This document shows positions 1 to 64,000 of a stretch of DNA of 64,000 nt, piece after piece; within the stretch, counting starts at the first letter, position 1, and each line of letters starts with the position of its first letter. Made by a program: the position numbers and the translations under genes. A model generated the notes under the pieces. That model did not search any database, was not told the DNA's origin, and worked only from the letters and a program-made list of their open reading frames with translations. The DNA is taken from IMG/VR virus record IMGVR_UViG_3300021185_003947; one strand, written 5' to 3'. The stretch comes from a virus. Lineage: Duplodnaviria; Caudoviricetes.

Positions 1-3000
1 GTTCGCCAAGCTTCATCGGCCCTGCGCTCTTTATAACCAAATAGCAATCCGCCATTTTGGATTTTACCAATACCACTGTCTAATGTAAATCCAGTTTTAA
101 ATATAGCACTATCTTCAAATGTAAACTGTGTAGTAGCTTTTGCTGAACCGCTATCCCCTTCACTAGCAATATTTAAATTACCACTTAATAAAATTTGTGG
201 ATTGCGAAGATTTCTATCACCAATAACAGAAAGAGGACCTTTAACTGTAAGAGATGCATCATTCTTTCTGCTTCTTGTTTTAACTTTAATTTGATCGCCG
301 ACTGCCAATCTTGTATTAGCTTCTGAATCATAAATGTGTATGAGAGAGTTAGTTACTTCTTCCCATTTCTCTCCACCAGATTCAAGTTCAATATCATTAA
401 TAAATATTTGTGTTAAACCATTTTTAATATATTCAAGAACATTAGGTGAAGTTGAATTATCAGTATCTTGAAGTCTTAGTCCACTGCGGGACGAGATTGT
501 AGATGAAGTTAAAAGATGTAAACCTCTATTAATAATGTCAATAGAATGAGTATGTGTCATCGACGGAGTACTGTCATATCCAGGAATAGATTGCTCGCGT
601 ATTTTAATTTGATTGCCATTGACCCAAGCCCAATCACCGGTAGATATTCCGTTTCCAACAGCGTTTAGCGTTCCTTTTGTTAAAGCGGTAGAATCAAATC
701 CACTAGTTAATGGGCTAGTAACATCTTTAGGAGTAACTAACATCACACTCATAAAATTTGAGTCTAGTCCAGGCGTTCCACTGATACTAAAGTCTGCTGC
801 AGATTCACCATAGGGCAGACCTGGGCTTGTCGCAGACGTCAGTATTGAATATAATACAGGATCACCATAAATTATTGAATTAGGATGTGTGATGAAATAG
901 CTATCAGCTGCATTTACAGTAAAATTAAATATGTATTCTGAATCTACTGTTACCTTAGATCCTTCAATAATACTATGTCCACCAGCGCTAAATCCAGAAT
1001 CAACTCTTACATCACCTCTAACGTATAACTTAGATCCAGGATGATCGATAGGTGCACTATCAGCGCCAATCGCCACGTTAGCATATGAGTTAAACCCAAC
1101 ACCACCAAAATAAAGAGTATGACCATCAGCGGATCTTCTCCAATGTGAACTATCATTAGCATGATGAAGAATATAGTTAGGACTAATAATAGTTTTCATA
1201 TAACCAGAATCAATAACAGAAGAAATAACTGCCGAGTCAATATTCATTCTATTTTTTACATAATCATTAGTAACAATCGTTGCAATATAGTCTTCGGTTG
1301 GCCAAGCAGCTTCGTTTCCAAGATTATTAGTAGTAATAATAGGAGATTTATGATCAATTGCAGCTTGACGTGAAGCCTTGTCTTCTGCTGGCCTAGAAGC
1401 ATAAGCAGCTGGAATATCTATTCTAGCTTTACCATCCATATCAAGCTGGAATTTCCATCTTGCATTCCCAGTTGCATCGACTTCTTCATAATCTGCAGCA
1501 TTGACATCTATATTATTTTTATTAATTACGACTGGATTTGTTCTGCCCGGGCTTTGGTCATTAATAAGCTGATTGCCACCTTTTAATGACCAGAAATTAT
1601 CAATAGAAACTCTTGCTTGAACATATGCAGAATCAAGATGATTTTCTAGAATTGGAATAAGTCCACCAGTTGGTCTTACAACAAAACTGTCAAATGACAT
1701 TCTTTCACCAGTACCAGGATTATCACCAATTGTAAATGTACTACCTGCAATAGATTGTCTAAAATGAACTGAGCCTTCTACAGTAGCGCTATCACCAACA
1801 GTTAATTTACCTAGAACATTTAAATTAGCGCTTGAAGTAGTTTTTTGTTTAGGTATGACATGAATATAATTTGCTGAGGTAGTAACTGGAGTTCCGGTAT
1901 AATCTGCGCTTAAAACTGGAACTGTTAATACATCATCTGTAAATAATTCAAATTTATTAGTATAACCAGCATCTAGTAATCCATCAGCATTTGCATCAGG
2001 TCCAACAAAATATGTATTTCCATTTAGATCTGTAAATGTTCCGCCAGTAATACCTGATAATCTAACACCATCACCTACTGTTAATCCATGAGCTGTTGAT
2101 GTAATTGTTAAATTTGTTCCGGTAGTATCAAATGCCCATGCAGCGCCTGAGACGGGTGCTGCAACTATTACAACTTCATATGATCCGGTCGGTGGGCTTG
2201 GAACAAATATAGTTTCACTTTGAGTATCAAGTGCAGTAGTACATGCTCTATCAGTAAATAACTCAAAATTATTAGCGTCAACTGCCTGAACAAAATATAC
2301 ATTATCAGCAGCAGATGTATAATTAAAGCTACTAGAAGGTCCAGCATTTCCATCAGTGAGACCACTAAATTTAACAGCTAATCCAGATCCAGCCCCACCT
2401 CCACCAGGATGCGTCAATGCAGTACCACCTCCACCGGCTGATCCAAGTAAATGCCCGCCAGCAGGTACGTTTACAACCGCCGCCGCGGCTTTGGAAACAG
2501 AAAATGCTGATGTTTGTACAGAGGGTGGAGTAACCGGGGTAGTTTTTATTACACCAGTAACAACAACTGTTGGAGCAGTTCCGGCAATATAGTCTTTAAT
2601 ATTAAGACCGCCGATGTGAAGTGTAGCACCACTATCAATATTTACATCACCATGAATATCTAATGTATAATTTCTATTAAAGCCAGAATTATAAATTGTA
2701 GAATTACCATGTGCCACCTGCGCAGTTTTACCAATCATAATATTGGTATTATTTAAACCTTTATTAACAAGAGCGCTATCAAAAAGACTTGATCCAGAAT
2801 CGTTAAAAATTGCTGGCTTCATAATCACAATGCCGTTTTCTAATCCTGTAGGGATAAACGCATTTCCACCTATGAAAGTTGTATTTTTAGCCCCACCGCC
2901 AGTTATTCCACCATATTGTGGATTTACATTATTAACTGAATGTGAATCTTTCCAACCAGCACCAATAATATAATTGTTAGTAAAATTATCATGGAAAACT

Positions 3001-6000
3001 TCGTTACTTTCACCAAATATGAAATTTTGATTTCCATTTGTATAAAGAGTATTACTTGTTCCTATTACATAAGATTTATTTGTACTTCTTACTGTAGAAG
3101 CATTTGCTAATCCGAACAAATTATCTCTACCTATAGTATAAAGATCTGTTCCACTATTCATTGAGTCTTGAATATTATTTTGGCCAAGGAATAGATTATT
3201 ATCTGTTAAAATAATATTTTCTTTACCGATAGCAATACTGTTTCTACCTTGTGTAGTGGTAGCAGTGCCTCTAAATACTATATTTCCTTGACTTCTTCTT
3301 TGTCCAACTTTATTTTTTTCGCCAAGAGATATAGAGTTTTTACCTCTAGCATAAGGTTCTTCACCCATACCTATAGAGAAGATTCCTAAATCAGAATTTA
3401 CATGCTCATCAAGTAAAACCTTACCGGCTCTAATAAGTCCAGCTCTTGAACTATACATAAACATATTATTATATGTGTTACCTGGGAAGGTTCCGGCAGA
3501 ATCAAATATAGCAGAATCTGTGGATGCATAAGTTAATAGCGTAGTTCCATCAACTTGGAAATCACCTCTAATATCAAATTCTGTATTAGGAGTCGTTTTT
3601 CCAACACCAACATTCCTTGGTGTTTCCATAAGAATAAATTCTCCATTGTCTTCAAATGGATTGCCGGCGATTGGAGACCCGCCGAGCGGATTTAATTTCA
3701 TTACGTCCCCGCCGTAAAGAATATCACCGCCTACAAATAAATTACCAGCACCTTTAACAGATGGATCAAACATATCAGATTCTCTACCAATCGATACGTT
3801 ACCACCTTGAATAGCTAAAAGATTTTCATCATCAACTTGACCCACAATATTCCGAAGTGTATTAGCCGGATCTTGACCAGCGCCTGGAGTTGCTGTTGAT
3901 GGTCTTAAACTAATATTCATGCTGTTATTAGCAACAACCTTACCGCCGCCACCAATAGCAAACGAGTTAGCTCCCTGAATAACTTGATCATGGCCTATAG
4001 CAAACGATGTATTACCAGAAACTTTATTATTAAAACCAAAAGCAAACGCCAAAGTTCCGCTAACTGAATCTAAAGCACCAAATATAAATGATGATTGTCC
4101 GTCAGCTATATTATCAATACCAATTATATTATTGTTATTGCCACCAAGCGACCTATTTCCTGCACCAATTAACAATGTGCTATTACCAGATGGTAAAGCC
4201 ATATTGTTTTTACCAAACATATAGCTTGCATTTCCAGCAGTAGTATTATTATGGCCAATCAGAACACTATTAATACCAATTGTTGTTGCAAACCCACCAC
4301 TTCGATCTGAGTTTTCAATTCCTATTAATACATTATTCCCACCTTTAACTATATTGCGCTGGCCCATAGCAATTGAATTAGTGGCGCCGGTGTTAACACT
4401 ACTACTATCACCTACAACAAAACTAAAATCACCTTTAGCTTTAACATTTTTGCCAAATGCTACGGAATAAGTACCAATATCGTTCCAGCTGTAATCGTTA
4501 TGATTTGTAAAATAGCCGCCGCGAGTTGCAGCTTTACCCGGAATAAATGAAAACCTTGAACCTTTATCTGAATCTATATCAGCTTCATCATAATTAGCTA
4601 AACCACTATATATAGTTTTTGCATCTAGATGCATTGATATCTCACCTGAAGTTTGGGGAGAATAGCCAGCATCTGTATTAAGTGGACCTTTAACTTGGAA
4701 TGGGCCACCATGTACTTCAAATCGTGCTTTAGATCTAGTAGTTCCTACACCTATTCTACCAAATCCTCCAGATGGATATGTAGCAGTAAAATCTCTTGGC
4801 TCAAAATAAGCATTATCTATATTATCAGATGTAAATAGACCGCCGCCAGTAAACGGAATTCCGTTTTGCATAAGAGAACCGGTGAAGTTAATAGTACCAT
4901 CTTTATGAACTTCAAATAAAGAGCTATCTTCAAGAGACATTGCTCTTATTAGAACTGATACATCTGAATCGTTTGCAGCATTAACACCATCTCCAGGAAA
5001 TCTTCTAATCGATGCCCCGTCTGCTTTTGATATATCACTTTTAAAATAGTTGATAGGTAAAGTAGATTGTAAATAGTGTCTACCCTGTGAGTCTTTTCCA
5101 GCGTGAGAAGCACTTATTTTTAAACCATAAAAATCTCTTGTTTGAGCTGAATCAGGAAAATATACTGAGTTAGCATCAAAATTATTTCTTAATTCAGGTC
5201 TATATTTGTAAGATCCAATTTTTACTCCGGATGCATCGATATTACCAGTTGATTTATGAACAATAAATCTATTCCATCCAGAGTCTTGCGCAACTTGTTT
5301 TGCTGTCATAAGACCATCAAAAGAAGCACCCGCCGCTAAACCGTAATAGAAAGATTGATGTTCGCCAAAATGTAATTCGCCGCCTTGAATTGAGTCGCTT
5401 AATCCTACAGTTAAAAGCGCACCAGGCACTAAAGAGTTAACTCTGAGTTTATCAAACACAGCTGGTGCATATGATATAACTTCACCGGTTGGTAAAATAG
5501 TTAATCCTGTATTTACTCCTTGTGTTGCTCCAATCCGTAATCCATTAGTTGAATCATATAAAAAGTCAGAATCGCCTTGTAAAGAAAAATCAGGTCCTAC
5601 ATGTGCAACCGCGCCTAATTTTAATGCGCCGCCCGGAACATTTAAATCTAGTTTATCAACTTTTAAATACTCAACAAAAGCAGAATCTGCTTTAAGGTAT
5701 TTGAAATATGCTGAGTCAGCTTGTAAATCTTTATTATAGAAAAGTCTATTTGTTGTCCAATAATTTTCATATTGTGTTCCGGCAGCTCCAGCCTGCCAGG
5801 TAAAAGATGCTCCAACAGGACCGCCTACTGTAATGCCTGCTCCTGATGCAAATGCAGAGTCGGCAGCATTATCAGCCACAACAATGTTTTTATCTACAAT
5901 AGTAACAGTTTCAGATTGAATTGATGTTGTTGTTCCTTGCACATTAAGATTACCAATAATATTAACATCACCCGCAACATCACCAAACGGAAATGGATCA

Positions 6001-6938
6001 ATATTAATAGTAGTTGGACCACGATATTCCGGGCTATGTGCAATACCAAAACTATGATATAAAGAATGTCCACTGTCAATTAAAGCCCCGTCAATATGGG
6101 CATAAGTTAAATGAGCAGAATCAACATCAAGTTGGCTAATATCAGCTGAATCTGCTTTAAAATGACTAATATATGCGCTATCAACATCAAGCTGACTGAT
6201 GTAGGCAGAATCACCCTTTAATCTAGAAATAAACGCAGAATCGACATCGAGCTGACTGATGTAGGCAGAATCGCCCTTTAATCTTGAAATATAGGCACTA
6301 TCAACATCTAACTGAGAAATGTATGCGGAATCGCCCTTTAATCTAGAAATAAACGCAGAGTCAACATCTAACTGACTAATATAACCACTATCAACATCAA
6401 GCCTTGAAATATACGCAGAATCGACATCAAGCTGACTAATATATGCTGAGTCTGCAGTTAGCCTTGAAATATATGCAGAGTCCACATCTAAATCAAATAT
6501 GTATGCTGAATCTGCTGTTAATCTAGAAATATAACCCGAGTCAACATCTAATTTCCATATAAACGCTGAGTCTGCAGTTAACCGTTTTAAATGGGCGCTA
6601 TCAACATCTAAATCTTTAATATGAGCTGAGTCTGCGGTTAGTCCATGGACATATAATAGATCAACTGCTTTTTCTGAGTCAAGAAGAAGAAATTTATTTC
6701 CAACTGCAATACCAGGATTTCCTGCTGACTGCAATAGAGACATAAATTTTTCGCCGCCAACTGCAGCTACTCTACTTGCTATTTGTGGAACTGCAGTTGA
6801 GTCAACGGCTGGTCCTACGCCAACATATAATGTTCCGCCTGCAATACTATCATAATATGAATATGCTAATTCACCTAGTGCTAAACTTGACGGTGCAGTT
6901 GCCGTGCCTGATCTTTTAATCTGGATTATAGATGCCAT
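1..6938 (-). CDS. Giant tail fibre/adhesin-like protein, 3' end outside the window (>2312 aa)
   Basis: ATG at 6938 reads MASIIQIKRSGTATAPSSLALGELAYSY. The frame is open wherever checked and still open at position 3; the track presumably omits it because it has no stop. It contains 10-aa DSA repeats and adhesin-head-like Gly/Asn repeats, with a TATAAATA upstream. Confidence 0.85.
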   Translation of the reverse strand, partial: MASIIQIKRSGTATAPSSLALGELAYSYYDSIAGGTLYVGVGPAVDSTAVPQIASRVAAVGGEKFMSLLQSAGNPGIAVGNKFLLLDSEKAVDLLYVHGLTADSAHIKDLDVDSAHLKRLTADSAFIWKLDVDSGYISRLTADSAYIFDLDVDSAYISRLTADSAYISQLDVDSAYISRLDVDSGYISQLDVDSAFISRLKGDSAYISQLDVDSAYISRLKGDSAYISQLDVDSAFISRLKGDSAYISQLDVDSAYISHFKADSADISQLDVDSAHLTYAHIDGALIDSGHSLYHSFGIAHSPEYRGPTTINIDPFPFGDVAGDVNIIGNLNVQGTTTSIQSETVTIVDKNIVVADNAADSAFASGAGITVGGPVGASFTWQAGAAGTQYENYWTTNRLFYNKDLQADSAYFKYLKADSAFVEYLKVDKLDLNVPGGALKLGAVAHVGPDFSLQGDSDFLYDSTNGLRIGATQGVNTGLTILPTGEVISYAPAVFDKLRVNSLVPGALLTVGLSDSIQGGELHFGEHQSFYYGLAAGASFDGLMTAKQVAQDSGWNRFIVHKSTGNIDASGVKIGSYKYRPELRNNFDANSVYFPDSAQTRDFYGLKISASHAGKDSQGRHYLQSTLPINYFKSDISKADGASIRRFPGDGVNAANDSDVSVLIRAMSLEDSSLFEVHKDGTINFTGSLMQNGIPFTGGGLFTSDNIDNAYFEPRDFTATYPSGGFGRIGVGTTRSKARFEVHGGPFQVKGPLNTDAGYSPQTSGEISMHLDAKTIYSGLANYDEADIDSDKGSRFSFIPGKAATRGGYFTNHNDYSWNDIGTYSVAFGKNVKAKGDFSFVVGDSSSVNTGATNSIAMGQRNIVKGGNNVLIGIENSDRSGGFATTIGINSVLIGHNNTTAGNASYMFGKNNMALPSGNSTLLIGAGNRSLGGNNNNIIGIDNIADGQSSFIFGALDSVSGTLAFAFGFNNKVSGNTSFAIGHDQVIQGANSFAIGGGGKVVANNSMNISLRPSTATPGAGQDPANTLRNIVGQVDDENLLAIQGGNVSIGRESDMFDPSVKGAGNLFVGGDILYGGDVMKLNPLGGSPIAGNPFEDNGEFILMETPRNVGVGKTTPNTEFDIRGDFQVDGTTLLTYASTDSAIFDSAGTFPGNTYNNMFMYSSRAGLIRAGKVLLDEHVNSDLGIFSIGMGEEPYARGKNSISLGEKNKVGQRRSQGNIVFRGTATTTQGRNSIAIGKENIILTDNNLFLGQNNIQDSMNSGTDLYTIGRDNLFGLANASTVRSTNKSYVIGTSNTLYTNGNQNFIFGESNEVFHDNFTNNYIIGAGWKDSHSVNNVNPQYGGITGGGAKNTTFIGGNAFIPTGLENGIVIMKPAIFNDSGSSLFDSALVNKGLNNTNIMIGKTAQVAHGNSTIYNSGFNRNYTLDIHGDVNIDSGATLHIGGLNIKDYIAGTAPTVVVTGVIKTTPVTPPSVQTSAFSVSKAAAAVVNVPAGGHLLGSAGGGGTALTHPGGGGAGSGLAVKFSGLTDGNAGPSSSFNYTSAADNVYFVQAVDANNFELFTDRACTTALDTQSETIFVPSPPTGSYEVVIVAAPVSGAAWAFDTTGTNLTITSTAHGLTVGDGVRLSGITGGTFTDLNGNTYFVGPDANADGLLDAGYTNKFELFTDDVLTVPVLSADYTGTPVTTSANYIHVIPKQKTTSSANLNVLGKLTVGDSATVEGSVHFRQSIAGSTFTIGDNPGTGERMSFDSFVVRPTGGLIPILENHLDSAYVQARVSIDNFWSLKGGNQLINDQSPGRTNPVVINKNNIDVNAADYEEVDATGNARWKFQLDMDGKARIDIPAAYASRPAEDKASRQAAIDHKSPIITTNNLGNEAAWPTEDYIATIVTNDYVKNRMNIDSAVISSVIDSGYMKTIISPNYILHHANDSSHWRRSADGHTLYFGGVGFNSYANVAIGADSAPIDHPGSKLYVRGDVRVDSGFSAGGHSIIEGSKVTVDSEYIFNFTVNAADSYFITHPNSIIYGDPVLYSILTSATSPGLPYGESAADFSISGTPGLDSNFMSVMLVTPKDVTSPLTSGFDSTALTKGTLNAVGNGISTGDWAWVNGNQIKIREQSIPGYDSTPSMTHTHSIDIINRGLHLLTSSTISSRSGLRLQDTDNSTSPNVLEYIKNGLTQIFINDIELESGGEKWEEVTNSLIHIYDSEANTRLAVGDQIKVKTRSRKNDASLTVKGPLSVIGDRNLRNPQILLSGNLNIASEGDSGSAKATTQFTFEDSAIFKTGFTLDSGIGKIQNGGLLFGYKERRADEAWR
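6093..6638 (-). repeat. Coding tandem repeat, 18 x 30 nt (10 aa, [DV/TA/KG]DSA[YFH]IS[RQ]L), with a 60-nt super-period
   Basis: Translated by hand, e.g. DVDSAYISRL-KGDSAYISQL-DVDSAFISRL; consecutive 60-nt lines align. Confidence 0.92.
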
Positions 6939-6977
6939 GAAATAAACAACCTATCTAAATGCTTTATTATTTAATCT

Positions 6978-6985
6978 TATTTATA
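6978..6985 (-). promoter_or_regulatory. T4-type late promoter TATAAATA for the giant fibre gene
   Basis: Exact consensus in the intergenic gap, about 40 nt upstream of the ATG. Confidence 0.7.
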
Positions 6986-6990
6986 TGATT

Positions 6991-7227
6991 TTAGAAGGTA
7001 TCTCCACCATCTATTATTTGTGCCTTTAAGTGGCTTGTAGCTGTCCATTTTTCGGTTACACCATCAAATGCAATCATTGTTCCTTCTGGTATTTGACCAG
7101 CTGCAATAGCAGTATCACTTACATCTCTAAGACTATTTCTAATTCTAATTTCTTTAATTGCCGGAATTGGAGTTCCAACTTTAATATTTTTAACGATTGT
7201 ACGATTTGATGTTATTTTAATTGCCAT
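6991..7227 (-). CDS. Small tail-fibre-associated protein
   Basis: 78-aa ORF in the late fibre operon, ending IIDGGDTF. Confidence 0.6.
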   Translation of the reverse strand: MAIKITSNRTIVKNIKVGTPIPAIKEIRIRNSLRDVSDTAIAAGQIPEGTMIAFDGVTEKWTATSHLKAQIIDGGDTF

Positions 7228-7236
7228 ATCGTTATC

Positions 7237-7626
7237 CTATGTTGTTACTTGAGGAGAAAGTGTTAATTTTCCTTCTAGTATTCTTTCAACTACACCTAAT
7301 CCTGTATTACTATCTGTTCCTTCTAACTCAACATCATACACGTATCTACCAGCTTTCATACGGGTTGTTTGTGCATTTGTTAATGATAGTTGTAAAATAT
7401 TTTCTTGATTAAGTGGGTTAAATGCTGTAACGTTAAATAATTCAGCTGAATCTGTAGAATTATAGCTTTTTTTAATCTTACCTCTCATAAGATAATATGA
7501 TCCAAACGAACCAGCATCTGAATCCCAATTGATTAAAAGTTTCCTACTTCCATCAGGATTAAATAATTCAAGTTGGATAGTAACGTCTGATCCTTGGTCG
7601 ATTGTTAAGTCTTCGTAGTGTGCCAT
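7237..7626 (-). CDS. Virion adaptor-like protein (BppU N-terminal-like)
   Basis: LTIDQGSD...LSLTNAQT..MKAGRYVYDVE motifs; start placed at the ATG after a GAGG RBS; TATAAATA at 7651-7658. Confidence 0.6.
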   Translation of the reverse strand: MAHYEDLTIDQGSDVTIQLELFNPDGSRKLLINWDSDAGSFGSYYLMRGKIKKSYNSTDSAELFNVTAFNPLNQENILQLSLTNAQTTRMKAGRYVYDVELEGTDSNTGLGVVERILEGKLTLSPQVTT

Positions 7627-7743
7627 ACCCACCTCTTATCTATTTTACTGTATTTATAATGCTTTACACATGTAGGTGCAAGCAGAATAATGATCTATTC
7701 TGCTATTTATATATTTTTATTTTCAAAAAGTTGAAAATAGTCC

Positions 7744-7772
7744 TTTACAATCGCTCAAAAATGTGTTATAAA
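7744..7772 (+). promoter_or_regulatory. Sigma70-like early promoter TTTACA-N17-TATAAA
   Basis: Matches the early promoter family at 49-62 kb; followed by the RBS AAAGGAGA. Confidence 0.75.
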
Positions 7773-7796
7773 GGTATTAACAAAGGAGACTACCAA

Positions 7797-8318
7797 ATGG
7801 AACAGATCATTTCAAACTTAGAAAATGTCTTTACCGATCTCGATAAAAAATTCACCGAAGGGCAAATCGAATGGGCCTTAGGACGGAAAGTAGCTCTTAA
7901 AGAATGGCGGATGGATAACATCCTCGGACATCATTATGGTGCAAAAGTAAATAAAGGTTACAAAAATTGGGGTAGAGATAGCTGGGGTTTCTACGAAGAA
8001 ATGTTTCGGATTTGCGGCGGTAAAGGTCACTATAACACAATCACTCAAAATAACAATGCAGGAATTACTCAGATATTTGAAAAGAACTGCAAAAAAACAA
8101 TTGAAGCAAGAAATGCTAAAGTAGCTAAAAAGCTGGAAAAATTCGGTATCACAGAAGTTAAAGACTCAAATATTTCTAAAACCTCAGATGGTTTTCACGG
8201 CGTCTTTAATGTAGAAACAGACAAAGGAAACAAGCGGATTGAAATCGATACAATCTTAGCTGGCGGATATAACATCCAATGTCTTCACCTTCGTACTCTA
8301 GTAAAAATGAAGAAATGA
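7797..8318 (+). CDS. Hypothetical early protein (173 aa; the track start at 7602 is too far upstream)
   Basis: Promoter and RBS directly precede the ATG at 7797 (MEQIISNL). Confidence 0.75.
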   Translation: MEQIISNLENVFTDLDKKFTEGQIEWALGRKVALKEWRMDNILGHHYGAKVNKGYKNWGRDSWGFYEEMFRICGGKGHYNTITQNNNAGITQIFEKNCKKTIEARNAKVAKKLEKFGITEVKDSNISKTSDGFHGVFNVETDKGNKRIEIDTILAGGYNIQCLHLRTLVKMKK

Positions 8319-8348
8319 AAAGAGGAGTTTTATAATGCAAGTTGTAAT

Positions 8349-8374
8349 AAAGAGCTCTCAGGAGCTCTTTTTTT
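8349..8374 (+). terminator. Intrinsic terminator between convergent genes
   Basis: AAAGAGCTC-TCAG-GAGCTCTTT hairpin followed by a T run. Confidence 0.7.
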
Positions 8375-8933
8375 GTTTAATAAAAATATCGACTGGAACA
8401 GCTAGTCTAAGATTAGAGTGATATGTTTTTACTAGATGATAAACATATCCTGGCATAATTATCACATCACTAGTTTTAGGTGCGTACTCAATAGGTTTAA
8501 ACATTTCAGTGGTTTTACCAAAATAACCTCTGTTAGCATTTGCTCTTGGATCGTACGCTACTAGCTCTCCACCTTTATCAATATCATCAGCAAGAACATA
8601 AAATACTGCAGCAAACTGAGCTCCGGAATGATTATGAATATTCATTGAATATCCCTTTTGAGATCCTGTTAACCAAGAACTAAATTCATAAGACATATCG
8701 TTTAAATCACTATTAAATACTTCTTTAAAAAATTCTGAATATTTTTCTATAGCCAAATCTTTTAATAATGGAATTTTATCTGTCAGTGTACCGCTGTCGT
8801 ATTCAGCCTGTGGTTTCATAATATTAGTACTAAGTAAAATCTCTTGAACTAATTCTTCGCATTGGTCTGAAGTAATTTGAGTTTTGTATATTGGTGTGGA
8901 CCAACACTGATTAATACCCGATTTCAACATCAT
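8358..8933 (-). CDS. Putative 2OG-Fe(II) oxygenase (HxH...H type)
   Basis: HNHSGAQFAAVFYV...GGELVAYDP...PGYVYHLV...RLAV double-stranded beta-helix motifs. Confidence 0.75.
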   Translation of the reverse strand: MMLKSGINQCWSTPIYKTQITSDQCEELVQEILLSTNIMKPQAEYDSGTLTDKIPLLKDLAIEKYSEFFKEVFNSDLNDMSYEFSSWLTGSQKGYSMNIHNHSGAQFAAVFYVLADDIDKGGELVAYDPRANANRGYFGKTTEMFKPIEYAPKTSDVIIMPGYVYHLVKTYHSNLRLAVPVDIFIKQKKSS

Positions 8934-9315
8934 AATATCCTTTTATGTCACGAACCATACCATGAATTACCATCAGTGGCCAATCTATATTGTTGAGTAT
9001 ACTATCGTATATTTCTTTACTATTTTTATATGTTTTAAAATATGGATCATTACCAGCTAAAAGCATTGGATCATTTAACAAATCATAAAAATCTTCATTG
9101 AAGTCTTTACTAATCCAATAAGCATAGCATATTGCTACAACATAACTCTTGGCTGGATATAGCCATTCATCTACTTTTTCATTAAAGTGTCGAATAGCAT
9201 TTTTAATAATAACCTCTTGATTATCATCAAAAACTATTTCTACTTTATTTAAATCATCTGTATGATCTTTATTTAATCTATGGTAAACTTCTTGTTTAAC
9301 TTGCCATTCTTTCAT
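8911..9315 (-). CDS. Hypothetical protein in the radical SAM cluster
   Basis: 134-aa ORF overlapping both neighbours; no recognisable motif. Confidence 0.7.
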   Translation of the reverse strand: MKEWQVKQEVYHRLNKDHTDDLNKVEIVFDDNQEVIIKNAIRHFNEKVDEWLYPAKSYVVAICYAYWISKDFNEDFYDLLNDPMLLAGNDPYFKTYKNSKEIYDSILNNIDWPLMVIHGMVRDIKGYYDVEIGY

Positions 9316-10204
9316 GATACCAATCCAATAATCCTCTATATCCGTTACAGCTATTATTTAAATCTTTGACATATCGATAATGCTCTGTTAAGCAGTTTCC
9401 AAAATACTTACATGAAGCACATATAGGACTTATCATTTCTTCTTTTTCTTTATTTGTCCAATCAATGTATTGTTCCCAAGAATCCAATTCAAGAAAGAAT
9501 TCTTTATCCTCTTCATCAAATTCCAAGACACCAAATTTGCCAGAAGGAGTGATGTATATATGATCATCCGAAAATGCATTGTATCTTCCTTTCATTGATT
9601 CTATAATTCTGTCTTCATTTACAAATTCAAACTTCATAGTGTCTTTTAATTTAAGCCACTTTATAACAAAATCTTCAAAGTCTTTGTGTGTCACATTGTG
9701 AGCATTTGCTTGATTAATTGAATATGGTTTAATCTCAACAGATGTAATTGACGAACACATATTCAACATATTAATCATTTCAGATACATCTTTTTCTAAC
9801 ACCTTTGGAGAAGCTAAAACCAAAACTGCAATAGGTACTGTACTCATTAACATATTATTAAATACAAGTTCAGACTTTTCTCTTGCTTCAAAATCATATG
9901 AAACAGAAAGATATACATCATCATCAAAAAAGCCTGGATGCATCATAGAATAATTTGTGTTGATGCTAATTTTACCTGAATAGTATTTTTTTATAACATC
10001 TTTAATGCCATAAAAATATGACTTTTTCATTGCGCCAACTTCGCCGCCGTATAAGTCAATATGTTCAATATTATGTACCTGAGATAGCAATATGTCTAGT
10101 TTATTGAACGAAATTTGTTTTTGATCTCCAAGTTGCTTAGTAGATAGGTAACAAAAATCACATCTAAAATTACAAAAATATGAAGGATTGATCGATACGA
10201 TCAT
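9296..10204 (-). CDS. Radical SAM protein with a Cys-rich SPASM/twitch-like C-terminus
   Basis: CNFRCDFC (CxxxCxxC), GGE motif, C-terminal CASCKYFGNC...C. Confidence 0.88.
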   Translation of the reverse strand: MIVSINPSYFCNFRCDFCYLSTKQLGDQKQISFNKLDILLSQVHNIEHIDLYGGEVGAMKKSYFYGIKDVIKKYYSGKISINTNYSMMHPGFFDDDVYLSVSYDFEAREKSELVFNNMLMSTVPIAVLVLASPKVLEKDVSEMINMLNMCSSITSVEIKPYSINQANAHNVTHKDFEDFVIKWLKLKDTMKFEFVNEDRIIESMKGRYNAFSDDHIYITPSGKFGVLEFDEEDKEFFLELDSWEQYIDWTNKEKEEMISPICASCKYFGNCLTEHYRYVKDLNNSCNGYRGLLDWYHERMAS

Positions 10205-10815
10205 TACCTGGCCGGAAAGGAAATATTCATTACTACTGCAAGTCTATCTTCTTCACCATAATAAGGAGTTACTTCATGCCATACATGTGCCGGAACAATA
10301 ATAATTGTATTTTTTTCAGTCTCAATAGACATTTTAGATTTAGGTCTTGTTTTTATAACCTGGTTAAATGCTGGGTCATGAAAAATTAATTTGCCACCAT
10401 CTTTATCATTATCTACACAGTCTAAATAATAAACCGCAACCATTGAAGCACCACTATGACAATGCAAACCTTTATAATCACCATTTCTCATAAAGGGCAA
10501 TCTTCCGGTGGTCAATTCCATCCGTTCTAAAATTTCGGCATGTGTAATTGATTCATCATATTCATTAGCTAGTTTTAAAAATGACTTTGCAAAAAAATCA
10601 TATAAACTTTTTATTTCATTATAATTTTTAATATTATCATCTGTAAATAACGGGATATGCACTCCATCATCTCCACCATCTTGATATGAAAGACCGGCCA
10701 TAGCTAAATGATTTCTAAATATTGCTTGACATACTGAATTAAGTGTACTACTTTCTTCTTCATTAATATCATGCAATTCATGTAACATTTTTATTGGAAA
10801 AATAGTTTTTATCAT
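10204..10815 (-). CDS. Putative 2OG-Fe(II) oxygenase (HxH...H type), paralog of 8358-8933
   Basis: HCHSGASMVAVYYL...GGKLIFHDP...PAHVWHEV...RLAV. Confidence 0.75.
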   Translation of the reverse strand: MIKTIFPIKMLHELHDINEEESSTLNSVCQAIFRNHLAMAGLSYQDGGDDGVHIPLFTDDNIKNYNEIKSLYDFFAKSFLKLANEYDESITHAEILERMELTTGRLPFMRNGDYKGLHCHSGASMVAVYYLDCVDNDKDGGKLIFHDPAFNQVIKTRPKSKMSIETEKNTIIIVPAHVWHEVTPYYGEEDRLAVVMNISFPAR

Positions 10816-11846
10816 GCGTATTCCCTCTCATACGGCGTCAATTGTCTATCGATGCTATTTATACTGATTATATCAGTTGCTAAAGTCTTCATATGTTTAC
10901 AATGATCTTCTACCATATTATGCTGTTTTAAATCTTTAATAGTTTTTTTACATCCATTACAAATTTCAAACATAGGACAAGTATAACATGCATTTTTTAA
11001 ACTCATTAAACTTAAATCTGTTGCAAGAGGTGTTGAAAACCCACCACTCATTTCGTAATCAAAATCAATAGCCTTATCTAAATCATCGCCAAATGCACCA
11101 CATGAATAGTAGTCACCTTCAGGTTGAAGTGTCCGAATGCCAGAATCGCATGTTCTTGTTTGTGGACATATAGTAGATTCTCCTCTTAGTCGTACCATCA
11201 TCTGTTGAGTGTTATGTTCCCAATCGCTTAATCCAGCTTTCCATATTTCAACATAACGTTCATATATTTTCGATAATTGATATGGAGCAGACTGAGAACC
11301 TGATGCCATAGCATAATTTACTTTACAGACTACATCCATTTTCTTTGCAAGTTCAACTGTCTTAATATGAGTATCTTCATTCTCTTCAACAATAACTGCT
11401 ATGAATGAAGGTCTATACCCAACATGTTCAACCATTGCATCTGAACACTTCCAAAAATCTTCTTCTGTAAATTCACTATAATCACCTTTTAATCTCCCTC
11501 CTCCATATTGAAATGATGTAGCTACACCAACTCGAGGATGGTTAAAAAGTTTTTTCCATTTCATTGGTTTCATAAGAAATGGATATAAATTTGTTGTAAG
11601 TGATATTGTTGCAGGCAGCTCATGCTTATCAAGATACTCTATAATTTTCCAATAGTAATTTGGTTTCATCATTAATGGATCGCCACCATTAACAATAATT
11701 GTTTGAGTATCTGGAAAACGTTTTAAAAACTTAAATATTTTATTTAAATCAAGAGTAGCAGTATTATCTTCAAACGTAATTTTAGATGATGAACAAAATG
11801 AACATTTAAAATTACACAATTCTGTTGGTTTGACAATTAGGTCCAT
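10812..11846 (-). CDS. Radical SAM/SPASM-like protein
   Basis: CNFKCSFC, GGDPL, CPQTRTC...YSCG...CYTCPMFEICNGC. Confidence 0.9.
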   Translation of the reverse strand: MDLIVKPTELCNFKCSFCSSSKITFEDNTATLDLNKIFKFLKRFPDTQTIIVNGGDPLMMKPNYYWKIIEYLDKHELPATISLTTNLYPFLMKPMKWKKLFNHPRVGVATSFQYGGGRLKGDYSEFTEEDFWKCSDAMVEHVGYRPSFIAVIVEENEDTHIKTVELAKKMDVVCKVNYAMASGSQSAPYQLSKIYERYVEIWKAGLSDWEHNTQQMMVRLRGESTICPQTRTCDSGIRTLQPEGDYYSCGAFGDDLDKAIDFDYEMSGGFSTPLATDLSLMSLKNACYTCPMFEICNGCKKTIKDLKQHNMVEDHCKHMKTLATDIISINSIDRQLTPYEREYA

Positions 11847-12382
11847 GGCGAATTGCTAACTTTAAACCCAAAATTCATAGTGATTCTGTGCATATCAGGA
11901 TCTCTGAAATGTTCAACTCTGTGTTCGAACTGTTTATCTTGGCTTCCTACTACTACATCATATTTTTGAGGTAAATGAAAGGCTGTGATTCTATTATTTT
12001 GTGATATATTTCTAAACATAATTTCACCACCAGCGTCTTTATTCATATCAGTAAAATATAAAAGAAACATTATATTTGCACCTTCACAAAAATCATTATG
12101 CCAATGACATGAAGTTTGTTCGGTGCCATTCCAACAATGATAATAAATCAAATCTTGTTTTTCTGAATATGGTTTTAAATAATGATTAAAAAGATAATCA
12201 GCAGTCATTAGCATTTTCTTTCGCATACCCAATATATAATAATTTAAAGGAAATCGATAATCTTTTCTATTACCAATACCTCTAAGCCATTTTATATTAG
12301 GAATAGTATCTTCTAAATATTGAAACGCTCGAACGTTATTTTCTGTGTAAAATCCATCATCCATTTTCCAACCATTTTTCAT
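11837..12382 (-). CDS. 2OG-Fe(II) oxygenase (prolyl-hydroxylase-like)
   Basis: HWHND (HxD)...GGEIMF...FEHRV...RITMNF. Confidence 0.75.
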   Translation of the reverse strand: MKNGWKMDDGFYTENNVRAFQYLEDTIPNIKWLRGIGNRKDYRFPLNYYILGMRKKMLMTADYLFNHYLKPYSEKQDLIYYHCWNGTEQTSCHWHNDFCEGANIMFLLYFTDMNKDAGGEIMFRNISQNNRITAFHLPQKYDVVVGSQDKQFEHRVEHFRDPDMHRITMNFGFKVSNSPWT

Positions 12383-13524
12383 AGCATTTTTACCTTTTGT
12401 CTAAATCCATATGATAAATCATCTTCACCATCACGTTTTGGTTTAAATCCCTTTGTTTTTTTAACGTAGTTAAACGTTTCTTTAAAAACACATTCTTCCA
12501 TATCATTGTGATCACCTGGCATATCAGCTTTTACAAAGCATGTGAATGGACAGTTTTCATAATATTCACACTCAAAACAATTATATTTTTTTAAAAACTT
12601 TTCTACCATCTCTCCTGTTTCAAATAGTGTTTCACCAGTTTTTTTATCTCGCTGATATGCTACACCACAACATCCACCGGGTGATGAACCATCAGGTTGA
12701 ATAGTTATTGAATTACCTCTTGTGCACATCATTGCACCAGTTTGATTCAATGGATCATGAAATGCATCCATATTTTCGCACTCAGGATAGTTATCTACTA
12801 AATATTTATTGAATGCTAATAACTCACTGTCTTTAGGAATTAATTTTGCATCTGCTTTAATTAATGGCGATGGCATATAAGCATCAAAATCAACTGGGAA
12901 GTTTTTATACAAATAATCAAAAGTGCTTTTATCGTTACTTTTTATAATTGTTTGTACATTTTGGCTAGTAGTAACAATTGAAACGTTTCTAATATAATCT
13001 TTAAAAGTCTCAACATTTTCTAAGAATATTTCTAGTTGACCTTTGTTAAATCTACCTCTTGGATCATAAGAAGTTGAAAGCTTTACATCGTGCTTATTAC
13101 AAAAGTCCATAACCTTATCTGAATTTTTTTTGTCAAACATAAAATTAGTAAGATAATTAAAATAAATTCTTTTGTCACCAATGTTAATCTTGGATTTGAC
13201 TAAGTCCATAAATTCTTCATATACATCTAAAAAGCCTTTTTCAATCCATAGATCTTCAAATAATTCTCCACCTAATAGATGTAATTTATAGTCTTTTGAT
13301 CTTGGCGAATTGTTAATAAATTTAGCAACAGTATCGCTTTTTGCTAAAATTTCTTCTCGAGTAGCTCCAACCATTGAGTTATGATCTTGTGGACAAAACA
13401 CACATTTTAAATTACAATGTTCAAAGAATATTATAACAAGTTCACTTGATCGAGTAATCTTGCTTCCTAAGATTTTGTATATATCAAAATCAAGTGGAGC
13501 TGGATTAATAGGTGCTACAGACAT
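12379..13524 (-). CDS. Radical SAM/SPASM-like protein
   Basis: CNLKCVFC, GGELF, CTRG...CCG...CFECEYYENCPFTC...C. Confidence 0.88.
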   Translation of the reverse strand: MSVAPINPAPLDFDIYKILGSKITRSSELVIIFFEHCNLKCVFCPQDHNSMVGATREEILAKSDTVAKFINNSPRSKDYKLHLLGGELFEDLWIEKGFLDVYEEFMDLVKSKINIGDKRIYFNYLTNFMFDKKNSDKVMDFCNKHDVKLSTSYDPRGRFNKGQLEIFLENVETFKDYIRNVSIVTTSQNVQTIIKSNDKSTFDYLYKNFPVDFDAYMPSPLIKADAKLIPKDSELLAFNKYLVDNYPECENMDAFHDPLNQTGAMMCTRGNSITIQPDGSSPGGCCGVAYQRDKKTGETLFETGEMVEKFLKKYNCFECEYYENCPFTCFVKADMPGDHNDMEECVFKETFNYVKKTKGFKPKRDGEDDLSYGFRQKVKML

Positions 13525-15185
13525 TCTTTACTTACCTCTGACATAATTATATGTCTATTTTTTTCTATAAATTTATTTATAGTATTTGCTCTAAACTCTT
13601 GATTTAAAACTTTAATGCTTTTTGGTTGAGAATTTGGATTAAATATATCTCTTATTTCAGAATGTATATCATCCCATCTATCTAATTTACTTATAGCTTC
13701 ATATGCTTTTTTAGTAAAGACTGATGGCGATATGCTATTTTCAAGCATAGGATAAAAGTGCTGCAATAAATAATTTCCAGCACTATTCATAAACCACATT
13801 TCATGCATTTCTTCAATTGTAAACGAAAAGCACGATGATATTGTTTTGAAATACGATTTTTTATTTTTGTACAAATTATTCCAGCTATCAATTCCCTGTT
13901 CATCCGCAATATCAGTATAAACTTCAACTGTTCGAATATCATATTTAATTTTATATTCCTGAGAATTAAGCGCTGAATCCGGAAGAAACATATAATCATG
14001 TCTATAAGAACCAAACGATTTAAAATTCCAGATATATTCCATTTCATTATAAAAGTCTTCTATTGTAGAACCTGGCATTGCAAGGATCATTTCTAAATTA
14101 GGTATCGGAAACCCATGCTTTGAACATTGCTCATTAATGTGTTTACTTAATTTTAATTTATCTTCTGTATTTAAATCAACTCTTTCAGCTATTTTCATTG
14201 CAATGTCAGAACTGCTTTGAATAGACACTGATGGAACTATCGATATATTGGCCATCTCACTCCACATATCTTTTCCATTTTTCATATTTGGAGAAGTGTA
14301 ATTTGTTCCAACAATTTCAAAATACTTATCAATTAATTTTTTTCTTCTATTTAAATCCTTAGATTTCATGGTAGAAATATCAGTTAAATTAAAACCATTT
14401 GTCCAAGCATATTCGAATATTTCAAAGTCTCTTTCAAAAAAAGCTCCAAAGTTTGCATCATTTAAATAAGCAGATCTATAACCGGCTTTTAGCATAGCAT
14501 TGATATCACGTTTTACTATGTCCAAGGATTTCTTATAAATCTTTGTATTAATACCTCCACCCCATTCGCAAAATACACACTTATAAGGACAACCTCTTGT
14601 TGTCTCTAAAACAATAAACGGTTCCATTTTATTATTACGAGCGTATTTAAGTAATTTTGTAAGATATTCTAAATGATCTTCGTATACTGAATAATCTTCT
14701 TTTGATAAATCATGTATGAATTTTACATCAGATCTTAATTCCCATGGAATACTTGTTGGATCTATTCTGTTTTCAATAAACTGATCGATAAGCTCAGCCA
14801 TAAATGGCTCACCTGGTTTAGTAGGTCTACAAATTAAATCATACTGAGGACGTGATGCTAATAGTTCTGGTTCATTGGTTCCAATATGTGGACCACCTAA
14901 AACTAGTATTTTTTCTGGATATTTATTTTTAATTTTATTAGAAATTTCATCACATATCATATAGTTCCAAGTATAAGAAGAAAACATAATTATATCTGCT
15001 TCAATTATATCATTTATTACTTCATCATAAGATTTATAGCTATTCCATTTATATGGTGATTCTAACCACTTTACTTTTTTACTGTATTTGCCAAAACGAG
15101 AATAGTAACTTTGCATTAATAAAAATGTAAAGTTATTTGCTAGTGACCAGTCAGCGTGAGGAGGATTAATAAATGCTATAATCAT
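13515..15185 (-). CDS. Radical SAM protein with an N-terminal B12-binding-like domain (class B-like)
   Basis: N-terminal IAFINPP...FSSYTWN...VLGGPH and ETTRGCPYKCVFCEWG. Confidence 0.82.
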   Translation of the reverse strand: MIIAFINPPHADWSLANNFTFLLMQSYYSRFGKYSKKVKWLESPYKWNSYKSYDEVINDIIEADIIMFSSYTWNYMICDEISNKIKNKYPEKILVLGGPHIGTNEPELLASRPQYDLICRPTKPGEPFMAELIDQFIENRIDPTSIPWELRSDVKFIHDLSKEDYSVYEDHLEYLTKLLKYARNNKMEPFIVLETTRGCPYKCVFCEWGGGINTKIYKKSLDIVKRDINAMLKAGYRSAYLNDANFGAFFERDFEIFEYAWTNGFNLTDISTMKSKDLNRRKKLIDKYFEIVGTNYTSPNMKNGKDMWSEMANISIVPSVSIQSSSDIAMKIAERVDLNTEDKLKLSKHINEQCSKHGFPIPNLEMILAMPGSTIEDFYNEMEYIWNFKSFGSYRHDYMFLPDSALNSQEYKIKYDIRTVEVYTDIADEQGIDSWNNLYKNKKSYFKTISSCFSFTIEEMHEMWFMNSAGNYLLQHFYPMLENSISPSVFTKKAYEAISKLDRWDDIHSEIRDIFNPNSQPKSIKVLNQEFRANTINKFIEKNRHIIMSEVSKECL

Positions 15186-15218
15186 ACTTCATTCTATACA
15201 TTACAAATTAAAAAATAT

Positions 15219-16349
15219 TTAAACTGTTACATATTTAGCAATAGTTGTTTTATCAGAAACAGAATTAGCATCTAGTAGCGAATGAATTAAATAATGATTT
15301 ACAGTTTCAAGTTCTAATGCAAAGAATTTTTCAGGTTCTTTATCATCTGATGATTCAATTAAAATAAGCTTATCTAATAGTTCATCTGTTAATTCAGTAT
15401 TAATTGCTGGTAAGAATTCTAATATGCTATCATCTCTTAAAGTAAAATCAGACCATTGACTTTCTATAATAGCTACAAACTCTTTAATAGTATTAAGATC
15501 TGAATCAGAAATATTTTCGAATATTACATTATCACTACTAGAAGCGCCACTTAGATATTTTATAGACCACATATCGTCTTTAATAAACAGTTGAGCAAAT
15601 TTAGAAGTATCTGTAAAAATGTCATTAATATTATTTAATGTGTAAGTTTTGTCTAAATTTAATTTATTAGCAAAAGATTTAGTTAAGAAATGTTGAAAAA
15701 ATATTTCTTTTAATTCGTAAAGATATTGTTCAAACACTTTTTTCAGCAAAGGTTTAACTACACCTTTTAACTCTGCTTTTGAAGATTTGTCATTAAGATA
15801 ATTTGCTAGTAGATGTTCAACACTTATTGTGCTTTTATATTTTACCATAAACGCTTTTTTCTTGGCGGCTGAAGGGGCTTTAACACTATCATAAATGGTA
15901 TTGAAATTTTCTACTTTTAAAATTTCACCAGATCCTAATTTTGCATTATTACTTGAAAACCTGCCTCTAAAAAATGTATTAAATTTAAAAGCATGTGCTT
16001 TTACTAATGATTCTACTGAATCAGCTTTCGGAGTTTTTAAAATAAATTTATACCAAGTAGACATAATAAATTGAAATGCTGCACTATCGCAATAAACAAC
16101 GATTCTTTTATTTGTAGAATCACATTTGGCAGCTAATTCATCAAAAAGAGTTGTAGCATCTTTAAACGTTTTATCTTTTCCTAGAATATCATTCCATTCA
16201 AGTCCATATGCAATGAGTTGACCAGATAATATTTTTTGAAGATCTTCTAAAAGATTAAAACCGTTACTTTGCGATACAACAATACGATCAAAATTTGGAT
16301 CGATGATATTATCTGTTGTTACATAAATCTTCTTAAACAGATGTATCAT
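15219..16349 (-). CDS. Hypothetical protein (376 aa) in the cluster
   Basis: Long ORF coupled to the upstream gene; no recognisable motif. Confidence 0.75.
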   Translation of the reverse strand: MIHLFKKIYVTTDNIIDPNFDRIVVSQSNGFNLLEDLQKILSGQLIAYGLEWNDILGKDKTFKDATTLFDELAAKCDSTNKRIVVYCDSAAFQFIMSTWYKFILKTPKADSVESLVKAHAFKFNTFFRGRFSSNNAKLGSGEILKVENFNTIYDSVKAPSAAKKKAFMVKYKSTISVEHLLANYLNDKSSKAELKGVVKPLLKKVFEQYLYELKEIFFQHFLTKSFANKLNLDKTYTLNNINDIFTDTSKFAQLFIKDDMWSIKYLSGASSSDNVIFENISDSDLNTIKEFVAIIESQWSDFTLRDDSILEFLPAINTELTDELLDKLILIESSDDKEPEKFFALELETVNHYLIHSLLDANSVSDKTTIAKYVTV

Positions 16350-16993
16350 AACTGTTCTCCTGTGGCGATTGAACTTGTTAGTAAAAACATTGGGTTATTA
16401 ACATTCGCCCAATAACTAAATAGATTATTTCCTTTAAACATATACTCATTAAAATATGATTTATAATATGTTTTATGATGTTCAATTACATTGGCATAAA
16501 ATAAATAAAAGCTTTCGTATTTAAGTAAATTTACAAAATTTATTCCAGTTAAATCTTTTGTATCATCTTCTGGAAATGATTTAACGTAGTCTTTTAATTC
16601 ATCACATTCAACAGTGTACAAATTATAAAGCGAAAGTGAATCTAATTTCTTAGCCCAAGTAGTAAGTATTTCAACGTTATCATCAATAAAATCTTTTTCT
16701 ATTAACTCACTAATACCTTTCATCTGCAATAATAAACTAATTACTCTTTCTTCAAGAATAGGAATACTTATAATAAAATTAGCTAAAAGATATTCTCTAG
16801 TAAGATCATCAAAATCTTTCTGATCAGTAAAACCAATATTGCATGGCAATTCCAGATTACTGAGATATGTTAATAGCTTTGTTCCCTGCAATTGTGAATT
16901 TTCATAATCAACCATATAAAAAGTTTGATCATCTTCAAAATACAATTTCAAATCTTCAATACTAAATGGTGCAGTAACATCAATAACTTTCAT
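16346..16993 (-). CDS. Hypothetical protein (215 aa) in the cluster
   Basis: Start at MKVIDV gives an ATGA overlap with the stop of the CHxS-protein gene. Confidence 0.72.
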   Translation of the reverse strand: MKVIDVTAPFSIEDLKLYFEDDQTFYMVDYENSQLQGTKLLTYLSNLELPCNIGFTDQKDFDDLTREYLLANFIISIPILEERVISLLLQMKGISELIEKDFIDDNVEILTTWAKKLDSLSLYNLYTVECDELKDYVKSFPEDDTKDLTGINFVNLLKYESFYLFYANVIEHHKTYYKSYFNEYMFKGNNLFSYWANVNNPMFLLTSSIATGEQL

Positions 16994-17553
16994 CTTCTTC
17001 CTCTCGAGCCATGACAACTGCTATGACAACTTGCATGACAAATATTAATATTTACAGTAACAGTATTGGAAACTAAACTATTAAAACGGGTCTGTAAGTC
17101 TGTAAATTTAGCTTCAAGACCAGAAGCACTAATTTGAGTACCAGCAGTTAAAGTAACTCCAGCCGCAGATAATGTTTGTGCATAACTACTGTTTAAATAA
17201 GCTTTTCGTGTTTGATTAAAAATTTGTCCAGGATTAGGATATGTTCCTGTATTACCACCAGGGCCTGTTACTGTTCGGGTTGCCTTTAAATTTCTAATTT
17301 GACTATACGCCGCGGTTTCATTTTCAATTGCAGTATTGATAACAGAAGCAGTGATTGGATTTTGATTTATATCGGCTCCAGTAATTCCAATGCTCCGACC
17401 AGCAGTCGTTCCACCAAAATATGATGTAGAAAATCCACTAAACGGAACTGAATTAGTACCCCAAACAATACCAGAGTTTGCACTTGCCGGTGCAAAATCC
17501 GCAAATCTATCTATTATATTCTGTGCGCTAATTGGACTTGTTAGTGTAGCCAT
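16990..17553 (-). CDS. Thr/Ser/Gly-rich protein with C-terminal CHASCHSSCHGSRGRR; candidate substrate of the cluster enzymes
   Basis: 187 aa; every Cys and His lies in the last 16 residues; GAGG RBS and late promoter upstream. Confidence 0.85.
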   Translation of the reverse strand: MATLTSPISAQNIIDRFADFAPASANSGIVWGTNSVPFSGFSTSYFGGTTAGRSIGITGADINQNPITASVINTAIENETAAYSQIRNLKATRTVTGPGGNTGTYPNPGQIFNQTRKAYLNSSYAQTLSAAGVTLTAGTQISASGLEAKFTDLQTRFNSLVSNTVTVNINICHASCHSSCHGSRGRR

Positions 17554-17579
17554 TTCATTCCTCTTTTGTTATATACGTG

Positions 17580-17587
17580 TATTTATA
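17580..17587 (-). promoter_or_regulatory. Late promoter TATAAATA for the CHxS protein
   Basis: Exact consensus overlapping the stop of the upstream radical SAM gene, 26 nt before the ATG. Confidence 0.75.
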
Positions 17588-18602
17588 CATGTTTTGCGAG
17601 TTCCATCATTAAACTTTTTGGTGCACCACAAATATCTCCATCCCATCCTAATTGATGACAATCACCTCCACAAAATCTAGATACAGGGCAAGATAAACAA
17701 TTAGGATTACGCATTTTTTCTTCTAATATAGTACGAATTCTTTTTGGACTTTTTAACAATGTATCAATTGAATCGTCTAAACTTCCAAAGGCTTGTTCTG
17801 GCGCGCTGTTTGGACATCCTGCAATAGTACCATTGCCGTTTATTGTAAATAGCTTTTGTTCACAATCTCTACAAAAAGTTCCACATGTAGTCATAGTCTT
17901 TTCAAACTTAGCATATACATTTTCTAGAAAGTCGTTTTCAAACCAATCTCGTGCTCCGTGCTCTTCACTTTGCATGTGCATTTTTAAAAAATATTCATCA
18001 AGTTCTTTATTGCTTGGAAATATTTCTGATGCTTCTCGGGCACTACCATTATTAGTTAGTCTTTCCAGTGAAACTTCTTGCACACCAAGTCGGCGGCACC
18101 ATCTTAATAATACTATGGGATCTTTTGCAAGCGTATCTTTTGTAAGACTAATAAACAAACGAATAGTAACACCATCTGCCAAAAGTGTTTTAACATTTTT
18201 ATGCCAAAGATTATATTGGTTTTTATTTTCAAATCGAATCTTACGATCCCACGATGTGCCAAGTCTATTTCCAAGAGGACCTTTAATAAAATCCATATGC
18301 TGATCTTTTAATTTAAAAACTAAATTAGTTGTGGCACCCCACGACATTTGATCCCATAAACCATCACATGCATCATATACCTTTCGCATTTGGCCAACCG
18401 GCACAAGAAACGGTTCACCGCCATGAAATTCCATATGTATAGAATCTTGTGCTGCAGGTTTTTCTTTTCTAAATCTATGAATCCAGTCAACTAGCTTATC
18501 AGTATTCCAATAAATCTTTTGACCACTTCTTCCGCTTGTAAAACAATGCGCACAATTAAGCTGACATGTTTCTGTTGTTTTGAGATACATCAGCCAGTTC
18601 AT
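17583..18602 (-). CDS. Radical SAM/SPASM-like protein
   Basis: CQLNCAHC, FHGGEP, CGTFCRDC...GCPN...CLSCPVSRFCGGDC...C. Confidence 0.92.
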   Translation of the reverse strand: MNWLMYLKTTETCQLNCAHCFTSGRSGQKIYWNTDKLVDWIHRFRKEKPAAQDSIHMEFHGGEPFLVPVGQMRKVYDACDGLWDQMSWGATTNLVFKLKDQHMDFIKGPLGNRLGTSWDRKIRFENKNQYNLWHKNVKTLLADGVTIRLFISLTKDTLAKDPIVLLRWCRRLGVQEVSLERLTNNGSAREASEIFPSNKELDEYFLKMHMQSEEHGARDWFENDFLENVYAKFEKTMTTCGTFCRDCEQKLFTINGNGTIAGCPNSAPEQAFGSLDDSIDTLLKSPKRIRTILEEKMRNPNCLSCPVSRFCGGDCHQLGWDGDICGAPKSLMMELAKHV

Positions 18603-19083
18603 TATTAATTTTATCCTCTGTATAATTTTCTAAACCAAAGCTTAAAGTTAATGCTTCATCTTTATTTAATGCTTGATGAGGCGTATAAGCTGGTATATGT
18701 ATATATTCTCCTTGAATAATAGTCACTGGCTTATCATCAATTATTAAAGACTTAGATCCTTCACAGCAATATATAACAACATCATCTGGATCGGTATGCA
18801 TATCAAAAGAATAAGACCCAGCCATTGCAAAAAATAAATGACATGTAACATGTTGTTCATGTTTCCAATCAGTTTTTATTTTCCAACAATATTCATATAT
18901 TGTTGAATTAAAGTTTTCCATACGTTCGATTTTTATAGAATGGTTTTGTTTTTGTACTTTACAAAAATCACTGAAACTAGTAATTAGCTGTTCACGACCC
19001 TGTTCATCTATAGCATAAACCATATTTTGTTCATACATATGATTTGCAGTAAGTGCAGATATGAGTTGAGATTTATTAATCAT
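18556..19083 (-). CDS. Cupin/JmjC-like oxygenase
   Basis: FDMHTDPDDV (HxD)...IHIPAYTPHQA. Confidence 0.72.
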   Translation of the reverse strand: MINKSQLISALTANHMYEQNMVYAIDEQGREQLITSFSDFCKVQKQNHSIKIERMENFNSTIYEYCWKIKTDWKHEQHVTCHLFFAMAGSYSFDMHTDPDDVVIYCCEGSKSLIIDDKPVTIIQGEYIHIPAYTPHQALNKDEALTLSFGLENYTEDKINNELADVSQNNRNMSA

Positions 19084-19089
19084 TATTTA

Positions 19090-19118
19090 ATTATATACTA
19101 TTTTTAATTAAATGTAAA
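19090..19118 (-). promoter_or_regulatory. Sigma70-like promoter TTTACA-N17-TATAAT at the head of the enzyme cluster
   Basis: Near-consensus hexamers with 17-nt spacing immediately upstream of 19083. Confidence 0.75.
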
Positions 19119-19125
19119 CAGTTAT

Positions 19126-20685
19126 TTACACTTTAAGGACACATTCTATCAATTTTTCTTCATCTACAGTAGACGATTCTAAAGCTACACCTACCATCAT
19201 AGCTCCATTAAATTCTTTACTTGCTCGGCCATTATGGTGTGTATATACTGGATCACCTTTATGAACTCCACCAACAACCCTTACTGGAACTCTTCCTTTA
19301 AGACCTAAAGCTTGACCAGGAGCGTCTGCATTCATTAAATAAGCAGGTTGAGCTGAAATTACGCCGACTGGAATTCCACTTGATGTGCAAGGAGTAGTTT
19401 CTTCAGTTTTATTAAATGACGCCATCATTACTGTTCCAACTGGATGCTCTTCGCTTGTAGTATATTTTTCTGCAAGGTCAGCATAATTTGCAGTTGCAGC
19501 ATTACCAGCAATTGTACCGGAAGATAATGTTTGTGTTGATGGATTATACATTAAATGTCCATCATCAGTATCAATATAAGGTCTTTGATAACCTGTGCCA
19601 TTATTATCGCTAAATAATACTTGGTAATTTACATCGTCATTTTTTTCATCAACTTTTACAAAATCAGCTTCGCCTCCAGAAACTGTACAAGCGCCAGTAT
19701 TTGCCATTGTAACATGACCAGATAATGCTGCAGTAGTAAAACCTGAGCCATTACCAATTAGAATTTGTGTGTCTGCTACTGTAATATCTGAAGGATCTGC
19801 TGCTGAAGAACTATTTCCAACTTTTACTGAATTTGCTGGCATATTGGCAAGCTTATCATTAGTCACAGCATCATCAGTTATTTGACCTGTTATTACTTGC
19901 CCTGCCTGAATACCTCCAGATGCTTGGCGACCAATTACAGTATTAGTTCCTGCTTGTACAGAGCCAATATCACCAGCAGCTGATCTACCAATAACTGAAT
20001 GATCTGGTATTGCTAAATCTCCTGGATCACCACTAGTACCTGCCTGGCGAGTTTTTATTGTATATCCTGCCATATTAGCAAGCTTAGCATTAGTTACTTG
20101 ATCATCTGATATCATATCAGTTTGAATTTGCACTTCTTCAATTGTTCCAGAATCTGTTTTACCAAGCACTCTATTTGCAGTTACGATGTCTTGCATTTTA
20201 TCATAGGTTACAACATCAGGCTGAATTGTGACCACGCCAGCATTTGTCATAAGAACATCTTGAGATAAAGCGGTAGATGTAAAACCAGTTCCATTACCAA
20301 TTAAAATTTGCTCGTTAGTAACTGCCTTATTTGATGATGCTCCAGTAGTTCCGGCATCTCTTACCTTAACAGTATTTGCTGGCATATCTTCTAATTTAAG
20401 ACCAGATGCTTCTTGAGTTAAACCGTGACCACCCGCTACTGAAAATGTTCCACTTGAATCTCCAGTAAGGTTTCCATTAACACTAGTTTTTAAAATTCCA
20501 TTTCCTGCATTATAGTTTCTTCGCACAGCTTTACTAAAATTTAAGGCTTTTACTATATTTGAATCATGGCCAGCATAGTCACTACTAAGATCATCTAGAT
20601 CACCGATGTGAGCAGCAATATTATTAGATTTTACTCTAAAAGTGTTAATTGTATCACTTAAATTTATAACTGTCTGTCTAGCCAT
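19126..20685 (-). CDS. Tail fibre-like protein with VTNxKLANM repeats and a C-terminal chaperone/autocleavage-like domain
   Basis: Repeated VTNAKLANM and ILIGNG[TS]GFT blocks; C-terminal NYADLAEKY...GRVPVRVVGGVHKGD. Confidence 0.72.
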   Translation of the reverse strand: MARQTVINLSDTINTFRVKSNNIAAHIGDLDDLSSDYAGHDSNIVKALNFSKAVRRNYNAGNGILKTSVNGNLTGDSSGTFSVAGGHGLTQEASGLKLEDMPANTVKVRDAGTTGASSNKAVTNEQILIGNGTGFTSTALSQDVLMTNAGVVTIQPDVVTYDKMQDIVTANRVLGKTDSGTIEEVQIQTDMISDDQVTNAKLANMAGYTIKTRQAGTSGDPGDLAIPDHSVIGRSAAGDIGSVQAGTNTVIGRQASGGIQAGQVITGQITDDAVTNDKLANMPANSVKVGNSSSAADPSDITVADTQILIGNGSGFTTAALSGHVTMANTGACTVSGGEADFVKVDEKNDDVNYQVLFSDNNGTGYQRPYIDTDDGHLMYNPSTQTLSSGTIAGNAATANYADLAEKYTTSEEHPVGTVMMASFNKTEETTPCTSSGIPVGVISAQPAYLMNADAPGQALGLKGRVPVRVVGGVHKGDPVYTHHNGRASKEFNGAMMVGVALESSTVDEEKLIECVLKV

Positions 20686-20917
20686 TTGATTCTACCATTT
20701 TCTTTGTTATTTGCGCCAGCATTTGTTTTATTTCGCTTACATCATTTTTCAACTCGGCAAGTTCTTTTTCTTTTTCAGCGTCTAATTTTTTCTTTATTCT
20801 AGCTCTATTGATAGCATCACTATTAATATTTAATATAGCACCACTATTTAAATCTTTAACTAAATTGGGATGGCCCTGAATTTTTATACTGTTTATTTTA
20901 CTTTTCACCTTAAACAC
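20678..20917 (-). CDS. Small coiled-coil hypothetical protein
   Basis: 79 aa, overlapping both flanking structural genes. Confidence 0.7.
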   Translation of the reverse strand: MFKVKSKINSIKIQGHPNLVKDLNSGAILNINSDAINRARIKKKLDAEKEKELAELKNDVSEIKQMLAQITKKMVESNG

Positions 20918-23900
20918 CCAATGCTATAACTCTTAAATCTTTAACTGTTGGAACTTTTGAACTATTATTAGCAAAGAATACTATTTTTATTTGAAACGTA
21001 GTAAATGCTGGTATAGTTCCATCAGTTCCACCAATTAAATAATTGTATTCTTTATATGAATATGGATCATCTGATATTGAAACTGGCGCTTCAAGTGTGG
21101 CAAGTTCCCAATTAATATCTGTCAATATAGTATCTTCTGTACCCGTTTTAAAATATACGTCAAATAAAGCACCGGTTGGTCTATTTGCTGCTAACATTAC
21201 TTTTAAACCAACTGCAGTATTTGTTAACGTTACAGGTTTTGTAATATGTTTAGCAAGCGCACTTCCACTAAATGGTGTTGTTTCTGCAGCATAATCGAAG
21301 ACCACGTTTTGACCAGAAGTAGCTACATCAATAGGTCTATCAATTTCATTTTTTGTAAGTACTAATGAAGCTCTTTGTAAATCTATTACTGGAGAAACAA
21401 ATGAACTTGTTGTACTTAATGATATTCTTAAAGATCCAGTATTAACTCCACCTAATCCACCAATACCTGTTGCAGTGTCTTCTTTTACGGCATTGGCTAC
21501 CATTATTGGATTTTCAAAATGATTTTTTTGATTAAGCGCAATATCAGTATATCCTCCAGCTGGCGCAATGTATGGTGTTTCTAATGCAACATTAGAATAT
21601 CCACTATAAATGCTTGCTTTTGGAATTACACTTGTTAAAGGTGGATTAAGCATTTGAACAATAGGATATAAAGTATTTCCTTGAATATTTTTAGTTGCGG
21701 ATATTACACTACCACCACCTTGAGCAGCTGAAGTAGCTGATCCTGCAGCTAATGTAATTTTATATCCTGTTGGATCTATATGCGTTATCGTATGAGTAGT
21801 GTTAAGTTGAACGGCTGTAACACCACCAACTGCTATAGCTCCAGTAATAGCAACTTTATCTCCAACAAATAAATTATGATTCTTATGGAAAACTCTTATT
21901 GAAGTTGGAGCTGAAGTATTTGTTAGAATTGGATTAGGACCTAATAATGCAAGAGGTAAATCTGCTGTATTAAGTTGAGCAATTGCTTGTATATTAGTAG
22001 CAAAATCAGCTCTATATAATGTAAATTTCATATCTTGTTCTTGAGAAGCTTCCCAAGTGGTACTGTTTTGCGACTTAAAGAAAGATCCTAAGAATGGTTG
22101 TTTTGTAATTCTTCTTGAAGTAGAACCTAATTCAAAGTCACCCATGAATGATGTCCATAGTAAATAATCAGTATTATCACATATACATACAACTGCATAT
22201 TCAGTTCTACCAGACAAATAAATCGGCTCATCAAAAGTAAATGTCGTAGGAAGCGATGCATCATCAGAAATACTAACATTTCCAGGTGATAAGTATTTTC
22301 TAGATCCTGGTACAATTGTATTTGATGCTGGATAGCCATTTACAAGAGGTCTTAATTCAATCCATACTGGTAATGTAGCATGCTTTGTTTTAAAATATAA
22401 ATCAATTTTGCAAACAAATATACCTTCATCTTGAGGAATATAAAACGATTGACCTAATGGATCCCTTTGCCTATTATCATCCTCCACCCGCACAGGTGGT
22501 ATAGGTCTCAATCTAGATCCAGTAACTACTCTACTACTACTTGAAACTCTAGAGCCAACTACAGTAAGATGTCGAGTAGATAATATTTGTTCTTGAAAAG
22601 TTTCTAGAGCGCCAGAAGCATTATATGATGTTACTGCAGATGATCCTACCACGCCTCCGTTTTCAGGAGTTTCTGTAACATCAAGTAACATAAAATCAGC
22701 TTGACCAGTTCTAAATTTAGTTGTACTATTATTGGGAATAAAAAATGATCCTGATATTCCTCCTAGTGCATCACTAAGTAAAGCACCTGCCCCATCCGGG
22801 TGAGTTGTAAGATTATTTGGTGATTCAAATTCAACTCTTGCTGAATTAATTCTATCAAAGTTTCCAGTACTTCTAACAAAATCATCCATTTTAACGTTAT
22901 TTAAGTATGCAAAATGATATGCATTTGGCCGCAACCCAATAGCTTCAAAACTAACTTTTCTACTTCTCATAAATGGTATAACTGCTACATCAATAATTCT
23001 ATCACCCAATGATGTTCTAATAGTTTCAGAAGCTACTACTCTATTTACAATTGAACTTGTGGTTTGGTCAAATCCCCAAACAGTTAATCTTCCACTAGTC
23101 TGAGAGAATGCTCGACTAGATGATGTTGTAGTTCCTGCTACTGTAGTTTCATCACCAACTTCAAGACCTTCAATATCATTACCTAACCAACCCCATTCGG
23201 ATTGATCAAAGAGAAGTGCTTGGTCAAGATTTAATCTTGTTCCACCATCTATTACTTTTGCCGCCGCTCTTTGATCTACTTTCCATTCATCTGATTGAGG
23301 AGATAGATTTATTGACCCATTATATATAGAAATCATATATGGATTAACATTTTCTGTACGAGATACAACTGTTTGACTGATATATTCAACATCTGTATAT
23401 TTAATGTAAACGTTATCTCCTTTTAGAACAGTATCTGGAGTATCTACACCACTAACAGTCCTTGAAGAAGAAGTTGCAGCATCATAAATAAGTCCTACAT
23501 TGTATTCAGTAAATGGTGGATGTAAAGTCATAGTTTTTGGATTAACTGAAGCTCTATATTCTACTGAATTAGTATTTGAATGAAATAGATCTTTAAAATT
23601 GTCTACAAGAAATCCAGATTTAGTTCTATTATTTCCACTGCCGTCAACTACTTCAAAAGCGTTTGTATCAAGTTCTAATAAACTAAGTGATACGGTTTCT
23701 TCAAGTAAATCTACTCGCTTATCGATTTTACCAATATCTTTCATGGTATAACCTTTATTTTCAACAAACTTAACGACCATGTCAGAAGAAGAAATTGTAC
23801 CACCATTAAGTGATGATCTATATAGTTCTAAAGATTTAGGTGGTTGAGATGGTAATACTGGATTATCGGCTGGAGTTCCTTCTAGATTTTCTAAAATACC

Positions 23901-26174
23901 CTCAGCATTTATAATGATTCTATCTTGTCTTGGTAGATAGTGCTCGATTCTAACATTTATGAGTGTATCGTTTTGAGGCAACTCGTTAACTACACCACCA
24001 GTTGCTCCGCCGACGTCGTTATATACTGTTCCGCCTGGTGCAATTGCTGATCTAAAATCTACTACATCTCTTAATTGAACTACTGTTCCATCTCTCATAA
24101 TATATTCTGGAATATCACCATATGCTGCTGGAAGACCAGGATAAGATCCTACCGCAAAACATACACCAGCTCCATGTTGATAATATGTGAATTCAACATA
24201 AACATTACCAGTAAGACTGCTTGTAGATTTTCTTATTAATTTTCCAAGACCATAAAAGCCATCTCGCTGACCATTATCGACTACAAATTGATCACTTACA
24301 TCTGCTCCGCTTGAAGATCCGGCTTTAATCATTGTTACTGCAATAATATCATTTTGATCTAAATCAACTGTACCAATACCACCACTTACAGAAATAGCAA
24401 TTGTCTTTTGCTGATTAGCCGAGATTGTTTTTGATCTAACAGAGATATTACTTGATTTTTTAACGTATGCTAATACTTCAACATCATTAGTAGCATGAGG
24501 CAAACTAGTAATTTGAATTGTTTGACTACCTGGCGATCCTATTGTTGCTGCGGTTGTAACTGTTCCACCTTGCATTACAATCCAATCACCAGTATTATCA
24601 AATACTTCTCCAGAAAGTGCTGTAAGTGTTATGGAATTACTTGAAGGTGTTCCAGTAAATTTTCTCATTACTGTTAAATTAACAATTGCAATATCTTTAG
24701 GTCTTTTATAAGGAACTTCAAAAAATAAATTATTATCATTTGCTTCTTTAAGAACTGCTCCAGCAGGGCTTCCTTCTAATACTAATGTTGAACATGCACT
24801 TGTACTAGGACCAATTTTAACTGCATCTCTAAAACTATTTGTACCTGTCATTACTACATCAAATATAAAGACTCTAAAGTTAGAACCAAATGCTGCCGGA
24901 GCATCAACGTGTCGTACTCTACAAGTTCCTAATACTGAATTATCAGCTTTGTAAATATTGACTGCTGGAAATGTAGTTTTTTGATTGCCACTTGGTGAAT
25001 CCATTGGTAATTCACCAACAAATCCTGATACAATTACATAGCTTCCATATTCTGCAGGAATAGAACTAATATCGCCAGTTGAAGTATTTCCAGCAAAAGT
25101 AGTAGCTTTATTAATAGCTAATGTCGTTTGAGTGGGACGATTAATTCTATGTCCATTCACATATGCTTTACCTGAACTTAATACCGCATTAAGTGTTGAA
25201 GCTGATCCAGAATCATATGTTAAATAAAATGGATCTACAACATAATTACCAGATTCTTCAGAAGTTCTTTGAGCAATTAAATCATTAATTTTATTGTATT
25301 GATTAAAACCAGTTGCTTGTTCGACTATTACAGAATTAATTATATTTGCAATATACATAAACGTTTCTAAACCTGGAGTAGATGGTTTAGTTGCAAGTGT
25401 TAACGTTATTCTATAACGATCAGCTCCAGGAGCAGAAATATTTGGAAATTGTCCTTGATTATCAAATAATGAAACGTCGTCAGATGCTGTAACAATATCT
25501 TGAACTACATTAAATCCTACAATTCCTGTAAAATCATTACTATATTTGGAAATAATTTTTGATTGCGATTTAGCATGGACAAAATGTCCTTGAGCAAAAT
25601 AATCACCAGCCGCAACCGATAGTCTTACACCTTGACCATATGATGGATCAGCATCTGTATGGTTAGCTTTAATTTTATATGACTCACTACCATTGTCTAT
25701 TTGAATAGTTTCATCTGGTAAAAATCTTAATGTAGATGTCCCAGCGGTTTGCGATCCTCCACTTCGATACATAATATAAAGTGTAGGTGGACAACTTGCA
25801 GTGCCATCGCCGTTTTCAGCAGAAATAATCTCAGCGCTAATGCCAGATGTTAATCCATTAAATATGGCACCTGGTACAGCTAATGTATTTGCCGGCCATT
25901 CAGTTGCAGGAGCTTGTAAAACACTAGGTTGTAATTTAACAAATTCAATATTAGCATTAATACTAATACCGCCTGGATTAACCATTGCTCCTTCTTTAAA
26001 GATATTTCTACCAAACCGCTCCAGATCTTTTTGAATAATAGTTTGAGACTGAGTTAGTTCTCTGGCCTGTAGAGCTCGCCGAGGATTAAAAAGAATTCTT
26101 TTAAACCCGTCACTATCGGAAAAATCATCCTTATAGGTAGCATTCATTAAGTTTTCTGAAAAAGTTACTGTCAT
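20910..26174 (-). CDS. Large virion structural protein (DUF4815/VrlC-like)
   Basis: 1754 aa; YKDDF...RILFNPRRALQARELTQSQ N-terminus; follows gp8. Confidence 0.8.
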   Translation of the reverse strand: MTVTFSENLMNATYKDDFSDSDGFKRILFNPRRALQARELTQSQTIIQKDLERFGRNIFKEGAMVNPGGISINANIEFVKLQPSVLQAPATEWPANTLAVPGAIFNGLTSGISAEIISAENGDGTASCPPTLYIMYRSGGSQTAGTSTLRFLPDETIQIDNGSESYKIKANHTDADPSYGQGVRLSVAAGDYFAQGHFVHAKSQSKIISKYSNDFTGIVGFNVVQDIVTASDDVSLFDNQGQFPNISAPGADRYRITLTLATKPSTPGLETFMYIANIINSVIVEQATGFNQYNKINDLIAQRTSEESGNYVVDPFYLTYDSGSASTLNAVLSSGKAYVNGHRINRPTQTTLAINKATTFAGNTSTGDISSIPAEYGSYVIVSGFVGELPMDSPSGNQKTTFPAVNIYKADNSVLGTCRVRHVDAPAAFGSNFRVFIFDVVMTGTNSFRDAVKIGPSTSACSTLVLEGSPAGAVLKEANDNNLFFEVPYKRPKDIAIVNLTVMRKFTGTPSSNSITLTALSGEVFDNTGDWIVMQGGTVTTAATIGSPGSQTIQITSLPHATNDVEVLAYVKKSSNISVRSKTISANQQKTIAISVSGGIGTVDLDQNDIIAVTMIKAGSSSGADVSDQFVVDNGQRDGFYGLGKLIRKSTSSLTGNVYVEFTYYQHGAGVCFAVGSYPGLPAAYGDIPEYIMRDGTVVQLRDVVDFRSAIAPGGTVYNDVGGATGGVVNELPQNDTLINVRIEHYLPRQDRIIINAEGILENLEGTPADNPVLPSQPPKSLELYRSSLNGGTISSSDMVVKFVENKGYTMKDIGKIDKRVDLLEETVSLSLLELDTNAFEVVDGSGNNRTKSGFLVDNFKDLFHSNTNSVEYRASVNPKTMTLHPPFTEYNVGLIYDAATSSSRTVSGVDTPDTVLKGDNVYIKYTDVEYISQTVVSRTENVNPYMISIYNGSINLSPQSDEWKVDQRAAAKVIDGGTRLNLDQALLFDQSEWGWLGNDIEGLEVGDETTVAGTTTSSSRAFSQTSGRLTVWGFDQTTSSIVNRVVASETIRTSLGDRIIDVAVIPFMRSRKVSFEAIGLRPNAYHFAYLNNVKMDDFVRSTGNFDRINSARVEFESPNNLTTHPDGAGALLSDALGGISGSFFIPNNSTTKFRTGQADFMLLDVTETPENGGVVGSSAVTSYNASGALETFQEQILSTRHLTVVGSRVSSSSRVVTGSRLRPIPPVRVEDDNRQRDPLGQSFYIPQDEGIFVCKIDLYFKTKHATLPVWIELRPLVNGYPASNTIVPGSRKYLSPGNVSISDDASLPTTFTFDEPIYLSGRTEYAVVCICDNTDYLLWTSFMGDFELGSTSRRITKQPFLGSFFKSQNSTTWEASQEQDMKFTLYRADFATNIQAIAQLNTADLPLALLGPNPILTNTSAPTSIRVFHKNHNLFVGDKVAITGAIAVGGVTAVQLNTTHTITHIDPTGYKITLAAGSATSAAQGGGSVISATKNIQGNTLYPIVQMLNPPLTSVIPKASIYSGYSNVALETPYIAPAGGYTDIALNQKNHFENPIMVANAVKEDTATGIGGLGGVNTGSLRISLSTTSSFVSPVIDLQRASLVLTKNEIDRPIDVATSGQNVVFDYAAETTPFSGSALAKHITKPVTLTNTAVGLKVMLAANRPTGALFDVYFKTGTEDTILTDINWELATLEAPVSISDDPYSYKEYNYLIGGTDGTIPAFTTFQIKIVFFANNSSKVPTVKDLRVIALGV

Positions 26175-26189
26175 ATTATTACTCTACTT

Positions 26190-27599
26190 TTATAGTTGGA
26201 TGATGACTTTAATGTCTTCGGATTGGTTTGCAGTTCGTTGAACTGATGCTCTATTATCTAGATATAATACATCTCCAGTTAATCTATCAACTTCAGCGTT
26301 ATTATCAAATGATTCCATTACACCTTCACCATTTCCATCTACTTCTTGAATAGTTTCACCTACATTAAATAATTTAAATCCTGTATCAGGAGATTGATGA
26401 TAGTGAATTCTTGTTCCACCTGAAACACTTGAATCTACGTTATCTATATATGCTTGTGCACTTGAGCTTACACCTTTAATTTTACGATCTTTACTAAATG
26501 CAATAGTATAAGAAGATAATTTCATATTTCTTGTAGCTATGCCAGTAAGCTCTGTAAAGAGACCTGTAGAATCAGGTTGAAGTGGATTTTTAATAAGACC
26601 AACTTGTCTAAAATCCTGAGATAAAATAAAATCATCATCAGCATCTAAAATTTTAGATCTAAACATTACTGCATCAGCTTTTAAATCTTTTCTAGCGTCA
26701 AATCCAAATCCTGGAGTTGGACCTACAACTGGCCTTGCTCGTGCACTATCTCCACCAGATCCATCTGGTAAAATAATAAGTTCAGCATAATCATAACTAT
26801 CTAAATAATTTAAAGTAGAGCCAGCTGATTTAGTTTGAATTGCTGTAATTGTTCCATTATCTGAGTCAATAATAGGTTTTAAAAAGTTTGCGGCGGAATC
26901 ACCAAATGTTAATGTACCGTTACCTCTAATAACAAGATTAGGAATTGCGCCGGCAGTGCCATATCCACTACCACCGTTTGTCATTACAAATGAAGTGATT
27001 CTACCTGGTACAGCATTTTGCTGAATTTCATATTGTTTAATTTCAATACCAGTAGAATTAGAATCAGGTGCAGTTTCTTGAATATGAACAGGCATATATT
27101 GAGAAGATAAAAAGAAATTTGCTTTCAAAGCACTGATTGTATAAAGAAATTTCCATACATAACCATCAGATGTAGAAAACGGCGCAACATTTTCATTGCC
27201 ACTAGGTTTAACAAGAGATGGTTGTGGGACTCCTTGTTTATTTACACCCGTTCTTAAACAAATATATACTCCAAAATTATCTGTTAAAACATAATATCTT
27301 TTACCAACACTTAAACTTCCTGCTCGTCGGTCATCCCATTGTGGATAAATTGTTCCATATACCCAATCTTGTCTTGGTACAATAAAACTGGCTGCTTCTA
27401 CTTTTTTAACAGATTGAAGTTTTTCTTTAAAATCAATTGCATCAAATTTTGAGTTTAATGGGGTGGTAGCGGCATCATTACTATCCCATTGTTCAGATCT
27501 GCCAATTCCAATATAATACTCATTACCAGCTGAATTATAATCAGCTAATAACTCTTTTAAAATATTGTGTTTTAAATCATCAGTGACGATAGCTACCAT
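26190..27599 (-). CDS. gp8: Baseplate wedge subunit gp8-like
   Basis: YYIGIGRSEQW, PRQDWVYG, YICL, SDGYVWKFLY motifs; late promoter at 27665-27672. Confidence 0.85.
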   Translation of the reverse strand: MVAIVTDDLKHNILKELLADYNSAGNEYYIGIGRSEQWDSNDAATTPLNSKFDAIDFKEKLQSVKKVEAASFIVPRQDWVYGTIYPQWDDRRAGSLSVGKRYYVLTDNFGVYICLRTGVNKQGVPQPSLVKPSGNENVAPFSTSDGYVWKFLYTISALKANFFLSSQYMPVHIQETAPDSNSTGIEIKQYEIQQNAVPGRITSFVMTNGGSGYGTAGAIPNLVIRGNGTLTFGDSAANFLKPIIDSDNGTITAIQTKSAGSTLNYLDSYDYAELIILPDGSGGDSARARPVVGPTPGFGFDARKDLKADAVMFRSKILDADDDFILSQDFRQVGLIKNPLQPDSTGLFTELTGIATRNMKLSSYTIAFSKDRKIKGVSSSAQAYIDNVDSSVSGGTRIHYHQSPDTGFKLFNVGETIQEVDGNGEGVMESFDNNAEVDRLTGDVLYLDNRASVQRTANQSEDIKVIIQL

Positions 27600-27685
27600 A
27601 GTTTATTTCCTATCTTAATATGTTCAAATTGTAATACTAAAAATATTAATTCTGTTGTTGGTTATATTTATATAGTTTTTTGCCT

Positions 27686-28864
27686 TTATGGTCTTAAATC
27701 TGAATCATAAAGTGGATAAGCTTGTGTCATATCAGAATCTGCAGCAAAGTGAGATGCACCAAGTTCAGCATATGCAAGCGATGTAGTAATAATAGATGGA
27801 TACGGAGTTTTCATATAGCTTGGATTATCTCCAGTGCCAACATAGAATGATGGATATGTTCCATAGTAACCATAAGAATCGATACCGTTTCCAAGATGAA
27901 GCGATGGATTACTATCAACTCTAATTAAAGTAGCACTATCAGTTGTTGTATTCCAACTTTGTCGTGTTTGTGCTGCCCAAGCATATGTAGTAGGATATGC
28001 TGCATTTAATTCAGCTATAGTTCTATTTAAATAAATATTTTCGCTTAATGGTCTAACATGTAATCGATAGTTATAAGAAATTCCATTATATACTTCTGAT
28101 ACAAGAGCAGTAATATCAACTAACTGTAAAGTATCTTCAACTGGTCTTGTTCCAAGTGAATCATATATAAAATTATCTGATAAATTTGCATTACTAATTA
28201 CAGAAAATGGAAAAGTATCTGCAAATGGTACGGGTGCAGCTGAGATTGCAGCATTAATTGCCGGCTCTTGAATTACTATTTCAGCCGCTAAATGAAAACC
28301 TGCGGGATGTACAAATTTCTTATATAACTCTTCCCACTCTGGCATACCTCTATCTGTTCTAATAAGGTGTGATAATAACTGATATATTCCGCCATCCTGT
28401 ATAACTTTTTGTTGGTCCACACCAATTTCAGAACTACTATCATTAAGATAAAACAAATCATTTTTTGGATAATGTATTTCGGCATCGGTTAAAAAGAAAG
28501 CTCTAAAAAATCCTTCAGATGAATATTTAGAACCTTTTACTCGATAAAATTTTGCAAAATTACGAATAATTTCTCTTGGCTTAACTGGGAATTTTTTAAT
28601 GCCTACACCTAAAGCAAATTCATTTAATAATAAATCTAATTGTTGTAAAGAATTATCTTCAATATCTCTACAAGTGTAAATATCTTTTATTAAACTACCA
28701 AATCCTTCAGCATCCATAAAGTCATAATAATATTCTAAAAATAAAATAATATTTGGATATTCTTTAATAAAATATTCTGGTAAGATTTCTTTTACAGAAC
28801 TCCTATGTAATTCTAATGGAAGTCTATTAAAATCTTTTAATGTTCTTTCGCGGCCATTTGACAT
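27686..28864 (-). CDS. Baseplate wedge initiator gp7-like (short form)
   Basis: ILPEYF..EYP...FLEYYY and FYRVKGS motifs; lies between gp6 and gp8. Confidence 0.65.
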   Translation of the reverse strand: MSNGRERTLKDFNRLPLELHRSSVKEILPEYFIKEYPNIILFLEYYYDFMDAEGFGSLIKDIYTCRDIEDNSLQQLDLLLNEFALGVGIKKFPVKPREIIRNFAKFYRVKGSKYSSEGFFRAFFLTDAEIHYPKNDLFYLNDSSSEIGVDQQKVIQDGGIYQLLSHLIRTDRGMPEWEELYKKFVHPAGFHLAAEIVIQEPAINAAISAAPVPFADTFPFSVISNANLSDNFIYDSLGTRPVEDTLQLVDITALVSEVYNGISYNYRLHVRPLSENIYLNRTIAELNAAYPTTYAWAAQTRQSWNTTTDSATLIRVDSNPSLHLGNGIDSYGYYGTYPSFYVGTGDNPSYMKTPYPSIITTSLAYAELGASHFAADSDMTQAYPLYDSDLRP

Positions 28865-28866
28865 TA

Positions 28867-30792
28867 TTAATACCCGCCTCCGCCAGAGCCATTAGATGAT
28901 ACACTGGAACTACCAGTTGATGATGTACCTACCACAGATCTACCGCTTGAACTATTTAATACTATATTTGTATTTTGGTAATCAATATTAACACCAACAA
29001 CTAAATTTGTTTCAGCAACTTTTAAAATATAATTTCTAAGAGGTTTAACCGATGTTTGATCTTGAGGAGTAGCTGAAATTTTAATGCTTGTTGAACCATC
29101 AATAATTGCTCTTGGTTCAAATCCATTTAATTGAACTAATCCACTTTGTGGAAAGTAAGATCCAATATTATCAACTAACACTGAACTATTTGCATCAATA
29201 ATTTGAAGTATTGTAGTATTTAATTTATTTCTCATTCTTGCAATAGTATTATTTTCACCATATGTAAAAGATGTAGATGTAATACTATAAGCATCTAAAC
29301 CAGGTTGTTCTAATCTTATTGGAAAATATATACTATAAGTATCTTGTAAATTTAATGTCGGTTTAAATTCAATTTGAAGTCTAACATTCATGCTTGAAGA
29401 AAGAATTGATTGATCATATGCATCAATCTGAGTTAGTAATGTTGATCTTCTGAAGGTTTTACCAAATCCTTTTAATACTGTATTAAAATGAGTAGTAATA
29501 AGTTCTTTTACTCTACCTTCAATATTACCAGATTTTAGACCAGTAAGATTAGGATCCCATTGAACTCTTGTATCTAGTTCAAAATTTAAAACTACTGGAT
29601 CTACAAATTTTGTTCCAATAGCCATAATTCCAAGATTGTTTGCATATGTATTAACTATATTTGCTTTAATATCTGTTTGTTCTGCTACAGTAGTAGTATT
29701 AGCAAATTGAGTGCTAATATAAACACATCCATAATCAACTGGAATATTATCTTGACTACCCCAACAAGCTACTGCTTCTATTTGTGGAAAATTAGCTTTG
29801 ATCATAGATTCATAATCAAGAGCTGTAACTAATCTTTGTTGAGTAGCAAATGCTGCTGGAGCTAACTGCTTAATAGTATCAATAGACTGTAATTCTGAAC
29901 CACTAATAGATTTTGTAATTCCAATAACATTTACGGGGTAACTTTGACCAAGTACACCAATGGTATCATTAGCTGTAAATGTAACTCCACCATTGCCAAC
30001 AGATCCTGCTGTGCTAAGATAATTAATAATAATTTTATTACCAGCAACTGGAGCTCTACCAAATGATACACCATCACCAAAATTTAACTCATAATATCCA
30101 TTAGGCATTTCTCTTAATGTGTAATAAGCTGAAGTAGAATCTACTGTTACTGCTCTACTTAATTCAGTATAAGTGTCGTAATCTTCTGATGTTGTAGAAT
30201 TATATACATCTACAACTGCAGTTTTAATATCCATATTTGGATCTGGTATTATATAAACTTGTCTATCAGATGTTTCACCAACATAAAAAGTTTTTGTAGT
30301 TACTTTACCTTCATATGCCATAATTTCTTGAACACCAGTATCTGTTGTAAATGTATATACGCCATTTGCTTCTATACCAGTATATTTTTGTCTAGTATGA
30401 AATTGATATGTATTGCCATCAATATTTGTATTAAAAGTAAAACCAGAAGGAAGAAGAATTGAAGTAGGTCTTCCTACAACTAAACCAGTATTGATACTTA
30501 CTCTTAATGTAACTTTTGAAGATGTTTTTGATGCAACATCTAAACCAAGCATTTCTGCGTGTGATACTACCGAAGGTCTTAATTGTGCTGTATCAAGAAA
30601 TGATTCGTTTAATGCAAAATTAGCTATAAGTCCATTATAGTGTGTATTATATGCTAATACATCTAAAATATTATTTAAACCCGATGCTTCAAAATCATAA
30701 TCTGCAAACTCAGATTTTGCTTTGAAAAAAGTTTTTAATGAAGACTTAATATTTTCAAAGTCAAGCTGCGTTGATGTAATATTAGTTGCCAT
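28867..30792 (-). CDS. gp6: Baseplate wedge subunit gp6
   Basis: LDFENIK...DYDFEASGL..ILDVLAYNTHY...FLDTAQLR; AQQRLVTALDY. Confidence 0.93.
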   Translation of the reverse strand: MATNITSTQLDFENIKSSLKTFFKAKSEFADYDFEASGLNNILDVLAYNTHYNGLIANFALNESFLDTAQLRPSVVSHAEMLGLDVASKTSSKVTLRVSINTGLVVGRPTSILLPSGFTFNTNIDGNTYQFHTRQKYTGIEANGVYTFTTDTGVQEIMAYEGKVTTKTFYVGETSDRQVYIIPDPNMDIKTAVVDVYNSTTSEDYDTYTELSRAVTVDSTSAYYTLREMPNGYYELNFGDGVSFGRAPVAGNKIIINYLSTAGSVGNGGVTFTANDTIGVLGQSYPVNVIGITKSISGSELQSIDTIKQLAPAAFATQQRLVTALDYESMIKANFPQIEAVACWGSQDNIPVDYGCVYISTQFANTTTVAEQTDIKANIVNTYANNLGIMAIGTKFVDPVVLNFELDTRVQWDPNLTGLKSGNIEGRVKELITTHFNTVLKGFGKTFRRSTLLTQIDAYDQSILSSSMNVRLQIEFKPTLNLQDTYSIYFPIRLEQPGLDAYSITSTSFTYGENNTIARMRNKLNTTILQIIDANSSVLVDNIGSYFPQSGLVQLNGFEPRAIIDGSTSIKISATPQDQTSVKPLRNYILKVAETNLVVGVNIDYQNTNIVLNSSSGRSVVGTSSTGSSSVSSNGSGGGGY

Positions 30793-31236
30793 TTATCTTA
30801 GCCTCGCTACTGATGTTTCAATGACTTCTATTGAGCCTGTTGAAATTACTTGAAACTCTATTCTACAAAAAATATTGTTTAAGTCTGGTTGAATTACTGA
30901 TTGAACATTTATAAGCCTAGCTCTTGGTTCCCAATTTTTTATTGCCATTGCAATTTCTTCATTTACATCATCTTCTATTAAATCATCATTTAATTCAAAT
31001 AATAAACCTGATAAATCAGCACCAAAATTATGTGAAAACGGTTTTTCAAATTTATTAGTCATTAATAAATTCTTTATGGCCTGTTTAACTGCTGCAGCAT
31101 CTTCTTTTTTAAAAACATCACCATTAGTTTTTTTATTAAATGATAAATTAATATCCTTGCTCGTCCGCGTTCCCGAAGTAATAATACTCGGAGTAGATAA
31201 AATGCCATCTTCTGTTGCAAAAGCTCTTGTTACCAT
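30793..31236 (-). CDS. gp25: Baseplate wedge protein gp25
   Basis: AVKQAIKNLLMTNKFEKPF...FG...AIKNWEPR; late promoter at 31262-31269. Confidence 0.9.
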   Translation of the reverse strand: MVTRAFATEDGILSTPSIITSGTRTSKDINLSFNKKTNGDVFKKEDAAAVKQAIKNLLMTNKFEKPFSHNFGADLSGLLFELNDDLIEDDVNEEIAMAIKNWEPRARLINVQSVIQPDLNNIFCRIEFQVISTGSIEVIETSVARLR

Positions 31237-31279
31237 TTTGTTTATCTTCTATTGTTTATTCTATTTATACATTTATTTG

Positions 31280-34200
31280 TTATTTTAAACTCCAATTAAG
31301 GCCTCCGCCGGTGCGAGATGCGCCTAGAATAAAGTCCTCTGCGCCTTCTTCAATAGCTATATACAGATGTTTAGATGGGATGGCTCTACTTATATACACT
31401 TTATATTCTGAAGGACCAAATCCATAGCCATTGGATCCATATCTATCAAACCATTCTTTTTCACCTTCAACATCATGATATGTAAGAGTACTTCCTGGAG
31501 CATGTTTACCAGCTTTTGCTGCTGCCAATAATTCTTCTCTACTGCCATACGTACCAGATGGTAATTCTGTTTCTATTTTAGCTTTTTTCGGTTTAGGTTC
31601 TTGTACCTGTTTTTTCTCTTCAACCGGTTTTGCTGCTTCAGCTTTTGTTTCGGCAGTTTGATAAACTTTATTTGTCCTCGGTGCTGGTAATGATCCACCT
31701 TCTTCATCTCTCATAGAAAACAAACTAGCATCCTTATACACAGAAAAATCACCTCCCCAGCCAAGACCATGCTCTCGAGCAATTTGCGATATTGCACTAG
31801 GGAAATCATGAACTAATGTAGTACCTTTTAAATTCTGAGAAATATTTATGTTTATTCCTAATCCAGATGCGTTTGATGTCCATAAATCTTCACCAGTAAA
31901 TTCATCTGGAAGATTTGAATATTTTTGAGTAGTGGTCGCATATCCATCAAGAGTTTTGATTTCATAATTATAATCTGGTCCTTCAAGTTTATTAATAAAT
32001 GCTTGAAAGTTATTCCATACAGCACCAGAAACAAATGTGTAAAAGCCATTTTTTGTTTTAATTTTCTTTAACCCTTCAGCAGTAATTGCCGGCGTTGTTG
32101 GTTCTTCAAGTTCAACTGATCCTGTTTCACTTAAAGAGATTTCAATTAAGTCTTTAGTTGATTGAACTTCGTTATTAAAGTGAGTTTCTATTTCTTGCTT
32201 AAAAGTAACATTATAATTTTGAGGTATTTCTGGCATTACTACAATAATACTAGCGTACAATATTTTTTCACCAGAAGATAATTCATCAATTTCATAAGTA
32301 TCATAAGACATTATTAATTTATCATATTCAGCATTATCTTTTAAGTATGCTGCTAAATCAAATGTAACGCCTGGAGATAGATCTCCACTTCTTGAGTTAC
32401 GTACTTCAAAACCAACTACTCTTCCTGTTGCAGATAGTTTTGTTATAGAATCACTTGGTGCAGAAACATCTGTTGTTCCTAATTTTTGTACCCCTTCAAC
32501 TATTTTTATGTTAAAGCCTTCCATAAACTTTGGTACTTTTACTAATTTTAATAATTTAACAGTTGCAACTAAATTTCTTGCCATTCTGTGTCTTTCAACT
32601 TGACTCATATCATTCATTGTTTCAGAGTTCGGAAAGAATTTAGCTACTGGTATTCCAGGTGAAAGAAGAGTACCCATTTTAATGTCTTTTATATTATTTG
32701 GATTATATTGTGCTTCAGGAACAATAAATTTAATTTGCTTTTTAGATGTGTCTGTTGGTTTATATCTAATAGTTTTAGCTCCTGGATCAGCAGCTCCAAT
32801 AGTATTAGAACCCATTCGTGATTGAGTTTTCTTTCCTAATATTCTATTGACATGTGGCGGGACTTTTTCTGTATAAGAAGAAGATAATGTATCATTTGCA
32901 ATACACTCATTTACAAATGCTAAGTTAGATTTATTTGCTGGGTTCCGTAATTTAATTCTTATTTCAGCTGTGGTAAGTGGTTTATCAGTAACTCCAGCAG
33001 TTGTAACTGTTTTATCCATATAATTGTATATGCCATCATCGTCATCTACAAAAACTGATTGTACCATATAAGCAGATTTATCTAAAAATAATGATGTAGT
33101 AGTTTCAGTTGGCAATGGTTTTAAATTATCTAATCCACTTGGACCATAATCACTTGCGGCATCAGTTGGCCATTTCTTTGGACCCTTTGTAGTATTTGCT
33201 GCAGTCGCATCTACAGCATCAGCCGTAGTATTAACATTTGTAAATCCAGCTGCAACGCCATTTGTTGGCCCTACATTTGCAGTATCAGCAGAAATTGCTT
33301 GATCGGCCATTCCAGTTAAGTCGCCATGAAATGTTGTTGCGTGCATAGATGTTGAATTTACTCGAGTTGAATTAATGGTTTGAGTATCTAATGTATCAGT
33401 TGCGTACATACTTTTTGTAGTAACAGTATCAAGTGCGTTTATTGAGTGGCCAGTGTACATATTATAGTTATACATTACGATATTCTCACCACCAATAGTT
33501 CCGGTATTACCTGTAGCAGTTAAATCCTGAGCAACAATATTAATATTAGGTGATGTTAAACTAATTTCGGTTTGTGATGTAAGAGTTGTAGATCCTTTGT
33601 GGTTATAATCTGATTCACCTCTTACAATAAATTCATAATCTTCTTTTACTGAAGTGCTTAGTTTTCCAAGAAATGTATTTGTAACATCTTTTAATACTGT
33701 AGTGCTTTTTACTTTTTGAATAGTTTCAGCCATCATACCAATAATTCGTTTAGTATAAGACCCGAAGACATTTACAATCCAATGACCTCCAACTTTTAAA
33801 TTATAATTACCACCAACATCAAGATTAAAATCTCCACCAATATTCATAGTCAAATCACCTGAATAAGTAAGATTGCCATTTCCTTCTGTAAATAGATGAT
33901 GATTTCCAGTTACTAGATCTACTCTATTGCCTCTTGCATTAACAATAATAGATCCATCTGGTTTCATTTCAACCCCAGCACCTGACATATGCTTAAGTAG
34001 AATCCTTTCACTGCCGATAGTATCGTCATATAATGCTACATGGCCTTTTGGTGTTGTTTTAATCGAAACCTGCGCAGCGTCAGATGGCGTTGAATGTGTC
34101 AATGATATATCTTCACGACCAATTACAGTACTTACATCAGTTTCTAAATTATGAATCGAAACACCGCGTGTACTTTTTTCAGTACCCTGTTCAAAGAAAT

Positions 34201-34321
34201 AATCAGCTGTTGGATTTTCACCTGATGCATCTTCAAAACCAGTTCCTCGAACAGTTCCTAGTAGAAGAGCTCTTCTATTTTGTGCAGCTACATTTTCAAG
34301 TTCTTTATTATTTAAACTCAT
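31280..34321 (-). CDS. gp5 C-terminal-like spike protein with a degenerate M15-peptidase-like domain
   Basis: YDDTIGSERI..KHMSG...EMKPDG and beta-helix-like repeats; C-terminal LGWGGDF region. Confidence 0.65.
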   Translation of the reverse strand: MSLNNKELENVAAQNRRALLLGTVRGTGFEDASGENPTADYFFEQGTEKSTRGVSIHNLETDVSTVIGREDISLTHSTPSDAAQVSIKTTPKGHVALYDDTIGSERILLKHMSGAGVEMKPDGSIIVNARGNRVDLVTGNHHLFTEGNGNLTYSGDLTMNIGGDFNLDVGGNYNLKVGGHWIVNVFGSYTKRIIGMMAETIQKVKSTTVLKDVTNTFLGKLSTSVKEDYEFIVRGESDYNHKGSTTLTSQTEISLTSPNINIVAQDLTATGNTGTIGGENIVMYNYNMYTGHSINALDTVTTKSMYATDTLDTQTINSTRVNSTSMHATTFHGDLTGMADQAISADTANVGPTNGVAAGFTNVNTTADAVDATAANTTKGPKKWPTDAASDYGPSGLDNLKPLPTETTTSLFLDKSAYMVQSVFVDDDDGIYNYMDKTVTTAGVTDKPLTTAEIRIKLRNPANKSNLAFVNECIANDTLSSSYTEKVPPHVNRILGKKTQSRMGSNTIGAADPGAKTIRYKPTDTSKKQIKFIVPEAQYNPNNIKDIKMGTLLSPGIPVAKFFPNSETMNDMSQVERHRMARNLVATVKLLKLVKVPKFMEGFNIKIVEGVQKLGTTDVSAPSDSITKLSATGRVVGFEVRNSRSGDLSPGVTFDLAAYLKDNAEYDKLIMSYDTYEIDELSSGEKILYASIIVVMPEIPQNYNVTFKQEIETHFNNEVQSTKDLIEISLSETGSVELEEPTTPAITAEGLKKIKTKNGFYTFVSGAVWNNFQAFINKLEGPDYNYEIKTLDGYATTTQKYSNLPDEFTGEDLWTSNASGLGININISQNLKGTTLVHDFPSAISQIAREHGLGWGGDFSVYKDASLFSMRDEEGGSLPAPRTNKVYQTAETKAEAAKPVEEKKQVQEPKPKKAKIETELPSGTYGSREELLAAAKAGKHAPGSTLTYHDVEGEKEWFDRYGSNGYGFGPSEYKVYISRAIPSKHLYIAIEEGAEDFILGASRTGGGLNWSLK

Positions 34322-36555
34322 TTTTTGCCTACACTTTCTTTATACGATTTAAGGCTATTAATAGGAATCCCTAACATATTTTTTATACCAAGTGCTCCTC
34401 GAGTAGCTTCAATTATAGATTTTCCTTCAGCTATAAATTCAGCTTGTTTTTCTCTATCTAACACAACATTTACAACTTCATCTGTAATTAATTCTTTTGG
34501 TTTTACTATATCACCTTCTTTTAACATATCATTATTAAGAAGTTGTACAATTTCATCATATCCATGAGCTAAAATAGGTATAGCTCCAGGTAATGGTGCT
34601 GCAGTTTTTACTTGCTCTTTATCTGGTACAGGAGGAATTATAGCTGGAGCTGGAGAGGGCGTAACAAATGGAGCATTATTTTCTGTAATAGCATCAGATA
34701 ACATAACTTGCTCTGCAACTAATGCATCTTGGTCTACATTTTCTAATTCCGGATCTGTTTGATTAGTAGTTTTAAATCTATTTTTTAAATATCCTCCAAC
34801 ATCAAATCCAGGATCTTGAGCCCAATGTTCAATATCATTATGTCCAAAAACACTACATCCCGGCCATATTGCATAATACGATTTTACTATTATATCAAGA
34901 GTTTTCATTTGAGCTGTCGTTAAAGATTCTTTACCATATTTCCAATATTCTTTCTTTTCAGTTGAATAAGAATTCAATCCACCTATAAAGACTACACCAA
35001 TACTATATTTGTCATGATTATCAGTATGACGACCTTCAATATAAACTGGTCTGCCTCTTTCTATTTGTCCATTTTTCTTTACAACGTAATGATAACCAAT
35101 GCCATCTTGATTCAGCGTTATAGCTCTTTCATGTACTTCTTCAGCACCTGCATGAGATTGATCTAAAAAATGTTCACTCCAATGCAATACGAGTTCTGTA
35201 ATTTCTCTTTTAACACTATTAAATTCTGCAACTAATTCTTCAGGTGAATTAACTCGAGTAAATGCGTACTCACCTGGATTTTTAACTTTTCTTTTACTTT
35301 CAGAAATTACCGTTTGTGCACCTGACCAATTAGATGCAGCTTGACCTATTTCAATTCTTTCAGATGCAAGAGGAGGACTATCTGCATCATCTGGCACAAT
35401 ATTGGTAGAAAGATCTGTTGTAAGACTATTAACCTTTTTTTCAATATCAGTAGTAAGTTTACCTATTTGATTTTCAATAATAGCTCGAGCCTGTCCGGCT
35501 GGTATACCTGGTATTGTTATTTTACCCGTGTCTGGATCTAAGTATGGAACAATCTCTGCACCAAATGTTGTTATTTTACCCGTGTCTGGATCTAAGTATG
35601 GAACAATTTTTCCTAATTTAGCGCTTTGTAATATTGCGGCCGAATTAATGTCATTAATTACTGATGTAAATTTTTCATTTTTTAAATTTTTTACGGCTTG
35701 TAAAGTTTGATCAACATCTAAAACCGCGCCGGCAAGATCTTTTATTCCTCTTGTTAAATGATCATCTGCCGATAATTTAGCATTTTGAATTAATCCTAAT
35801 GCGTTGTTAATTTCAGCATCAACATTTGTTACGGTATTTAAAATATTATCTACATCTTTAATTGATATATCTAAATCTACATTCAATGCGTTTTGTAAAC
35901 CACCTAAGCCATTAGTTAATTTTTTTAGCTGATTAGGAAGAGCAGTTATATTGTTTAATGCACCAGTTAGATTTGTTTCAAGAGCATTAGCAGCAGACTC
36001 TAATGCAGCAACTTTTGCTAAACCATCTTTTGCAAAATCTGATAATTCTGCTGGAACAATTCCTTTCATAATTTTATTAAAATCAGGAAGTTCGCCTGTA
36101 ACTTTATTAATAGCCGATTGAATTGATTGTGGTGTTCCAACTAGTTTATTAGCTTTTTTTATTCCAGATCTAAGTGTTGCAACTGCAGTTTTTGGTGTAA
36201 ACACTTCTCCAGTATCAGGATTTGTCCATGGTCGAGCACTCATTTGTTGAACAATTTCTTCTTCTGCAGTAGTTAAAGCCTTATTCATTTTATCTTCAAG
36301 CCCTGGCATTTCATTAGTTAAAGTTGCAATAGGTGCTACCGCTACTAAATTTGCTATGCTTTCTTTTGCTACTGGCAAAGATTCAGTAAGTGATTTAATA
36401 CCATTGATAGAATTACCAACTTTATTTAAAGCTAATTTAGTTTCATTTAAAGCTTTTACTTGATTACTAACTTTATCTATTTTAGAAGTCAAGTTTTGGA
36501 AGTCTAATGTACCTCGTACATTATTTAATTTATCGTTTAATCCTCTAATATCCAT
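34318..36555 (-). CDS. Tail-associated protein with an N-acetylmuramoyl-L-alanine amidase domain
   Basis: LVLHWS...IGYHYVV..NGQIERGRP...SIGVVFIGG...FGHND...DPGFDV; long helical N-terminus. Confidence 0.8.
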   Translation of the reverse strand: MDIRGLNDKLNNVRGTLDFQNLTSKIDKVSNQVKALNETKLALNKVGNSINGIKSLTESLPVAKESIANLVAVAPIATLTNEMPGLEDKMNKALTTAEEEIVQQMSARPWTNPDTGEVFTPKTAVATLRSGIKKANKLVGTPQSIQSAINKVTGELPDFNKIMKGIVPAELSDFAKDGLAKVAALESAANALETNLTGALNNITALPNQLKKLTNGLGGLQNALNVDLDISIKDVDNILNTVTNVDAEINNALGLIQNAKLSADDHLTRGIKDLAGAVLDVDQTLQAVKNLKNEKFTSVINDINSAAILQSAKLGKIVPYLDPDTGKITTFGAEIVPYLDPDTGKITIPGIPAGQARAIIENQIGKLTTDIEKKVNSLTTDLSTNIVPDDADSPPLASERIEIGQAASNWSGAQTVISESKRKVKNPGEYAFTRVNSPEELVAEFNSVKREITELVLHWSEHFLDQSHAGAEEVHERAITLNQDGIGYHYVVKKNGQIERGRPVYIEGRHTDNHDKYSIGVVFIGGLNSYSTEKKEYWKYGKESLTTAQMKTLDIIVKSYYAIWPGCSVFGHNDIEHWAQDPGFDVGGYLKNRFKTTNQTDPELENVDQDALVAEQVMLSDAITENNAPFVTPSPAPAIIPPVPDKEQVKTAAPLPGAIPILAHGYDEIVQLLNNDMLKEGDIVKPKELITDEVVNVVLDREKQAEFIAEGKSIIEATRGALGIKNMLGIPINSLKSYKESVGKK
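35514..35607. repeat. 40-nt exact direct repeat with 54-nt period (IVPYLDPDTGKIT twice)
   Basis: Copies at 35514-35553 and 35568-35607. Confidence 0.85.
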
Positions 36556-36565
36556 AACTTATCTC

Positions 36566-37672
36566 CTATGTACCACTAACAAATTTACGATGATACACTA
36601 AAGCATGTGTAATTCGAGTTCTTAAAGTTGGTGACCAATATCTTCTACCAGCAGAATTTTGACTAGTTCCTTGTGATGTGTAAGGACACGCCCCAAACTC
36701 ACCACCATACCTTACAAATTTGTTAGATGGTCTTTCATAATATCTACATACACTATAAGTAGCGTTTGGAACATCAGCTCCACATGCATTAACATATCCC
36801 CATGCTTTCTTTTCATTATCAGGCCCAGAATCTGTGCATTCGTGCCAAATAAATCTGCATTGAGCATCTAAACTTTGCCATGGTAATCCAACATTTTCTG
36901 AAAATTTTATTAAATTTTCCCAACGCTGACCTCTCCATTGACATAAACCAAAAGCTGGCAAACCAACATCATCTGGATTAACTATTTCACTCCATGGCCC
37001 GCTTTTAAAAGATACATTTTGGCCTTCATATATGCTTTGATATTGCTGCCTTTTACTTACTCTAGTTACTGTATAGATTCCATTAAAATCTTTACCTCGT
37101 CCAGGCCCAGATTCAGCTCTTATATTTCCCATAAATCCACAAACTTGCGCCGGTTCCATAAAGTTACTAAGTGAAGTAAATATTTTTTCTTCTACACCAT
37201 TACCTGGCATTGCCTTTGCAATTGCTTCAATTTCTTCAGCGTTTGGCTGAACTGTTTGAGCTTCTCCTGCTGAATATACACTATTTGTTCTTGAAGATGT
37301 AACACCACCCGCATCTACTAATGGTGATAAAAGAGTGGGATCAGAGGCTTGTATATAAGAAGGTTCTTGTATAGTAACATAGCTTCCAAAAATTAGTGGT
37401 ATTTGAGATAATTCTCCATCTAAAAACATGCCATGAACCATTGCACCTTTTGCCAATACTGAATTCTCTCCTTGGCCCGAAATTCCTGGAGAAGTTGTAG
37501 GAATTAAACATTGCGCCCAAGGAAGATCATTATCTTCTATTTCAAGATTATCATGAATGCCAAATATTCTAACTTGCACTCTTCCCATGCCTTTTGGATC
37601 GTCATTTCTTCTGACTTTTCCTATAAAAAATCTTGGATTATCACCCCAATATTCATTAGATATACTTTTCAT
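36566..37672 (-). CDS. gp5: gp5 N-terminal OB-fold fused to a phage tail-lysozyme-like domain
   Basis: FFIGKV...DPKGMGRVQVRIFGIH...LPWA; GNIRAESG...FGLCQW...YERP. Confidence 0.8.
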   Translation of the reverse strand: MKSISNEYWGDNPRFFIGKVRRNDDPKGMGRVQVRIFGIHDNLEIEDNDLPWAQCLIPTTSPGISGQGENSVLAKGAMVHGMFLDGELSQIPLIFGSYVTIQEPSYIQASDPTLLSPLVDAGGVTSSRTNSVYSAGEAQTVQPNAEEIEAIAKAMPGNGVEEKIFTSLSNFMEPAQVCGFMGNIRAESGPGRGKDFNGIYTVTRVSKRQQYQSIYEGQNVSFKSGPWSEIVNPDDVGLPAFGLCQWRGQRWENLIKFSENVGLPWQSLDAQCRFIWHECTDSGPDNEKKAWGYVNACGADVPNATYSVCRYYERPSNKFVRYGGEFGACPYTSQGTSQNSAGRRYWSPTLRTRITHALVYHRKFVSGT

Positions 37673-37682
37673 TTATAAGCCT

Positions 37683-39161
37683 TTATCTTTTCTGATGTGA
37701 TAATTTACATAATCCTAAAGTGGTAGAAAAAGCACCGCTACCTGCAGGACTAAATGTGTGTTTAGCTGTATATATTAAATAATTGCCCGACTTTTTTATA
37801 TCTAATTCTTGACTATTTTCAATGTTATCATGCATTGCATTCTTTTTAATTTCTACGCTTATTCTATTACTTATAGTCATATTTGCATCTTTTGCTAAAA
37901 AGTTTTTACCCGGTACTTCGATAGTTAAACTTGATTTATGCAAATACCCTCTTAATCCACGGGCTGTTACTTTTAAGTTATGCAAATCACCTGTATGATA
38001 TTCGTTATACCCTCTAATAAGATCAGGCGAACCATTTGGAACTCCACTTTGTGAGCAAGTTGTAGTAATGTTAGTTATTGTTGATGCGTTATATTGACTT
38101 ATATTTTTACCACCAAACATTGCTTTATCATCATAAACTGGCACATCATCTTCAGGCATAATTCCTAACATTTTTGCTCGGGCAAATGTTTCTCCAGGAT
38201 TATGTTTTCGTACATGTATTGTTCCACGATACGTATCGATAAAATTATATGTTGAAGGGCCTAAACCAATATTATTATATGTATTCTGGCTTTCAGAGTT
38301 TTTCATTGAATAACTTTTTATAATAAAAAGTTTTTCTATTGGTTTTAATGTATGAGCTTTAGCTGCAATCGATTCAGAATAAGTGTATGGTAATAATCCA
38401 CTTCCAGGATTATTTACTGTTGGTAATTTAAGCATTGTTTCTAAATCTAAAAATCTAATTCTATCATCACCCATACTGGCAAAGATATAAAATGGATAGC
38501 CATTGCCAGTTATACACCTATCGCATAACCACGTCAAAGCATCTAAAGGGCCAATATTTGGTATCAATATTTTTAAAGTTCCATCTATTAGTGGTTCAAT
38601 ATCTTTATTAGATAATAATTCGTTATTTAAATAATAATCTGAACCACTAAATGTATATCCATTTAATTCATTTAATAAGCTTTGCATTATTTCAACTGGG
38701 TTACTTACAAACCCGCCATCGTTTAATCCGCCGCGGCTTTCAACCGCTTTAAATACTTTATTGATTGCCATTAAATTAGATTGGAAAGCTCTTTCTTCTA
38801 TTAAATGCAATAATACAATTTCATTGTTATCATTACTTTTTCCAGAATTAGTTACTTTATTTACAATAAAATGTTTAGTGATAGTGTTTATTTTACTGTC
38901 TTCAAGTTCTTCACCTGAAATAAGTGTTATTGAAACTCTTTCTGTTCCAAAGAAAGGAAATTTATCTCCTAAATTTTCATTGTCTAAAAATGCTAAATTA
39001 GCAGTCAAAAAAGGTTTTTCTATTGATTCAAAAAAGCTTATTTCATTTATTACATTCTTAATATCATAACCTTCAGGCGCAAAGGTCCAACGGTGAGCTG
39101 TTATAATCACTGATTGAATTACAAATTCATAAGGATTTGAATACTTACTAACTTCAGCCAT
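37683..39161 (-). CDS. Baseplate hub-like protein (gp27-like position)
   Basis: ISFFESIEKPFLTA...FPFFGTERV; G.YLI...KHTF C-terminus; between gp53 and gp5. Confidence 0.55.
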   Translation of the reverse strand: MAEVSKYSNPYEFVIQSVIITAHRWTFAPEGYDIKNVINEISFFESIEKPFLTANLAFLDNENLGDKFPFFGTERVSITLISGEELEDSKINTITKHFIVNKVTNSGKSNDNNEIVLLHLIEERAFQSNLMAINKVFKAVESRGGLNDGGFVSNPVEIMQSLLNELNGYTFSGSDYYLNNELLSNKDIEPLIDGTLKILIPNIGPLDALTWLCDRCITGNGYPFYIFASMGDDRIRFLDLETMLKLPTVNNPGSGLLPYTYSESIAAKAHTLKPIEKLFIIKSYSMKNSESQNTYNNIGLGPSTYNFIDTYRGTIHVRKHNPGETFARAKMLGIMPEDDVPVYDDKAMFGGKNISQYNASTITNITTTCSQSGVPNGSPDLIRGYNEYHTGDLHNLKVTARGLRGYLHKSSLTIEVPGKNFLAKDANMTISNRISVEIKKNAMHDNIENSQELDIKKSGNYLIYTAKHTFSPAGSGAFSTTLGLCKLSHQKR

Positions 39162-39169
39162 TAAAAAAA

Positions 39170-40003
39170 TTACCTACCTATGTTTTCGATGAAAGCCCGA
39201 TGAACAGTTCTTATTACGCTTGGCTTTAATACTTTAATTTTTCTTAATTTATTATTTTCATTTTGAAGATGCTGAGAGTAAGTAACTTCTGTTATAAATG
39301 CACTTTGATTTTCAGATAGTGGATTAATGTCAACCCAATTACCATCTGCATCTTCATGATGATGTGAAGCATTTATTTCAAGAGATGCTGAATGTAATCG
39401 AGCATTCTCAAATAAAGTAATATCTGGATAAGGTATAATTGCACCTGGATCTAGTAATGCTAAAGGATTAGCAATTATTCTATCAAATTTAACTGTTTCA
39501 CCTGGTATCCAAGAACCAACAGACCCACTAATAATTATTTGACCAAGATCTAATTTTTTTCTAATAACCGTGCCTCTTGCGGCGGATTGTGTACCCTCTA
39601 CTAAAGATCCTACTTTAAATATATTAATTAAGTTTGAGGTACTAGTTGGATTCCCAATATGTGGAACACCATTATCATCTGTACGAAAATTAAGCACTGT
39701 GTTAGGATAAGATTGATCTAATTGAGATTTTATGTTTCTATAAGTTAATGGCCAGCCCTGTCTTCGAAGATGATCGTTCATTAAATAGAATGTCCAATAA
39801 TATTTCTGATCGCCATACATTTTTGCAGATAGTACGTCTGGTCTATCTCCTTCTAAAATTTCATAATTTAAGTAATGTTGAAACGAATCTTTAAACTTAT
39901 CTACTATATCAGCATAAGAAGATATGTTTTGAAAGATAGAAAATGCGTTATCTTCTTCACCAAATTTATATCTTACATTATCAAAACCTGCAAAGTATCC
40001 CAT
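39170..40003 (-). CDS. gp53: Baseplate wedge protein gp53
   Basis: YEILEGDRPDVLSAKMYGDQKYYWTFYLMN...WP; ENNKLRKIKVLKP. Confidence 0.88.
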   Translation of the reverse strand: MGYFAGFDNVRYKFGEEDNAFSIFQNISSYADIVDKFKDSFQHYLNYEILEGDRPDVLSAKMYGDQKYYWTFYLMNDHLRRQGWPLTYRNIKSQLDQSYPNTVLNFRTDDNGVPHIGNPTSTSNLINIFKVGSLVEGTQSAARGTVIRKKLDLGQIIISGSVGSWIPGETVKFDRIIANPLALLDPGAIIPYPDITLFENARLHSASLEINASHHHEDADGNWVDINPLSENQSAFITEVTYSQHLQNENNKLRKIKVLKPSVIRTVHRAFIENIGR

Positions 40004-40004
40004 A

Positions 40005-41111
40005 TTAGAATCCGTCCTGTATATCTTTTTTATTCAACAATTCATTTTCTCTTAAGGTCATGGATATAGTGGTTTCTTGAAAATGACCACCTTTGAAAAA
40101 AGCCGCAGAAGGAGCATTAAATGTAGCTTGAAAATTAGTTAAATAACATGGTTTAAATTTTATAAAGTTTTTTCCACTATTATCACCCTTTCCATAATGT
40201 AAACTAATTTTAATTTCATTTGGAAATCTATAACCAAATGGAACACTAATTCCACCAAGTGTGTCTGTATTAAATGCATCTGGATATAATTCAGTTCTAA
40301 AAAATTTAACAATTTTTGATACCATTTCTGCTTCTCTTTCAGATACAGGTTGCATTTTAAAGCTAAAAGAAAATGTTCTTAGTTGAGGTTTATCAAATAG
40401 CATAGTCATATTAGCCACAGGCGAAGTTCTTAATGTTCCTCGTACTGCTCCATCTATTACTCCATTTTTACCAGCCATACCTGCAAGTCGTGTAGCACCA
40501 AGTCTTGCAGCATCTTGACTGACTGAACCTTTTAATGCATCATAAAGATTTCCTAATGATTGAAACCCACCAGATGCTAAAGATTCTATCATTCCTTCAC
40601 CCCTAGCCATTCCTGCAGCTGCTGCGCCGCCAGCTAAACCAATATCAGCAGTTGAATAACTAACACCATCTTGAAAAACAATACTAGAAGGCATATACAT
40701 TTTACAACTTGATCTAGAATTTGTTTTATTTTCATTTGTAAGTATAGATTGAGCCTTAAATTCTGCGCCAGCCCCGGCCTCTCGTTCTACAGCAGACATG
40801 CCATCCTCGCCTATGGCATCGCCATCGACAACGGCATTACCAGTAGCAGCTGTATAAGTCGTATCACTTATAAATTTTATCATTTCTCCAATTGCACCTG
40901 AAGCGCCGCCTCCTAAATTTGGTGGTGTCGTAATTACTGGTTGAAATAAAATATATGCTGGATATTCATCTTCGTTATGAAGAGGAAATTTTAATCTTGG
41001 TGGTGTGTGAGGTGGGGTTTGCATTTCATAATCAAGGCCCGTTCTTGCAACTCTCGCAGCTCTAATTTTGTCGCCTCTTAAGTGAGTAGCCGGATCTGTT
41101 GCAAATACCAT
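40005..41111 (-). CDS. gp48: Baseplate tail-tube cap gp48-like
   Basis: MLFDKPQLRTFSFSFKMQPVSEREA; KFKPCYLTNF. Confidence 0.75.
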   Translation of the reverse strand: MVFATDPATHLRGDKIRAARVARTGLDYEMQTPPHTPPRLKFPLHNEDEYPAYILFQPVITTPPNLGGGASGAIGEMIKFISDTTYTAATGNAVVDGDAIGEDGMSAVEREAGAGAEFKAQSILTNENKTNSRSSCKMYMPSSIVFQDGVSYSTADIGLAGGAAAAGMARGEGMIESLASGGFQSLGNLYDALKGSVSQDAARLGATRLAGMAGKNGVIDGAVRGTLRTSPVANMTMLFDKPQLRTFSFSFKMQPVSEREAEMVSKIVKFFRTELYPDAFNTDTLGGISVPFGYRFPNEIKISLHYGKGDNSGKNFIKFKPCYLTNFQATFNAPSAAFFKGGHFQETTISMTLRENELLNKKDIQDGF

Positions 41112-41123
41112 ATTAGAATTTCC

Positions 41124-41159
41124 TATAAATAAGTCTAAATTATCTTAATTATATTTATA
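41124..41159. promoter_or_regulatory. Back-to-back late promoters: TATAAATA on + (41124-41131) and on - (41152-41159)
   Basis: Two exact consensus copies between the divergent gp48 and gp4 genes. Confidence 0.8.
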
Positions 41160-41168
41160 TAGGAAACT

Positions 41169-41663
41169 ATGAAAACATACTCAGGCAAATTTAAACCAAA
41201 GAATCCAAAAAAATATAAAGGAGATTATACCAATATAGTGTATAGATCAATGTGGGAGCGTCATTGTTTTAAATGGTGTGATGAGCAAAGTGATGTTATA
41301 TCATGGTCAAGCGAAGAAGTTGTAGTACCATATTTGTATGAAGTTGATAAAAAATATCATAGATATTTTGTTGATCTTAAAATTACATTTAAGAATAAAA
41401 AAACTATATTGGTTGAAATCAAACCAGATAAAGAAACACGACCACCGAAAAATCCAGGTAAAAAAACAAAACGTTATATTACCGAAGGATTGACTTATGT
41501 AAAGAATATGAATAAATGGAAAGCCGCAAAAAATTATGCAGATGATCGCAATTGGGAATTTCAAATATGGACTGAAAATACTCTTGATAAAATGGGAATA
41601 AGGCCAAAGGGCAAAAGTTTAAAACCCCTGCCGGCAATGAAGAAACCTAAGAAAAAAGTATAA
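41169..41663 (+). CDS. gp4: Head completion protein gp4
   Basis: YSGKFKPKNPKKYKGD...YRSMWE...WSSEE...HRYFVD...EIKP. Confidence 0.93.
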   Translation: MKTYSGKFKPKNPKKYKGDYTNIVYRSMWERHCFKWCDEQSDVISWSSEEVVVPYLYEVDKKYHRYFVDLKITFKNKKTILVEIKPDKETRPPKNPGKKTKRYITEGLTYVKNMNKWKAAKNYADDRNWEFQIWTENTLDKMGIRPKGKSLKPLPAMKKPKKKV

Positions 41664-41671
41664 ATAGATTC

Positions 41672-42259
41672 ATGACAGAGATATTTAAAACACTAGAACT
41701 CGAAGCTTTTCGTGCTGGAATTACTCCTCGCACTAAGGAGTCGCGTGAATGGTTTCGCCGTAAGATAAACACCATGCGTGGAAGAGAATATCGTAGAATT
41801 AAACGTGGTCAATTGATGCAAGAAGATGAATTGACTCTTAACAATAACACTGATATTGGTAAAATGTGCATGTTCTTTTATGATCCAAAGCATAAAGATA
41901 CCTTACCTTTCTATGATAGTTTTCCTCTTGTTATTATTATTGGCAAAGCAAAGGGTGGGTTTCTTGGTATGAATTTACATTACTTACCTCCACTATTAAG
42001 AGCTAAGTTTCTTGATGCTTTAATGGAAAATGCAAAAGAAGATGATTTCAATGTTACATATCGAACAGTAAAAGCTGCAAGTAATATGCAATATTACAAA
42101 CCAACTATTAAACACTATCTTAAAAAACATTTAAGAAGTAGATTAGCAACTGTACATGCTCCGGAGTGGGAAATTGCAACTTTTCTACCGACAGCTTCTT
42201 GGCAAAAAGCATCTGGTCGTGAAGTATATAGAAATTCAAGGAGTATACTAAATGGGTAA
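41672..42259 (+). CDS. gp2: DNA end protector gp2
   Basis: FFYDPKHKDTLPFYDSFPL...GFLGMNLHYLP; TATAAATA at 41659-41666. Confidence 0.92.
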   Translation: MTEIFKTLELEAFRAGITPRTKESREWFRRKINTMRGREYRRIKRGQLMQEDELTLNNNTDIGKMCMFFYDPKHKDTLPFYDSFPLVIIIGKAKGGFLGMNLHYLPPLLRAKFLDALMENAKEDDFNVTYRTVKAASNMQYYKPTIKHYLKKHLRSRLATVHAPEWEIATFLPTASWQKASGREVYRNSRSILNG

Positions 42260-42983
42260 TAAATCAATTTTTAATATTGATGCAATGAAGGGTGCTTTGA
42301 AAGATGGTTTAGCAAGACCAAATAAATTTTTAGTATCTTTGCCTGCCGGTAATACAATTGGAAATGATAATAAAACATTTAAAGGTAGAGAAAGCAAACA
42401 CGCAAATGATCTACCCAATAGACCAAATTTAACTTGGCTGTGTAGATCATGTAGTCTACCTATAAATCAAATGTTGACGTCTGAAAGACTGATTGGTATG
42501 AAACAAGAAAAAATAACATATGGATACGCTCAATCAGATGTTATACTTTCTTTTTACGAACCAAACTCTTGGCCTATAAGAAAATATTTTCAAACTTGGC
42601 AAGACACTCAAGTAAATCAAGATACTCAAGAATTGAATTTTAAATATGGAACACCTGGTCGACCAGGATATGCAAAAGATGTAAGAATATTTGCAATGGA
42701 TACAACTGGCAAAGCAACATATGGTGTTCTTTTAATAGATGCATTTCCTACAACTTTAAATGCTCAAGAGTTTTCAAATGAGAATAATGGTATTGTTGAT
42801 ACCACAATAACTTTAGCTTATACTAGGTACCAAACTTTAGCAGTAGGATATAAACCAACCGCATCAAAAGCTGATCTAGACTTTGAAAATGGATTAGATG
42901 AATTTGTTCAAGGACAGGCAAATGCACGATTATATCGAGAAAGAGATGATGCAACAGGATTAAGTACTAGTACATTTATTTAG
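42252..42983 (+). CDS. Tail tube initiator/tube-like protein (gp54/gp19 family)
   Basis: GLARPNKF, FQTWQD, DAFPTTL motifs. Confidence 0.7.
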   Translation: MGNKSIFNIDAMKGALKDGLARPNKFLVSLPAGNTIGNDNKTFKGRESKHANDLPNRPNLTWLCRSCSLPINQMLTSERLIGMKQEKITYGYAQSDVILSFYEPNSWPIRKYFQTWQDTQVNQDTQELNFKYGTPGRPGYAKDVRIFAMDTTGKATYGVLLIDAFPTTLNAQEFSNENNGIVDTTITLAYTRYQTLAVGYKPTASKADLDFENGLDEFVQGQANARLYRERDDATGLSTSTFI

Positions 42984-43022
42984 CATAATTTTTTTATAAT
43001 TTTTAAACCATGAGGTAATATA

Positions 43023-43736
43023 ATGGCACTACCAATTTTAAATGATACACCAAAATATGAAATGACAATTCCATCTACTAATCAAACACTTAAGTTTAGA
43101 CCATACTTGGTTAGAGAAGAAAAAGTTTTAATGATTGCAATGGAATCTGAAGATACAAACGAAATGTTTTCAGCCATTATTGATACTATTAAAGCATGTG
43201 TATATGATCCCAAAAATTCTGTTGTTTGGGATTCATTAGCAATTTTTGATATTGAATATATGTTTGTTACAATTAGATCTAAATCTGTTGGTGAAACAAG
43301 TAAACTTAGTTTAAAATGTACTGAATGTGAGACAGCAAATGAAATTAAAGTTGATTTGTCAGATATTGCACCAGCGATGCCTGATATAAGTAACACAATT
43401 GTTCTTACTGATGATATTAGTTTAGAAATGCAATGGCCAGCATATGCTGATTTATATAAATCTAATATAGAAAAAATGAATTCAACAGATATGACAATGA
43501 TGATGATTGGTAAATGTATTAAATATGTGAATACTGCTGATGATCAAATTATATTAAAAGACGAACCCCAAGCATCTGTTGATGCATTTATAGAATCTTT
43601 AAGTACTACTCAATTTGAAATGATTAAAAACTATACTGAACAAATGCCACAAATAGTAAAGGATATTAGCTTTACCTGCGTTAATTGTGGACACCATAAT
43701 AATATTAAATTACAAGGAATGTCTGATTTTTTTTAG
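43023..43736 (+). CDS. gp26: Baseplate hub assembly protein gp26-like
   Basis: MALPIL...KFRPYLVREEKVLMIA...FDIEYMF..IRSKSVGE...C..C; ends GMSDFF. Confidence 0.9.
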   Translation: MALPILNDTPKYEMTIPSTNQTLKFRPYLVREEKVLMIAMESEDTNEMFSAIIDTIKACVYDPKNSVVWDSLAIFDIEYMFVTIRSKSVGETSKLSLKCTECETANEIKVDLSDIAPAMPDISNTIVLTDDISLEMQWPAYADLYKSNIEKMNSTDMTMMMIGKCIKYVNTADDQIILKDEPQASVDAFIESLSTTQFEMIKNYTEQMPQIVKDISFTCVNCGHHNNIKLQGMSDFF

Positions 43737-43786
43737 TTTGCCTCTCTCATGAAAGTCTCATAAACTTTTACAAGAGTAATTTCAGG

Positions 43787-43927
43787 ATGATGCAAGATCA
43801 TAATTATTCATTAAGTGAACTGGAAAACATGATACCTTGGGAACGAGAAATTTATGTGATGCTTCTTGCTGATCATATAAAAGAAGAAAACGATAAAGCA
43901 AAAGATCGTAAAAACGGTCTTATGTAA
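43787..43927 (+). CDS. gp51: gp51-like small protein (46 aa from the ATG; may instead be translated by frameshift from gp26)
   Basis: MMQDHNYSLSELENMIPWEREIY; below the ORF-track length cut-off. Confidence 0.8.
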   Translation: MMQDHNYSLSELENMIPWEREIYVMLLADHIKEENDKAKDRKNGLM

Positions 43928-43941
43928 TAGAAAGAATAGAT

Positions 43942-46272
43942 ATGGCAACTATAGAACAGTTAACACAGCAGCTCATTGATGTAAATAAAGATCAAGTTGT
44001 AGTCAATGAAGAAAATGTTGATGCAATTGATAATCTTACAAAATCAGTTAATAAACTTCTTAAGTTCCATGAAAAAGCTGCTCAAATGACTGGAAGACAA
44101 TTAGAAGCAGAAAGAGAAGCATCACGAAGAGGTGTTCGTGGTGGTGCTGGTGCAACAACTACAAGTAGTTCATCAAGTAGTTCTGGCCCTTCACTTATAA
44201 TGCCTCCAATGGGATCATTTGCTATTCCGGCCCTTGTTGCTCTTGGAGCATCTTTGACGGGACTCGATGCAGTAATAAAAGCTCTTGCTCTTCCAAAAAC
44301 GTTTAGTCTTTTTGGAAAAACTATTACTACATTTAAAAATACCATAACTGGAATTGGCACCACAATGTCGACATTTGCTGACAGTGTCAAAAATTTTAAA
44401 ATCAAACTGCCAGATTTACCAAAAATACGATTTGTAGATCTTGCGGGCGAGCCATATGATTTTAGTAAATGGACTAAAAATATACCAACAATTGATGTAA
44501 CAGCAATAAGATCTAATGTTACAACATTCTTTGATGATATTGCAACTAAAATTAATACAGATCTTGTAGATAAGATGGATGATTTTAATGTTGGTATGAG
44601 TTCTATCAAAACTAGAGTAAACTTATTTCTTGGCGGCATATATTTAGAATTTGATAAAGCATGGGCTGGCGCATCAGACGAATTTATTAAACATATGACA
44701 AACATTAAAACTAGAAGCCTAAGTTTTTTTACAGACATAATAGCTAAATTAAATTTTTTACTTCCCGGAGCTGGAACTGAAGGATTTAAAACTCTTACTG
44801 AAAAACTTACGTCTATTAAAACTGGTGTTAGCGGATTTTTTGATAGCACTAAACAAATGGTAACAGAAAAGTTAACATTACCAGAAGCTTTTACAAATAG
44901 AATTACAGCCATTAAAACTGGTGTTAGCGGATTTTTTGATAGCACTAAGACATTTGTAGGAGATAATCTAAAATTTGATATGGGAAGTAAAATTGCAGAC
45001 ATTAAAACATCTGTTGGTACATTTTTTGATAACATTCCACGTATTCAATTTGAAATGCCAGCAGGCGCGGATAAAATAGGCGAGAAATTAAGAAGTGTAA
45101 TAGGAACATTAAGTGCAGGACCAGGTGGAGCAGAAGCTGGAACTGGTATACTAGGATTTTTAAATCGTGTATTTACATTTGTAAGGCCTTTGCTTAAGCC
45201 ATTTGAATTTGTATTAAGAACAGTAATGAGACCTCTTACTCAAGTATTCATAACTTTAATAGATTTTGTAACAGGATTTTACAAAGGTTTTACCGAAGCT
45301 GAAGGAGAAGGATTTCTTGATAAATTAAAAGGAGGTATTGAAGGCGGAGTACTTGGTATTATTAAAGGATTTACAGAAGCAATAGATGCTATATTTATTG
45401 CTCTTCCGGCGTGGCTTCTTAAAAAATTAGGATTTGAAGGTGTTGCTAAAGATTTAAAAGAATTTAGTTTAACAGCTCTTGTTGATCCAGCATGGGAAGC
45501 AGTTAAAGACTTCTTTACTACAACAATTCCAGGCAAGATGGAAGAATGGAAAAAAGCATATGTTAATTTTGATCCAATGGAATTTATTACTGAAAAATTT
45601 GAAGCAGTTAAATGTTTCTTCACTCAAACTATTCCAAACAAAATTGCTGAATTTGATCCACTTAAAGATTTTGATCTAATAGGATCACTTACAAACTCAA
45701 TATCTGAATTATTAGATTCAATTGTAAGTATTATTCCAAGTGGTGAAGCAATTAAGAAAATGTTAATAAATGCTGCTAAGCTAATTCCACAAGGGGAAAG
45801 GATATTAAAACTAGCAGGATTAATACCAGATCCTGAAGCAGAAGCGGCAGCAGCGCGAGCTACAGAAGTTGCAATGAATTTGCCAGCTGAACTTAGCGGC
45901 GCGAGTATGGATGGGACTAAAATGGGCACACGTTCTTTGACTTTAGCAAATTTAGAAAAAGCAAAACTTGAACGGGATTATGGTATGTCAGCGGCCTTAG
46001 CTAGAAAAGAAGGAGCTAATCCTGATCTTGCTCGAAGACTTGCAAAAGAGTTAAATCCAGTGATAGCCAAACGTGAACAAGATATTAATGACGCGCTTCG
46101 TTTGGCCGCCGCTGTGGCAGCCTCCCAAGCAAGAGAACAAGCACGAATAGATCAGCAAATGTCGAGAACAGTGCAAGAAGGATCAGTGTATACCACAAAT
46201 AATTATGTTGCTGCATCTCAAGGTTCAACTGATACTGAATTAAGTTGGGTAGAACGATTTTTTCTGAAATAA
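43942..46272 (+). CDS. Tape-measure/baseplate hub-like protein (gp29-like)
   Basis: 776 aa, helical, with internal repeats (IKTGVSGFFDST twice, 38 nt identical at 44815 and 44911); follows gp26/gp51. Confidence 0.6.
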   Translation: MATIEQLTQQLIDVNKDQVVVNEENVDAIDNLTKSVNKLLKFHEKAAQMTGRQLEAEREASRRGVRGGAGATTTSSSSSSSGPSLIMPPMGSFAIPALVALGASLTGLDAVIKALALPKTFSLFGKTITTFKNTITGIGTTMSTFADSVKNFKIKLPDLPKIRFVDLAGEPYDFSKWTKNIPTIDVTAIRSNVTTFFDDIATKINTDLVDKMDDFNVGMSSIKTRVNLFLGGIYLEFDKAWAGASDEFIKHMTNIKTRSLSFFTDIIAKLNFLLPGAGTEGFKTLTEKLTSIKTGVSGFFDSTKQMVTEKLTLPEAFTNRITAIKTGVSGFFDSTKTFVGDNLKFDMGSKIADIKTSVGTFFDNIPRIQFEMPAGADKIGEKLRSVIGTLSAGPGGAEAGTGILGFLNRVFTFVRPLLKPFEFVLRTVMRPLTQVFITLIDFVTGFYKGFTEAEGEGFLDKLKGGIEGGVLGIIKGFTEAIDAIFIALPAWLLKKLGFEGVAKDLKEFSLTALVDPAWEAVKDFFTTTIPGKMEEWKKAYVNFDPMEFITEKFEAVKCFFTQTIPNKIAEFDPLKDFDLIGSLTNSISELLDSIVSIIPSGEAIKKMLINAAKLIPQGERILKLAGLIPDPEAEAAAARATEVAMNLPAELSGASMDGTKMGTRSLTLANLEKAKLERDYGMSAALARKEGANPDLARRLAKELNPVIAKREQDINDALRLAAAVAASQAREQARIDQQMSRTVQEGSVYTTNNYVAASQGSTDTELSWVERFFLK

Positions 46273-46288
46273 CCTAAATGGAAGAATT

Positions 46289-46320
46289 AAAAAAAAATGC
46301 CGGCAATTAAGCCGGCATTT
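46289..46320 (-). terminator. Intrinsic terminator after gp32
   Basis: AAATGCCGGC-N6-GCCGGCATTT hairpin with a T run on the minus strand. Confidence 0.8.
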
Positions 46321-46339
46321 CTCAGTTATATAGTTATAT

Positions 46340-47236
46340 TTAATCGTTAACTAAATTAGCAAAATGTGACATGATATCGTCTTCATCATCTGAACTAGCT
46401 ACAGCACTCATTGCAGGTTCAGGAGCTGATTTAATAGGTGGCGCTACTTTTTCTTCTCCAAGGCTACGCTCTTGGGCCACAGTGGGAGCTCCAGCAACTG
46501 CTGATTCTCCAAGCACACTCATCAATTTAGTTTTTAGCTCTGTATAAGACTTATACTTAGTAGGGTCAGTATACTCAGCCAAATCATGCATTGAATTGTA
46601 AATACCTTCAAGTTTTGCATCATCATCAGAAAGTACTTCTTGAGAAGCAAATTCTGATTTATCGTAGTTGCGATAACCTTCAACATCCCGAATTTTTAGT
46701 TTGAAGTTAGCACCAGTCCAAAAATCAAATGGATTGATTGGTTCTTCATCTGCAAATTCTGGCTGCATTGCATCCATTAGTTTATCAAAGATTTTCTTAC
46801 CATATTGATAGAGAAATACCTTACCTTCATTGGCAGGGTTACCCGGATCAGATACGATAAGAACGTTTGATACATAATGCAAACGACGTTTTTGGTTACG
46901 AGCGGTTGTCTTATCAGACTCAACACCACTATTCCAAAGACGGCTATTGACTTCACCAACTGGATCATCTTGTCCAATAGATGTAAGTGATCGTTCAATG
47001 TACCATTTACCAGTTGGGCCTTTAAAGCCATGATCCCAATAACGAACCCATGGCAACTCAGAACCTTCTGTAGCTGGGAGAAAACGAAGAACAGCATAAC
47101 CATTATTCTGTTTATCGACTGTAGGTTTCCAAATACGATCATCTGTGTATTTGTTTGTAGAACCGCCAGCAGATTCTGCTGCTGCTACAAGTTTATCAAT
47201 TTGACCACGGTTCCGTTTTAGATTTGCAAAAGACAT
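46340..47236 (-). CDS. gp32: Single-stranded DNA-binding protein gp32
   Basis: DDRIWKP.VDK..NGYAVLRFLP...NPFDFWTGANFKLKI...YRNYDKSEF; acidic tail. Confidence 0.96.
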   Translation of the reverse strand: MSFANLKRNRGQIDKLVAAAESAGGSTNKYTDDRIWKPTVDKQNNGYAVLRFLPATEGSELPWVRYWDHGFKGPTGKWYIERSLTSIGQDDPVGEVNSRLWNSGVESDKTTARNQKRRLHYVSNVLIVSDPGNPANEGKVFLYQYGKKIFDKLMDAMQPEFADEEPINPFDFWTGANFKLKIRDVEGYRNYDKSEFASQEVLSDDDAKLEGIYNSMHDLAEYTDPTKYKSYTELKTKLMSVLGESAVAGAPTVAQERSLGEEKVAPPIKSAPEPAMSAVASSDDEDDIMSHFANLVND

Positions 47237-47324
47237 ATTATATTCCTTATATTTGCTGAATTGTGTTTTGTATTAACTGAATTATTATACCACATTTTTG
47301 ACATGAAGTATACCTTTATTTATA

Positions 47325-47519
47325 TTATTTTCTGACAAAAATAACTGTCTCTTTACCAGTGTCAGGATTAACTGATGGAATTGCAACATGACCTTCTGGA
47401 ACAGGTTGTGTTCCAACATATTCCCATTTTAGACCGGCTGCTTTATTGGCATCACTTACTGCAAAAAAATCCTCATTTTCATTTGCAAATAGGCCAAAAA
47501 TCATAATTAGTTCAAACAT
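47325..47519 (-). CDS. Hypothetical protein (64 aa)
   Basis: Start reassigned to MFELIM, overlapping the upstream small ORF. Confidence 0.6.
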   Translation of the reverse strand: MFELIMIFGLFANENEDFFAVSDANKAAGLKWEYVGTQPVPEGHVAIPSVNPDTGKETVIFVRK

Positions 47520-47643
47520 TCTTGTTTTCCTTTGTGTGTTTATATAGTTGATAATAGTAGTCAAAAGTTACTGGATAGTTGTCTGGATCGGGTAGCACTC
47601 CTTTAAACATTTTAATAAATTCATTTATTTCTTCATTGCTCAT
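47512..47643 (-). CDS. Small hypothetical protein (43 aa)
   Basis: Translated by hand: MSNEEINEFIKMFKGVLPDPDNYPVTFDYY... Confidence 0.55.
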   Translation of the reverse strand: MSNEEINEFIKMFKGVLPDPDNYPVTFDYYYQLYKHTKENKNV

Positions 47644-47797
47644 GATTACACCTTAAAGCACAATACCATTCCCAAAAATAATAAGCATTTAAGAACATTG
47701 CCCCTACGATTATAAGGTTACTAGAAAGATTAATTGCAATATATGAAAGTATATCTGCAAATATGTATATTACTACATAATCCCACCATCTTATCAT
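47633..47797 (-). CDS. Small membrane protein (54 aa)
   Basis: Translated by hand: MIRWWDYVVIYIFAD...; ATGA overlap with the gp33 stop. Confidence 0.5.
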   Translation of the reverse strand: MIRWWDYVVIYIFADILSYIAINLSSNLIIVGAMFLNAYYFWEWYCALRCNHEQ

Positions 47798-48033
47798 TCG
47801 AATAGCAATTCATTTTGTTTTGGTAAAAAATTAAGACTCATTGCTTCAGCTTCAATTTTTTCTCGAATCACATTTGATATAAACTTTTTTACATCTTGTG
47901 GATCAATATTAGTGATCTCACATGTCTCAATAACAGCGTCCATATATGATAATTTTTTATCAACGACTTGCTCTTCAATTAACTTACCAAACTTGGCTCT
48001 GTTCATGAACTTAACTTCTTCTTGCATAATCAT
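47794..48033 (-). CDS. gp33: Late transcription coactivator gp33
   Basis: IEEQV..KKLSYMDAVIETC...IREKIEAEA..LNFL. Confidence 0.9.
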   Translation of the reverse strand: MIMQEEVKFMNRAKFGKLIEEQVVDKKLSYMDAVIETCEITNIDPQDVKKFISNVIREKIEAEAMSLNFLPKQNELLFE

Positions 48034-48038
48034 CCTTT

Positions 48039-49181
48039 CTATTTAGCCATAACTCTAACAAGGATAGTATCCTTATTGATGCGACCATTTACTTTATCTT
48101 TAGTTTTAGTCGTGAGCTCAGACCATTCTTTTCTAATTTGATTTGCAGATTTTGTCAAAACCGCTTTTATAAAATCATCCGGTTTGCGAAGTTTAGTACT
48201 ACGTGAAAGATCAGCATCAAGGCCTAGAATAGTAGTACCCTTTACTTCAAAACCAATAGATTTTTGGCATACATATTCTGTTAGCTCTTTGTATTTTACA
48301 TTAAAGGTATATAAACGCATTGCACCAATTATAGAAGTTGGATGGATTGAAGTGAGCTTATATTCTTTTGACTCTTTTGCATAATTAAGTTTTTCGACTT
48401 GCTTATCTGCAGTTTTAACTTTTGGCTTACGAGTAGTACGCAATGCCTTTTTTGATGCCATGAATTTATCAGTATCGTTTACAAGTTGATTAAGAAATTC
48501 AAGATATTTTTTACGTTCTGGAACAGAAAGATGTGAAAATGCTTCAACCAAATCTTCGGTTTTATCTTCAACTAATTCTTTTGCTTCATTACGAATAGGT
48601 GTATAGTAATCCAAAACAGCTTTGGCTGTATTATTTGCAGCATCAACTTTTTTTAATTCATCATAGAGTGAATACTTCATGCATTCCTTATGATTTTTAG
48701 GATCATATTGATCAAGAACATGTTCAACTTGGCCAATAAATTCTGATGTTTTTTCTTTTAAAATTTCCTGTATAGTTTTTCTTTGAGGTGATGGATCATC
48801 AGCAAGGTCAGCTTTTCTAGCAATGTTTTTCTTTCCACGGCCAAGAATTTCTTTCATATGGCGATTTAAACATTCTTCGGCTTTCCACCACATTGGAAAT
48901 TCTTTATCCATTTCTTTCCAAGCAATAGTAGCAGCTACAAAAGGTAAACCAGTAAAAGCCCATTCAGGTGCTTCAAGAGCAATCTTAGCCTGATCCTTTG
49001 GCATAGTTGTTTTAATATAAGACTTAATCTTTGATGCAATATCTTTTTTATCAAGATCAGTACGGCAATAGTCGTTAAAATCACGAAAGTTTCCCATTGG
49101 CCCAGCAGTAAATCCAGTTGACTTACGTCGGGAAAATGTTTGCTTGACTTTAGCTTTCTTTGTAAGCTTACGAGTTACCAT
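48039..49181 (-). CDS. Hypothetical protein (380 aa)
   Basis: Long ORF; SIIGAMRLYTFNVKYKEL...KLRKP...GRINKDTIL. Confidence 0.7.
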   Translation of the reverse strand: MVTRKLTKKAKVKQTFSRRKSTGFTAGPMGNFRDFNDYCRTDLDKKDIASKIKSYIKTTMPKDQAKIALEAPEWAFTGLPFVAATIAWKEMDKEFPMWWKAEECLNRHMKEILGRGKKNIARKADLADDPSPQRKTIQEILKEKTSEFIGQVEHVLDQYDPKNHKECMKYSLYDELKKVDAANNTAKAVLDYYTPIRNEAKELVEDKTEDLVEAFSHLSVPERKKYLEFLNQLVNDTDKFMASKKALRTTRKPKVKTADKQVEKLNYAKESKEYKLTSIHPTSIIGAMRLYTFNVKYKELTEYVCQKSIGFEVKGTTILGLDADLSRSTKLRKPDDFIKAVLTKSANQIRKEWSELTTKTKDKVNGRINKDTILVRVMAK

Positions 49182-49374
49182 TATTAAAGTCCTCTATTTT
49201 GATTAAATCATAATCTCCATCATCCATTTCTTCGTAATGAATATAGCCATCATGACATAGTTTAGTTATTACAAGATCAATTATGCCTTCAACGTTTTCT
49301 TCTTTTGCGCTTCTACGACCAATAATATAGGATGTAATAATAATCCCACTTACAAGTAAACCAAGTTCAAGCAT
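49168..49374 (-). CDS. Small early membrane protein
   Basis: N-terminal hydrophobic helix; GGAG RBS and TTTACA-type promoter at about 49400-49427. Confidence 0.65.
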   Translation of the reverse strand: MLELGLLVSGIIITSYIIGRRSAKEENVEGIIDLVITKLCHDGYIHYEEMDDGDYDLIKIEDFNNGNS

Positions 49375-49453
49375 AGTTATCTCCTTAACATATGACTATA
49401 ATAACATATATAAGAGCGATTGTAAACCCTTAAATGCATTTTTTTTATTTTTT

Positions 49454-49681
49454 TTATGATTTACCTGCAGTAACATATGAGCCTTCAGCCATATCATACG
49501 CCGCTACTAATTCTTTTAACATGTATGGTGATATTACCACAATATTAAAATCATCGTCATCAGTGTATTGACGAATATAACAGAGTTCTTCGTCAACTAT
49601 AATTTCAACATCATCGGTTTTTCCATTATTATCTAAAATGGTAATAATACTATGATCATATTTATGTTCAACTGTAATCAT
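49454..49681 (-). CDS. Hypothetical protein
   Basis: 75-aa ORF in a coupled run of genes. Confidence 0.6.
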   Translation of the reverse strand: MITVEHKYDHSIITILDNNGKTDDVEIIVDEELCYIRQYTDDDDFNIVVISPYMLKELVAAYDMAEGSYVTAGKS

Positions 49682-49793
49682 AATTTTCTAAGTAAACCTT
49701 TTAATTTTACAATTTCAGCATTAGTAAGAGCTGCGTGAGGGACTTTTAGAAGTCGATTCACTGCATTAATGATAAAGTCTCTATCGTCTTGAT

Positions 49794-50081
49794 TCATTTC
49801 TTAGCAGTCTTTCTTAAGCTCTTAAGGGCCTCTGAGATGATAGTTGGATATTTTCCAATGTAACTACCTGCTTCTAAAACATCCTTGCTTAGTAGATGTT
49901 TATGATAGTGTTCAATATTGTCCCATTGCTTCAGGATATTTTTTGCTAATTTATCATAAAAATCATCAGACAATATTGGATCGTCTTTCTCATAATAAGC
50001 ATACGATGCCATAAGATAATATGGCACCGTCATATTTACATTATTAGTAATTATTCTAATAACATGTTTATCTAAAATCAT
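49794..50081 (-). CDS. Small protein resembling NAD-dependent DNA ligase subdomain Ia
   Basis: SYAYYEKDDPILSDDFYDKL matches the Y..D.P.ISD..YD motif. Confidence 0.55.
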   Translation of the reverse strand: MILDKHVIRIITNNVNMTVPYYLMASYAYYEKDDPILSDDFYDKLAKNILKQWDNIEHYHKHLLSKDVLEAGSYIGKYPTIISEALKSLRKTAKK

Positions 50082-50410
50082 CTACGCATACTCGCCGCAT
50101 CAACTGCTGCCTGTTTATTGTCTTTACGAATTGGCATAAGATTACTTTTGTGTGTTACAACAATACCAGCAATCTCATTACCTGTATATTTATTCGTTTC
50201 TTTTAGTGTACCATTATCAATACTATTTGATAATTGATCTCTTGAAACTTTAAATTTTGGGCGCTCATGGCGATAGTCTTGTTTAGTACCTTTTACACCC
50301 ATACGATCAAGAAAAGCTTGATGTTCAGCTTCTCTTTCTTTCCATCCAGGCTTCTTTTTGATTTTTGATTTTCCGTGCACTTGCACGCCTCGAATCATGT
50401 GCATAGACAT
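50078..50410 (-). CDS. Hypothetical protein
   Basis: Start reassigned to MSMHM after a GGAG RBS, downstream of tRNA-Leu. Confidence 0.65.
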   Translation of the reverse strand: MSMHMIRGVQVHGKSKIKKKPGWKEREAEHQAFLDRMGVKGTKQDYRHERPKFKVSRDQLSNSIDNGTLKETNKYTGNEIAGIVVTHKSNLMPIRKDNKQAAVDAASMRR

Positions 50411-50428
50411 TGTATACTCCTTTTTATT

Positions 50429-50513
50429 TGGTGTGGATGGAGAGACTCGAACTCTCACGCCGTAAAGCACTAGAACCTAAATCTAGCGTGTCTACCAATT
50501 TCACCACATCCAC
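50429..50513 (-). tRNA. trnL: tRNA-Leu(UAG)
   Basis: 85-nt class II cloverleaf folded by hand; loop TTTAGGT; encoded CCA. Confidence 0.93.
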
Positions 50514-50522
50514 ACACGTTTT

Positions 50523-50597
50523 TGGCTGGAACGGTAGGACTCGAACCTACAATCACCTGTACCAAAAACAGGGGCATTACCATTATGCTACGTTCCA
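50523..50597 (-). tRNA. trnQ: tRNA-Gln(UUG)
   Basis: 75-nt cloverleaf; CCTGT-TTTTGGT-ACAGG anticodon arm; encoded CCA. Confidence 0.92.
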
Positions 50598-50628
50598 AAA
50601 ACTTCTATGTCAAGCAATAAATCTCTTT

Positions 50629-50829
50629 TTATGTTTTTTCGTTTGATGCTCCATCTACTTCTTCATAACCAGTTCCAAAACAAAATTCACATTCCATTTT
50701 CGAAATCTCGGCAACACCAGAACCATCACAATTCTCACAAACTTCGCCTCGAAACCACTCGTCGATGTTATCCTCCACTCGCTCTAACCACTCGTCGATG
50801 TTATCATCACCCCATATAGATATAGTCAT
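50629..50829 (-). CDS. Small protein with a DnaJ-type CxxCxGxG zinc-finger pair
   Basis: CENCDGSG...CEFCFGTG; early promoter and RBS upstream. Confidence 0.6.
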   Translation of the reverse strand: MTISIWGDDNIDEWLERVEDNIDEWFRGEVCENCDGSGVAEISKMECEFCFGTGYEEVDGASNEKT

Positions 50830-50913
50830 TTTTTTGTCCTTTCAGTGACAAGTGATTCTTCCTACTCTATTAATCTATCACACTTTTAAGCAATTGTAAA
50901 GGATTATTTTGAT

Positions 50914-51198
50914 TTACACAGAATAAACTTTTGGACGATAAACATATTTACATTCTTGTACGCTATCAACACGAAAAGAACGCCAGCCTTTTGCGGTCGT
51001 GTCCCAGCATGGAATGACTTCAGGATTTACAGCACGAACTTTCTTTTGAGTAATAGGTTCATCTTTTTCAGCAGATGGAATCATACCTTCTAGCAAAGTA
51101 CAAGTCATAACTCGCTTATCACCATTTACTTTTGTAAAGGTTACTTCACATACTCCTGATGTAAGCATATTCATATAGTTATCACGATCTTCAGTCAT
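50914..51198 (-). CDS. WYL_2/SH3-like hypothetical protein
   Basis: EVTFTKVNGDKRVMTCTL...WDTTAKGWRSFRVDSV. Confidence 0.7.
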   Translation of the reverse strand: MTEDRDNYMNMLTSGVCEVTFTKVNGDKRVMTCTLLEGMIPSAEKDEPITQKKVRAVNPEVIPCWDTTAKGWRSFRVDSVQECKYVYRPKVYSV

Positions 51199-51559
51199 TG
51201 ATATTACCCTTTCCGGTAAATGCATCATTTTCTAAATGATACTTGTTAATAAGTTTTCTTAAGAATTTATTAGTATCGTCTGCTTCATCTCTTTGCCGTT
51301 CAATACGACTTATAGATTTCCACATATGATCTTGTATTTCTTTTTCTTTTTCTAAAGCGTTTTCAAGTTCAATAATATATTCAGCTGCTTTCCAAGCATA
51401 ATGTTCAGTGCATCTAGCCTTCCATTCTTCACCTGCTTGGTTTTTAAGTGATTGAACAACTTCAGATTGCTGTGGACGAGGATTAATATCTAAATAAACC
51501 TTGTCCACAACATCATGCTCATTTTCCTCCTTTTCAAAACCGTGAGTTTGAACTTCCAT
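51191..51559 (-). CDS. Hypothetical coiled-coil protein
   Basis: Start reassigned to MEVQT (TAATG overlap with the upstream ORF). Confidence 0.6.
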   Translation of the reverse strand: MEVQTHGFEKEENEHDVVDKVYLDINPRPQQSEVVQSLKNQAGEEWKARCTEHYAWKAAEYIIELENALEKEKEIQDHMWKSISRIERQRDEADDTNKFLRKLINKYHLENDAFTGKGNIND

Positions 51560-51753
51560 TAACCCCACCGATCTTTTCGTGTTTGACCACGATCTAAAAA
51601 CCACCGATCATTATTTAAATTTTCACACATTTCAATAGCAGCTTCTTCACTACGACAAATAGTAACTAAAGTTTTACCAGTTACAATTTGCCATAACTCT
51701 TGGCCAAGTCTTGCTGGATCTTTATGAACCTTCCATTTAAAATCATTAGTCAT
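51559..51753 (-). CDS. Hypothetical protein
   Basis: 64-aa ORF with a GGAG RBS. Confidence 0.65.
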   Translation of the reverse strand: MTNDFKWKVHKDPARLGQELWQIVTGKTLVTICRSEEAAIEMCENLNNDRWFLDRGQTRKDRWG

Positions 51754-51764
51754 AGTAGTCTCCT

Positions 51765-52316
51765 TTAAAATGCCAACTGAATATCAGCTGGACCATTATA
51801 GTATTCGTCATCGTGCATACCCATAGCTTCAAGCAATTCATCAGTTTCTTGCTTAAATATTTTATAGAACTTTGGATCGTGTTTTTTGATACTTTTGCGA
51901 TTGTGCTCAATATCAAACTTCTTGATTAGTTTTACCCAACCCGGTGCTTTTGCTAAGCGGTCTCGATCAAGTTCTTTTCGAAGTGCGCGATTGCCAACAA
52001 ACAATTCGGTATTAGTTAAAAACCATACACCTTTTGCAACTTCATCTGAAAACCGCTCTCTGATGTCCACATGATCAAATGGTGTATCTTCAACAACATC
52101 ATGAAGAAGTGCCACAGCCATGGCCACAGTAACATTAACTGGGCTTGGACCATGAGGATCAGTGTAGTGTGGATTTTCATCAAGATGCTCTTCAATCATA
52201 TCCGAAACTGCAAGACAGTGTGAAAAATATGCTTCACCTGTGTACTTACGGATTTGATTAGCATGTGCACGTTTTGCAAATGAAATCGCTTTATCTAACA
52301 TCACATGATCTTCCAT
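51765..52316 (-). CDS. HD-domain hydrolase, SpoT/Mesh1-like
   Basis: AISFAKRAH..Q.RKYTGEAYFSH...ALLHDVVEDT...IKKFD. Confidence 0.85.
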   Translation of the reverse strand: MEDHVMLDKAISFAKRAHANQIRKYTGEAYFSHCLAVSDMIEEHLDENPHYTDPHGPSPVNVTVAMAVALLHDVVEDTPFDHVDIRERFSDEVAKGVWFLTNTELFVGNRALRKELDRDRLAKAPGWVKLIKKFDIEHNRKSIKKHDPKFYKIFKQETDELLEAMGMHDDEYYNGPADIQLAF

Positions 52317-52467
52317 TACATATCCTTACGTATAAACATATCCCAGAACATCCATACTAGAGCGGATGCTTGCATTAGCATAATTCCTATAAGTACACCT
52401 ACAAGGAAACCAAAAGCAAGGCTGAAACCAAAAGCAAGGGTTTCTTCTAACAATTCATACATTACTA

Positions 52468-52659
52468 TTAATCCTCTTCTTCATCTTCTTTTTCGATAAA
52501 CAGTTGATCTGTATTGTTTGCTATAAACAGCCAAACTAATACGCCATAGCACATTAAGTATCCTGCAATCGAGTCCAGTATTATAAGACAAATACCAAGC
52601 CCACCGAAAAATAGAGTGAATGCGATCCATAATGGATTAATCATTAGTAATCTCCCCAA
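52468..52659 (-). CDS. Small membrane protein
   Basis: Two hydrophobic segments and an acidic tail. Confidence 0.5.
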   Translation of the reverse strand: MGRLLMINPLWIAFTLFFGGLGICLIILDSIAGYLMCYGVLVWLFIANNTDQLFIEKEDEEED

Positions 52660-52934
52660 TCTGTATCATGACGAGTTGTTTCGTGTAGTGTCTCGCCATA
52701 GTGTGTTTTAGCATATTTAGATGCATCAGTATAATGATTAACATTATCTTGACCACCAGTAAAATCAGTTAGTTTTTTATCTTCAGCTGTACGCTTTTTA
52801 CGAGCAACGATACGAACTTTTGCAGTATTTTTACGAATTGTTGCCAACCGCTCTTTGCGAGCCTTTTCGTTTTTTTGCTTTTCAGCAATTGCTTTAATTA
52901 TTGCCAGCCGATCATCTAGGTTTTTAGCAATCAT
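52644..52934 (-). CDS. Basic hypothetical early protein
   Basis: GGAG RBS and early promoter cassette at about 52955-52990. Confidence 0.7.
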   Translation of the reverse strand: MIAKNLDDRLAIIKAIAEKQKNEKARKERLATIRKNTAKVRIVARKKRTAEDKKLTDFTGGQDNVNHYTDASKYAKTHYGETLHETTRHDTDWGDY

Positions 52935-52954
52935 GATATTCTCCTTTGTTAGAT

Positions 52955-53398
52955 TTAATCTATCACACTTTTGAGCGATTGTAAAGGATTATTTTCAATA
53001 TTTTGAAAAGAATTCCAAAGAATTTCTTCTTTTTCAAATGCATCTATTTCCCAAGGGAGATCTTCATAATCAATCCCTTCATATGTTTCACCAAACCAAG
53101 TCTTTTCGATATCACAGAATTTTTCTTCAAGGACTTGTTGAACATGGACAAGTTCATGAAAAATTGTTTTTATTATTTCTTCGACTGATTTCTTACTATT
53201 AATTTCGATAGCAGCAACACCATCTTCTTCATCGCCAATACCGTCAAAATAACCACAATTATCTCCATTTTTACTTTTAAATACAATTTGAAGCTCTTCA
53301 AGGTCTTCAAGAATAAGCATTTCATTTGCATATGAAACTACCGAGTCAAGAACTTCGTTTGAAATTTTTGTGGGTTTATTGTATGTATCGAGAATCAT
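52955..53398 (-). CDS. HExxH zinc-metalloprotease-like protein
   Basis: IFHELVHVQQ...LPWEIDA; start reassigned to MILDTY. Confidence 0.65.
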   Translation of the reverse strand: MILDTYNKPTKISNEVLDSVVSYANEMLILEDLEELQIVFKSKNGDNCGYFDGIGDEEDGVAAIEINSKKSVEEIIKTIFHELVHVQQVLEEKFCDIEKTWFGETYEGIDYEDLPWEIDAFEKEEILWNSFQNIENNPLQSLKSVID

Positions 53399-53402
53399 AT
53401 TA

Positions 53403-53594
53403 TTATACCGCCATGAGGTCAAAGGGATCGTCGTATAGTTGTTCCCAGCATTCTTCAAGGGCATCCTCATCATTTGAAGAGAAAGTAACAGTATTGTCAG
53501 GATTGATTGTGTAGTCAATCCCTAATCCATCAGTGAAGATAGGAAGAAGTGAAAATTGAAAGGTTGGGTTAGGTTGAAAAGTGAAAGATTTCAT
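53403..53594 (-). CDS. Hypothetical early protein
   Basis: Directly follows the promoter/RBS cassette at 53600-53700. Confidence 0.65.
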   Translation of the reverse strand: MKSFTFQPNPTFQFSLLPIFTDGLGIDYTINPDNTVTFSSNDEDALEECWEQLYDDPFDLMAV

Positions 53595-53599
53595 TTAGT

Positions 53600-53700
53600 T
53601 TCTCCTTTGTTAGATATAGTCTATACTATTCAAGCACAAATGTAAACAAAAAAATGCACCCGAAGATGCATTTAATTATAGGTGTAACATATTTGTCACA
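53600..53700 (-). repeat. 101-bp promoter cassette, copy 1
   Basis: Near-identical to 54978-55078; contains an operator-like inverted repeat, TTTACA -35 and a GGAG RBS. Confidence 0.88.
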
Positions 53701-53703
53701 CTA

Positions 53704-53910
53704 TCAATACTCTTTATAACAACCATCTTCTTCATTATCATTAAATCCTTTAGTATAAGCTACAATTTCTTTTGACGTCATATCTTCCATTTTAATACAT
53801 GGACTATTATATGTACCCTCAACAAAATAATGAGGATTGAAGCCTCTTCTATAATAACTATCGGCGCTGCCTCTATCGTATGGCCCACCATGACGTTTAT
53901 CATATGTCAT
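53704..53910 (-). CDS. Hypothetical protein
   Basis: 68-aa ORF (RHGGPYDRGSADSYYRR) with a GGAG RBS. Confidence 0.7.
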   Translation of the reverse strand: MTYDKRHGGPYDRGSADSYYRRGFNPHYFVEGTYNSPCIKMEDMTSKEIVAYTKGFNDNEEDGCYKEY

Positions 53911-53949
53911 TATATTTCTCCTATGTTAACATTGCTATAAGAAGACACG

Positions 53950-54159
53950 CTAGGAAGATGCCTTCAAGAATTGGTTGTTCGAACATTTTTGTACCTCAAT
54001 TTGTTTCATTATGTATTCCATGTAGGTTGATCCTACTTTGTTCTTTACTTCTTCGATAATTGACCTATCGTCAATATTGTCAGCCAATCGTTTTGCCACC
54101 AACTTAGAAATAAATTCTAAATCGTGATAATCATATAAGGCTGGCTGACATATTTTCAT
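53950..54159 (-). CDS. Hypothetical protein
   Basis: 69-aa ORF in a co-oriented run. Confidence 0.55.
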   Translation of the reverse strand: MKICQPALYDYHDLEFISKLVAKRLADNIDDRSIIEEVKNKVGSTYMEYIMKQIEVQKCSNNQFLKASS

Positions 54160-54162
54160 ATT

Positions 54163-54801
54163 TTATTCTTCCATTTTTAATTTGCGAGCGGCGGTTAACC
54201 GATCATAGCTTTTCTTCCAGACTTCTGGAGATTTGATATTCGATGACTCAGTAACTTTTAACTTTTTTTCTTTAAAACAGGCTTTAAGATAATCTGCATT
54301 TTCACTACTCATAAACCGAGAAACCAGTTTAAGAAGAGTGATACGAAAGCGTACATCATGGTGCATATTGCCTGCGCTATGTGCCATTTCATGGAGAAGA
54401 ACATATTGATTTAAACCGCTTCTACGATTAAGATCAATATTATGAGCCCATGCACGACCAGCTGTTCTACTGCCAGACATTTCAGCCAAAGCAATATTTC
54501 TTACACCGGCAGTTGATATTTTTTTCCAAGTCTTTGAAGCTAAAACTTTGTCACAATATTTTTGAGCTTCTTTAAGATTTTTAAACTTTTTACCCTGACC
54601 ATAAGTACGCTCATACTTAAACTCAGCACTGTAAACTTTTGATTTATCTGAGTCACGAGAATATTTGCCATTCTTACGACCAGTTTTAATCAAAGTTTCT
54701 TTTTTATTTACATAGTCAAGAAACTTCATAATAGTATCATCATCCCAACCTTTACTTTTGAGATCAATTACAACTGGCCTTTGATAAGAACGATAAATCA
54801 T
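54163..54801 (-). CDS. SprT-like HExxH protein
   Basis: YVLLHEMAH...HHDVRF. Confidence 0.65.
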   Translation of the reverse strand: MIYRSYQRPVVIDLKSKGWDDDTIMKFLDYVNKKETLIKTGRKNGKYSRDSDKSKVYSAEFKYERTYGQGKKFKNLKEAQKYCDKVLASKTWKKISTAGVRNIALAEMSGSRTAGRAWAHNIDLNRRSGLNQYVLLHEMAHSAGNMHHDVRFRITLLKLVSRFMSSENADYLKACFKEKKLKVTESSNIKSPEVWKKSYDRLTAARKLKMEE

Positions 54802-54971
54802 ACTTCATTCCTTTGCATTTCTACAATCATATCCAATTCAATAGTATCAGCCTTATCATCGAAGACTTCTGACAAAGCCATGATGTGGCCAGCTGGAATT
54901 GGATCTTCTGATGATTGTGTATTAGCAATTAGCTGGCGAAGCATTTGTGCGATTTCTCTATATTCTTGCAT
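54798..54971 (-). CDS. Small acidic early protein (57 aa)
   Basis: Translated by hand: MQEYREIAQMLRQL...; follows cassette copy 2; ATGA overlap with the next gene. Confidence 0.65.
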   Translation of the reverse strand: MQEYREIAQMLRQLIANTQSSEDPIPAGHIMALSEVFDDKADTIELDMIVEMQRNEV

Positions 54972-54977
54972 AATGTA

Positions 54978-55078
54978 TTCTCCTTTGTTAGATATAATCT
55001 ATACCATTTAGGAGTAAATGTAAACAAAAAAATGCACCCGAAGATGCATTTAATTATAGATGTAACATATTTGTCACA
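54978..55078 (-). repeat. 101-bp promoter cassette, copy 2
   Basis: The 63 bp from the -35 region outward differ from copy 1 at one position. Confidence 0.88.
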
Positions 55079-55079
55079 A

Positions 55080-55328
55080 TTAACCTTTATATATTTTTGT
55101 AAGATGTGTTTCAAATGATTCGACTTTGGAAAGTCTATTTGGCCAAAGAATATATTCTTTTTCAGGATTTTTCTTTAAATTATTTAATAGCGGAATAATT
55201 GCATTATACAAATCGTCTAGTCTTGTTTGACTCGATTCAGCATCTGATGCTGAACTTATAGCTTGTTTTGAAACTTCTAATTCGTCTTCGGTAACGGCCG
55301 TAAAGCCAAAATCAAAAATATCACTCAT
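55080..55328 (-). CDS. Hypothetical protein
   Basis: MSDIFDFGFTAV...KEYILWPNR. Confidence 0.7.
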   Translation of the reverse strand: MSDIFDFGFTAVTEDELEVSKQAISSASDAESSQTRLDDLYNAIIPLLNNLKKNPEKEYILWPNRLSKVESFETHLTKIYKG

Positions 55329-55531
55329 GTGTTTTCCTCTAGTTCTCTGTATCTTCTTGCAATGTACGCATGATAGCTTTCTTGTTTTTCAACTGGCATT
55401 ACTTTCATATCCATCATTTTACCTCTAAATGCTGCGTCTTTGATATTCTGTCTAAATCTTAACATTCTTTCTTCATGATAATAATCAGACATTTGCCGGT
55501 TTAATTCAAGTTGAATTTCTTCTTCAGTCAT
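55325..55531 (-). CDS. Hypothetical protein
   Basis: 68-aa ORF with ATGA overlaps on both sides. Confidence 0.6.
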   Translation of the reverse strand: MTEEEIQLELNRQMSDYYHEERMLRFRQNIKDAAFRGKMMDMKVMPVEKQESYHAYIARRYRELEENT

Positions 55532-55800
55532 ACCATTATGCCTTCTGGTTTTTTCTCTTTGTTTTTATTAATTATTGGAACTCTGTTCATATGATCACCA
55601 CCTTTTTCTACACATCCTATTTCCAATGCTTTCCACGTATTTTCGCCATAAGTATTATTTAACTTTGTTACTAGTGATTGAGATAATCTTACAATATTTT
55701 GGGTTGTCATTTGTACACATTGAGCTTTACTTTGATAATGTGTTCCTTCAAAAATAAATTTTTCGTTCGGCTCTACAAGCAAAAAAAGCGAATAAAGCAT
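55528..55800 (-). CDS. Hypothetical protein (two Cys)
   Basis: Start reassigned to MLYSLF. Confidence 0.55.
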   Translation of the reverse strand: MLYSLFLLVEPNEKFIFEGTHYQSKAQCVQMTTQNIVRLSQSLVTKLNNTYGENTWKALEIGCVEKGGDHMNRVPIINKNKEKKPEGIMV

Positions 55801-55810
55801 CCATACACCA

Positions 55811-56275
55811 TTACCCACCGTCTCTGCCACCAGCAATAAAATCAGTGCCATTTGTTATAAGACATGTATAACCGCTTTGACTTACAACCATAGTCCATTT
55901 ACCATTATCCATATTTACATAAAAAGACACAGGAGCTGCAAATGGTTGAGCAAACTGTGGAGGACGACCTGCAGGAATCATATGCAATAAACCTGTGGCA
56001 TCAAATAGTTTTTTCTCACCGTATTCTTCTAACAAGTTCATCACATAACCAGTATTATCACAAGGAATTCTCATTGCCTGCATAGTTGGATTTCTTGGAA
56101 GTTCTTCGGTTGGAGCAGCATAGTTTTTATCGGCTAATTGCTTATCTTTTTTATCATCTAATATATTAGGTGCTAAGGGTTCTAGATACAATTCTGGATC
56201 TGCTTTTACTGATATACTCGCTGTACACGATGCAATTACGAATACCGATATTAATACTAATACTTTTTTAATCAT
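55811..56275 (-). CDS. Exported/lipoprotein-like hypothetical protein
   Basis: MIKKVLVLISVFVIASC resembles a lipoprotein signal peptide. Confidence 0.6.
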   Translation of the reverse strand: MIKKVLVLISVFVIASCTASISVKADPELYLEPLAPNILDDKKDKQLADKNYAAPTEELPRNPTMQAMRIPCDNTGYVMNLLEEYGEKKLFDATGLLHMIPAGRPPQFAQPFAAPVSFYVNMDNGKWTMVVSQSGYTCLITNGTDFIAGGRDGG

Positions 56276-56436
56276 TTGTTAATTCCTTAATTCTTTTTAT
56301 ATAACCATACTTTTCTTTCACTTCTTCTTTTATTTGTTTTCTTAACATTTCTATTTCATTGGCTTGTTGCAAGAGTATTTTTCGGTACCGTTCAGCTTCT
56401 GTATCGTCTGTTAATTGTACCATACTAACTACTCTT

Positions 56437-56712
56437 TTAATGTAAATATTTACTATGAGCAGCCATCAGCATATCTTCGATACTAGCTTTTTCAGTTCGA
56501 ATAAATGGATTTATACTATCTCGACTTTTACTAATTTCATCAATCATAGCATGATAGTCGTCATCTTTTAATATTGATTTATAAATACTTAACGAACAAG
56601 CAGCCAATATGCCAGCGACTAATTCGGGTTCGTTACCCTCATCCATTAATTTACAGCTAATATAATTTATAATCTCTGCCATTCTTTCTATGTCCATATC
56701 ATCTCTTCTCAT
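56437..56712 (-). CDS. Hypothetical protein
   Basis: 91-aa ORF in a coupled run. Confidence 0.6.
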   Translation of the reverse strand: MRRDDMDIERMAEIINYISCKLMDEGNEPELVAGILAACSLSIYKSILKDDDYHAMIDEISKSRDSINPFIRTEKASIEDMLMAAHSKYLH

Positions 56713-57068
56713 TATGGTAACCCATCCACATAAATTGTTGACCCGATATATTGGTTTCCTGTTACTACAGTATGACCTCTATATAGTCTGCCATAGCTTT
56801 CAGCTCGCCAAAACACTGTTCTAATTCTTTGACATCTTTGGTTATTCATTGTTGATCCTAAAGCTGCACCGGCAATTGCACCTCTATCATTTCCAGTAAT
56901 AATATGTCCAAGAGCTGCGCCCATAAGTATTGAACTTAAAAGATTAGTAGAATTTTGACATTGATAACCACTATCTTTTACATGTGTTATATGCGCTAAA
57001 CGAGTGGCTGCACTACTAGACGTTGCTAAAATAGCCAGAGCCGAGCATATCAATATTATTTTTTTCAT
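56712..57068 (-). CDS. Exported protein with a glycine-zipper motif
   Basis: Signal peptide MKKIILICSALAIL; GAALGHIITGNDRGAIAGAALG. Confidence 0.7.
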   Translation of the reverse strand: MKKIILICSALAILATSSSAATRLAHITHVKDSGYQCQNSTNLLSSILMGAALGHIITGNDRGAIAGAALGSTMNNQRCQRIRTVFWRAESYGRLYRGHTVVTGNQYIGSTIYVDGLP

Positions 57069-57223
57069 ACTTATCTCCATTTTATCTAGATATAATTCTA
57101 ACACATTTTTAACAAAAAGTAAACAGTTTATTTACATAGCTCATATATCCAATGTGTACAATCATCGCATGGGTCGTCATAGGCCCAGTAAGAAGGAAAA
57201 TGCATTAGTAGTGTCCTAGACCA

Positions 57224-57991
57224 CTACTCTTTCATATTTTTTATATTCTCTATGTAGCAATCCATACTATGATCACTAAAATTATCTATCTTTAATTTCA
57301 TGACACCAGCAGCCATGCCTTTTAGTCTATCCCACAATCTTTTAAAACCAGATATTTTTACTATTTGACCTTCTGAATTCATATAATGTTCTGTTCCATG
57401 ATGTCTATAACCCATCATTACTAAAGGTACACGAGTAACAACGTCGTTATTATTTACGAATCTATGATGGATTACGCCAAGTGAATTACAATATTTTTTA
57501 AAGCCTACACGAGGAGAACCAAACGTATACAATTCAACCGGATCGTTTAAAAATAAATTATGTAGACATCTTGAGGCCATAATAGTTGCCATGCCTGCTC
57601 CGAGTGAATGACCAGTAAACCAAAGAGTCTTGCCATTATTCTGTTTTCTAGTTAAATCTTCGCATATTGCAGGCCACAATTCATCAACTTCTGATTTAAA
57701 TCCTTTATGAACTCTAGATACTGTTTCTGCCATTACCGGAATCGATTTTAAGTCTGCTTTAATGTCATTGAATTCATTTGGTTGAGTTCCTCGACAAGCT
57801 ATAATACAATCATACTTATTCATAAATCTATATGCCTGTGCGCCATTGACATCATAAAATTCAATTGTATTGAATTCAAGTCTACGCGCAGCGCCCGTAG
57901 CTTCTTTAAGGTCAGAGTACGCAATTGCTGATAGTCGAGCAAACAAGAGGCTTCTGGCTTTAAAACTTAATTGATTTATTGGTCGTGCCAT
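57224..57991 (-). CDS. Class 3 lipase-like alpha/beta hydrolase
   Basis: IACRGT, VHKGF, FTGHSLG (GxSxG), TFGSPRVG, NNNDVVTRVP. Confidence 0.9.
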   Translation of the reverse strand: MARPINQLSFKARSLLFARLSAIAYSDLKEATGAARRLEFNTIEFYDVNGAQAYRFMNKYDCIIACRGTQPNEFNDIKADLKSIPVMAETVSRVHKGFKSEVDELWPAICEDLTRKQNNGKTLWFTGHSLGAGMATIMASRCLHNLFLNDPVELYTFGSPRVGFKKYCNSLGVIHHRFVNNNDVVTRVPLVMMGYRHHGTEHYMNSEGQIVKISGFKRLWDRLKGMAAGVMKLKIDNFSDHSMDCYIENIKNMKE

Positions 57992-58035
57992 AATAGTAAT
58001 ACCTTGTATTCTTTTAGATAATACTATTTATATGT

Positions 58036-58227
58036 TTACTCACTTAGAAAGACTGCTTCGCCTTTAATGACTCCACCTTCTTCACGAAGTTCAGCTTTTG
58101 CTTTTTTTTCATCTTCTAACTTTTTAATTTTAGCTGCCTGATCTCTAATAATTTTCTGTTGTGCTTCAATAGTCATAAATTGTTTATCCAATTCTGATGT
58201 TTGAGGAAATTCAATAATTTTACTCAT
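58036..58227 (-). CDS. Small coiled-coil protein
   Basis: 63 aa with a GGAG RBS. Confidence 0.65.
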   Translation of the reverse strand: MSKIIEFPQTSELDKQFMTIEAQQKIIRDQAAKIKKLEDEKKAKAELREEGGVIKGEAVFLSE

Positions 58228-58261
58228 TCGTTATCTCCTTATAATATATATTATATATATT

Positions 58262-58371
58262 TGGCTCCAAGGGCAGGATTCGAACCTGCACGAATATAAA
58301 TATTCTTTTGCTAAGACTATATATTCACAACATAAACAGTGCTGCGTGTCTACCTATTCCACCACCTTGGA
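58262..58371 (-). tRNA. Atypical 110-nt tRNA with a GUU (Asn) anticodon and a 38-nt variable arm
   Basis: Acceptor TCCAAGG/CCTTGGA, G73, CCA; anticodon arm CAGCA-CTGTTTA-TGTTG; T arm GCAGG-TTCGAAT-CCTGC. Confidence 0.8.
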
Positions 58372-58377
58372 TTATTC

Positions 58378-59202
58378 TTACTTTTTAAGAGTATCGATCG
58401 CGCTTATCATGCGTGTCATACCAATTCCACCACCAACTCTTGGAAAGAAATCAAATTCAAGAAACTTTTCAAGTTCTGTTTCAACACGATCTTTACCAAA
58501 TAATTGGTTAATAAGACCAGCATATTCTCCATTTGAAATAGTATGAAATGTATCTCGCATTTGGTCTTTATCAGTACTGCGTTCTGCACTACCAATTGTT
58601 TCCATACCACCAAGGATAACATCAATCTTCTTACTTGTACCATCTTCATTTCTTGACATATTCCAAAATGGACTTGTAAATTCAGGAAATTCTGTAATCA
58701 TAGAACTACCAAAACTAGCTTCCATTGCTAACTCGTGCTGAGCATCTAATTCTGTAGTAGAACTTAGACCGTAATGTTGTTGCCATTCACGATATGTTTT
58801 TTCTGTTGGAATATCAAATCCTAAGTGATTACATAATTGATATTCCATAGTCTTAAGATCATCGATGTCTCCTGGCATTTCAAATTCAAACATCGGAAAA
58901 ATCGTATCATGTCTTCCAGGAATTGCATTTGGTTCTTGTCTATACGAAGTCGAGACACAAAAAAACCCCTTCGAAGAGGGGCGAGTTAATAATTCATATT
59001 CCAACCACATCTGGCCAGTTTGAGGAAGAGGCCATATTTGCCCTTCATAATTATATGTTGCTACATTTTCTGGATCTTCACATGCAGCTAAAATGCTTAA
59101 TCGGTTTTGTGTATGTACTTCTTCAAAGCCTCTATTCAAAAAAAATGACCTTAAAAGGTCAACTGCTTTTGTAAATTTTTTTGGTTCAATCAATTGCGTC
59201 AC
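58378..59202 (-). CDS. Class IIb aminoacyl-tRNA synthetase paralog (Asp/Asn/Lys family), catalytic domain only
   Basis: Motif 1 LRSFFLNRGFEEVHT, motif 2 YRQE...RH..IFPMFEFE, motif 3 GGGIGMTRM; no N-terminal anticodon-binding domain. Confidence 0.85.
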   Translation of the reverse strand: MTQLIEPKKFTKAVDLLRSFFLNRGFEEVHTQNRLSILAACEDPENVATYNYEGQIWPLPQTGQMWLEYELLTRPSSKGFFCVSTSYRQEPNAIPGRHDTIFPMFEFEMPGDIDDLKTMEYQLCNHLGFDIPTEKTYREWQQHYGLSSTTELDAQHELAMEASFGSSMITEFPEFTSPFWNMSRNEDGTSKKIDVILGGMETIGSAERSTDKDQMRDTFHTISNGEYAGLINQLFGKDRVETELEKFLEFDFFPRVGGGIGMTRMISAIDTLKK

Positions 59203-59411
59203 TATCTTATCCTTTTCTTATATTTGCCACATTGGGAATATTTATACAAATAATTTCCATTAATATCATTATTAGCTGAATTATATAAAGCCCAACGAAA
59301 ACAATTCCAAATATTATATGAAGTGTGATAGTACCAAGGGAAAGGAAATTCGTGTCTCCTTTCCCTTAATTGTTTATACCAAGCAATAAATAATTTTATT
59401 CTTCTATTCAA
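59202..59411 (-). CDS. Hypothetical aromatic-rich protein
   Basis: 69-aa ORF coupled to the aaRS-like gene. Confidence 0.5.
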   Translation of the reverse strand: MNRRIKLFIAWYKQLRERRHEFPFPWYYHTSYNIWNCFRWALYNSANNDINGNYLYKYSQCGKYKKRIR

Positions 59412-59604
59412 AATGCTTACTTAACATTTCAAGACGTTCACTTGCATGACCCATAGTGCTAAGCTCTTTTTGCATAGCCTCTACAATATCGCTATGTTCG
59501 CCAATACCAGCAGGATTATTTAAATAAACCATAAAATTAGTTTTAGCTCTTTCTAGTTCACCTTCGGCATGCATACGACATGCTAGCAACAATTGTTCTT
59601 TCAC
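59404..59604 (-). CDS. Hypothetical protein
   Basis: YLNNPAGIGEHSDIVE motif; coupled run. Confidence 0.7.
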   Translation of the reverse strand: MKEQLLLACRMHAEGELERAKTNFMVYLNNPAGIGEHSDIVEAMQKELSTMGHASERLEMLSKHFE

Positions 59605-59933
59605 TTACTTATCTCCCCTAATGGAATTACATCTTTTGAATCGATATAATCGTCCAGTGTGTATTTTCTTACATTAACTTCTTTTATCATTATTCCATCA
59701 CGCATTCTATACGTAATAAATTCTTGTCTAATTACTCCTTCTGTTGATGCTTCAAATGCAGATTTAAATGGGCCAGATATATCCATTTCATCTGAAATTT
59801 CAAAAGTATAATCAACCATATCACTAGAACTATCTACTATATAGCTTTGTTCATGTTTATTATGTTCACCATGTCCCCAACCAGAATAGTATTTTGGTGG
59901 AACAATATCATTTGGTCCAATTGACTTAGTCAT
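59601..59933 (-). CDS. Hypothetical protein
   Basis: 110-aa ORF with ATGA overlaps. Confidence 0.6.
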   Translation of the reverse strand: MTKSIGPNDIVPPKYYSGWGHGEHNKHEQSYIVDSSSDMVDYTFEISDEMDISGPFKSAFEASTEGVIRQEFITYRMRDGIMIKEVNVRKYTLDDYIDSKDVIPLGEISK

Positions 59934-60184
59934 GCTTTTATATCTACCCTTTTTGCTTCAACTTGTGGAATATGTGTTTTTCTACCATCAGCGCCATAAG
60001 TCCCATTATGTCCTTCATAAGATTGTGCTAAAGCTTTTTGTGGAGCCTTTATTGATTGTTCTGTTCTTCGTCGAATATTTTCAACAATATTCATTTGTTG
60101 TTCTTTTGCGGCTTGTGTCTTTACTATTAACTCAAGAGGTTGAGTAGCATAATGGTGTGAAAAACCTGGTCCTTTTACTTCCAT
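59930..60184 (-). CDS. Hypothetical protein
   Basis: 84 aa; GGAGG RBS downstream of tRNA-Leu(UAA). Confidence 0.65.
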   Translation of the reverse strand: MEVKGPGFSHHYATQPLELIVKTQAAKEQQMNIVENIRRRTEQSIKAPQKALAQSYEGHNGTYGADGRKTHIPQVEAKRVDIKA

Positions 60185-60202
60185 TTATAATCCTCCTTAT
60201 TA

Positions 60203-60288
60203 TGGTGCTCTCACCCGGACTTGAACCGGGACGGCCTATGGCCAACAGATTTTAAGTCTGGCGTGTCTACCTATTCCACCATGAGAGC
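60203..60288 (-). tRNA. trnL: tRNA-Leu(UAA)
   Basis: 86-nt class II cloverleaf; loop CTTAAAA; encoded CCA. Confidence 0.93.
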
Positions 60289-60308
60289 GTTATTGGTATT
60301 ATTAATAT

Positions 60309-60384
60309 TGGTGCGAAAGGTAGGATTTGAACCTACGATCAACCCGTTATGAGCGGGGGGCTTTAACCACTAAGCTACTTTCGC
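60309..60384 (-). tRNA. tRNA with a CAU anticodon (elongator Met or Ile2)
   Basis: 76-nt cloverleaf; loop CTCATAA; paired G1-C72 argues against initiator; encoded CCA. Confidence 0.88.
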
Positions 60385-60552
60385 GAATTCTTCTACTACT
60401 TTAGCATTTAATAGATTAGCAACTTCAAGTGCTTTATTTTTGTTATCAAATGTTAAATCGACTACAGTAGGTGTTTTATATATCATATATCCTAATTTAC
60501 CAGTCATTACAACTTGTTGAACTATTTTATTATTTCTCATTAATTTATACAA
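60370..60552 (-). CDS. Small hypothetical protein overlapping the tRNA(CAU) 5' end
   Basis: 60-aa ORF; the last codons lie inside the tRNA. Confidence 0.45.
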   Translation of the reverse strand: MYKLMRNNKIVQQVVMTGKLGYMIYKTPTVVDLTFDNKNKALEVANLLNAKVVEEFAKVA

Positions 60553-60579
60553 CTCGTTAATCCCTATATTAATAAATCA

Positions 60580-60739
60580 AAGGGGAGACCTTCTGCAGTG
60601 CCTCCCCTTCTATCTGCATTTTACGTATGCAGCAACCGGCTGAGTTTCGCGGTATCAGCGCTTGTACCGACCTATAGATCGGGGCCTCCAAAATCTATAG
60701 GGTTTCACTAACTAATCCCCTCATTGTTCATAGTTAGTG
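60580..60739 (-). ncRNA. Candidate structured RNA in the tRNA cluster
   Basis: Five consecutive hairpins in 160 nt; GC-richer than the flanks; no long ORF. Confidence 0.45.
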
Positions 60740-60741
60740 TC

Positions 60742-60818
60742 TGGCGGACCCTAGAGGATTCGAACCTCTGACCTAGTGCTTAGAAGGCACTTGCTCTATC
60801 CAGCTGAGCTAAGGGACC
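60742..60818 (-). tRNA. trnR: tRNA-Arg(UCU)
   Basis: 77-nt cloverleaf; AGTGC-CTTCTAA-GCACT; encoded CCA. Confidence 0.93.
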
Positions 60819-60828
60819 AATACTTATA

Positions 60829-61137
60829 TTATATTGCGAAACTTTCTCCACATCCACATTGAGCTGTTGCTTGTGGATTTTTTACAACTAAATAGTTTCC
60901 ACCTAGTTCGGTTATATAGTCAACCGTACAACCAAATAAAAACATTTCAGCCATAGCATCAATAACTAAAGTGCTATCTATAACTGTCCCTTTTGAGTCA
61001 TCATCTACATATGTCCAATCATATTTAAACCCGCTACACCCGCCACCTTTTACTTCAAGAAGTACATAATTTTTATCAGCCAAAACTAACTGATTCGTCA
61101 TATATTCTTTTGCTTTTTCAGTAAGTGATACAATCAT
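60829..61137 (-). CDS. iscA: A-type Fe-S cluster carrier (IscA/HesB family)
   Basis: GGGCSGFKY and NPQATAQCGCGESF. Confidence 0.93.
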   Translation of the reverse strand: MIVSLTEKAKEYMTNQLVLADKNYVLLEVKGGGCSGFKYDWTYVDDDSKGTVIDSTLVIDAMAEMFLFGCTVDYITELGGNYLVVKNPQATAQCGCGESFAI

Positions 61138-61385
61138 TTCTGCATATACTTCAATAGTTCTGGATTGTTAGTTTCTAGAACAACGAAATGGCCAAAATAT
61201 TTTTCAAATACTTTTACCAATTTATAGTAATCTGTACCTGCACACATTTCAGACATAATAGGCGATGCTTTCATGCCCATTGAATGAGCATATTCTTTTG
61301 CTACTTTTAATAGATAAAATGCGTTACCATTAGGACCATCAAGGTCAATAACTATCTCAGAAGCTCTTGTTGTTTTACGAATCAT
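61134..61385 (-). CDS. Hypothetical protein
   Basis: IDLDGPNGNAFYLL motif; start reassigned to MIRKT. Confidence 0.7.
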   Translation of the reverse strand: MIRKTTRASEIVIDLDGPNGNAFYLLKVAKEYAHSMGMKASPIMSEMCAGTDYYKLVKVFEKYFGHFVVLETNNPELLKYMQK

Positions 61386-61615
61386 ATTAAGGCACCGAAT
61401 ACATAAGGATTTCAAGATATTTGCACAAAGCACAAAAGGCTAAGAACCATACAATACATTTAAATGTATCTGCAATGGTATCAATAAAAATTTTGATAGC
61501 TTCTATCATTTTTTGGAGTCTTTCCATGCATGTTTCATACCTAAAACATAGCCCATCACAAAAGCTGAGATTGACATTGCACAAGCAATAAGTGTAATAC
61601 TAACTTGATAATCCA

Positions 61616-61900
61616 TTATACATTACCCTCTTTAGTGTGAATTAAAGTTTGTGGACCAAGAGCAATTTCAAAACCATTATATTCAGTTTCATATACACCA
61701 TTTTGTGGTTCATAACGAGGATCAACTACTTTAGCTTTAACCATTGATATAGAATGTTCACCTTGAACATTTTCAAAACCATTTATGCGTTGAAGCTCAT
61801 TAAAGATAGCTTCCCTAGGGAAGTTAGAATCTATCGCCTTAAGCTGGGGCTGAGGGGTATTTGTATCAATCATAATCATATCCTTTGTTGTTAGATACAT
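61616..61900 (-). CDS. Hypothetical early protein
   Basis: Follows the early promoter cassette at about 61900-61930. Confidence 0.6.
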   Translation of the reverse strand: MYLTTKDMIMIDTNTPQPQLKAIDSNFPREAIFNELQRINGFENVQGEHSISMVKAKVVDPRYEPQNGVYETEYNGFEIALGPQTLIHTKEGNV

Positions 61901-61954
61901 ATTAACACATTTTAAAGCGATTGTAAAGGATTATTTTCAATATTATGCATTTTT

Positions 61955-62974
61955 TTAATTTTGTTTATGAATTGTACAGTGATGCACATCAATTCTATGA
62001 TGATCTTTATCACCATTTGAGTCTATCACAGTGTGATAATGATGTGTAGTATGCGAGTATTTTAAATGTGTTCCAGGTGGAAGTACCGTTTCTGCTTCAG
62101 CAGCATGTTTGTTACCTTCTACACCACTCATATGAATACCTTTATCACTAGCTTTTGCGTCAACGTGAATCATATGTTTGGTTGTTTTACCTACATTTTC
62201 ATTATCTGTATTTTTATTTAAAGGGAAAAACTGTGTACTATCATGTCCAGAATGAACTGCAAATCCAGCGCCAGTGTGCACATCATGAGTAGTGGAAATA
62301 TGAGCTGGAGAATGAACAACGCCATCAGTATGTTTTTCAGCATGTTTGATAGCTTTTACAAATGAAGGATGAACACCAGAATAAAGATGTACCCTATGGC
62401 CAATAGGTTTAGCTGCGGTTTTAAGATGATCTGCGGCGTCTTTATCTTGACCAACAAGTGCATGTGGATGGTATTCACCCAACTTTTTATTTTCTGTCTT
62501 AAGTTTATGCTTAGTTATAAAATGTTGAGCTATATGACTAGATGCCCATTTTTTACCATCGCCAACTGTGTCAGATTTTCCAGCTGTAAAATGACGAAAA
62601 GCTTTGTGTTGCGATGGTGTCATTTTTTGTTCAAGTTTACTTGATAAAGAGCCTACTTCTTCTATGTCAGATCCGCGATGTGATGTGCTGAGTTCATGAC
62701 CAGTTTCACCAAAGATATTCTTATTCATCTGAACATCATCAATATGTGTTCTTTTTTTATTATCATGTAAGTCATCACGAGCCTCGTGATGTTTATGATC
62801 GACCCGTTTTTCTTTTTTTGCCTGCTTAAAACCGGTAGTATCAAATCCTTCAAATATACCTCTTTCAATTCTTTTTGTTCTAGGAGTTTTGTCACCTATA
62901 GCTTTGCTGAGAGTAACCACACCATTGCTCATATAAAAACCTTCATCTTTTATGAATGATCCAAATCTTTCCAT
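61955..62974 (-). CDS. His-rich ADP-ribosyltransferase-fold protein
   Basis: LYSG...HISTT...AEAETVLPPG resembles the exoenzyme ART core (Arg replaced, STT and ExE present). Confidence 0.6.
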   Translation of the reverse strand: MERFGSFIKDEGFYMSNGVVTLSKAIGDKTPRTKRIERGIFEGFDTTGFKQAKKEKRVDHKHHEARDDLHDNKKRTHIDDVQMNKNIFGETGHELSTSHRGSDIEEVGSLSSKLEQKMTPSQHKAFRHFTAGKSDTVGDGKKWASSHIAQHFITKHKLKTENKKLGEYHPHALVGQDKDAADHLKTAAKPIGHRVHLYSGVHPSFVKAIKHAEKHTDGVVHSPAHISTTHDVHTGAGFAVHSGHDSTQFFPLNKNTDNENVGKTTKHMIHVDAKASDKGIHMSGVEGNKHAAEAETVLPPGTHLKYSHTTHHYHTVIDSNGDKDHHRIDVHHCTIHKQN

Positions 62975-63840
62975 TATTTACTTTCGTTATGTGATTTAAA
63001 ATGATTGAATATATGAGTGTTGCCATCCTCATCAGTATGGCGTGTAGTTTTAAAATGTTTGTGGTGAGAACCTGGCTTTATACCAAATTCTTCTTCTTCT
63101 TTCATATTACTATGAGGTTGCATATGTAATACTTCGTCGTCAGGATGTGTATGATAGACATTATAATAATGTGTATTTGATTTATCTGATTTTTTATTTT
63201 CAGCAAAAGCTTTAGCAATAGATAATTTTGGTGTAACCGAAGCGTAGCTTACGTGCTCTATAACGCCGTCTTTAGAATCTTTAAGCGCATTATGTGTTCT
63301 CGCGCTGACACCCGCAAATAATTTCACGTGAGTACCTGCTTTTCTAAAACCTTTCATTAAATGTGAGTGTTCTTTTTCCCAATGGTCAATATTGTCTTTG
63401 TATGGAGTTTTATTACCATTTTTATCTTTTTTAGCTTGACCAAGATGCTTCCAATGATCTTTTGGAACGGGTTTACCATGTTTTACCATGTGCTTATGAA
63501 TTAAATGATTATTTAAATTATATGATCCGTTACTATAATTATTTATTGCTTCTTTTGTTTCTTTAGTAACATCACCAGTGTTTTTTGCTATTTCTTTATG
63601 TAATTTTTCGAAATGTTCGCTACCAGCATACATATCACGCCCGCCATGTCTACGTAACTCGATTTCCATCGGAGCGCCACTTTCAACGTTAGGCTTATAA
63701 GACTCTTTGATATTTTTCTTTTTAGATCTATTAATCCTATGATTACCAATAGGTTCAAGAATAACTGCTACGCCATCCTTGTTAATATAATAACCCTTGT
63801 CTTCTTTTGAATCTTTTGAATACTGTTTAAACGTCTTCAT
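62974..63840 (-). CDS. His/Lys-rich ADP-ribosyltransferase-fold protein with a capsid-targeting-like N-terminus
   Basis: Start reassigned to MKTFKQY; AINNYSNGSYNLN, LFAG, YASVT, EEEF..KPG. Confidence 0.65.
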   Translation of the reverse strand: MKTFKQYSKDSKEDKGYYINKDGVAVILEPIGNHRINRSKKKNIKESYKPNVESGAPMEIELRRHGGRDMYAGSEHFEKLHKEIAKNTGDVTKETKEAINNYSNGSYNLNNHLIHKHMVKHGKPVPKDHWKHLGQAKKDKNGNKTPYKDNIDHWEKEHSHLMKGFRKAGTHVKLFAGVSARTHNALKDSKDGVIEHVSYASVTPKLSIAKAFAENKKSDKSNTHYYNVYHTHPDDEVLHMQPHSNMKEEEEFGIKPGSHHKHFKTTRHTDEDGNTHIFNHFKSHNESK

Positions 63841-63943
63841 CGTCATCGTCATCCCTGCCATATGGATATTTAAAATGAATAGGTTCAAGAATAACTGCTA
63901 CGCCGTCGTCATCAATATAAAAGCCTTCATCTTCTTCTTCCAT
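63827..63943 (-). CDS. 38-aa acidic peptide sharing a motif with the downstream ART N-terminus
   Basis: Translated by hand: MEEEDEGFYIDDDGVAVILEPIHFKYPYGRDDDDDEDV; GGA upstream of the ATG. Confidence 0.55.
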   Translation of the reverse strand: MEEEDEGFYIDDDGVAVILEPIHFKYPYGRDDDDDEDV

Positions 63944-63945
63944 GA

Positions 63946-64000
63946 TTATTTTCCTATTTTATCTAAAGTCGCATGAATATCTTTTCTGAGCTGGTCATAA
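63946..64000 (-). CDS. 3' end of a CDS that starts beyond the window
   Basis: Reads YDQLRKDIHATLDKIGK-stop. Confidence 0.45.
   Translation of the reverse strand, partial: YDQLRKDIHATLDKIGK

Follow-up and report, generated by a model that had tools for sequence, protein, structure and literature searches.

We identified in a marine, T4-like phage a gene cassette that is, in our judgement, reasonably likely to encode a dedicated pathway that matures a fibre-associated virion protein after translation. The cassette occupies positions 8358-19083 (minus strand) of a 64,000-nt record, IMGVR_UViG_3300021185_003947 (Duplodnaviria; Caudoviricetes), the whole of which is referred to as the window, and comprises 13 genes: four radical-SAM (rSAM) enzymes with Cys-rich ends, one B12-type rSAM, four Fe(II)/2OG-cupin proteins, three orphans and a 187-aa protein, CHxS187, with a repetitive C-terminal tail. 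The tail and enzyme set recur in hundreds of phages and on the chromosomes of Bdellovibrionota (predatory Bdellovibrio-like bacteria) and therefore probably represent a chemical process, not described before, that matures a host-contact protein; we found no description of this system among curated families or in the literature. Gene content, motif conservation, co-occurrence, catalytic-residue conservation and the presence of a homologue in virions were observed directly, and comparative genomics suggests the link between enzymes and substrate; the chemistry, timing and role we infer from sequence. The earlier note had proposed a dedicated pathway maturing CHxS187 or other virion proteins, which co-occurrence, synteny, enzyme type and the virion homologue support; all of its suggested checks that are computational in kind favoured it. 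It had also counted 12 co-oriented, mostly overlapping genes; the ORF listing agrees on the single orientation and the overlaps (most genes overlap their neighbours by 4-50 nt) and corrects the count to 13.

The putative substrate, CHxS187 (16990..17553, minus strand), has the C-terminal end CHASCHSSCHGSRGRR, in which a tail of form (C-H-x-S)x3-R-G-R-R runs from C172 to R187 and is followed by the stop (16993..17040, minus strand). The corresponding DNA pattern occurs once in the window versus 0 expected, and the tail is common to all 396 CHxS187 homologues. Across 283 distinct tailed proteins, the Cys, His and Arg residues were invariant, and Ser, whose position had been left free in the search pattern, occupied the fourth position of repeats 1-3 in 261/283, 241/283 and 257/283 cases, respectively (~90%). 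At the third position, Gly, Ser, Thr and Asn were far commoner than Ala, and Pro never occurred in this sample; 77% of the proteins had no Cys outside the tail. A tail profile matched 737 clusters at 50% identity in public protein data, with 149 of the top 150 matches ending exactly in the motif. The N-terminal domains of tailed proteins ranged from 125 to 365 aa and could not be aligned between classes; judged by sequence, the tail is a C-terminal tag that is portable between N-terminal domains with no relation to each other. In the structural model of CHxS187 (pLDDT 84.5), the N-terminal domain is well folded and conserved, the tail is predicted to be disordered on its own (pLDDT 45-60), and a structure search returned no matching solved fold.

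Using the tail alone to gather loci (chance expectation ~0.1 hit), we found a cassette-type rSAM in 87/91 viral and 31/33 genomic cases, the SPASM enzyme rSAM4 directly upstream of the tail gene in 61/68 loci and the orphan orfC directly downstream in 60/70, counts that overstate the number of independent events because related loci share phylogeny. Loci located in this way thus establish that the enzymes co-occur with CHxS-tailed proteins, and the synteny that the earlier note had suggested looking for was seen in 13/13 related viral contigs. The conserved core consists of the cupin, four rSAMs, orfA, orfC and at least one tailed protein, with 2OG oxygenases, the B12 enzyme and orfB as variable accessories. 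The set is also kept in jumbo phages (Atu_ph07 and the RSL2/FLC group) and Bdellovibrionota despite quite different neighbour genes. In some phages, the only visible tail genes are tandem pairs encoding 125-140 aa, and a compact cupin-rSAM4-rSAM2-rSAM1-orfA-rSAM3 operon lies elsewhere on the same contig, 10-40 kb away. This remote operon was found in 5/5 tandem-pair fragments of 42-66 kb and 1/5 shorter ones, and distant orfC homologues were present in 4/5.

Based on family scans and conserved-residue analysis, five cassette proteins carry CxxxCxxC, four of them with the Cys-rich SPASM-like tails already noted from the sequence, and the catalytic motifs of all cassette enzymes are kept across 18-95 homologues. 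The tightest link to the tail gene is that of rSAM4 (17583..18602, minus strand; core), which scored 35.3 bits against SPASM TIGR04085 (cut-off 27), lacks an N-terminal RRE extension and retains C13/C17/C20 plus 8 auxiliary Cys in 95 homologues; its family profile aligns end to end with anSME (E 1e-8). The core enzyme rSAM2 (10812..11846, minus strand) passed PF04055 (37.4 bits, cut-off 29.5), has a full-length DynA-like match (E 1e-13) and carries an 8-Cys SPASM-type region, whose score of 21.8 bits against the SPASM model falls below the cut-off of 27. Also core are rSAM3 (12379..13524, minus strand), found in nearly all complete loci and containing a SPASM motif of 7 auxiliary Cys, with Cx2Cx5Cx3C, and rSAM1 (9296..10204, minus strand), with 4 conserved C-terminal auxiliary Cys in a partial SPASM or twitch-like arrangement. 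The proposed SPASM assignment was therefore borne out by the model for rSAM4 and by conserved Cys motifs for rSAM2 and rSAM3. The fifth enzyme (13515..15185, minus strand), as expected from its B12-like domain, matched PF02310 (E 8e-7) and PF04055 (E 2e-6); it is a class B-type accessory present in a subset of loci only, and is probably a C-methyltransferase, its match to the KedN5 family (E 1.8e-23) lying far under that family's cut-off.

All four 2OG-Fe(II)/cupin proteins of the earlier note were recovered, three by family models above cut-off and one by its conserved HxD...H. The core member, cupin175 (18556..19083, minus strand), is a small cupin/JmjC-like Fe(II) oxygenase (Cupin_2, 33.2 bits, cut-off 27.2; JmjC_2, 30.4 bits, cut-off 22) with H96, D98 and H136 conserved in 69 homologues; it adjoins rSAM4 in most loci, usually directly upstream. 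PF13759 was above cut-off for two 2OG-Fe(II) oxygenases, ox1 (8358..8933, minus strand), the last cassette gene, and the variable accessory ox2 (10204..10815, minus strand). The variable 181-aa ox3 (11837..12382, minus strand) had no Pfam match and is probably a cupin-type oxygenase, given that H95, D97 and H154 are kept in 45 homologues. The three orphans remained without Pfam or NCBIfam matches, in the case of orfA134 (8911..9315, minus strand; phrog_20737, E 7e-38; core) without a Pfam match in any of 21 members. By synteny, orfA134 accompanies rSAM1 in phages and rSAM4 plus the cupin in Bdellovibrionota. The second orphan, orfB376 (15219..16349, minus strand), is common in marine T4-like versions and not universal, and the third, the core gene orfC (16346..16993, minus strand), has a likely ATG (Met9) that overlaps the CHxS stop codon as ATGA; its model (pLDDT 94.5) matched only its own family in structure searches.

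The same or similar genes occur in radical-SAM-rich phages (Campylobacter CP220/CPt10, T4-like marine EVGs, RSL2/RSF1/FLC6/S13 and Atu_ph07), where genome papers, including PMC2853527, PMC5332604, PMC8066314 and PMC11898562, labelled them 'radical SAM', 'Fe-S oxidoreductase', 'cupin' or '2OG oxygenase' accessory genes, described them as just accessory or metabolic, and suggested a boost to host metabolism. A link from the enzymes to virion proteins or a tailed substrate is made in none of these papers, and no Campylobacter phage was among the rSAM4 homologues. Following such descriptions, the cassette might be a loose cluster of auxiliary metabolic genes boosting host Fe-S/radical-SAM metabolism during infection, with CHxS187 unrelated, and PF13759 2OG oxygenases are indeed frequent morons in marine phages (phrog_81). 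We regard this as very improbable, given the fixed gene order, the overlapping frames and the way in which the genes strictly accompany the tail in phages of very different kinds and in a bacterial phylum. Nor did any metabolic rSAM family reach cut-off, with MoaA, NrdG and QueE-type matches at just 15-34 bits. QueE, MoaA and base-modification enzymes, clustering with which the earlier note had named as counter-evidence, were not the best profile matches; these were peptide/protein-modifying SPASM enzymes (anSME, DynA, PapB, CteB and ChlB).

The view that the modified target is a virion protein is supported by gp170 of phage Atu_ph07, which ends in the tail and shares with CHxS187 a C-terminal helix-strand-tail module. 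In Atu_ph07 virions, gp170 was detected by 8 peptides (35% coverage; C-terminal peptide not reported) and was most abundant in gel band 1 among proteins of 87-137 kDa, an anomalous, topmost gel position; neither the neighbouring rSAMs nor the orfC homologue appear in the virion list (PMC6102473 Table S5). The calculated mass of gp170, 31.89 kDa, equals the published value. SDS-resistant oligomers are common among fibre proteins, and such an oligomer, instead of covalent chemistry, could explain the gel position. Within the window, a T4-type late-promoter-like element, TATAAATA (17580..17587, minus strand), overlaps the rSAM4 stop 27 nt 5' of the CHxS ATG. The same element lies within 80 nt upstream of 39/128 CHxS genes compared to 0/89 rSAM4 and 0/81 orfC genes, which suggests that CHxS187 is probably made late, like a structural gene. 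The placement of the cassette within the baseplate/fibre module also favours the maturation of a virion protein.

These observations also bear on the idea that CHxS187 is a carrier whose modified tail is cut off as a peptide or cofactor for infection or predation, following the PQQ/mycofactocin model. As with mycofactocin and other C-terminal cores, the core motif is placed at the very C-terminus, R-x-R-R might be a processing signal, and an abundance of tailoring enzymes, among them a B12 methylase and oxygenases, is a usual feature of natural-product pathways. However, family scans and comparison of loci found no protease or transporter gene in the conserved set, the N-terminal domain is well folded and conserved, the tailed protein is a virion component in Atu_ph07 and the CHxS gene has a late-promoter-like element of the kind that structural genes carry, making the carrier model improbable.

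Somewhat less improbable, though still unlikely, is that the tail is an unmodified Cys3His3 metal site (for example, for Zn, Fe or Cu on the fibre axis), that the enzymes modify another product made nearby, such as the large fibres, a glycan or a lipid, and that the linkage reflects a shared structural module. Cys and His are classic metal ligands, phage fibres use His-coordinated metal ions, and the tail is predicted to be disordered alone, as a metal site minus its metal would be; a Cys3His3 tail could be a simple metal site. In addition, there are more enzymes than 16 residues seem to need, and large fibre-like genes flank the cassette. Nonetheless, the enzyme set tracks the tail and no particular fibre, as illustrated by the jumbo phages, Bdellovibrionota and the phages with distant tail genes. 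Ser4 and R-x-R-R are as strongly conserved as the ligands, and a simple metal site needs neither, while SPASM enzymes of this type target Cys-containing peptide or protein motifs.

The closest analogue to the proposed maturation system is the HXS antiphage system (HxsA/B/C/D, TIGR03976-03979). There, more than one radical-SAM enzyme, together with a small accessory protein, matures a ribosomal protein that carries His-x-Ser repeats in tandem; the repeat His and Ser are required, and one repeat undergoes a discrete +8 Da covalent change (Nat Commun 2026, PMC13128918). The cassette likewise pairs several rSAMs and small accessory proteins with three H-x-S units, each after a Cys. However, its rSAMs score 24-37 bits on HxsB/HxsC models (cut-offs 268-370), and its putative substrate carries an invariant Cys ahead of every His and a C-terminal R-x-R-R but no signal peptide or peptidoglycan-binding domain. 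Moreover, the HXS substrate is a bacterial periplasmic defence effector and that system has two rSAMs, whereas the cassette has four or five plus oxygenases and would serve a phage or predator protein found in virions. Similar to anSME (PDB 4K36-4K39; TIGR03942), rSAM4 is an RRE-less SPASM enzyme (~340-370 aa for this type) proposed to target a short Cys/Ser motif inside a full-size protein. Among NCBIfam models, the bacterial rSAM4 orthologue matches anSME best, with 71 bits, a score that falls far short of the equivalog cut-off (349). The final repeat, C-H-x-S-R, is similar to the sulfatase motif C/S-x-P/A-x-R at Cys, Ser and Arg, but position 3 departs from that motif and a sulfatase domain is absent. 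A short stretch of evenly spaced Cys beside a SPASM enzyme is also seen with thioether maturases (PapB/ranthipeptides, CteB, QhpD on QhpC, CXXX-repeat and Cys-every-fifth), and the cassette has weak full-length matches to PapB (E 2e-10), QhpD, CefB and the CXXX-repeat maturase. QhpD, like the enzyme forming methanogen thioether cross-links (PMC13692751), modifies proteins, not small peptides. Unlike these systems, the cassette reaches no thioether model at cut-off, has an invariant His beside each tail Cys and lacks the PapB/QhpD acceptors Asp/Glu at +4.

This is not a classic RiPP locus, because neither a leader peptide nor a protease was found and Pfam/NCBIfam scans of the cassette proteins detected no RRE domain or other recognised substrate-binding module. 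Protein maturation as in anSME, QhpD or HXS therefore fits better than the earlier label 'RiPP-like'. Under the maturation model, CHxS187 would be synthesised late, as a structural gene product, and inside the infected cell its exposed tag, (Cys-His-x-Ser)x3-Arg-x-Arg-Arg, would be both the recognition site and the target of chemical modification for a fixed set of four paralogous rSAMs (three with full SPASM auxiliary-cluster motifs, one partial), the small cupin/JmjC-type Fe(II) oxygenase and the accessory proteins orfC and orfA. The B12-type rSAM, further 2OG oxygenases and orfB would be lineage-specific extras. The likeliest chemistry would be radical-mediated intramolecular cross-linking at Cys, His and Ser side chains through thioether and/or His-centred C-C or C-S links, as in other SPASM enzymes and HXS, possibly with added hydroxylation or methylation. 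This would change the tail from floppy to a compact end piece, covalently knotted and possibly able to bind metal, and the matured protein would then be incorporated into the virion near the baseplate or fibres, where it may serve host contact, fibre stability or envelope penetration. Because tandem-pair phages keep the enzyme operon elsewhere on the contig, the enzymes would act in trans, making every tag-bearing protein a possible substrate; and because a tail of 16 residues hardly seems to call for four to five rSAMs, some of these may have other targets, such as neighbouring fibres.

Finally, the cassette had been described as lying between two tail-fibre genes, which is plausible but only half verified, because the structural-looking 2312-aa protein downstream has no family match marking a fibre. 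At the 5' flank, where the description stands, a family scan revealed a T4-like baseplate module, then a 519-aa fibre-like protein with DUF5907 repeats (19126..20685, minus strand). A candidate sigma-70-like promoter read from the sequence between this gene and the cassette, TTTACA-N17-TATAAT (19090..19118, minus strand), ends 6 nt 5' of the cupin ATG and could be a chance occurrence in an AT-rich genome. The C-terminal region of the 519-aa protein (~residues 381-460) is conserved in 51 loci and recurs upstream of other CHxS genes, at a distance of no more than 3 kb in 50/78 loci.

[quoted passage not shown] The cassette of five radical SAM enzymes and four oxygenases described in the earlier note was therefore borne out, with 13 genes in place of the 12 counted there. 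In transcription order, and all on the minus strand, these genes encode a 175-aa cupin/JmjC-like protein (cupin175), the radical SAM enzyme rSAM4 (339 aa), the 187-aa CHxS protein (the putative substrate), the orphans orfC (215/223 aa) and orfB (376 aa), a B12-domain radical SAM enzyme (556 aa), rSAM3 (381 aa), the HxD...H protein ox3 (181 aa), rSAM2 (344 aa), the 2OG oxygenase ox2, rSAM1 (302 aa), the orphan orfA (134 aa) and a second 2OG oxygenase, ox1. Pfam, PHROG and NCBIfam scans back these assignments, and in alignments of 18-95 homologues per family the catalytic residues are retained in every enzyme. The genes upstream of the cassette form a T4-like baseplate module with wedge subunits, a hub and a protein resembling tail lysozyme. 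After these come a structural protein of 1754 aa and a fibre-like protein of 519 aa. Judged by baseplate-protein identity, the source is an uncultured marine T4-like myophage, with phage C48C1 (40%) and Pelagibacter and Methylophilales myophages (31-33%) as its nearest cultured relatives. The baseplate module also encodes a 745-aa protein (34318-36555, minus strand) with an amidase/endolysin-type domain at residues ~448-645 (phrog_822, phrog_1493), which is probably a virion-associated cell-wall hydrolase.

All five radical SAM enzymes carry the CxxxCxxC motif, with a conservation of 0.99-1.00 across 18-95 homologues each. Only rSAM2 passed the PF04055 cut-off (37.4 versus 29.5 bits), the remaining enzymes scoring 18-28 bits, and rSAM4 was picked up as a radical SAM protein by NCBIfam models only. 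As the criterion for a SPASM domain we used the C-terminal seven-cysteine motif for two auxiliary clusters (C-x9-15-G-x4-C ... Cx2Cx5Cx3C ... C). On the SPASM model TIGR04085 (cut-off 27 bits), rSAM4 scored 35.3 and rSAM2 21.8 bits, and the alignments revealed 8, 7 and 8 further conserved cysteines in rSAM2, rSAM3 and rSAM4, respectively, that match the SPASM pattern, including Cx2Cx5Cx3C or Cx2Cx5Cx2C in rSAM2 and rSAM3. The HMM search proposed in the earlier note thus placed rSAM4 above the cut-off, and three of its four SPASM-like tails stood; rSAM1, with just four further conserved cysteines, has a partial SPASM or twitch-like tail. The B12-type enzyme, a candidate class B (cobalamin-dependent) radical SAM methyltransferase, shows the domain order of that class, an N-terminal B12-binding Rossmann domain and then a radical SAM domain, both at scores below their cut-offs (PF02310, 29.3 versus 32.1; PF04055, 28.4 versus 29.5), and its top NCBIfam match was KedN5 (82.6 bits versus a cut-off of 700). 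Three of the four oxygenase-type proteins met a 2OG-Fe(II)/cupin HMM cut-off, namely ox1 and ox2 for PF13759 (37.7 and 39.7; cut-off 27) and cupin175 for Cupin_2 (33.2 versus 27.2) and JmjC_2 (30.4 versus 22). A complete conserved H-x-D...H triad is present in cupin175 (H96/D98/H136) and in ox3 (H95/D97/H154), the latter without any family HMM match; ox1 conserves H102/D128/H166, and only H120 and H180 are conserved at 90% in ox2.

Apart from rSAM4 on TIGR04085, no cassette component, either in the window or in a bacterial copy, reached a trusted NCBIfam cut-off. The top weak full-length matches of rSAM4 and rSAM2 were to protein- or peptide-modifying SPASM enzymes: DynA, the anaerobic sulfatase maturase anSME, PapB, CbpB, DarE and QhpD. 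Single-sequence searches of PDB sequences with rSAM4 and rSAM2 gave no match, and a family profile of rSAM4 was needed, which recovered the solved structures of ChlB, anSME (aligned from end to end, E 1e-8), 8VPO and CteB. Matches to MoaA, NrdG, viperin and the like were shorter and weaker than these; clustering with nucleotide or cofactor enzymes, which the earlier note had named as counting against its inference, was therefore not seen. A viperin-like nucleotide role was considered for rSAM1 and rejected: the matches scored 27-41 bits (cut-off 180) over the N-terminal half only, and conserved C-terminal cysteines are unexpected in viperins.

Searches with the CHxS protein detected 396 homologues; among the matches listed, 120 of 120 end in C-H-x-S-C-H-x-S-C-H-x-S-R-x-R-R. 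Searches of cultured phages with the cassette DNA and with the CHxS protein (tblastn) returned no match, in the latter case because the N-terminal domain is too divergent. Relatives were reached solely through rSAM4 and through the tail, back-translated into a pattern in which no positions but those of Cys, His, Arg and the stop are set. Homologues of rSAM4 at 41-50% identity occur in 15 cultured-phage records (Agrobacterium phage Atu_ph07, Sinorhizobium phage Phosso, the Ralstonia/Burkholderia RSL2-RSF1-FLC-S13 group and Pseudomonas phage pPa_SNUABM_DT01), and the gene next to rSAM4 in Atu_ph07 and RSL2 encodes an N-terminus unrelated by BLAST and last 16 residues of identical type. The tail pattern was found on at least 120 IMG/VR contigs and on 47 bacterial or archaeal species-genome contigs, with ~0.1 chance match expected. 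Seven of these 47 (L137, L138, L139, L141, L142, L159 and L167) contained no tailed protein and were discounted as chance matches; six are high-GC Actinomycetota, Burkholderia-type or Bordetella contigs and one is a Pseudoalteromonas contig, with no ORF or an empty ORF in six and a 32-residue Arg-rich ORF in one.

Across 283 distinct tailed proteins, Cys, His and Arg are invariant as set by the pattern, and the fourth repeat position, which the pattern leaves unconstrained, is Ser in 261, 241 and 257 of the proteins for the three repeats. No other cysteine is present in 77% of the 283. A profile of the last 75 residues recovered 737 clusters from a library of 50%-identity representatives, and the three-repeat motif forms the exact protein end in 149 of the best 150. 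Four or more C-H-x-x repeats were seen in a few carriers (L048, L164, L165 and L173), and the middle repeat is broken in one representative (P0262). Tailed carriers range from 125 to 365 aa and have a helix-strand-tail module in common; the CHxS protein of the window and gp170, the tailed protein of Atu_ph07, share a predicted fold (BFVD, E 1e-7). In BFVD the CHxS model matched none but uncharacterised phage proteins, and no convincing match was obtained to solved folds (Foldseek against PDB, best E 0.44; wide VIA-align search, best Z 4.1). Because the adjacent Cys-His pair is invariant, one may speculate that its two side chains cooperate, for instance by binding a ligand jointly or by forming a C-S link with each other's help.

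The enzymes travel with this tag. A search for synteny, suggested in the earlier note, showed that cassette order was kept in 13 of 13 contigs found via the CHxS protein, even at 40-45% CHxS identity. Loci found by the tail pattern alone are unbiased as to neighbours, and for carriers of at least 150 aa they contained an rSAM4 homologue directly upstream in 61 of 68 cases, orfC directly downstream in 60 of 70 and some cassette-type radical SAM enzyme in 87 of 91 viral and 31 of 33 genomic loci. Co-occurrence with tailed proteins in other genomes, an expectation set beforehand, was therefore observed. Such synteny and co-occurrence make it very improbable that the cassette is a collection of unrelated auxiliary metabolic genes.

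A second class of carrier consists of tandem pairs of 125-140-aa tailed proteins, usually without a nearby enzyme, found in marine phage contigs (L016, L041, L049, L054, L069, L088, L090, L092, L093, L103 and others). These proteins have a different N-terminal domain, and their genes often follow a fibre gene directly, at a long distance from the operon that encodes the enzymes. One pair (L093) shares a 151-kb contig with a full cassette that has its own 195-aa tailed protein (L011). When ten tandem-pair contigs were searched, rSAM4 was located elsewhere on all five contigs of 42-66 kb and on one of the five shorter ones; in the two contigs inspected it is part of a compact operon, cupin-rSAM4-rSAM2-rSAM1-orfA-rSAM3, that contains no tail gene, and four of the five 42-66-kb contigs carry a distant orfC homologue ~9 kb off. 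Based on the gene sets kept across tail-linked and separate-operon loci, the conserved core consists of one or more tagged proteins together with the cupin, orfA, orfC and four distinct orthologue groups of radical SAM enzymes, whereas presence varies for the B12 enzyme, orfB and the 2OG oxygenases. Such a distribution is what one would expect if the enzymes recognise a sequence tag and act on it in trans. The tail could instead be an unmodified Cys3His3 metal site, with the enzymes acting on something else, but its linkage to the enzymes holds where neighbours and distances differ, and the Ser and R-x-R-R positions are conserved as well. We regard such a metal site as improbable.

The fold of the orphan orfC is predicted with high confidence (pLDDT 94.5) and matched only its own family in PDB, AFDB clusters and the ESM Atlas. 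Language-model atlas look-ups for orfC, orfB and orfA gave no usable lead. With no Cys, His, Asp or Glu among the invariant residues of orfC, we infer that it assists without catalysing a reaction itself, for example as a chaperone, adaptor or assembly factor. A complex prediction for orfC and the CHxS protein returned a median score of 0.00 ("no answer"), which counts neither as support for binding nor as evidence against it. Translation of orfC probably starts at Met9 of the listed ORF, whose ATG overlaps the CHxS stop codon as ATGA (window 16990-16993); this suggests translational coupling of the putative partner to the putative substrate.

Published proteomics place a tailed homologue in the virion. 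Gel LC-MS/MS of Atu_ph07 virions identified gp170 (31.89 kDa) from 8 unique peptides at 35% coverage (PMC6102473, Table S5), and the tailed protein that we translated from the Atu_ph07 locus (L014:10044-10934) has a mass of exactly 31.89 kDa and is gp170. Its C-terminal tryptic peptide would be 30 residues long and hold three Cys. The adjacent radical SAM enzymes and orfC homologue (gp165-169, gp171 and gp172) are absent from the same list (PMC6102473), so the tailed homologue is in the virion and the enzymes are not. This presence in virions and the lack of a protease both speak against release of the tail as a small product, which we consider highly improbable. The gp170 protein was detected in gel bands 1-9 with a peak in band 1, where the other dominant proteins are 87-137 kDa (PMC6102473); migration so far above its size would be explained equally by covalent cross-links and by an oligomer that resists SDS.

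Expression signals are consistent with a late virion protein. The T4-type late-promoter-like motif TATAAATA overlaps the rSAM4 stop codon in the window, 27 nt before the CHxS start, and among viral loci 39 of 128 CHxS genes have it in the 80 nt upstream, as against 0 of 89 rSAM4 and 0 of 81 orfC genes. Its placement alone is informative and not its abundance, the overall count in the window being no higher than chance (16 versus 14.3 expected). A near-consensus sigma-70-type promoter (TTTACA-N17-TATAAT; 19090-19118, minus strand) ends 6 nt ahead of the start codon of the cupin gene, which lacks a Shine-Dalgarno sequence; host polymerase may for this reason produce a leaderless transcript for the first enzymes, and the CHxS gene has a late-type motif of its own. 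In 50 of 78 loci with enough upstream sequence, the CHxS gene lies <3 kb downstream of a fibre gene that shares a C-terminal region with the 519-aa fibre-like protein of the window (19126-20685, minus strand). Residues ~381-460 of this protein, around A-N-Y-A-D-L-A-E-K-Y, are conserved in 51 other loci and matched no family or solved structure, and this C-terminal region may be a docking partner of the tagged proteins.

We consider it fairly probable that the tag on a late virion protein is a substrate on which the core enzymes act in trans, that radical cross-linking at Cys, His and Ser, with optional hydroxylation or methylation, would be the likeliest chemistry, and that the matured protein would join the baseplate or fibre apparatus. 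The term 'RiPP-like' used in the earlier note fits less well, as other hallmarks of classic RiPP clusters were not seen. Sequence searches, a check proposed in the earlier note, detected no PqqD/RRE domain in any cassette protein or, at E up to 1, in 21 orfA and 45 orfC homologues, although a structurally divergent RRE in orfA could escape them. The radical SAM motifs begin at residues 11-37, which leaves no space for an N-terminal RRE. The conserved gene set contains no protease or transporter. Classic RiPP pathways use a short precursor, cut its leader or follower with a dedicated protease and export the product, whereas the substrate here is modelled as a folded 187-aa protein with a homologue retained in virions. 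On these grounds the system looks more like protein maturation, as by anSME on sulfatases or QhpD on QhpC. The cassette enzymes are nonetheless distinct from anSME (TIGR03942), on which rSAM4 scored 42.3 bits in the window and 71 in a bacterial orthologue against a cut-off of 349. The sulfatase motif C/S-x-P/A-x-R is also a poor fit, position 3 of the last tail repeat being Ala in 8 of 283 proteins and never Pro, and no sulfatase domain is present.

The closest known system is the HXS antiphage system published in 2026, in which an effector with five His-x-Ser repeats is accompanied by two radical SAM enzymes and a small partner protein (PMC13128918). The effector undergoes a +8 Da change at an S-H-R-S-S unit, for which the His and both flanking Ser residues are essential (PMC13128918). 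The tail described here holds three conserved H-x-S units but, unlike the HXS repeats, has an invariant Cys, a C-terminal position and an Arg-rich end; the carrier, enzyme families and biological setting differ as well. The cassette radical SAM enzymes are not Hxs members (23.9-33.8 bits on HxsB, cut-off 370; 28.8-37.5 bits on HxsC, cut-off 267.9). The HXS effector has a signal peptide and a peptidoglycan-binding domain. In the CHxS protein no peptidoglycan-binding or other Pfam domain was found, and inspection of the sequences by eye showed no obvious N-terminal signal sequence. On our reading, the cassette would represent radical-SAM maturation of a repeat-bearing ribosomal product in a new substrate class and biological setting.

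Bdellovibrionota account for 27 of the ~40 genuine bacterial matches to the tail pattern (Bdellovibrio, Bacteriovorax, Halobacteriovorax and Pseudobdellovibrio lineages), some of them on chromosomal contigs of Mb size. Four 20-kb regions (L184-L187) contain tailed proteins and the full set of rSAM1-4, orfA, orfC, cupin and ox3, often with the B12 enzyme. Their neighbours are not prophage-like and include a 2355-aa RCC1/Big_2 protein, a 413-aa protein carrying Peptidase_S74, an intramolecular-chaperone domain that trimeric fibres typically have, a transposase, a transglutaminase-elicitor-like protein and a clostripain-like protein. Within the phylum, orfC was detected in 7 of 201 genomes sampled, a scattered distribution that suggests an accessory island exchanged with phages. 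Bdellovibrio reportedly uses phage-fibre-like adhesins, and a role in host contact would therefore fit both settings.

Radical-SAM maturation is established for small peptides and a few cellular proteins, and we know of no case among phage virion parts. Here a set of four radical SAM enzymes plus an oxygenase tracks a 16-residue tag across phage lineages numbering in the hundreds and across one phylum of predatory bacteria. Modification of the tag would represent a new protein modification, probably with new enzyme chemistry on the Cys-His-x-Ser unit, would give a function to 'radical-SAM-rich' phage genomes that have been puzzling since 2010, would add a chemical layer to fibre and baseplate building, and would offer a portable tag-plus-enzyme pair for protein engineering. 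The likeness to the HxS repeats of the HXS effector raises the question of whether related chemistry serves attack and defence at the cell envelope. More tentatively, and on balance doubtful, the tag could become a new covalent end piece on host-contact organelles, possibly intermolecular or cross-linked in a metal- or redox-active form, shared through gene exchange among marine T4-like phages, jumbo phages and predatory Bdellovibrionota for gripping or breaching Gram-negative envelopes, with the top-of-gel migration of gp170 as its signature. In that case the tagged protein would be the first virion protein known to be matured by radical SAM enzymes.

Published genome papers name cassette-type genes only as accessory 'radical SAM', 'Fe-S oxidoreductase', 'cupin' or '2OG oxygenase', and no account of either the tag or the cassette system turned up in searches of the full-text literature. 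Its members include culturable phages (Atu_ph07, RSL2/RSF1, FLC6/FLC8, S13, Phosso and pPa_SNUABM_DT01), and the proposal is therefore directly testable. The radical SAM cassette of the RSL2-type jumbo phages is interrupted midway by an annotated dihydrofolate reductase gene (L015, 15042-15578).

Follow-up and report, generated by a model that had tools for sequence, protein, structure and literature searches.

We found that a virus of the Caudoviricetes encodes a protein of 187 aa whose C-terminus is a nearly invariant tail of three Cys-His-x-Ser units followed by R-x-R-R, and that its gene stands in a conserved cassette of radical SAM enzymes. The analysed stretch of DNA, here called the window, is 64,000 nucleotides long, and the gene (16990-17553, minus strand) is referred to as the CHxS gene. 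We propose, with a probability of roughly 60%, that the CHxS protein is made late and joins the virion as an accessory part, probably of a fibre, and that the enzymes of a dedicated maturation cassette all act on its exposed tail.

An initial annotation, made from the sequence alone, had described this open reading frame as having all its cysteines and histidines at the C-terminus, and our analysis confirmed it: the whole protein contains three Cys and three His, all within residues 172-181. Its C-terminus is ICHASCHSSCHGSRGRR, and translation stops after ...NINICHASCHSSCHGSRGRR. The invariant tail occupies the last 16 codons (CHASCHSSCHGSRGRR; 16993-17040, minus strand), is the presumed modification site, and follows a conserved body of residues 1-171. 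The back-translated pattern of the three CHxS units occurs a single time in the window (17011-17040, minus strand) and in none of 100 shuffles. Composition counts gave 43% Thr, Ser, Gly and Asn for the body, in keeping with the richness in these residues noted before. No Pfam or NCBIfam model matched the CHxS protein, its PHROGs match (phrog_35144) was restricted to the tail, and a literature search with the motif string found nothing relevant. A sorting signal of the PEP-CTERM or GlyGly-CTERM type was rejected, since the tail has no hydrophobic segment.

A word-indexed search recovered 396 homologs of about 187-201 aa from marine metagenomes, and the identical protein is present on contigs of up to 206 kb. 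In 117 of 120 close homologs (down to 50% identity), the last residues are [VI]-C-H-x-x-C-H-x-x-C-H-x-x-R-x-R-R. With a family profile, A2, built from phage and bacterial members, we found 837 clusters at 50% identity among 1.84 billion representatives, 595 of them at E <= 1e-10. Among the best 150 of these 837 cluster representatives, 143 carry the exact (CHxx)3-RxRR end (142 with three units and one with four), and Cys residues outside the tail average 0.35 per body. The nine C, H and R positions of the tail are invariant, and each unit closes with Ser or, in fewer cases, with Asn or Ala. Body identity drops to about 20-30% across the superfamily, so the tail is far more constrained than the body, and its conservation is far above chance expectation. 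The initial annotation had called for a C-terminal motif search and would have abandoned its idea had the motif varied among homologs; the motif proved conserved in the close homologs and in the cluster representatives. In the phage GenBank collection, nothing was found by megablast of the cassette or by tblastn of the 187-aa protein.

The AlphaFold2 model of the CHxS protein (59 homologs; pLDDT 82.8, pTM 0.78) showed an alpha/beta domain in which three long helices (residues 10-26, 69-85 and 143-161) are packed on strands 86-96, 109-120 and 164-172. The tail is disordered in the model from about residue 173, the last 15 residues have low confidence (pLDDT 50-61), and the tail appears exposed. 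The beta-rich, virion-like body expected from the composition was therefore not supported. Solved structures gave no fold match to the body (Foldseek against PDB, best E 1.4; VIA-align wide, best Z 4.2), a search of AFDB clusters with the body returned its own family only, and comparison of the CHxS-family profile with PDB sequences gave a chance-level match only.

To the promoter side of the gene, an exact copy of the T4 late-promoter consensus, TATAAATA, is located at 17580-17587 (minus strand), 27 nt before the CHxS ATG, where it shares nucleotides with the stop codon of rSAM_A, the upstream gene, and a Shine-Dalgarno sequence lies between this copy and the ATG. The consensus is not over-represented window-wide (16 copies vs 14.3 expected), and its minus-strand copies sit 19-81 nt before gene starts. 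Within 80 related viral loci, 18 have a copy no more than 100 nt upstream of the CHxS start, compared to a background of 1.3%.

The cassette lies on the minus strand and is preceded by a gene for a fibre-like protein of 519 aa (19126-20685), which ends in a Peptidase_G2 intramolecular-chaperone domain (19129-19545). The first cassette enzyme gene encodes a cupin/JmjC-like oxygenase (18556-19083; Cupin_2, 33.2 bits) and is followed by that of rSAM_A (17583-18602), a radical SAM/SPASM enzyme with CX3CX2C at residue 13 and CX2CX5CX3C at residue 302. Behind the CHxS gene comes the most constant non-enzyme partner, unk223 (16346-16993; 215 aa, phrog_20767), whose ATG overlaps the CHxS stop codon (ATGA), and then unk376 (15219-16349), a less constant member without family assignment (43 of 80 loci), and an optional B12-binding radical SAM enzyme (13515-15185; class B, methyltransferase-like; 29 of 80 loci). 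The order continues with rSAM381 (12379-13524), a radical SAM/SPASM enzyme with CX2CX5CX3C at residue 316; unk181 (11837-12382), which is 2OG-Fe(II) oxygenase-like and has a Bdellovibrionota ortholog that matches PF13640 with 31.8 bits; rSAM344 (10812-11846), a radical SAM enzyme with a SPASM-like Cys cluster that is 53-61% identical in Bdellovibrionota and jumbo phages; a 2OG-Fe(II) oxygenase (10204-10815); the radical SAM enzyme rSAM302 (9296-10204); a conserved small protein, unk134 (8911-9315); and another 2OG-Fe(II) oxygenase as the last cassette gene (8358-8933). Pfam and NCBIfam have no model for unk223, unk134 or unk376, fold searches with an AlphaFold2 model of unk223 gave no known-fold match, and nothing useful came from protein atlas look-ups of unk223 and unk376. 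The predicted complex of the CHxS protein with unk223 scored 0.00 in a run without controls and carries no weight here. Two elements of the RiPP layout are present in the cassette, namely a core-like C-terminal tail and modifying enzymes, and family model searches of the conserved core found no RRE (PqqD-like), protease or exporter family.

To describe the neighbourhood of the CHxS gene, we recovered 80 IMG/VR loci via the tail pattern and confirmed them by tblastn; the tail ends an open reading frame in each of them. The CHxS gene stands in one and the same cassette in all 80 viral contigs, with the SPASM enzyme gene rSAM_A directly upstream in 79. The other cassette genes were found in 76 (unk223), 73 (rSAM381), 66 (rSAM344), 63 (rSAM302), 61 (cupin), 58 (unk134) and 52 (unk181) loci, counts that are lowered where contig ends cut the loci. 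Homologs standing mainly apart from radical SAM genes would have spoken against the substrate role proposed in the initial annotation, and the 79 loci with rSAM_A showed the opposite. This adjacency, together with the invariance of the motif among homologs, supports the tail as a radical SAM substrate, and we consider it likely from these comparisons that the enzymes acting on it are those of the cassette. On one contig (L002), the cassette lies among non-structural genes and without a fibre gene. On another (L001), an Fe-S assembly gene (PF01521) is located nearby; radical-SAM-rich T4-like marine phages have been reported to carry Fe-S carriers as well (PMC5332604).

rSAM_A scored above the curated SPASM cut-off (TIGR04085, 35.3 bits vs 27). 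The canonical SPASM motif CX2CX5CX3C is present in rSAM_A and rSAM381, and variants of it in rSAM344 and rSAM302. Because CX3CX2C starts at residues 11-37 in all radical SAM enzymes of the cassette, none of them has an N-terminal recognition domain of the kind typical of leader-dependent peptide maturases. When the profile of rSAM_A orthologs was compared with solved structures, an anaerobic sulfatase maturase gave the sole full-length alignment (E 3.7e-6), and the CteB structure aligned with the N-terminal core of rSAM_A only. PADLOC gave only weak, viperin-like matches to the radical SAM core, and a defence role was rejected for this reason.

The initial annotation had placed the protein as a variant of the Hxs system with links to ranthi- and sactipeptides, an affiliation that the family models did not uphold, all scores being far under the curated cut-offs. 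Against the equivalog models of DynA, anSME, PapB and HxsB, rSAM_A reached 34-45 bits, where the cut-offs are 340-450. For the Hxs system, rSAM_A scored 33.8 bits vs 370 (HxsB, TIGR03978) and rSAM344 28.8 vs 267.9 (HxsC, TIGR03977); Hxs scores overall spanned 24-34 bits vs cut-offs of 268-370, HxsA and HxsD were not recognised, matches to Hxs models being limited to the weak ones to HxsB and HxsC, and the tail has a period of 4 with an invariant Cys, compared to the period of 3 of HxS in HxsA. For ranthipeptides, rSAM_A scored 40.5 bits vs 340 (PapB family, NF047865), and the Cys-X3-Asp/Glu acceptors are not found in the tail, which is free of acidic residues in the 143 representatives except for two Asp at position 8. 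The anSME model gave 42.3 bits vs 349.45 (TIGR03942), with a CHxS substrate that has no Pfam domain, the CXXX-repeat model (TIGR04115) 37.4 bits vs 350 over residues 8-66 only, and the QhpD model 25 bits vs 453. Judged by these scores and motifs, the system works like SPASM-type protein or peptide maturation and is outside the Hxs, ranthipeptide, CXXX-repeat and sulfatase-maturase families.

Several known systems nevertheless share features with it. anSME/AtsB shares with rSAM_A the SPASM radical SAM type and the lack of a leader-recognition domain, and the substrate of anSME is a folded protein instead of a peptide with a leader; in its target, C-x-P/A-x-R, the Cys-to-Arg spacing equals that of the last tail unit, C-H-[GSN]-[SA]-R. 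In contrast to sulfatase maturation, the CHxS protein has no sulfatase domain, the Pro/Ala position is not kept, the motif is tripled at the extreme C-terminus, and four radical SAM enzymes are present rather than one. QhpD crosslinks a protein subunit, not a free peptide, and PapB, CteB and the QhpD-QhpC pair exemplify SPASM radical SAM chemistry on Cys residues at regular spacing, as proposed here for the tail. Asp or Glu residues that could serve as acceptors are missing from the tail. Each tail unit also contains the H-x-S triplet of the Hxs system and of the triceptide synthases HaaB and HtkB, where paired or multiple radical SAM genes occur as in the cassette, and a bond between the ring of a His and the beta-carbon of the second residue after it is a documented product of radical SAM enzymes (PMC11499958). 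The CHxS system differs from these in its period of 4, the invariant Cys between the triplets, the folded substrate of about 190 aa and the probable setting in a phage virion.

To determine how far the system extends, we compared rSAM_A with cultured phages and found orthologs of 41-50% identity in the jumbo phages Atu_ph07, Phosso, RSL2, RSF1, FLC6/8, SURPRISE13 and pPa_SNUABM_DT01; the jumbo-phage counterparts were reached through rSAM_A only. In RSL2, the gene after rSAM_A is ORF068, which ends in ...VCHSSCHTSCHGSRGRR and is labelled in RefSeq as hypothetical, not as a virion protein; in Atu_ph07 it is gp170, which ends in ...FCHSSCHASCHNSRSRR. The remaining cassette genes come next in both phages. 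In the genome papers on these jumbo phages, the cupin, radical SAM and 2OG oxygenase genes are named as accessory, with no function given. When one genome per prokaryote species was scanned for the tail pattern, 40 loci emerged; in about 30, an open reading frame of 125-260 aa ends exactly with the motif, and open reading frames with CX3CX2C adjoin the tail gene in every inspected locus. About 17 of these loci belong to Bdellovibrionota, some on contigs of 0.2-1.3 Mb, and the extended Bdellovibrionota loci contain orthologs of nearly the whole cassette on chromosomes. Identity to the window copies is 37-42% for rSAM_A, 29-46% for rSAM381, 53-58% for rSAM344, 39-51% for rSAM302, 30-35% for unk223, 33-49% for unk134 and up to 57% for the B12 radical SAM enzyme, of which locus L053 has a 50% identical copy. 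The bacterial members have no signal peptide, which leaves a surface role there unexplained. The cassette is thus carried by T4-like, phiKZ-like and Rak2-like phages and by predatory bacteria.

The published virion proteome of Atu_ph07 contains the distant counterpart gp170, which has the tail and the gene order in common with the CHxS protein of the window and nothing else. ESI-MS/MS of the particles detected gp170 (31.89 kDa) with 8 unique peptides and 35.16% coverage, in gel fragments 1-9 and most abundantly in fragment 1, while its cassette neighbours gp164-169, gp171 and gp172 are not in the virion list (PMC6102473, Table S5). The mass that we computed from the genome translation, 31.89 kDa, equals the published table value, so the identity of gp170 as the tail protein is secure. 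The authors placed it at the start of a structural gene cluster (PMC6102473). In the same gel, fragment 1 corresponds to proteins of 87-127 kDa and proteins of 29-34 kDa peak in fragments 7-8, and the loading buffer contained no reductant (PMC6102473); the high-mass gp170 may therefore be disulfide-linked rather than enzymatically crosslinked. The particles were purified by PEG only, and the list includes some evident non-structural proteins (PMC6102473). The presence of gp170 and the absence of the neighbouring enzymes lend indirect support to the earlier suggestion of display on the virion, and the evidence leans towards the CHxS protein being a particle component in this phage too.

The upstream gene suggests a link to fibres. 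Residues 381-519 (139 aa) of the fibre-like protein match Peptidase_G2 (PF11962), a self-cleaving intramolecular chaperone, at 25.5 bits (cut-off 25; E 1e-5), a marginal pass, and the language-model neighbours of this C-terminal domain are Peptidase_G2 clusters (score 0.95). Of the 80 viral loci, 68 have a Peptidase_G2 domain, which in 66 shares the strand of the CHxS gene and precedes its start by about 1.5-2 kb. A weak Peptidase_G2 match was also obtained for gp176 of Atu_ph07, a protein that belongs to the virion. The arrangement resembles that of T2-type gp38, a small separate protein like the CHxS protein, encoded beside a fibre (gp37) whose C-terminus is removed after folding. His-rich motifs occur at fibre tips, and metal sites are present in the T4 gp37 and gp12 fibres. 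However, the CHxS protein has no sequence or fold similarity to gp38, gp37 or gp12, those proteins need no radical SAM enzymes, and attachment to the fibre is, for the CHxS protein, only deduced. In the Bdellovibrionota, open reading frames ending in the analogous Peptidase_S74 chaperone domain were found by two BLAST queries in 5 of 9 extended loci, and the adjacency is therefore a lead rather than a rule. Two of these S74 frames were read through; both have prepilin-like starts, one with a Pfam match to the N-terminal methylation motif. Fibres of the S74-ending kind have been described as Bdellovibrio adhesins, in a report that does not mention radical SAM genes (PMC10769870).

Based on these results, we propose the following route. 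The body would fold first into its compact alpha/beta domain, and the disordered tail would thread into rSAM_A, which resembles the sulfatase maturase as a SPASM enzyme without a leader-recognition domain, and then pass on to the three further SPASM/twitch radical SAM enzymes. These would abstract hydrogen atoms, so that Cys, His and Ser side chains become crosslinked or oxidised. Candidate chemistries are Cys thioethers, three-residue cyclophanes from His to Ser, and conversion of Cys to formylglycine, the last suggested by a final tail unit in which Cys and Arg are spaced as in the sulfatase motif. Hydroxyl or methyl groups may then be added by the cupin and the 2OG oxygenases, as well as by the B12 radical SAM enzyme in cassettes that have it. 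The finished protein would then join the particle, most likely with the upstream fibre, whose Peptidase_G2 chaperone would be cut off after folding. Attachment to the processed fibre tip and metal binding by the tail are both possible, though less likely than not.

An invariant C-terminal core beside SPASM radical SAM enzymes is also the standard layout of a classical RiPP, in which the 171-residue body would be an oversized leader and the modified tail would be set free as a small crosslinked peptide that might serve, for instance, as a metal chelator or an antibiotic. Large, protein-like leaders have precedents in the nitrile-hydratase-like and Nif11 types, and the occurrence of the system in free-living Bdellovibrionota shows that a virion is not needed. 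Yet the conserved core has no detected protease or exporter family, the body is itself conserved and confidently folded with homologs across the whole superfamily, and peptides of the gp170 body are abundant in Atu_ph07 particles, and we regard release of a peptide as improbable. Nor do we expect the tail to be an unmodified metal or Fe-S site, whether a structural Zn, Fe or Cu site comparable to the His-metal sites of T4 fibres or a cluster carrier for the phage radical SAM enzymes, with the enzymes acting elsewhere, for example on the fibre. Such a site would suit the three Cys-His pairs, the near absence of other Cys, the Fe-S genes near the cassette in related contigs and in radical-SAM-rich marine phages, and an upstream fibre gene as constant as some cassette enzymes. 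It leaves unexplained the invariant Ser positions, the R-x-R-R-COOH end and the near-obligate adjacency to SPASM enzymes, a subclass that acts on peptides and proteins, and a maturation carrier is not expected in particles without the enzymes; we give it little credence.

The presence of gp170 in particles could also be contamination, if the protein acted as a chaperone or scaffold that helps the neighbouring fibre to fold or trimerise. The gene does adjoin fibre genes whose own chaperone domains are cleaved, and purification of Atu_ph07 by PEG only would allow carry-over, but the coverage, the number of peptides and the enrichment in the top fragment are unlike the one-peptide contaminants of the same table, and an assembly factor has no evident need for four radical SAM enzymes. 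We consider this role very improbable, and the maturation of a virion accessory protein by the cassette remains the preferred reading.

Radical SAM maturation is established for small peptides and a few enzymes. Our literature searches turned up jumbo-phage gene lists only, and no paper describing it for a protein of phage particles. The general kind of process, radical SAM maturation of a ribosomal product, is known; the substrate family, the partner proteins, the set of four to five enzymes, the probable virion setting and the distribution from phages to predators are new. It is possible, though we would not yet count on it, that this is the first virion protein finished by radical SAM chemistry, through a module of 8 to 12 genes common to three unrelated phage lineages and predatory Bdellovibrionota, and that the module makes a new crosslinked tail structure, possibly metal-binding or covalently attaching, at self-processing fibre tips for recognition of, or attachment to, prey or host. 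The system occurs in the cultured phages RSL2, RSF1, FLC6 and Atu_ph07 and is therefore directly testable. If the tail is modified, it would represent a new substrate and enzyme family, probably with a new crosslink chemistry on Cys, His and Ser. Modification would also explain what the puzzlingly numerous radical SAM genes of marine T4-like phages are for, and would connect phage fibres at the molecular level with the fibre-like adhesins of predatory bacteria.

The window cassette, the genes around the gene for the CHxS-tail protein, is flanked by two giant ORFs on the minus strand, one of more than 2312 aa (3-6938) and one of 1754 aa (20910-26174). DUF4815 is present in the counterpart of the latter in the related contig L001, and both ORFs are presumably fibre or baseplate proteins. 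Exact copies of TATAAATA were found at 6978, 7651, 10856, 13574, 17580, 27665, 31262, 41152, 47317, 58025, and 59239 of the window, all on the minus strand, and each precedes the start of a long ORF on that strand by 19-81 nt. Their number shows no excess over chance, but their placement suggests a T4-type late promoter set.

In phages, a fibre gene with a Peptidase_G2 chaperone C-terminus usually precedes the cassette. In the related 106-kb contig L002, the cassette (8489-20490), with five or more 2OG oxygenase genes in its region, lies amid small non-structural genes (HNH, DUF454) and no fibre gene adjoins it, which shows that not every cassette is linked to a fibre. A minimal version of the CHxS-tail system is found on three contigs of one 'Rhodobacteraceae' bin, each carrying two tandem genes for short CHxS-tail proteins of 125-140 aa (L018:6062-6879, L024:6016-6776, and L042:1846-2681). 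The pair is directly preceded by a fibre protein of ~1740-1980 aa with a G2-like C-terminus and followed by a single radical SAM gene (~390-400 aa), and this minimal system is probably phage-borne.

That the number of CHxS units can differ although the end is fixed is shown by four-unit tails of Bacteriovoracia, (CHxS)4 followed by RGRR, at L026:864-1433 and L034:119-761. In a Firmicutes contig of Dysosmobacter segnis, an ORF (L025:2-359, minus strand) contains many CH[ST]SCH[SD]SCHSN units with short VPV/V linkers between them, and its last residues are CHSARGRR; it is a variant of the tail with multiple repeats, from another phylum.

In several Bdellovibrionota loci, the tail-protein gene directly adjoins a divergent second paralog (~25% identity) of the SPASM radical SAM enzyme rSAM_A (L135:7258-8238, L136:10534-11466, L137:9778-10710, and L138:8658-9593), and a closer ortholog lies a few kb off. 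Bdellovibrionota ORFs of ~320-410 aa adjoining the cassette end in the Peptidase_S74 intramolecular chaperone domain (L052:5765-7006, minus; L053:18597-19643, plus; two in L054, 16993-18063 and 18508-19470, minus; L139:1005-1337; L011:6610-7614). The two that we read through, in L052 and L053, both have a type IV prepilin-like start, and Pfam matched the N-terminal methylation motif in the L053 ORF. This combination looks like an unusual pilin-fibre chimera.

Follow-up and report, generated by a model that had tools for sequence, protein, structure and literature searches.

The window analysed here, the whole 64,000-nucleotide stretch of IMG/VR record IMGVR_UViG_3300021185_003947, comes from a marine myovirus of the T4-like kind, as shown by its genes for gp32 and a T4 baseplate protein; its GC content is about 33%, and its best gp32 matches are only 54-58% identical, with phages of OM43 and of Synechococcus among them. 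The locus of interest lies on the minus strand and consists of a gene coding for a minimal class IIb synthetase core, P0001, and an unusual tRNA(GUU) gene that begins 6 nt after the P0001 stop codon. The features of the locus are as follows.

58378-59202, minus strand: P0001, a 274-aa class IIb aminoacyl-tRNA-synthetase catalytic core (predicted from Pfam, PHROG and an AF2 model)
58262-58371, minus strand: tRNA(GUU) gene, class II-shaped, 110 nt with encoded CCA (predicted from Rfam RF00005, a covariance model and the MFE fold)
58365-58371, minus strand: 5' strand of the acceptor stem, UCCAAGG, which pairs with 58266-58272
58346-58362, minus strand: D-arm with a 3-bp stem (GUG/CAC) and an 11-nt loop, of Leu/class II type
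58328-58344, minus strand: anticodon arm, CAGCA-CUGUUUA-UGUUG, with GUU at 58335-58337 and U37 at 58334
58290-58327, minus strand: variable region, a 38-nt hairpin (MFE fold)
58273-58289, minus strand: T-arm, GCAGG-UUCGAAU-CCUGC, with a canonical T-loop
58262-58265, minus strand: discriminator G73 (58265) and CCA (58264-58262)

A preliminary description of this DNA had listed an acceptor stem, a GUU anticodon, U37, a T arm and a 38-nt hairpin, and all of these are present on the minus strand. The acceptor stem (UCCAAGG/CCUUGGA) has seven base pairs and starts with U1-A72; positions 8-9 are UG, and the D-arm layout has G13.A22. The variable hairpin is built on a basal 7-bp helix (GAAUAUA/UAUAUUC) that is followed by an internal loop or bulge and then by an inner helix (UCUU/AAGA) with GCAA within its loop. 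The MFE fold of the 110 nt is a cloverleaf with the long variable hairpin (-30.2 kcal/mol, z = -2.1), and the Rfam tRNA model (RF00005) matches 58265-58371 at 44.7 bits (gathering score 29), aligning the arm as an insert. ARAGORN makes no call of the tRNA(GUU) at 58262-58371; long-arm members of the family either escape this program, as the 110-nt copy does, or are miscalled as "tRNA-Asp atc". The late-promoter motif TATAAATA is found on the opposite strand inside the arm (58295-58302), and as the motif is no commoner in the window than chance would give (16 found and 14.3 expected) we do not regard it as a promoter. A promoter scan between the enzyme and the tRNA likewise gave none above chance.

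The tRNA combines features that are usually found apart. tRNA-Asn is normally a class I tRNA with a short variable loop and A37; G34U35U36 together with G73 forms the identity set of E. coli tRNA-Asn, and U1-A72 is typical for bacterial tRNA-Asn. Long variable arms are carried by Leu, Ser, Tyr and Sec tRNAs, and SerRS recognises the long arm. The window gene has GUU, G73 and U1-A72, and in these, as well as in its T-loop and CCA, it is like the canonical tRNA-Asn(GUU) of E. coli (asnT-W) and the 76-nt copy in the phage contig G007. It is unlike them in having a 38-nt hairpin instead of the 4-5 nt variable loop of a class I body, U in place of A at position 37 (the t6A site), a D-arm whose 3-bp stem closes a loop of 11 nt and, in some of its relatives, C or A at position 33. 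The long variable hairpin and the Leu-type D-arm are instead those of class II tRNAs (Leu, Ser, Tyr), although the anticodon, discriminator and first pair are Asn-type, neither a Leu anticodon nor the A73 of tRNA-Leu is present, and at 38 nt the arm has roughly double the length that is usual in class II. The acceptor/T geometry is an ordinary 7/5 in which all 12 pairs are standard, rather than the 8/4 or 9/3 of allo-tRNAs.

Relatives were collected from IMG/VR as two sets of loci. Set 1 contains 80 loci recovered with the window enzyme as the query (76-99% identity), and set 2 contains 81 loci recovered with a relative that is 55% identical to the window enzyme, these being 52-99% identical to their own query. 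A family covariance model was built from 45 distinct tRNA sequences, and the covariance search for homologues with a long arm that the preliminary description had called for does find them; with a covariance model made from its relatives (R1) the window copy scores 96.7 bits. In the 45 relatives, for which the seed sequences were picked by a pattern requiring paired stems but for which model-based searches give the same picture, 13 of the 20 stem pairs show double compensatory changes; such changes are seen at four of the seven acceptor pairs, and all five pairs of the anticodon stem covary. Paired cells amount to 99.9%, compared with 44-64% when the partners are slid.

Across 113 distinct family members the GUU anticodon is invariant (113/113); 110 have U1-A72, all of the 111 that are complete have G73, and in 91 of the 113 the gene includes CCA. 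A canonical T-loop and the D-loop G18G19 are also kept across the family. U33 and a purine at position 37 are near-universal in elongator tRNAs, and the family is notable for its freedom at both: 92 members have U37, 13 have A37 and 8 have G37, with U33 in 99, C33 in 8 and A33 in 6. By this count the U37 of the window tRNA is evidently the family norm. Exact copies of the window tRNA sequence occur in DNA runs of 8 studies, and contigs of four RNA libraries (from three studies), which may derive from DNA, span the tRNA and its flanks unspliced. No joint that skips the arm is seen in these contigs, which cannot show ends or levels. To judge from its covariation and its distribution, the sequence at 58262-58371 is a genuine and conserved tRNA gene.

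The gene had been described as chimeric on account of a 21-nt block identical to the D-arm region of the tRNA-Leu(UAA), and this identity is exact. The block TGGTGGAATAGGTAGACACGC is present exactly twice, at 58344-58364 and at 60261-60281 in the tRNA-Leu(UAA), where shuffles lead one to expect none, and a copy with 2 mismatches lies in the tRNA-Leu(UAG) at 50486-50506. A recent fusion with the phage's own tRNA-Leu is a different matter, for the Leu-like D-arm (UGGUGRAAUWGGUAGACACG) is the consensus throughout the tRNA(GUU) family, members with a 5-nt variable loop included, it resembles the tRNA-Leu(UAG) too, and in G007 the D-arms of the odd tRNA and of the resident tRNA-Leu differ at several positions. 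Because the D-arm is a family consensus we do not read the 21/21 identity as the mark of a recent fusion; it is by all appearances a shared class II consensus, or at most the result of local conversion. The gene is chimeric, then, in carrying Asn marks and U37 on a class II body, and not as a recent hybrid.

A more complex picture is seen with the variable arm, which ranges from 5 to 39 nt across the 113 distinct members and is at least 35 nt in 14 of them, such that the 38-nt arm of the window evidently is the long extreme of the family range. Arms of unequal length are out of register in MAFFT alignments, on which RNAalifold consequently missed the variable arm, and the arm was therefore evaluated by folding each sequence and comparing it with shuffles. 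Every arm of at least 13 nt folds as a hairpin. A basal helix of 3 bp or more is formed by 68 of the 69 distinct arms of this size; its length averages 6.7 bp, where shuffles average 3.0 bp and none of 200 exceeds 3.6, and the MFE averages -6.1 kcal/mol compared with -2.0 kcal/mol for shuffled arms. In the set 1 arms of 28-39 nt the 3'-strand UAUUUA is kept and most have the GCAA loop motif, with the 5' strand varying through G.U/A.U and the basal pairs altered on both sides. The 38-nt form alone is represented by seven distinct sequences, and arms of 38-39 nt fall into two groups, that of the window and that of L132 and L138, which have no arm sequence in common; the enzymes of L132 and L138 belong to the divergent set.

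Some lineages have a variable region of just 5-9 nt at the same position behind the enzyme, and short and long arms are interleaved in the leaf order of a FastTree of the enzymes (the tree was used for leaf order only, the outgroup being too distant for rooting). The long arm is therefore not essential to the core function of the pair, and the pattern of hairpin retention points to an arm that is a maintained but fast-evolving accessory. One could suppose instead that the arm is an insertion, neutral or in decay, and that its tRNA gene is becoming a pseudogene, as the failure of ARAGORN to call the gene and the highly variable arm length of the relatives might suggest, but we find this scarcely credible: the four standard stems are intact and covary, the hairpin is formed by all except one of the 69 arms and far exceeds that of the shuffles, the exact sequence recurs in DNA runs of 8 studies, and both the seven distinct 38-nt sequences and the unrelated second group at 38-39 nt speak for a maintained structure. 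Among the findings that, according to the preliminary description, would count against it were a normal-length tRNA in related phages and an arm with no covariation, as in a decaying insertion. The first is indeed seen in the 5-9 nt relatives; the second is not, as the hairpin is kept through compensatory changes.

P0001 matches Pfam tRNA-synt_2 (class II D/K/N; 6e-14) and phrog_29758, a PHROG family without an assigned function, and nothing else. The family enzymes are class IIb cores of 270-290 aa that have no anticodon-binding domain, and the N-terminal OB-fold domain that binds the anticodon in AsnRS is absent from P0001. The AF2 model (pLDDT 96.4, from 54 diverse homologues) has as its best Foldseek matches the catalytic domains of AsnRS, corresponding to residues ~131-411 of 430-aa enzymes. 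With VIA-align it superimposes on AsnRS with Z 27.6 and an rmsd of 2.0 A over 246 residues, followed by archaeal AspRS (Z 26.6), archaeal asparagine synthetase A (24.1), and GenX and LysRS (both 23.9); the family profile gives the same order, with 59.7 bits for AsnRS, 55.9 for archaeal AspRS and 33.3 for asparagine synthetase A. 

The active-site motifs are also of the AsnRS type. The enzyme sequence QTGQMWLE (QtgQm.LE in the family) aligns with QSSQLYLE of AsnRS, at a position where AspRS has QSPQLYKQ, and the enzyme also has intact versions of motif 2 (YRQE...GRH), ETIGSAER and motif 3 (GGGIGMTR). Class II motifs 1-3 and the pocket motif QxxQxxLE, the marks of AsnRS membership, are all found. 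The Glu of FEFE, the Arg of GSAER and the presence of Leu-Glu instead of Lys-Gln suggest a pocket of the Asn type. No curated synthetase model reaches its cut-off, TIGR00457 (NCBIfam asnS) scoring 18.7 bits relative to a cut-off of 342.6, and the NCBIfam models of asparagine synthetase A, an enzyme with which the architecture is shared, score 15.2 and 11.7 bits relative to cut-offs of 389 and 322. The model and the motifs confidently identify P0001 as the catalytic core of an AsnRS-like enzyme with active-site motifs of the AsnRS type. Such enzymes are abundant: metagenomes yield more than 8,000 clusters of them when grouped at 90% identity and 448 when grouped at 50% (E <= 1e-10), and IMG/VR gives more than 588 matches.

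The tRNA lies directly behind the enzyme in 75 of the 80 loci of set 1 and in 70 of the 81 loci of set 2; in all, 145 of the 161 sampled loci retain the adjacency amid changing neighbouring genes. The gap between the two is 6-230 nt across the family, yet the ORFs flanking 141 pairs fall by crude ORF calling into about 75 upstream and 62 downstream families, and in P-SSM2 and P-SSM7 the pair is located in different genomic regions. We argue from the diversity of neighbours and contexts that the adjacency has been selected rather than merely inherited. The preliminary description had offered four fates for the tRNA: charging by the adjacent phage enzyme, mischarging by the host SerRS with insertion of Ser at Asn codons, service as a non-ribosomal amino-acid donor, or action as a decoy for anticodon nucleases. 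Only the first gains anything from the linkage, and charging by the enzyme is a candidate function.

The association has its exceptions. The tRNA is absent from 16 of the 161 phage loci, five in set 1 and eleven in set 2; no copy lies elsewhere on the five set 1 loci, all of which are fragments of no more than 10 kb. In two huge phages with enzyme homologues of 44-49% identity no class II tRNA(GUU) was found, and one of the two genomes has a class I tRNA-Asn elsewhere. Homologues on bacterial contigs (about 33% identity) have no such tRNA nearby, and one in a bacterial context is without the catalytic arginines. The enzyme family is thus wider than the pairing, and tRNA(GUU) may be dispensable for its core function. 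A further variation is found in a GC-rich phage contig with an enzyme 49% identical to P0001, where a class II tRNA about 420 nt downstream has U1-A72 and G73 and the loop CGGUCAC, which corresponds to a GUC anticodon with G33. Contig G007 carries both the odd tRNA and, in its tRNA cluster, the canonical 76-nt tRNA-Asn(GUU), and the odd tRNA is therefore not simply the sole Asn decoder of that phage.

Among cultured phages the enzyme was found only in the Prochlorococcus phages P-SSM2, P-SSM5 and P-SSM7 (65-70% identity), in each of which ARAGORN places a tRNA gene of 85-88 nt directly behind it. In the records of P-SSM5 and P-SSM7 a "tRNA-Asn" of 85-86 nt comes immediately after a "tRNA ligase", and the record of P-SSM2 puts its tRNA-Asn feature elsewhere. 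A blastn search with a member that has a 29-nt arm (L038) gave no match among cultured phages. In a 2010 comparison of cyanomyoviruses the enzyme gene is listed as a sporadic "tRNA ligase" cluster (T4-GC 194) and was not analysed (PMC3037559). Our literature search found no study analysing this enzyme-tRNA pair, and although the genes are annotated in the three cultured phages the analysis of the pair appears to be new.

A plausible scenario, which we would give about an even chance of being correct, is that the two genes constitute a phage-private charging pair, in which an anticodon-blind AsnRS-like enzyme would serve its own tRNA for AAY codons. In the series of events that we infer, the enzyme and tRNA would be co-transcribed and the tRNA released from the 3' end of the transcript; the enzyme would then activate an Asn-type amino acid and charge the tRNA through its acceptor end (U1-A72, G73 and CCA) and not through its anticodon. 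The tRNA would thereby have Asn identity, read the asparagine codons AAU and AAC on the ribosome, and work as a unit with the minimal enzyme encoded upstream. The long hairpin, U37 and, in relatives, the non-U residue at position 33 would insulate it from the host factors that act on tRNA-Asn, namely the full-length AsnRS, modification enzymes and anticodon-loop nucleases. In this way the phage would secure Asn-tRNA of its own, resistant to defences, for translating a genome rich in AAU. This codon ranks third in usage in the window, where Asn accounts for 6.35% of the 14,780 codons.

As in the AspRS-tRNA complex, class II synthetases face the variable-loop side of the tRNA, and a long arm should therefore clash with a full-length AsnRS; the loss of the anticodon domain may be what permits the arm. 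The GatCAB of bacteria recognises U1-A72 and does not accept tRNAs with an enlarged D-loop (PMC2811023), which makes the indirect Asp-to-Asn route less likely for a tRNA with a Leu-type D-loop. A literature search on the host AsnRS/GatCAB route found nothing for Prochlorococcus. Two observations fit the private pair less well. An anticodon-blind enzyme alone leaves the invariance of GUU unexplained; for that, the tRNA must either decode on the ribosome or have its anticodon read by an enzyme of the host. U37 and the C or A at position 33 are ill-suited to normal decoding.

A host enzyme that reads the anticodon is invoked by another scenario, in which P0001 makes asparagine without any tRNA, as does the archaeal, AsnRS-derived asparagine synthetase A from Asp, NH4+ and ATP, and in which charging of the tRNA falls to the full-length AsnRS of the host. 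The two genes would then cooperate at the pathway level only, providing more Asn and more tRNA-Asn for the AAU-rich genome. We consider this unlikely, though it is the main rival of the private pair. The invariant G34U35U36 and G73 are positions read by full-length AsnRS, archaeal asparagine synthetase A is equally domain-less (Z 24.1, with a target coverage of 0.66), and the family has members in bacteria and huge phages without a partner tRNA. AsnRS and AspRS are nevertheless the better matches to the enzyme, AsnRS exceeding asparagine synthetase A both by profile (59.7 and 33.3 bits, respectively) and by structure (Z 27.6 and 24.1). Moreover, a purely metabolic association explains neither the aberrant tRNA, with its class II body, U37 and C/A33, nor the fixed spacing of 6-230 nt amid changing neighbours, and from the AspRS-tRNA geometry the 38-nt arm should hinder the very enzyme that this scenario requires.

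The departures at positions 33 and 37 raise the question of whether the tRNA decodes at all. It could be an aminoacyl carrier for non-ribosomal transfer, or a decoy for a nuclease or some other defence protein that binds tRNA-Asn, with the enzyme keeping it charged or serving it in another way. In favour of this are the lack of conservation of U33 and purine-37 in the family, the presence of a canonical tRNA-Asn as well in some phages, and the loop CGGUCAC with G33 in the more distant pair; tRNA-Asn is also a documented target of a defence nuclease (PMC12409363). We nonetheless assign a non-decoding role a low probability, as nothing departs from the canonical in the T-loop, the D-loop GG or the 7/5 acceptor/T geometry, GUU stays constant amid varying neighbours just as codon reading predicts, and no transferase gene is consistently linked to the pair; for a decoy, both the encoded CCA and the synthetase would be needless. 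A related and rather speculative version, with a fairly low probability in our estimation, keeps the minimal, anticodon-blind synthetase with its orthogonal tRNA and attributes the aberrant loop (U37, non-U33) and the fast-evolving arm to an arms race with host defences that target tRNAs; or else the pair could have an off-decoding function, which could be the donation of aminoacyl groups outside the ribosome or the loading of a residue other than Asn. In both cases the pair would represent a new class of phage module for the takeover of translation and a ready orthogonal pair for genetic-code engineering.

A long variable arm and G73 are identity features of bacterial tRNA-Ser, and if the host SerRS charged the tRNA, or if the enzyme loaded an amino acid other than Asn, AAY codons would be partly misread. 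There is a precedent for this in the long-arm G73 allo-tRNAs that insert Ser in E. coli (PMC5389517). Recoding is very improbable here, however: members with variable regions of 5-17 nt keep the same enzyme and anticodon, such that the long arm is not a defining feature, the D-arm is Leu-like rather than Ser-like, the pocket motifs of the enzyme are AsnRS-type, and misreading of 6% of codons would harm the phage's own proteins.

A parallel to a private charging pair is known in the Desulfobacterales, where a CysRS* lacking the anticodon-binding domain is encoded beside an irregular long-arm selC* tRNA-Cys and a dedicated pair has been proposed (Mukai et al. 2016; PMC5389517). The phage locus resembles it in having a domain-less synthetase paralogue that adjoins an irregular long-arm tRNA with an unusual first pair, but CysRS* is a class I enzyme and selC* is an 8/4 tRNA with an opal anticodon, whereas the phage-borne pair has a class IIb enzyme and a 7/5 tRNA with a sense anticodon. 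The enzyme is also similar to archaeal asparagine synthetase A (3P8T/3REU), an AsnRS paralogue, and to EpmA/GenX, a LysRS paralogue, as these are core-only class IIb proteins of about 290-325 aa. Those act tRNA-free, on free Asp or on EF-P, whereas the phage enzyme is genetically tied to a tRNA and matches true AsnRS cores better than it matches either of them.

A parallel of another sort is provided by the PARIS defence system, whose AriB nuclease cleaves tRNA-Asn(GUU) and has targets that share U36-A-A-U39; variants of phage T5 tRNAs that are altered near the cleavage site rescue infection against PARIS (PMC12409363). Like these escape tRNAs, the tRNA described here is a phage tRNA-Asn(GUU) substituted beside the anticodon, with UUAU where the AriB targets have UAAU. 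The T5 tRNAs differ in being class I and in having no private synthetase.

The abundance of the enzyme, with its more than 8,000 clusters, indicates that this is a common feature of ocean phages, and one that has apparently gone unstudied. If the private pair is correct, the action of a domain-less synthetase on a class II-shaped tRNA-Asn would be a new natural mode of tRNA identity, and it would also provide a compact orthogonal pair for code expansion. For the phages themselves it would mean that a whole decoding channel is insulated from the host.

The pair formed by the AsnRS-like enzyme and the long-arm tRNA(GUU) is followed in the window by a lipase gene, which lies behind a 63-aa ORF, and two motif matches overlap the tRNA itself:

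57224-57991, minus strand: class 3 lipase gene, shortly after the pair
58225-58289, minus strand: Rfam freshwater-2 motif, matched below threshold (19.8 bits vs 49.9)
58295-58302, plus strand: T4 late-promoter consensus TATAAATA, within the variable arm on the strand opposite the tRNA

A lipase gene is likewise found just downstream of the pair in Prochlorococcus phages P-SSM2 and P-SSM5, and the neighbours of the pair in P-SSM7 differ from this arrangement. The freshwater-2 match, most likely a chance one, overlaps both the 3' end of the tRNA and the next ORF's ribosome-binding site. The conserved 3' strand of the long arms, UAUUUA, is the complement of TAAATA, and the late-promoter consensus occurs 16 times in the window where 14.3 occurrences are expected, which is not above chance.

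Of four further loci, two carry the pair on contigs binned as bacterial, and two hold enzyme homologues of about 33% identity in bacterial contexts:

L211, 2028-2965: enzyme-tRNA pair on a 3.6-kb contig binned in a Bacteroidetes MAG
L212, 7048-7998: enzyme-tRNA pair on a 335-kb contig binned in a Candidatus Neomarinimicrobiota MAG
L084, 2501-3349: distant homologue, near LpxB and ribosomal L28/L33
L085, 2501-3361: distant homologue, near a glycosyltransferase and a photolyase

Both MAG contigs are probably mis-binned phage DNA and call for a check before they are read as a host signal. There is no tRNA near either distant homologue, and in the L085 protein the arginines of motifs 2 and 3 are no longer present.

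Canonical and long-arm tRNAs with the GUU anticodon coexist on G007, a single 133-kb IMG/VR phage contig:

L185, 2823-2898, minus strand: canonical 76-nt tRNA-Asn(GUU), in a tRNA cluster
L210, 1501-1600, plus strand: long-arm tRNA(GUU) behind the enzyme, mislabelled 'tRNA-Asp atc' by ARAGORN

ARAGORN also reports a permuted tmRNA-like gene about 1 kb from this pair (L210, 130-545, minus strand; tag peptide ANANRAPEMALAA*).

A departure in the anticodon is seen on a 191-kb Logan contig of about 62% GC, which encodes an enzyme homologue with 49% identity (P0008) and, about 420 nt past it with one ORF in between, a further tRNA:

L099, 2767-2871, plus strand: class II tRNA with U1-A72 and G73; its arm is about 33 nt long

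Its anticodon loop, CGGUCAC, contains G33 and a GUC (Asp) anticodon. This single example may represent an Asp-anticodon version of the enzyme-tRNA pair.
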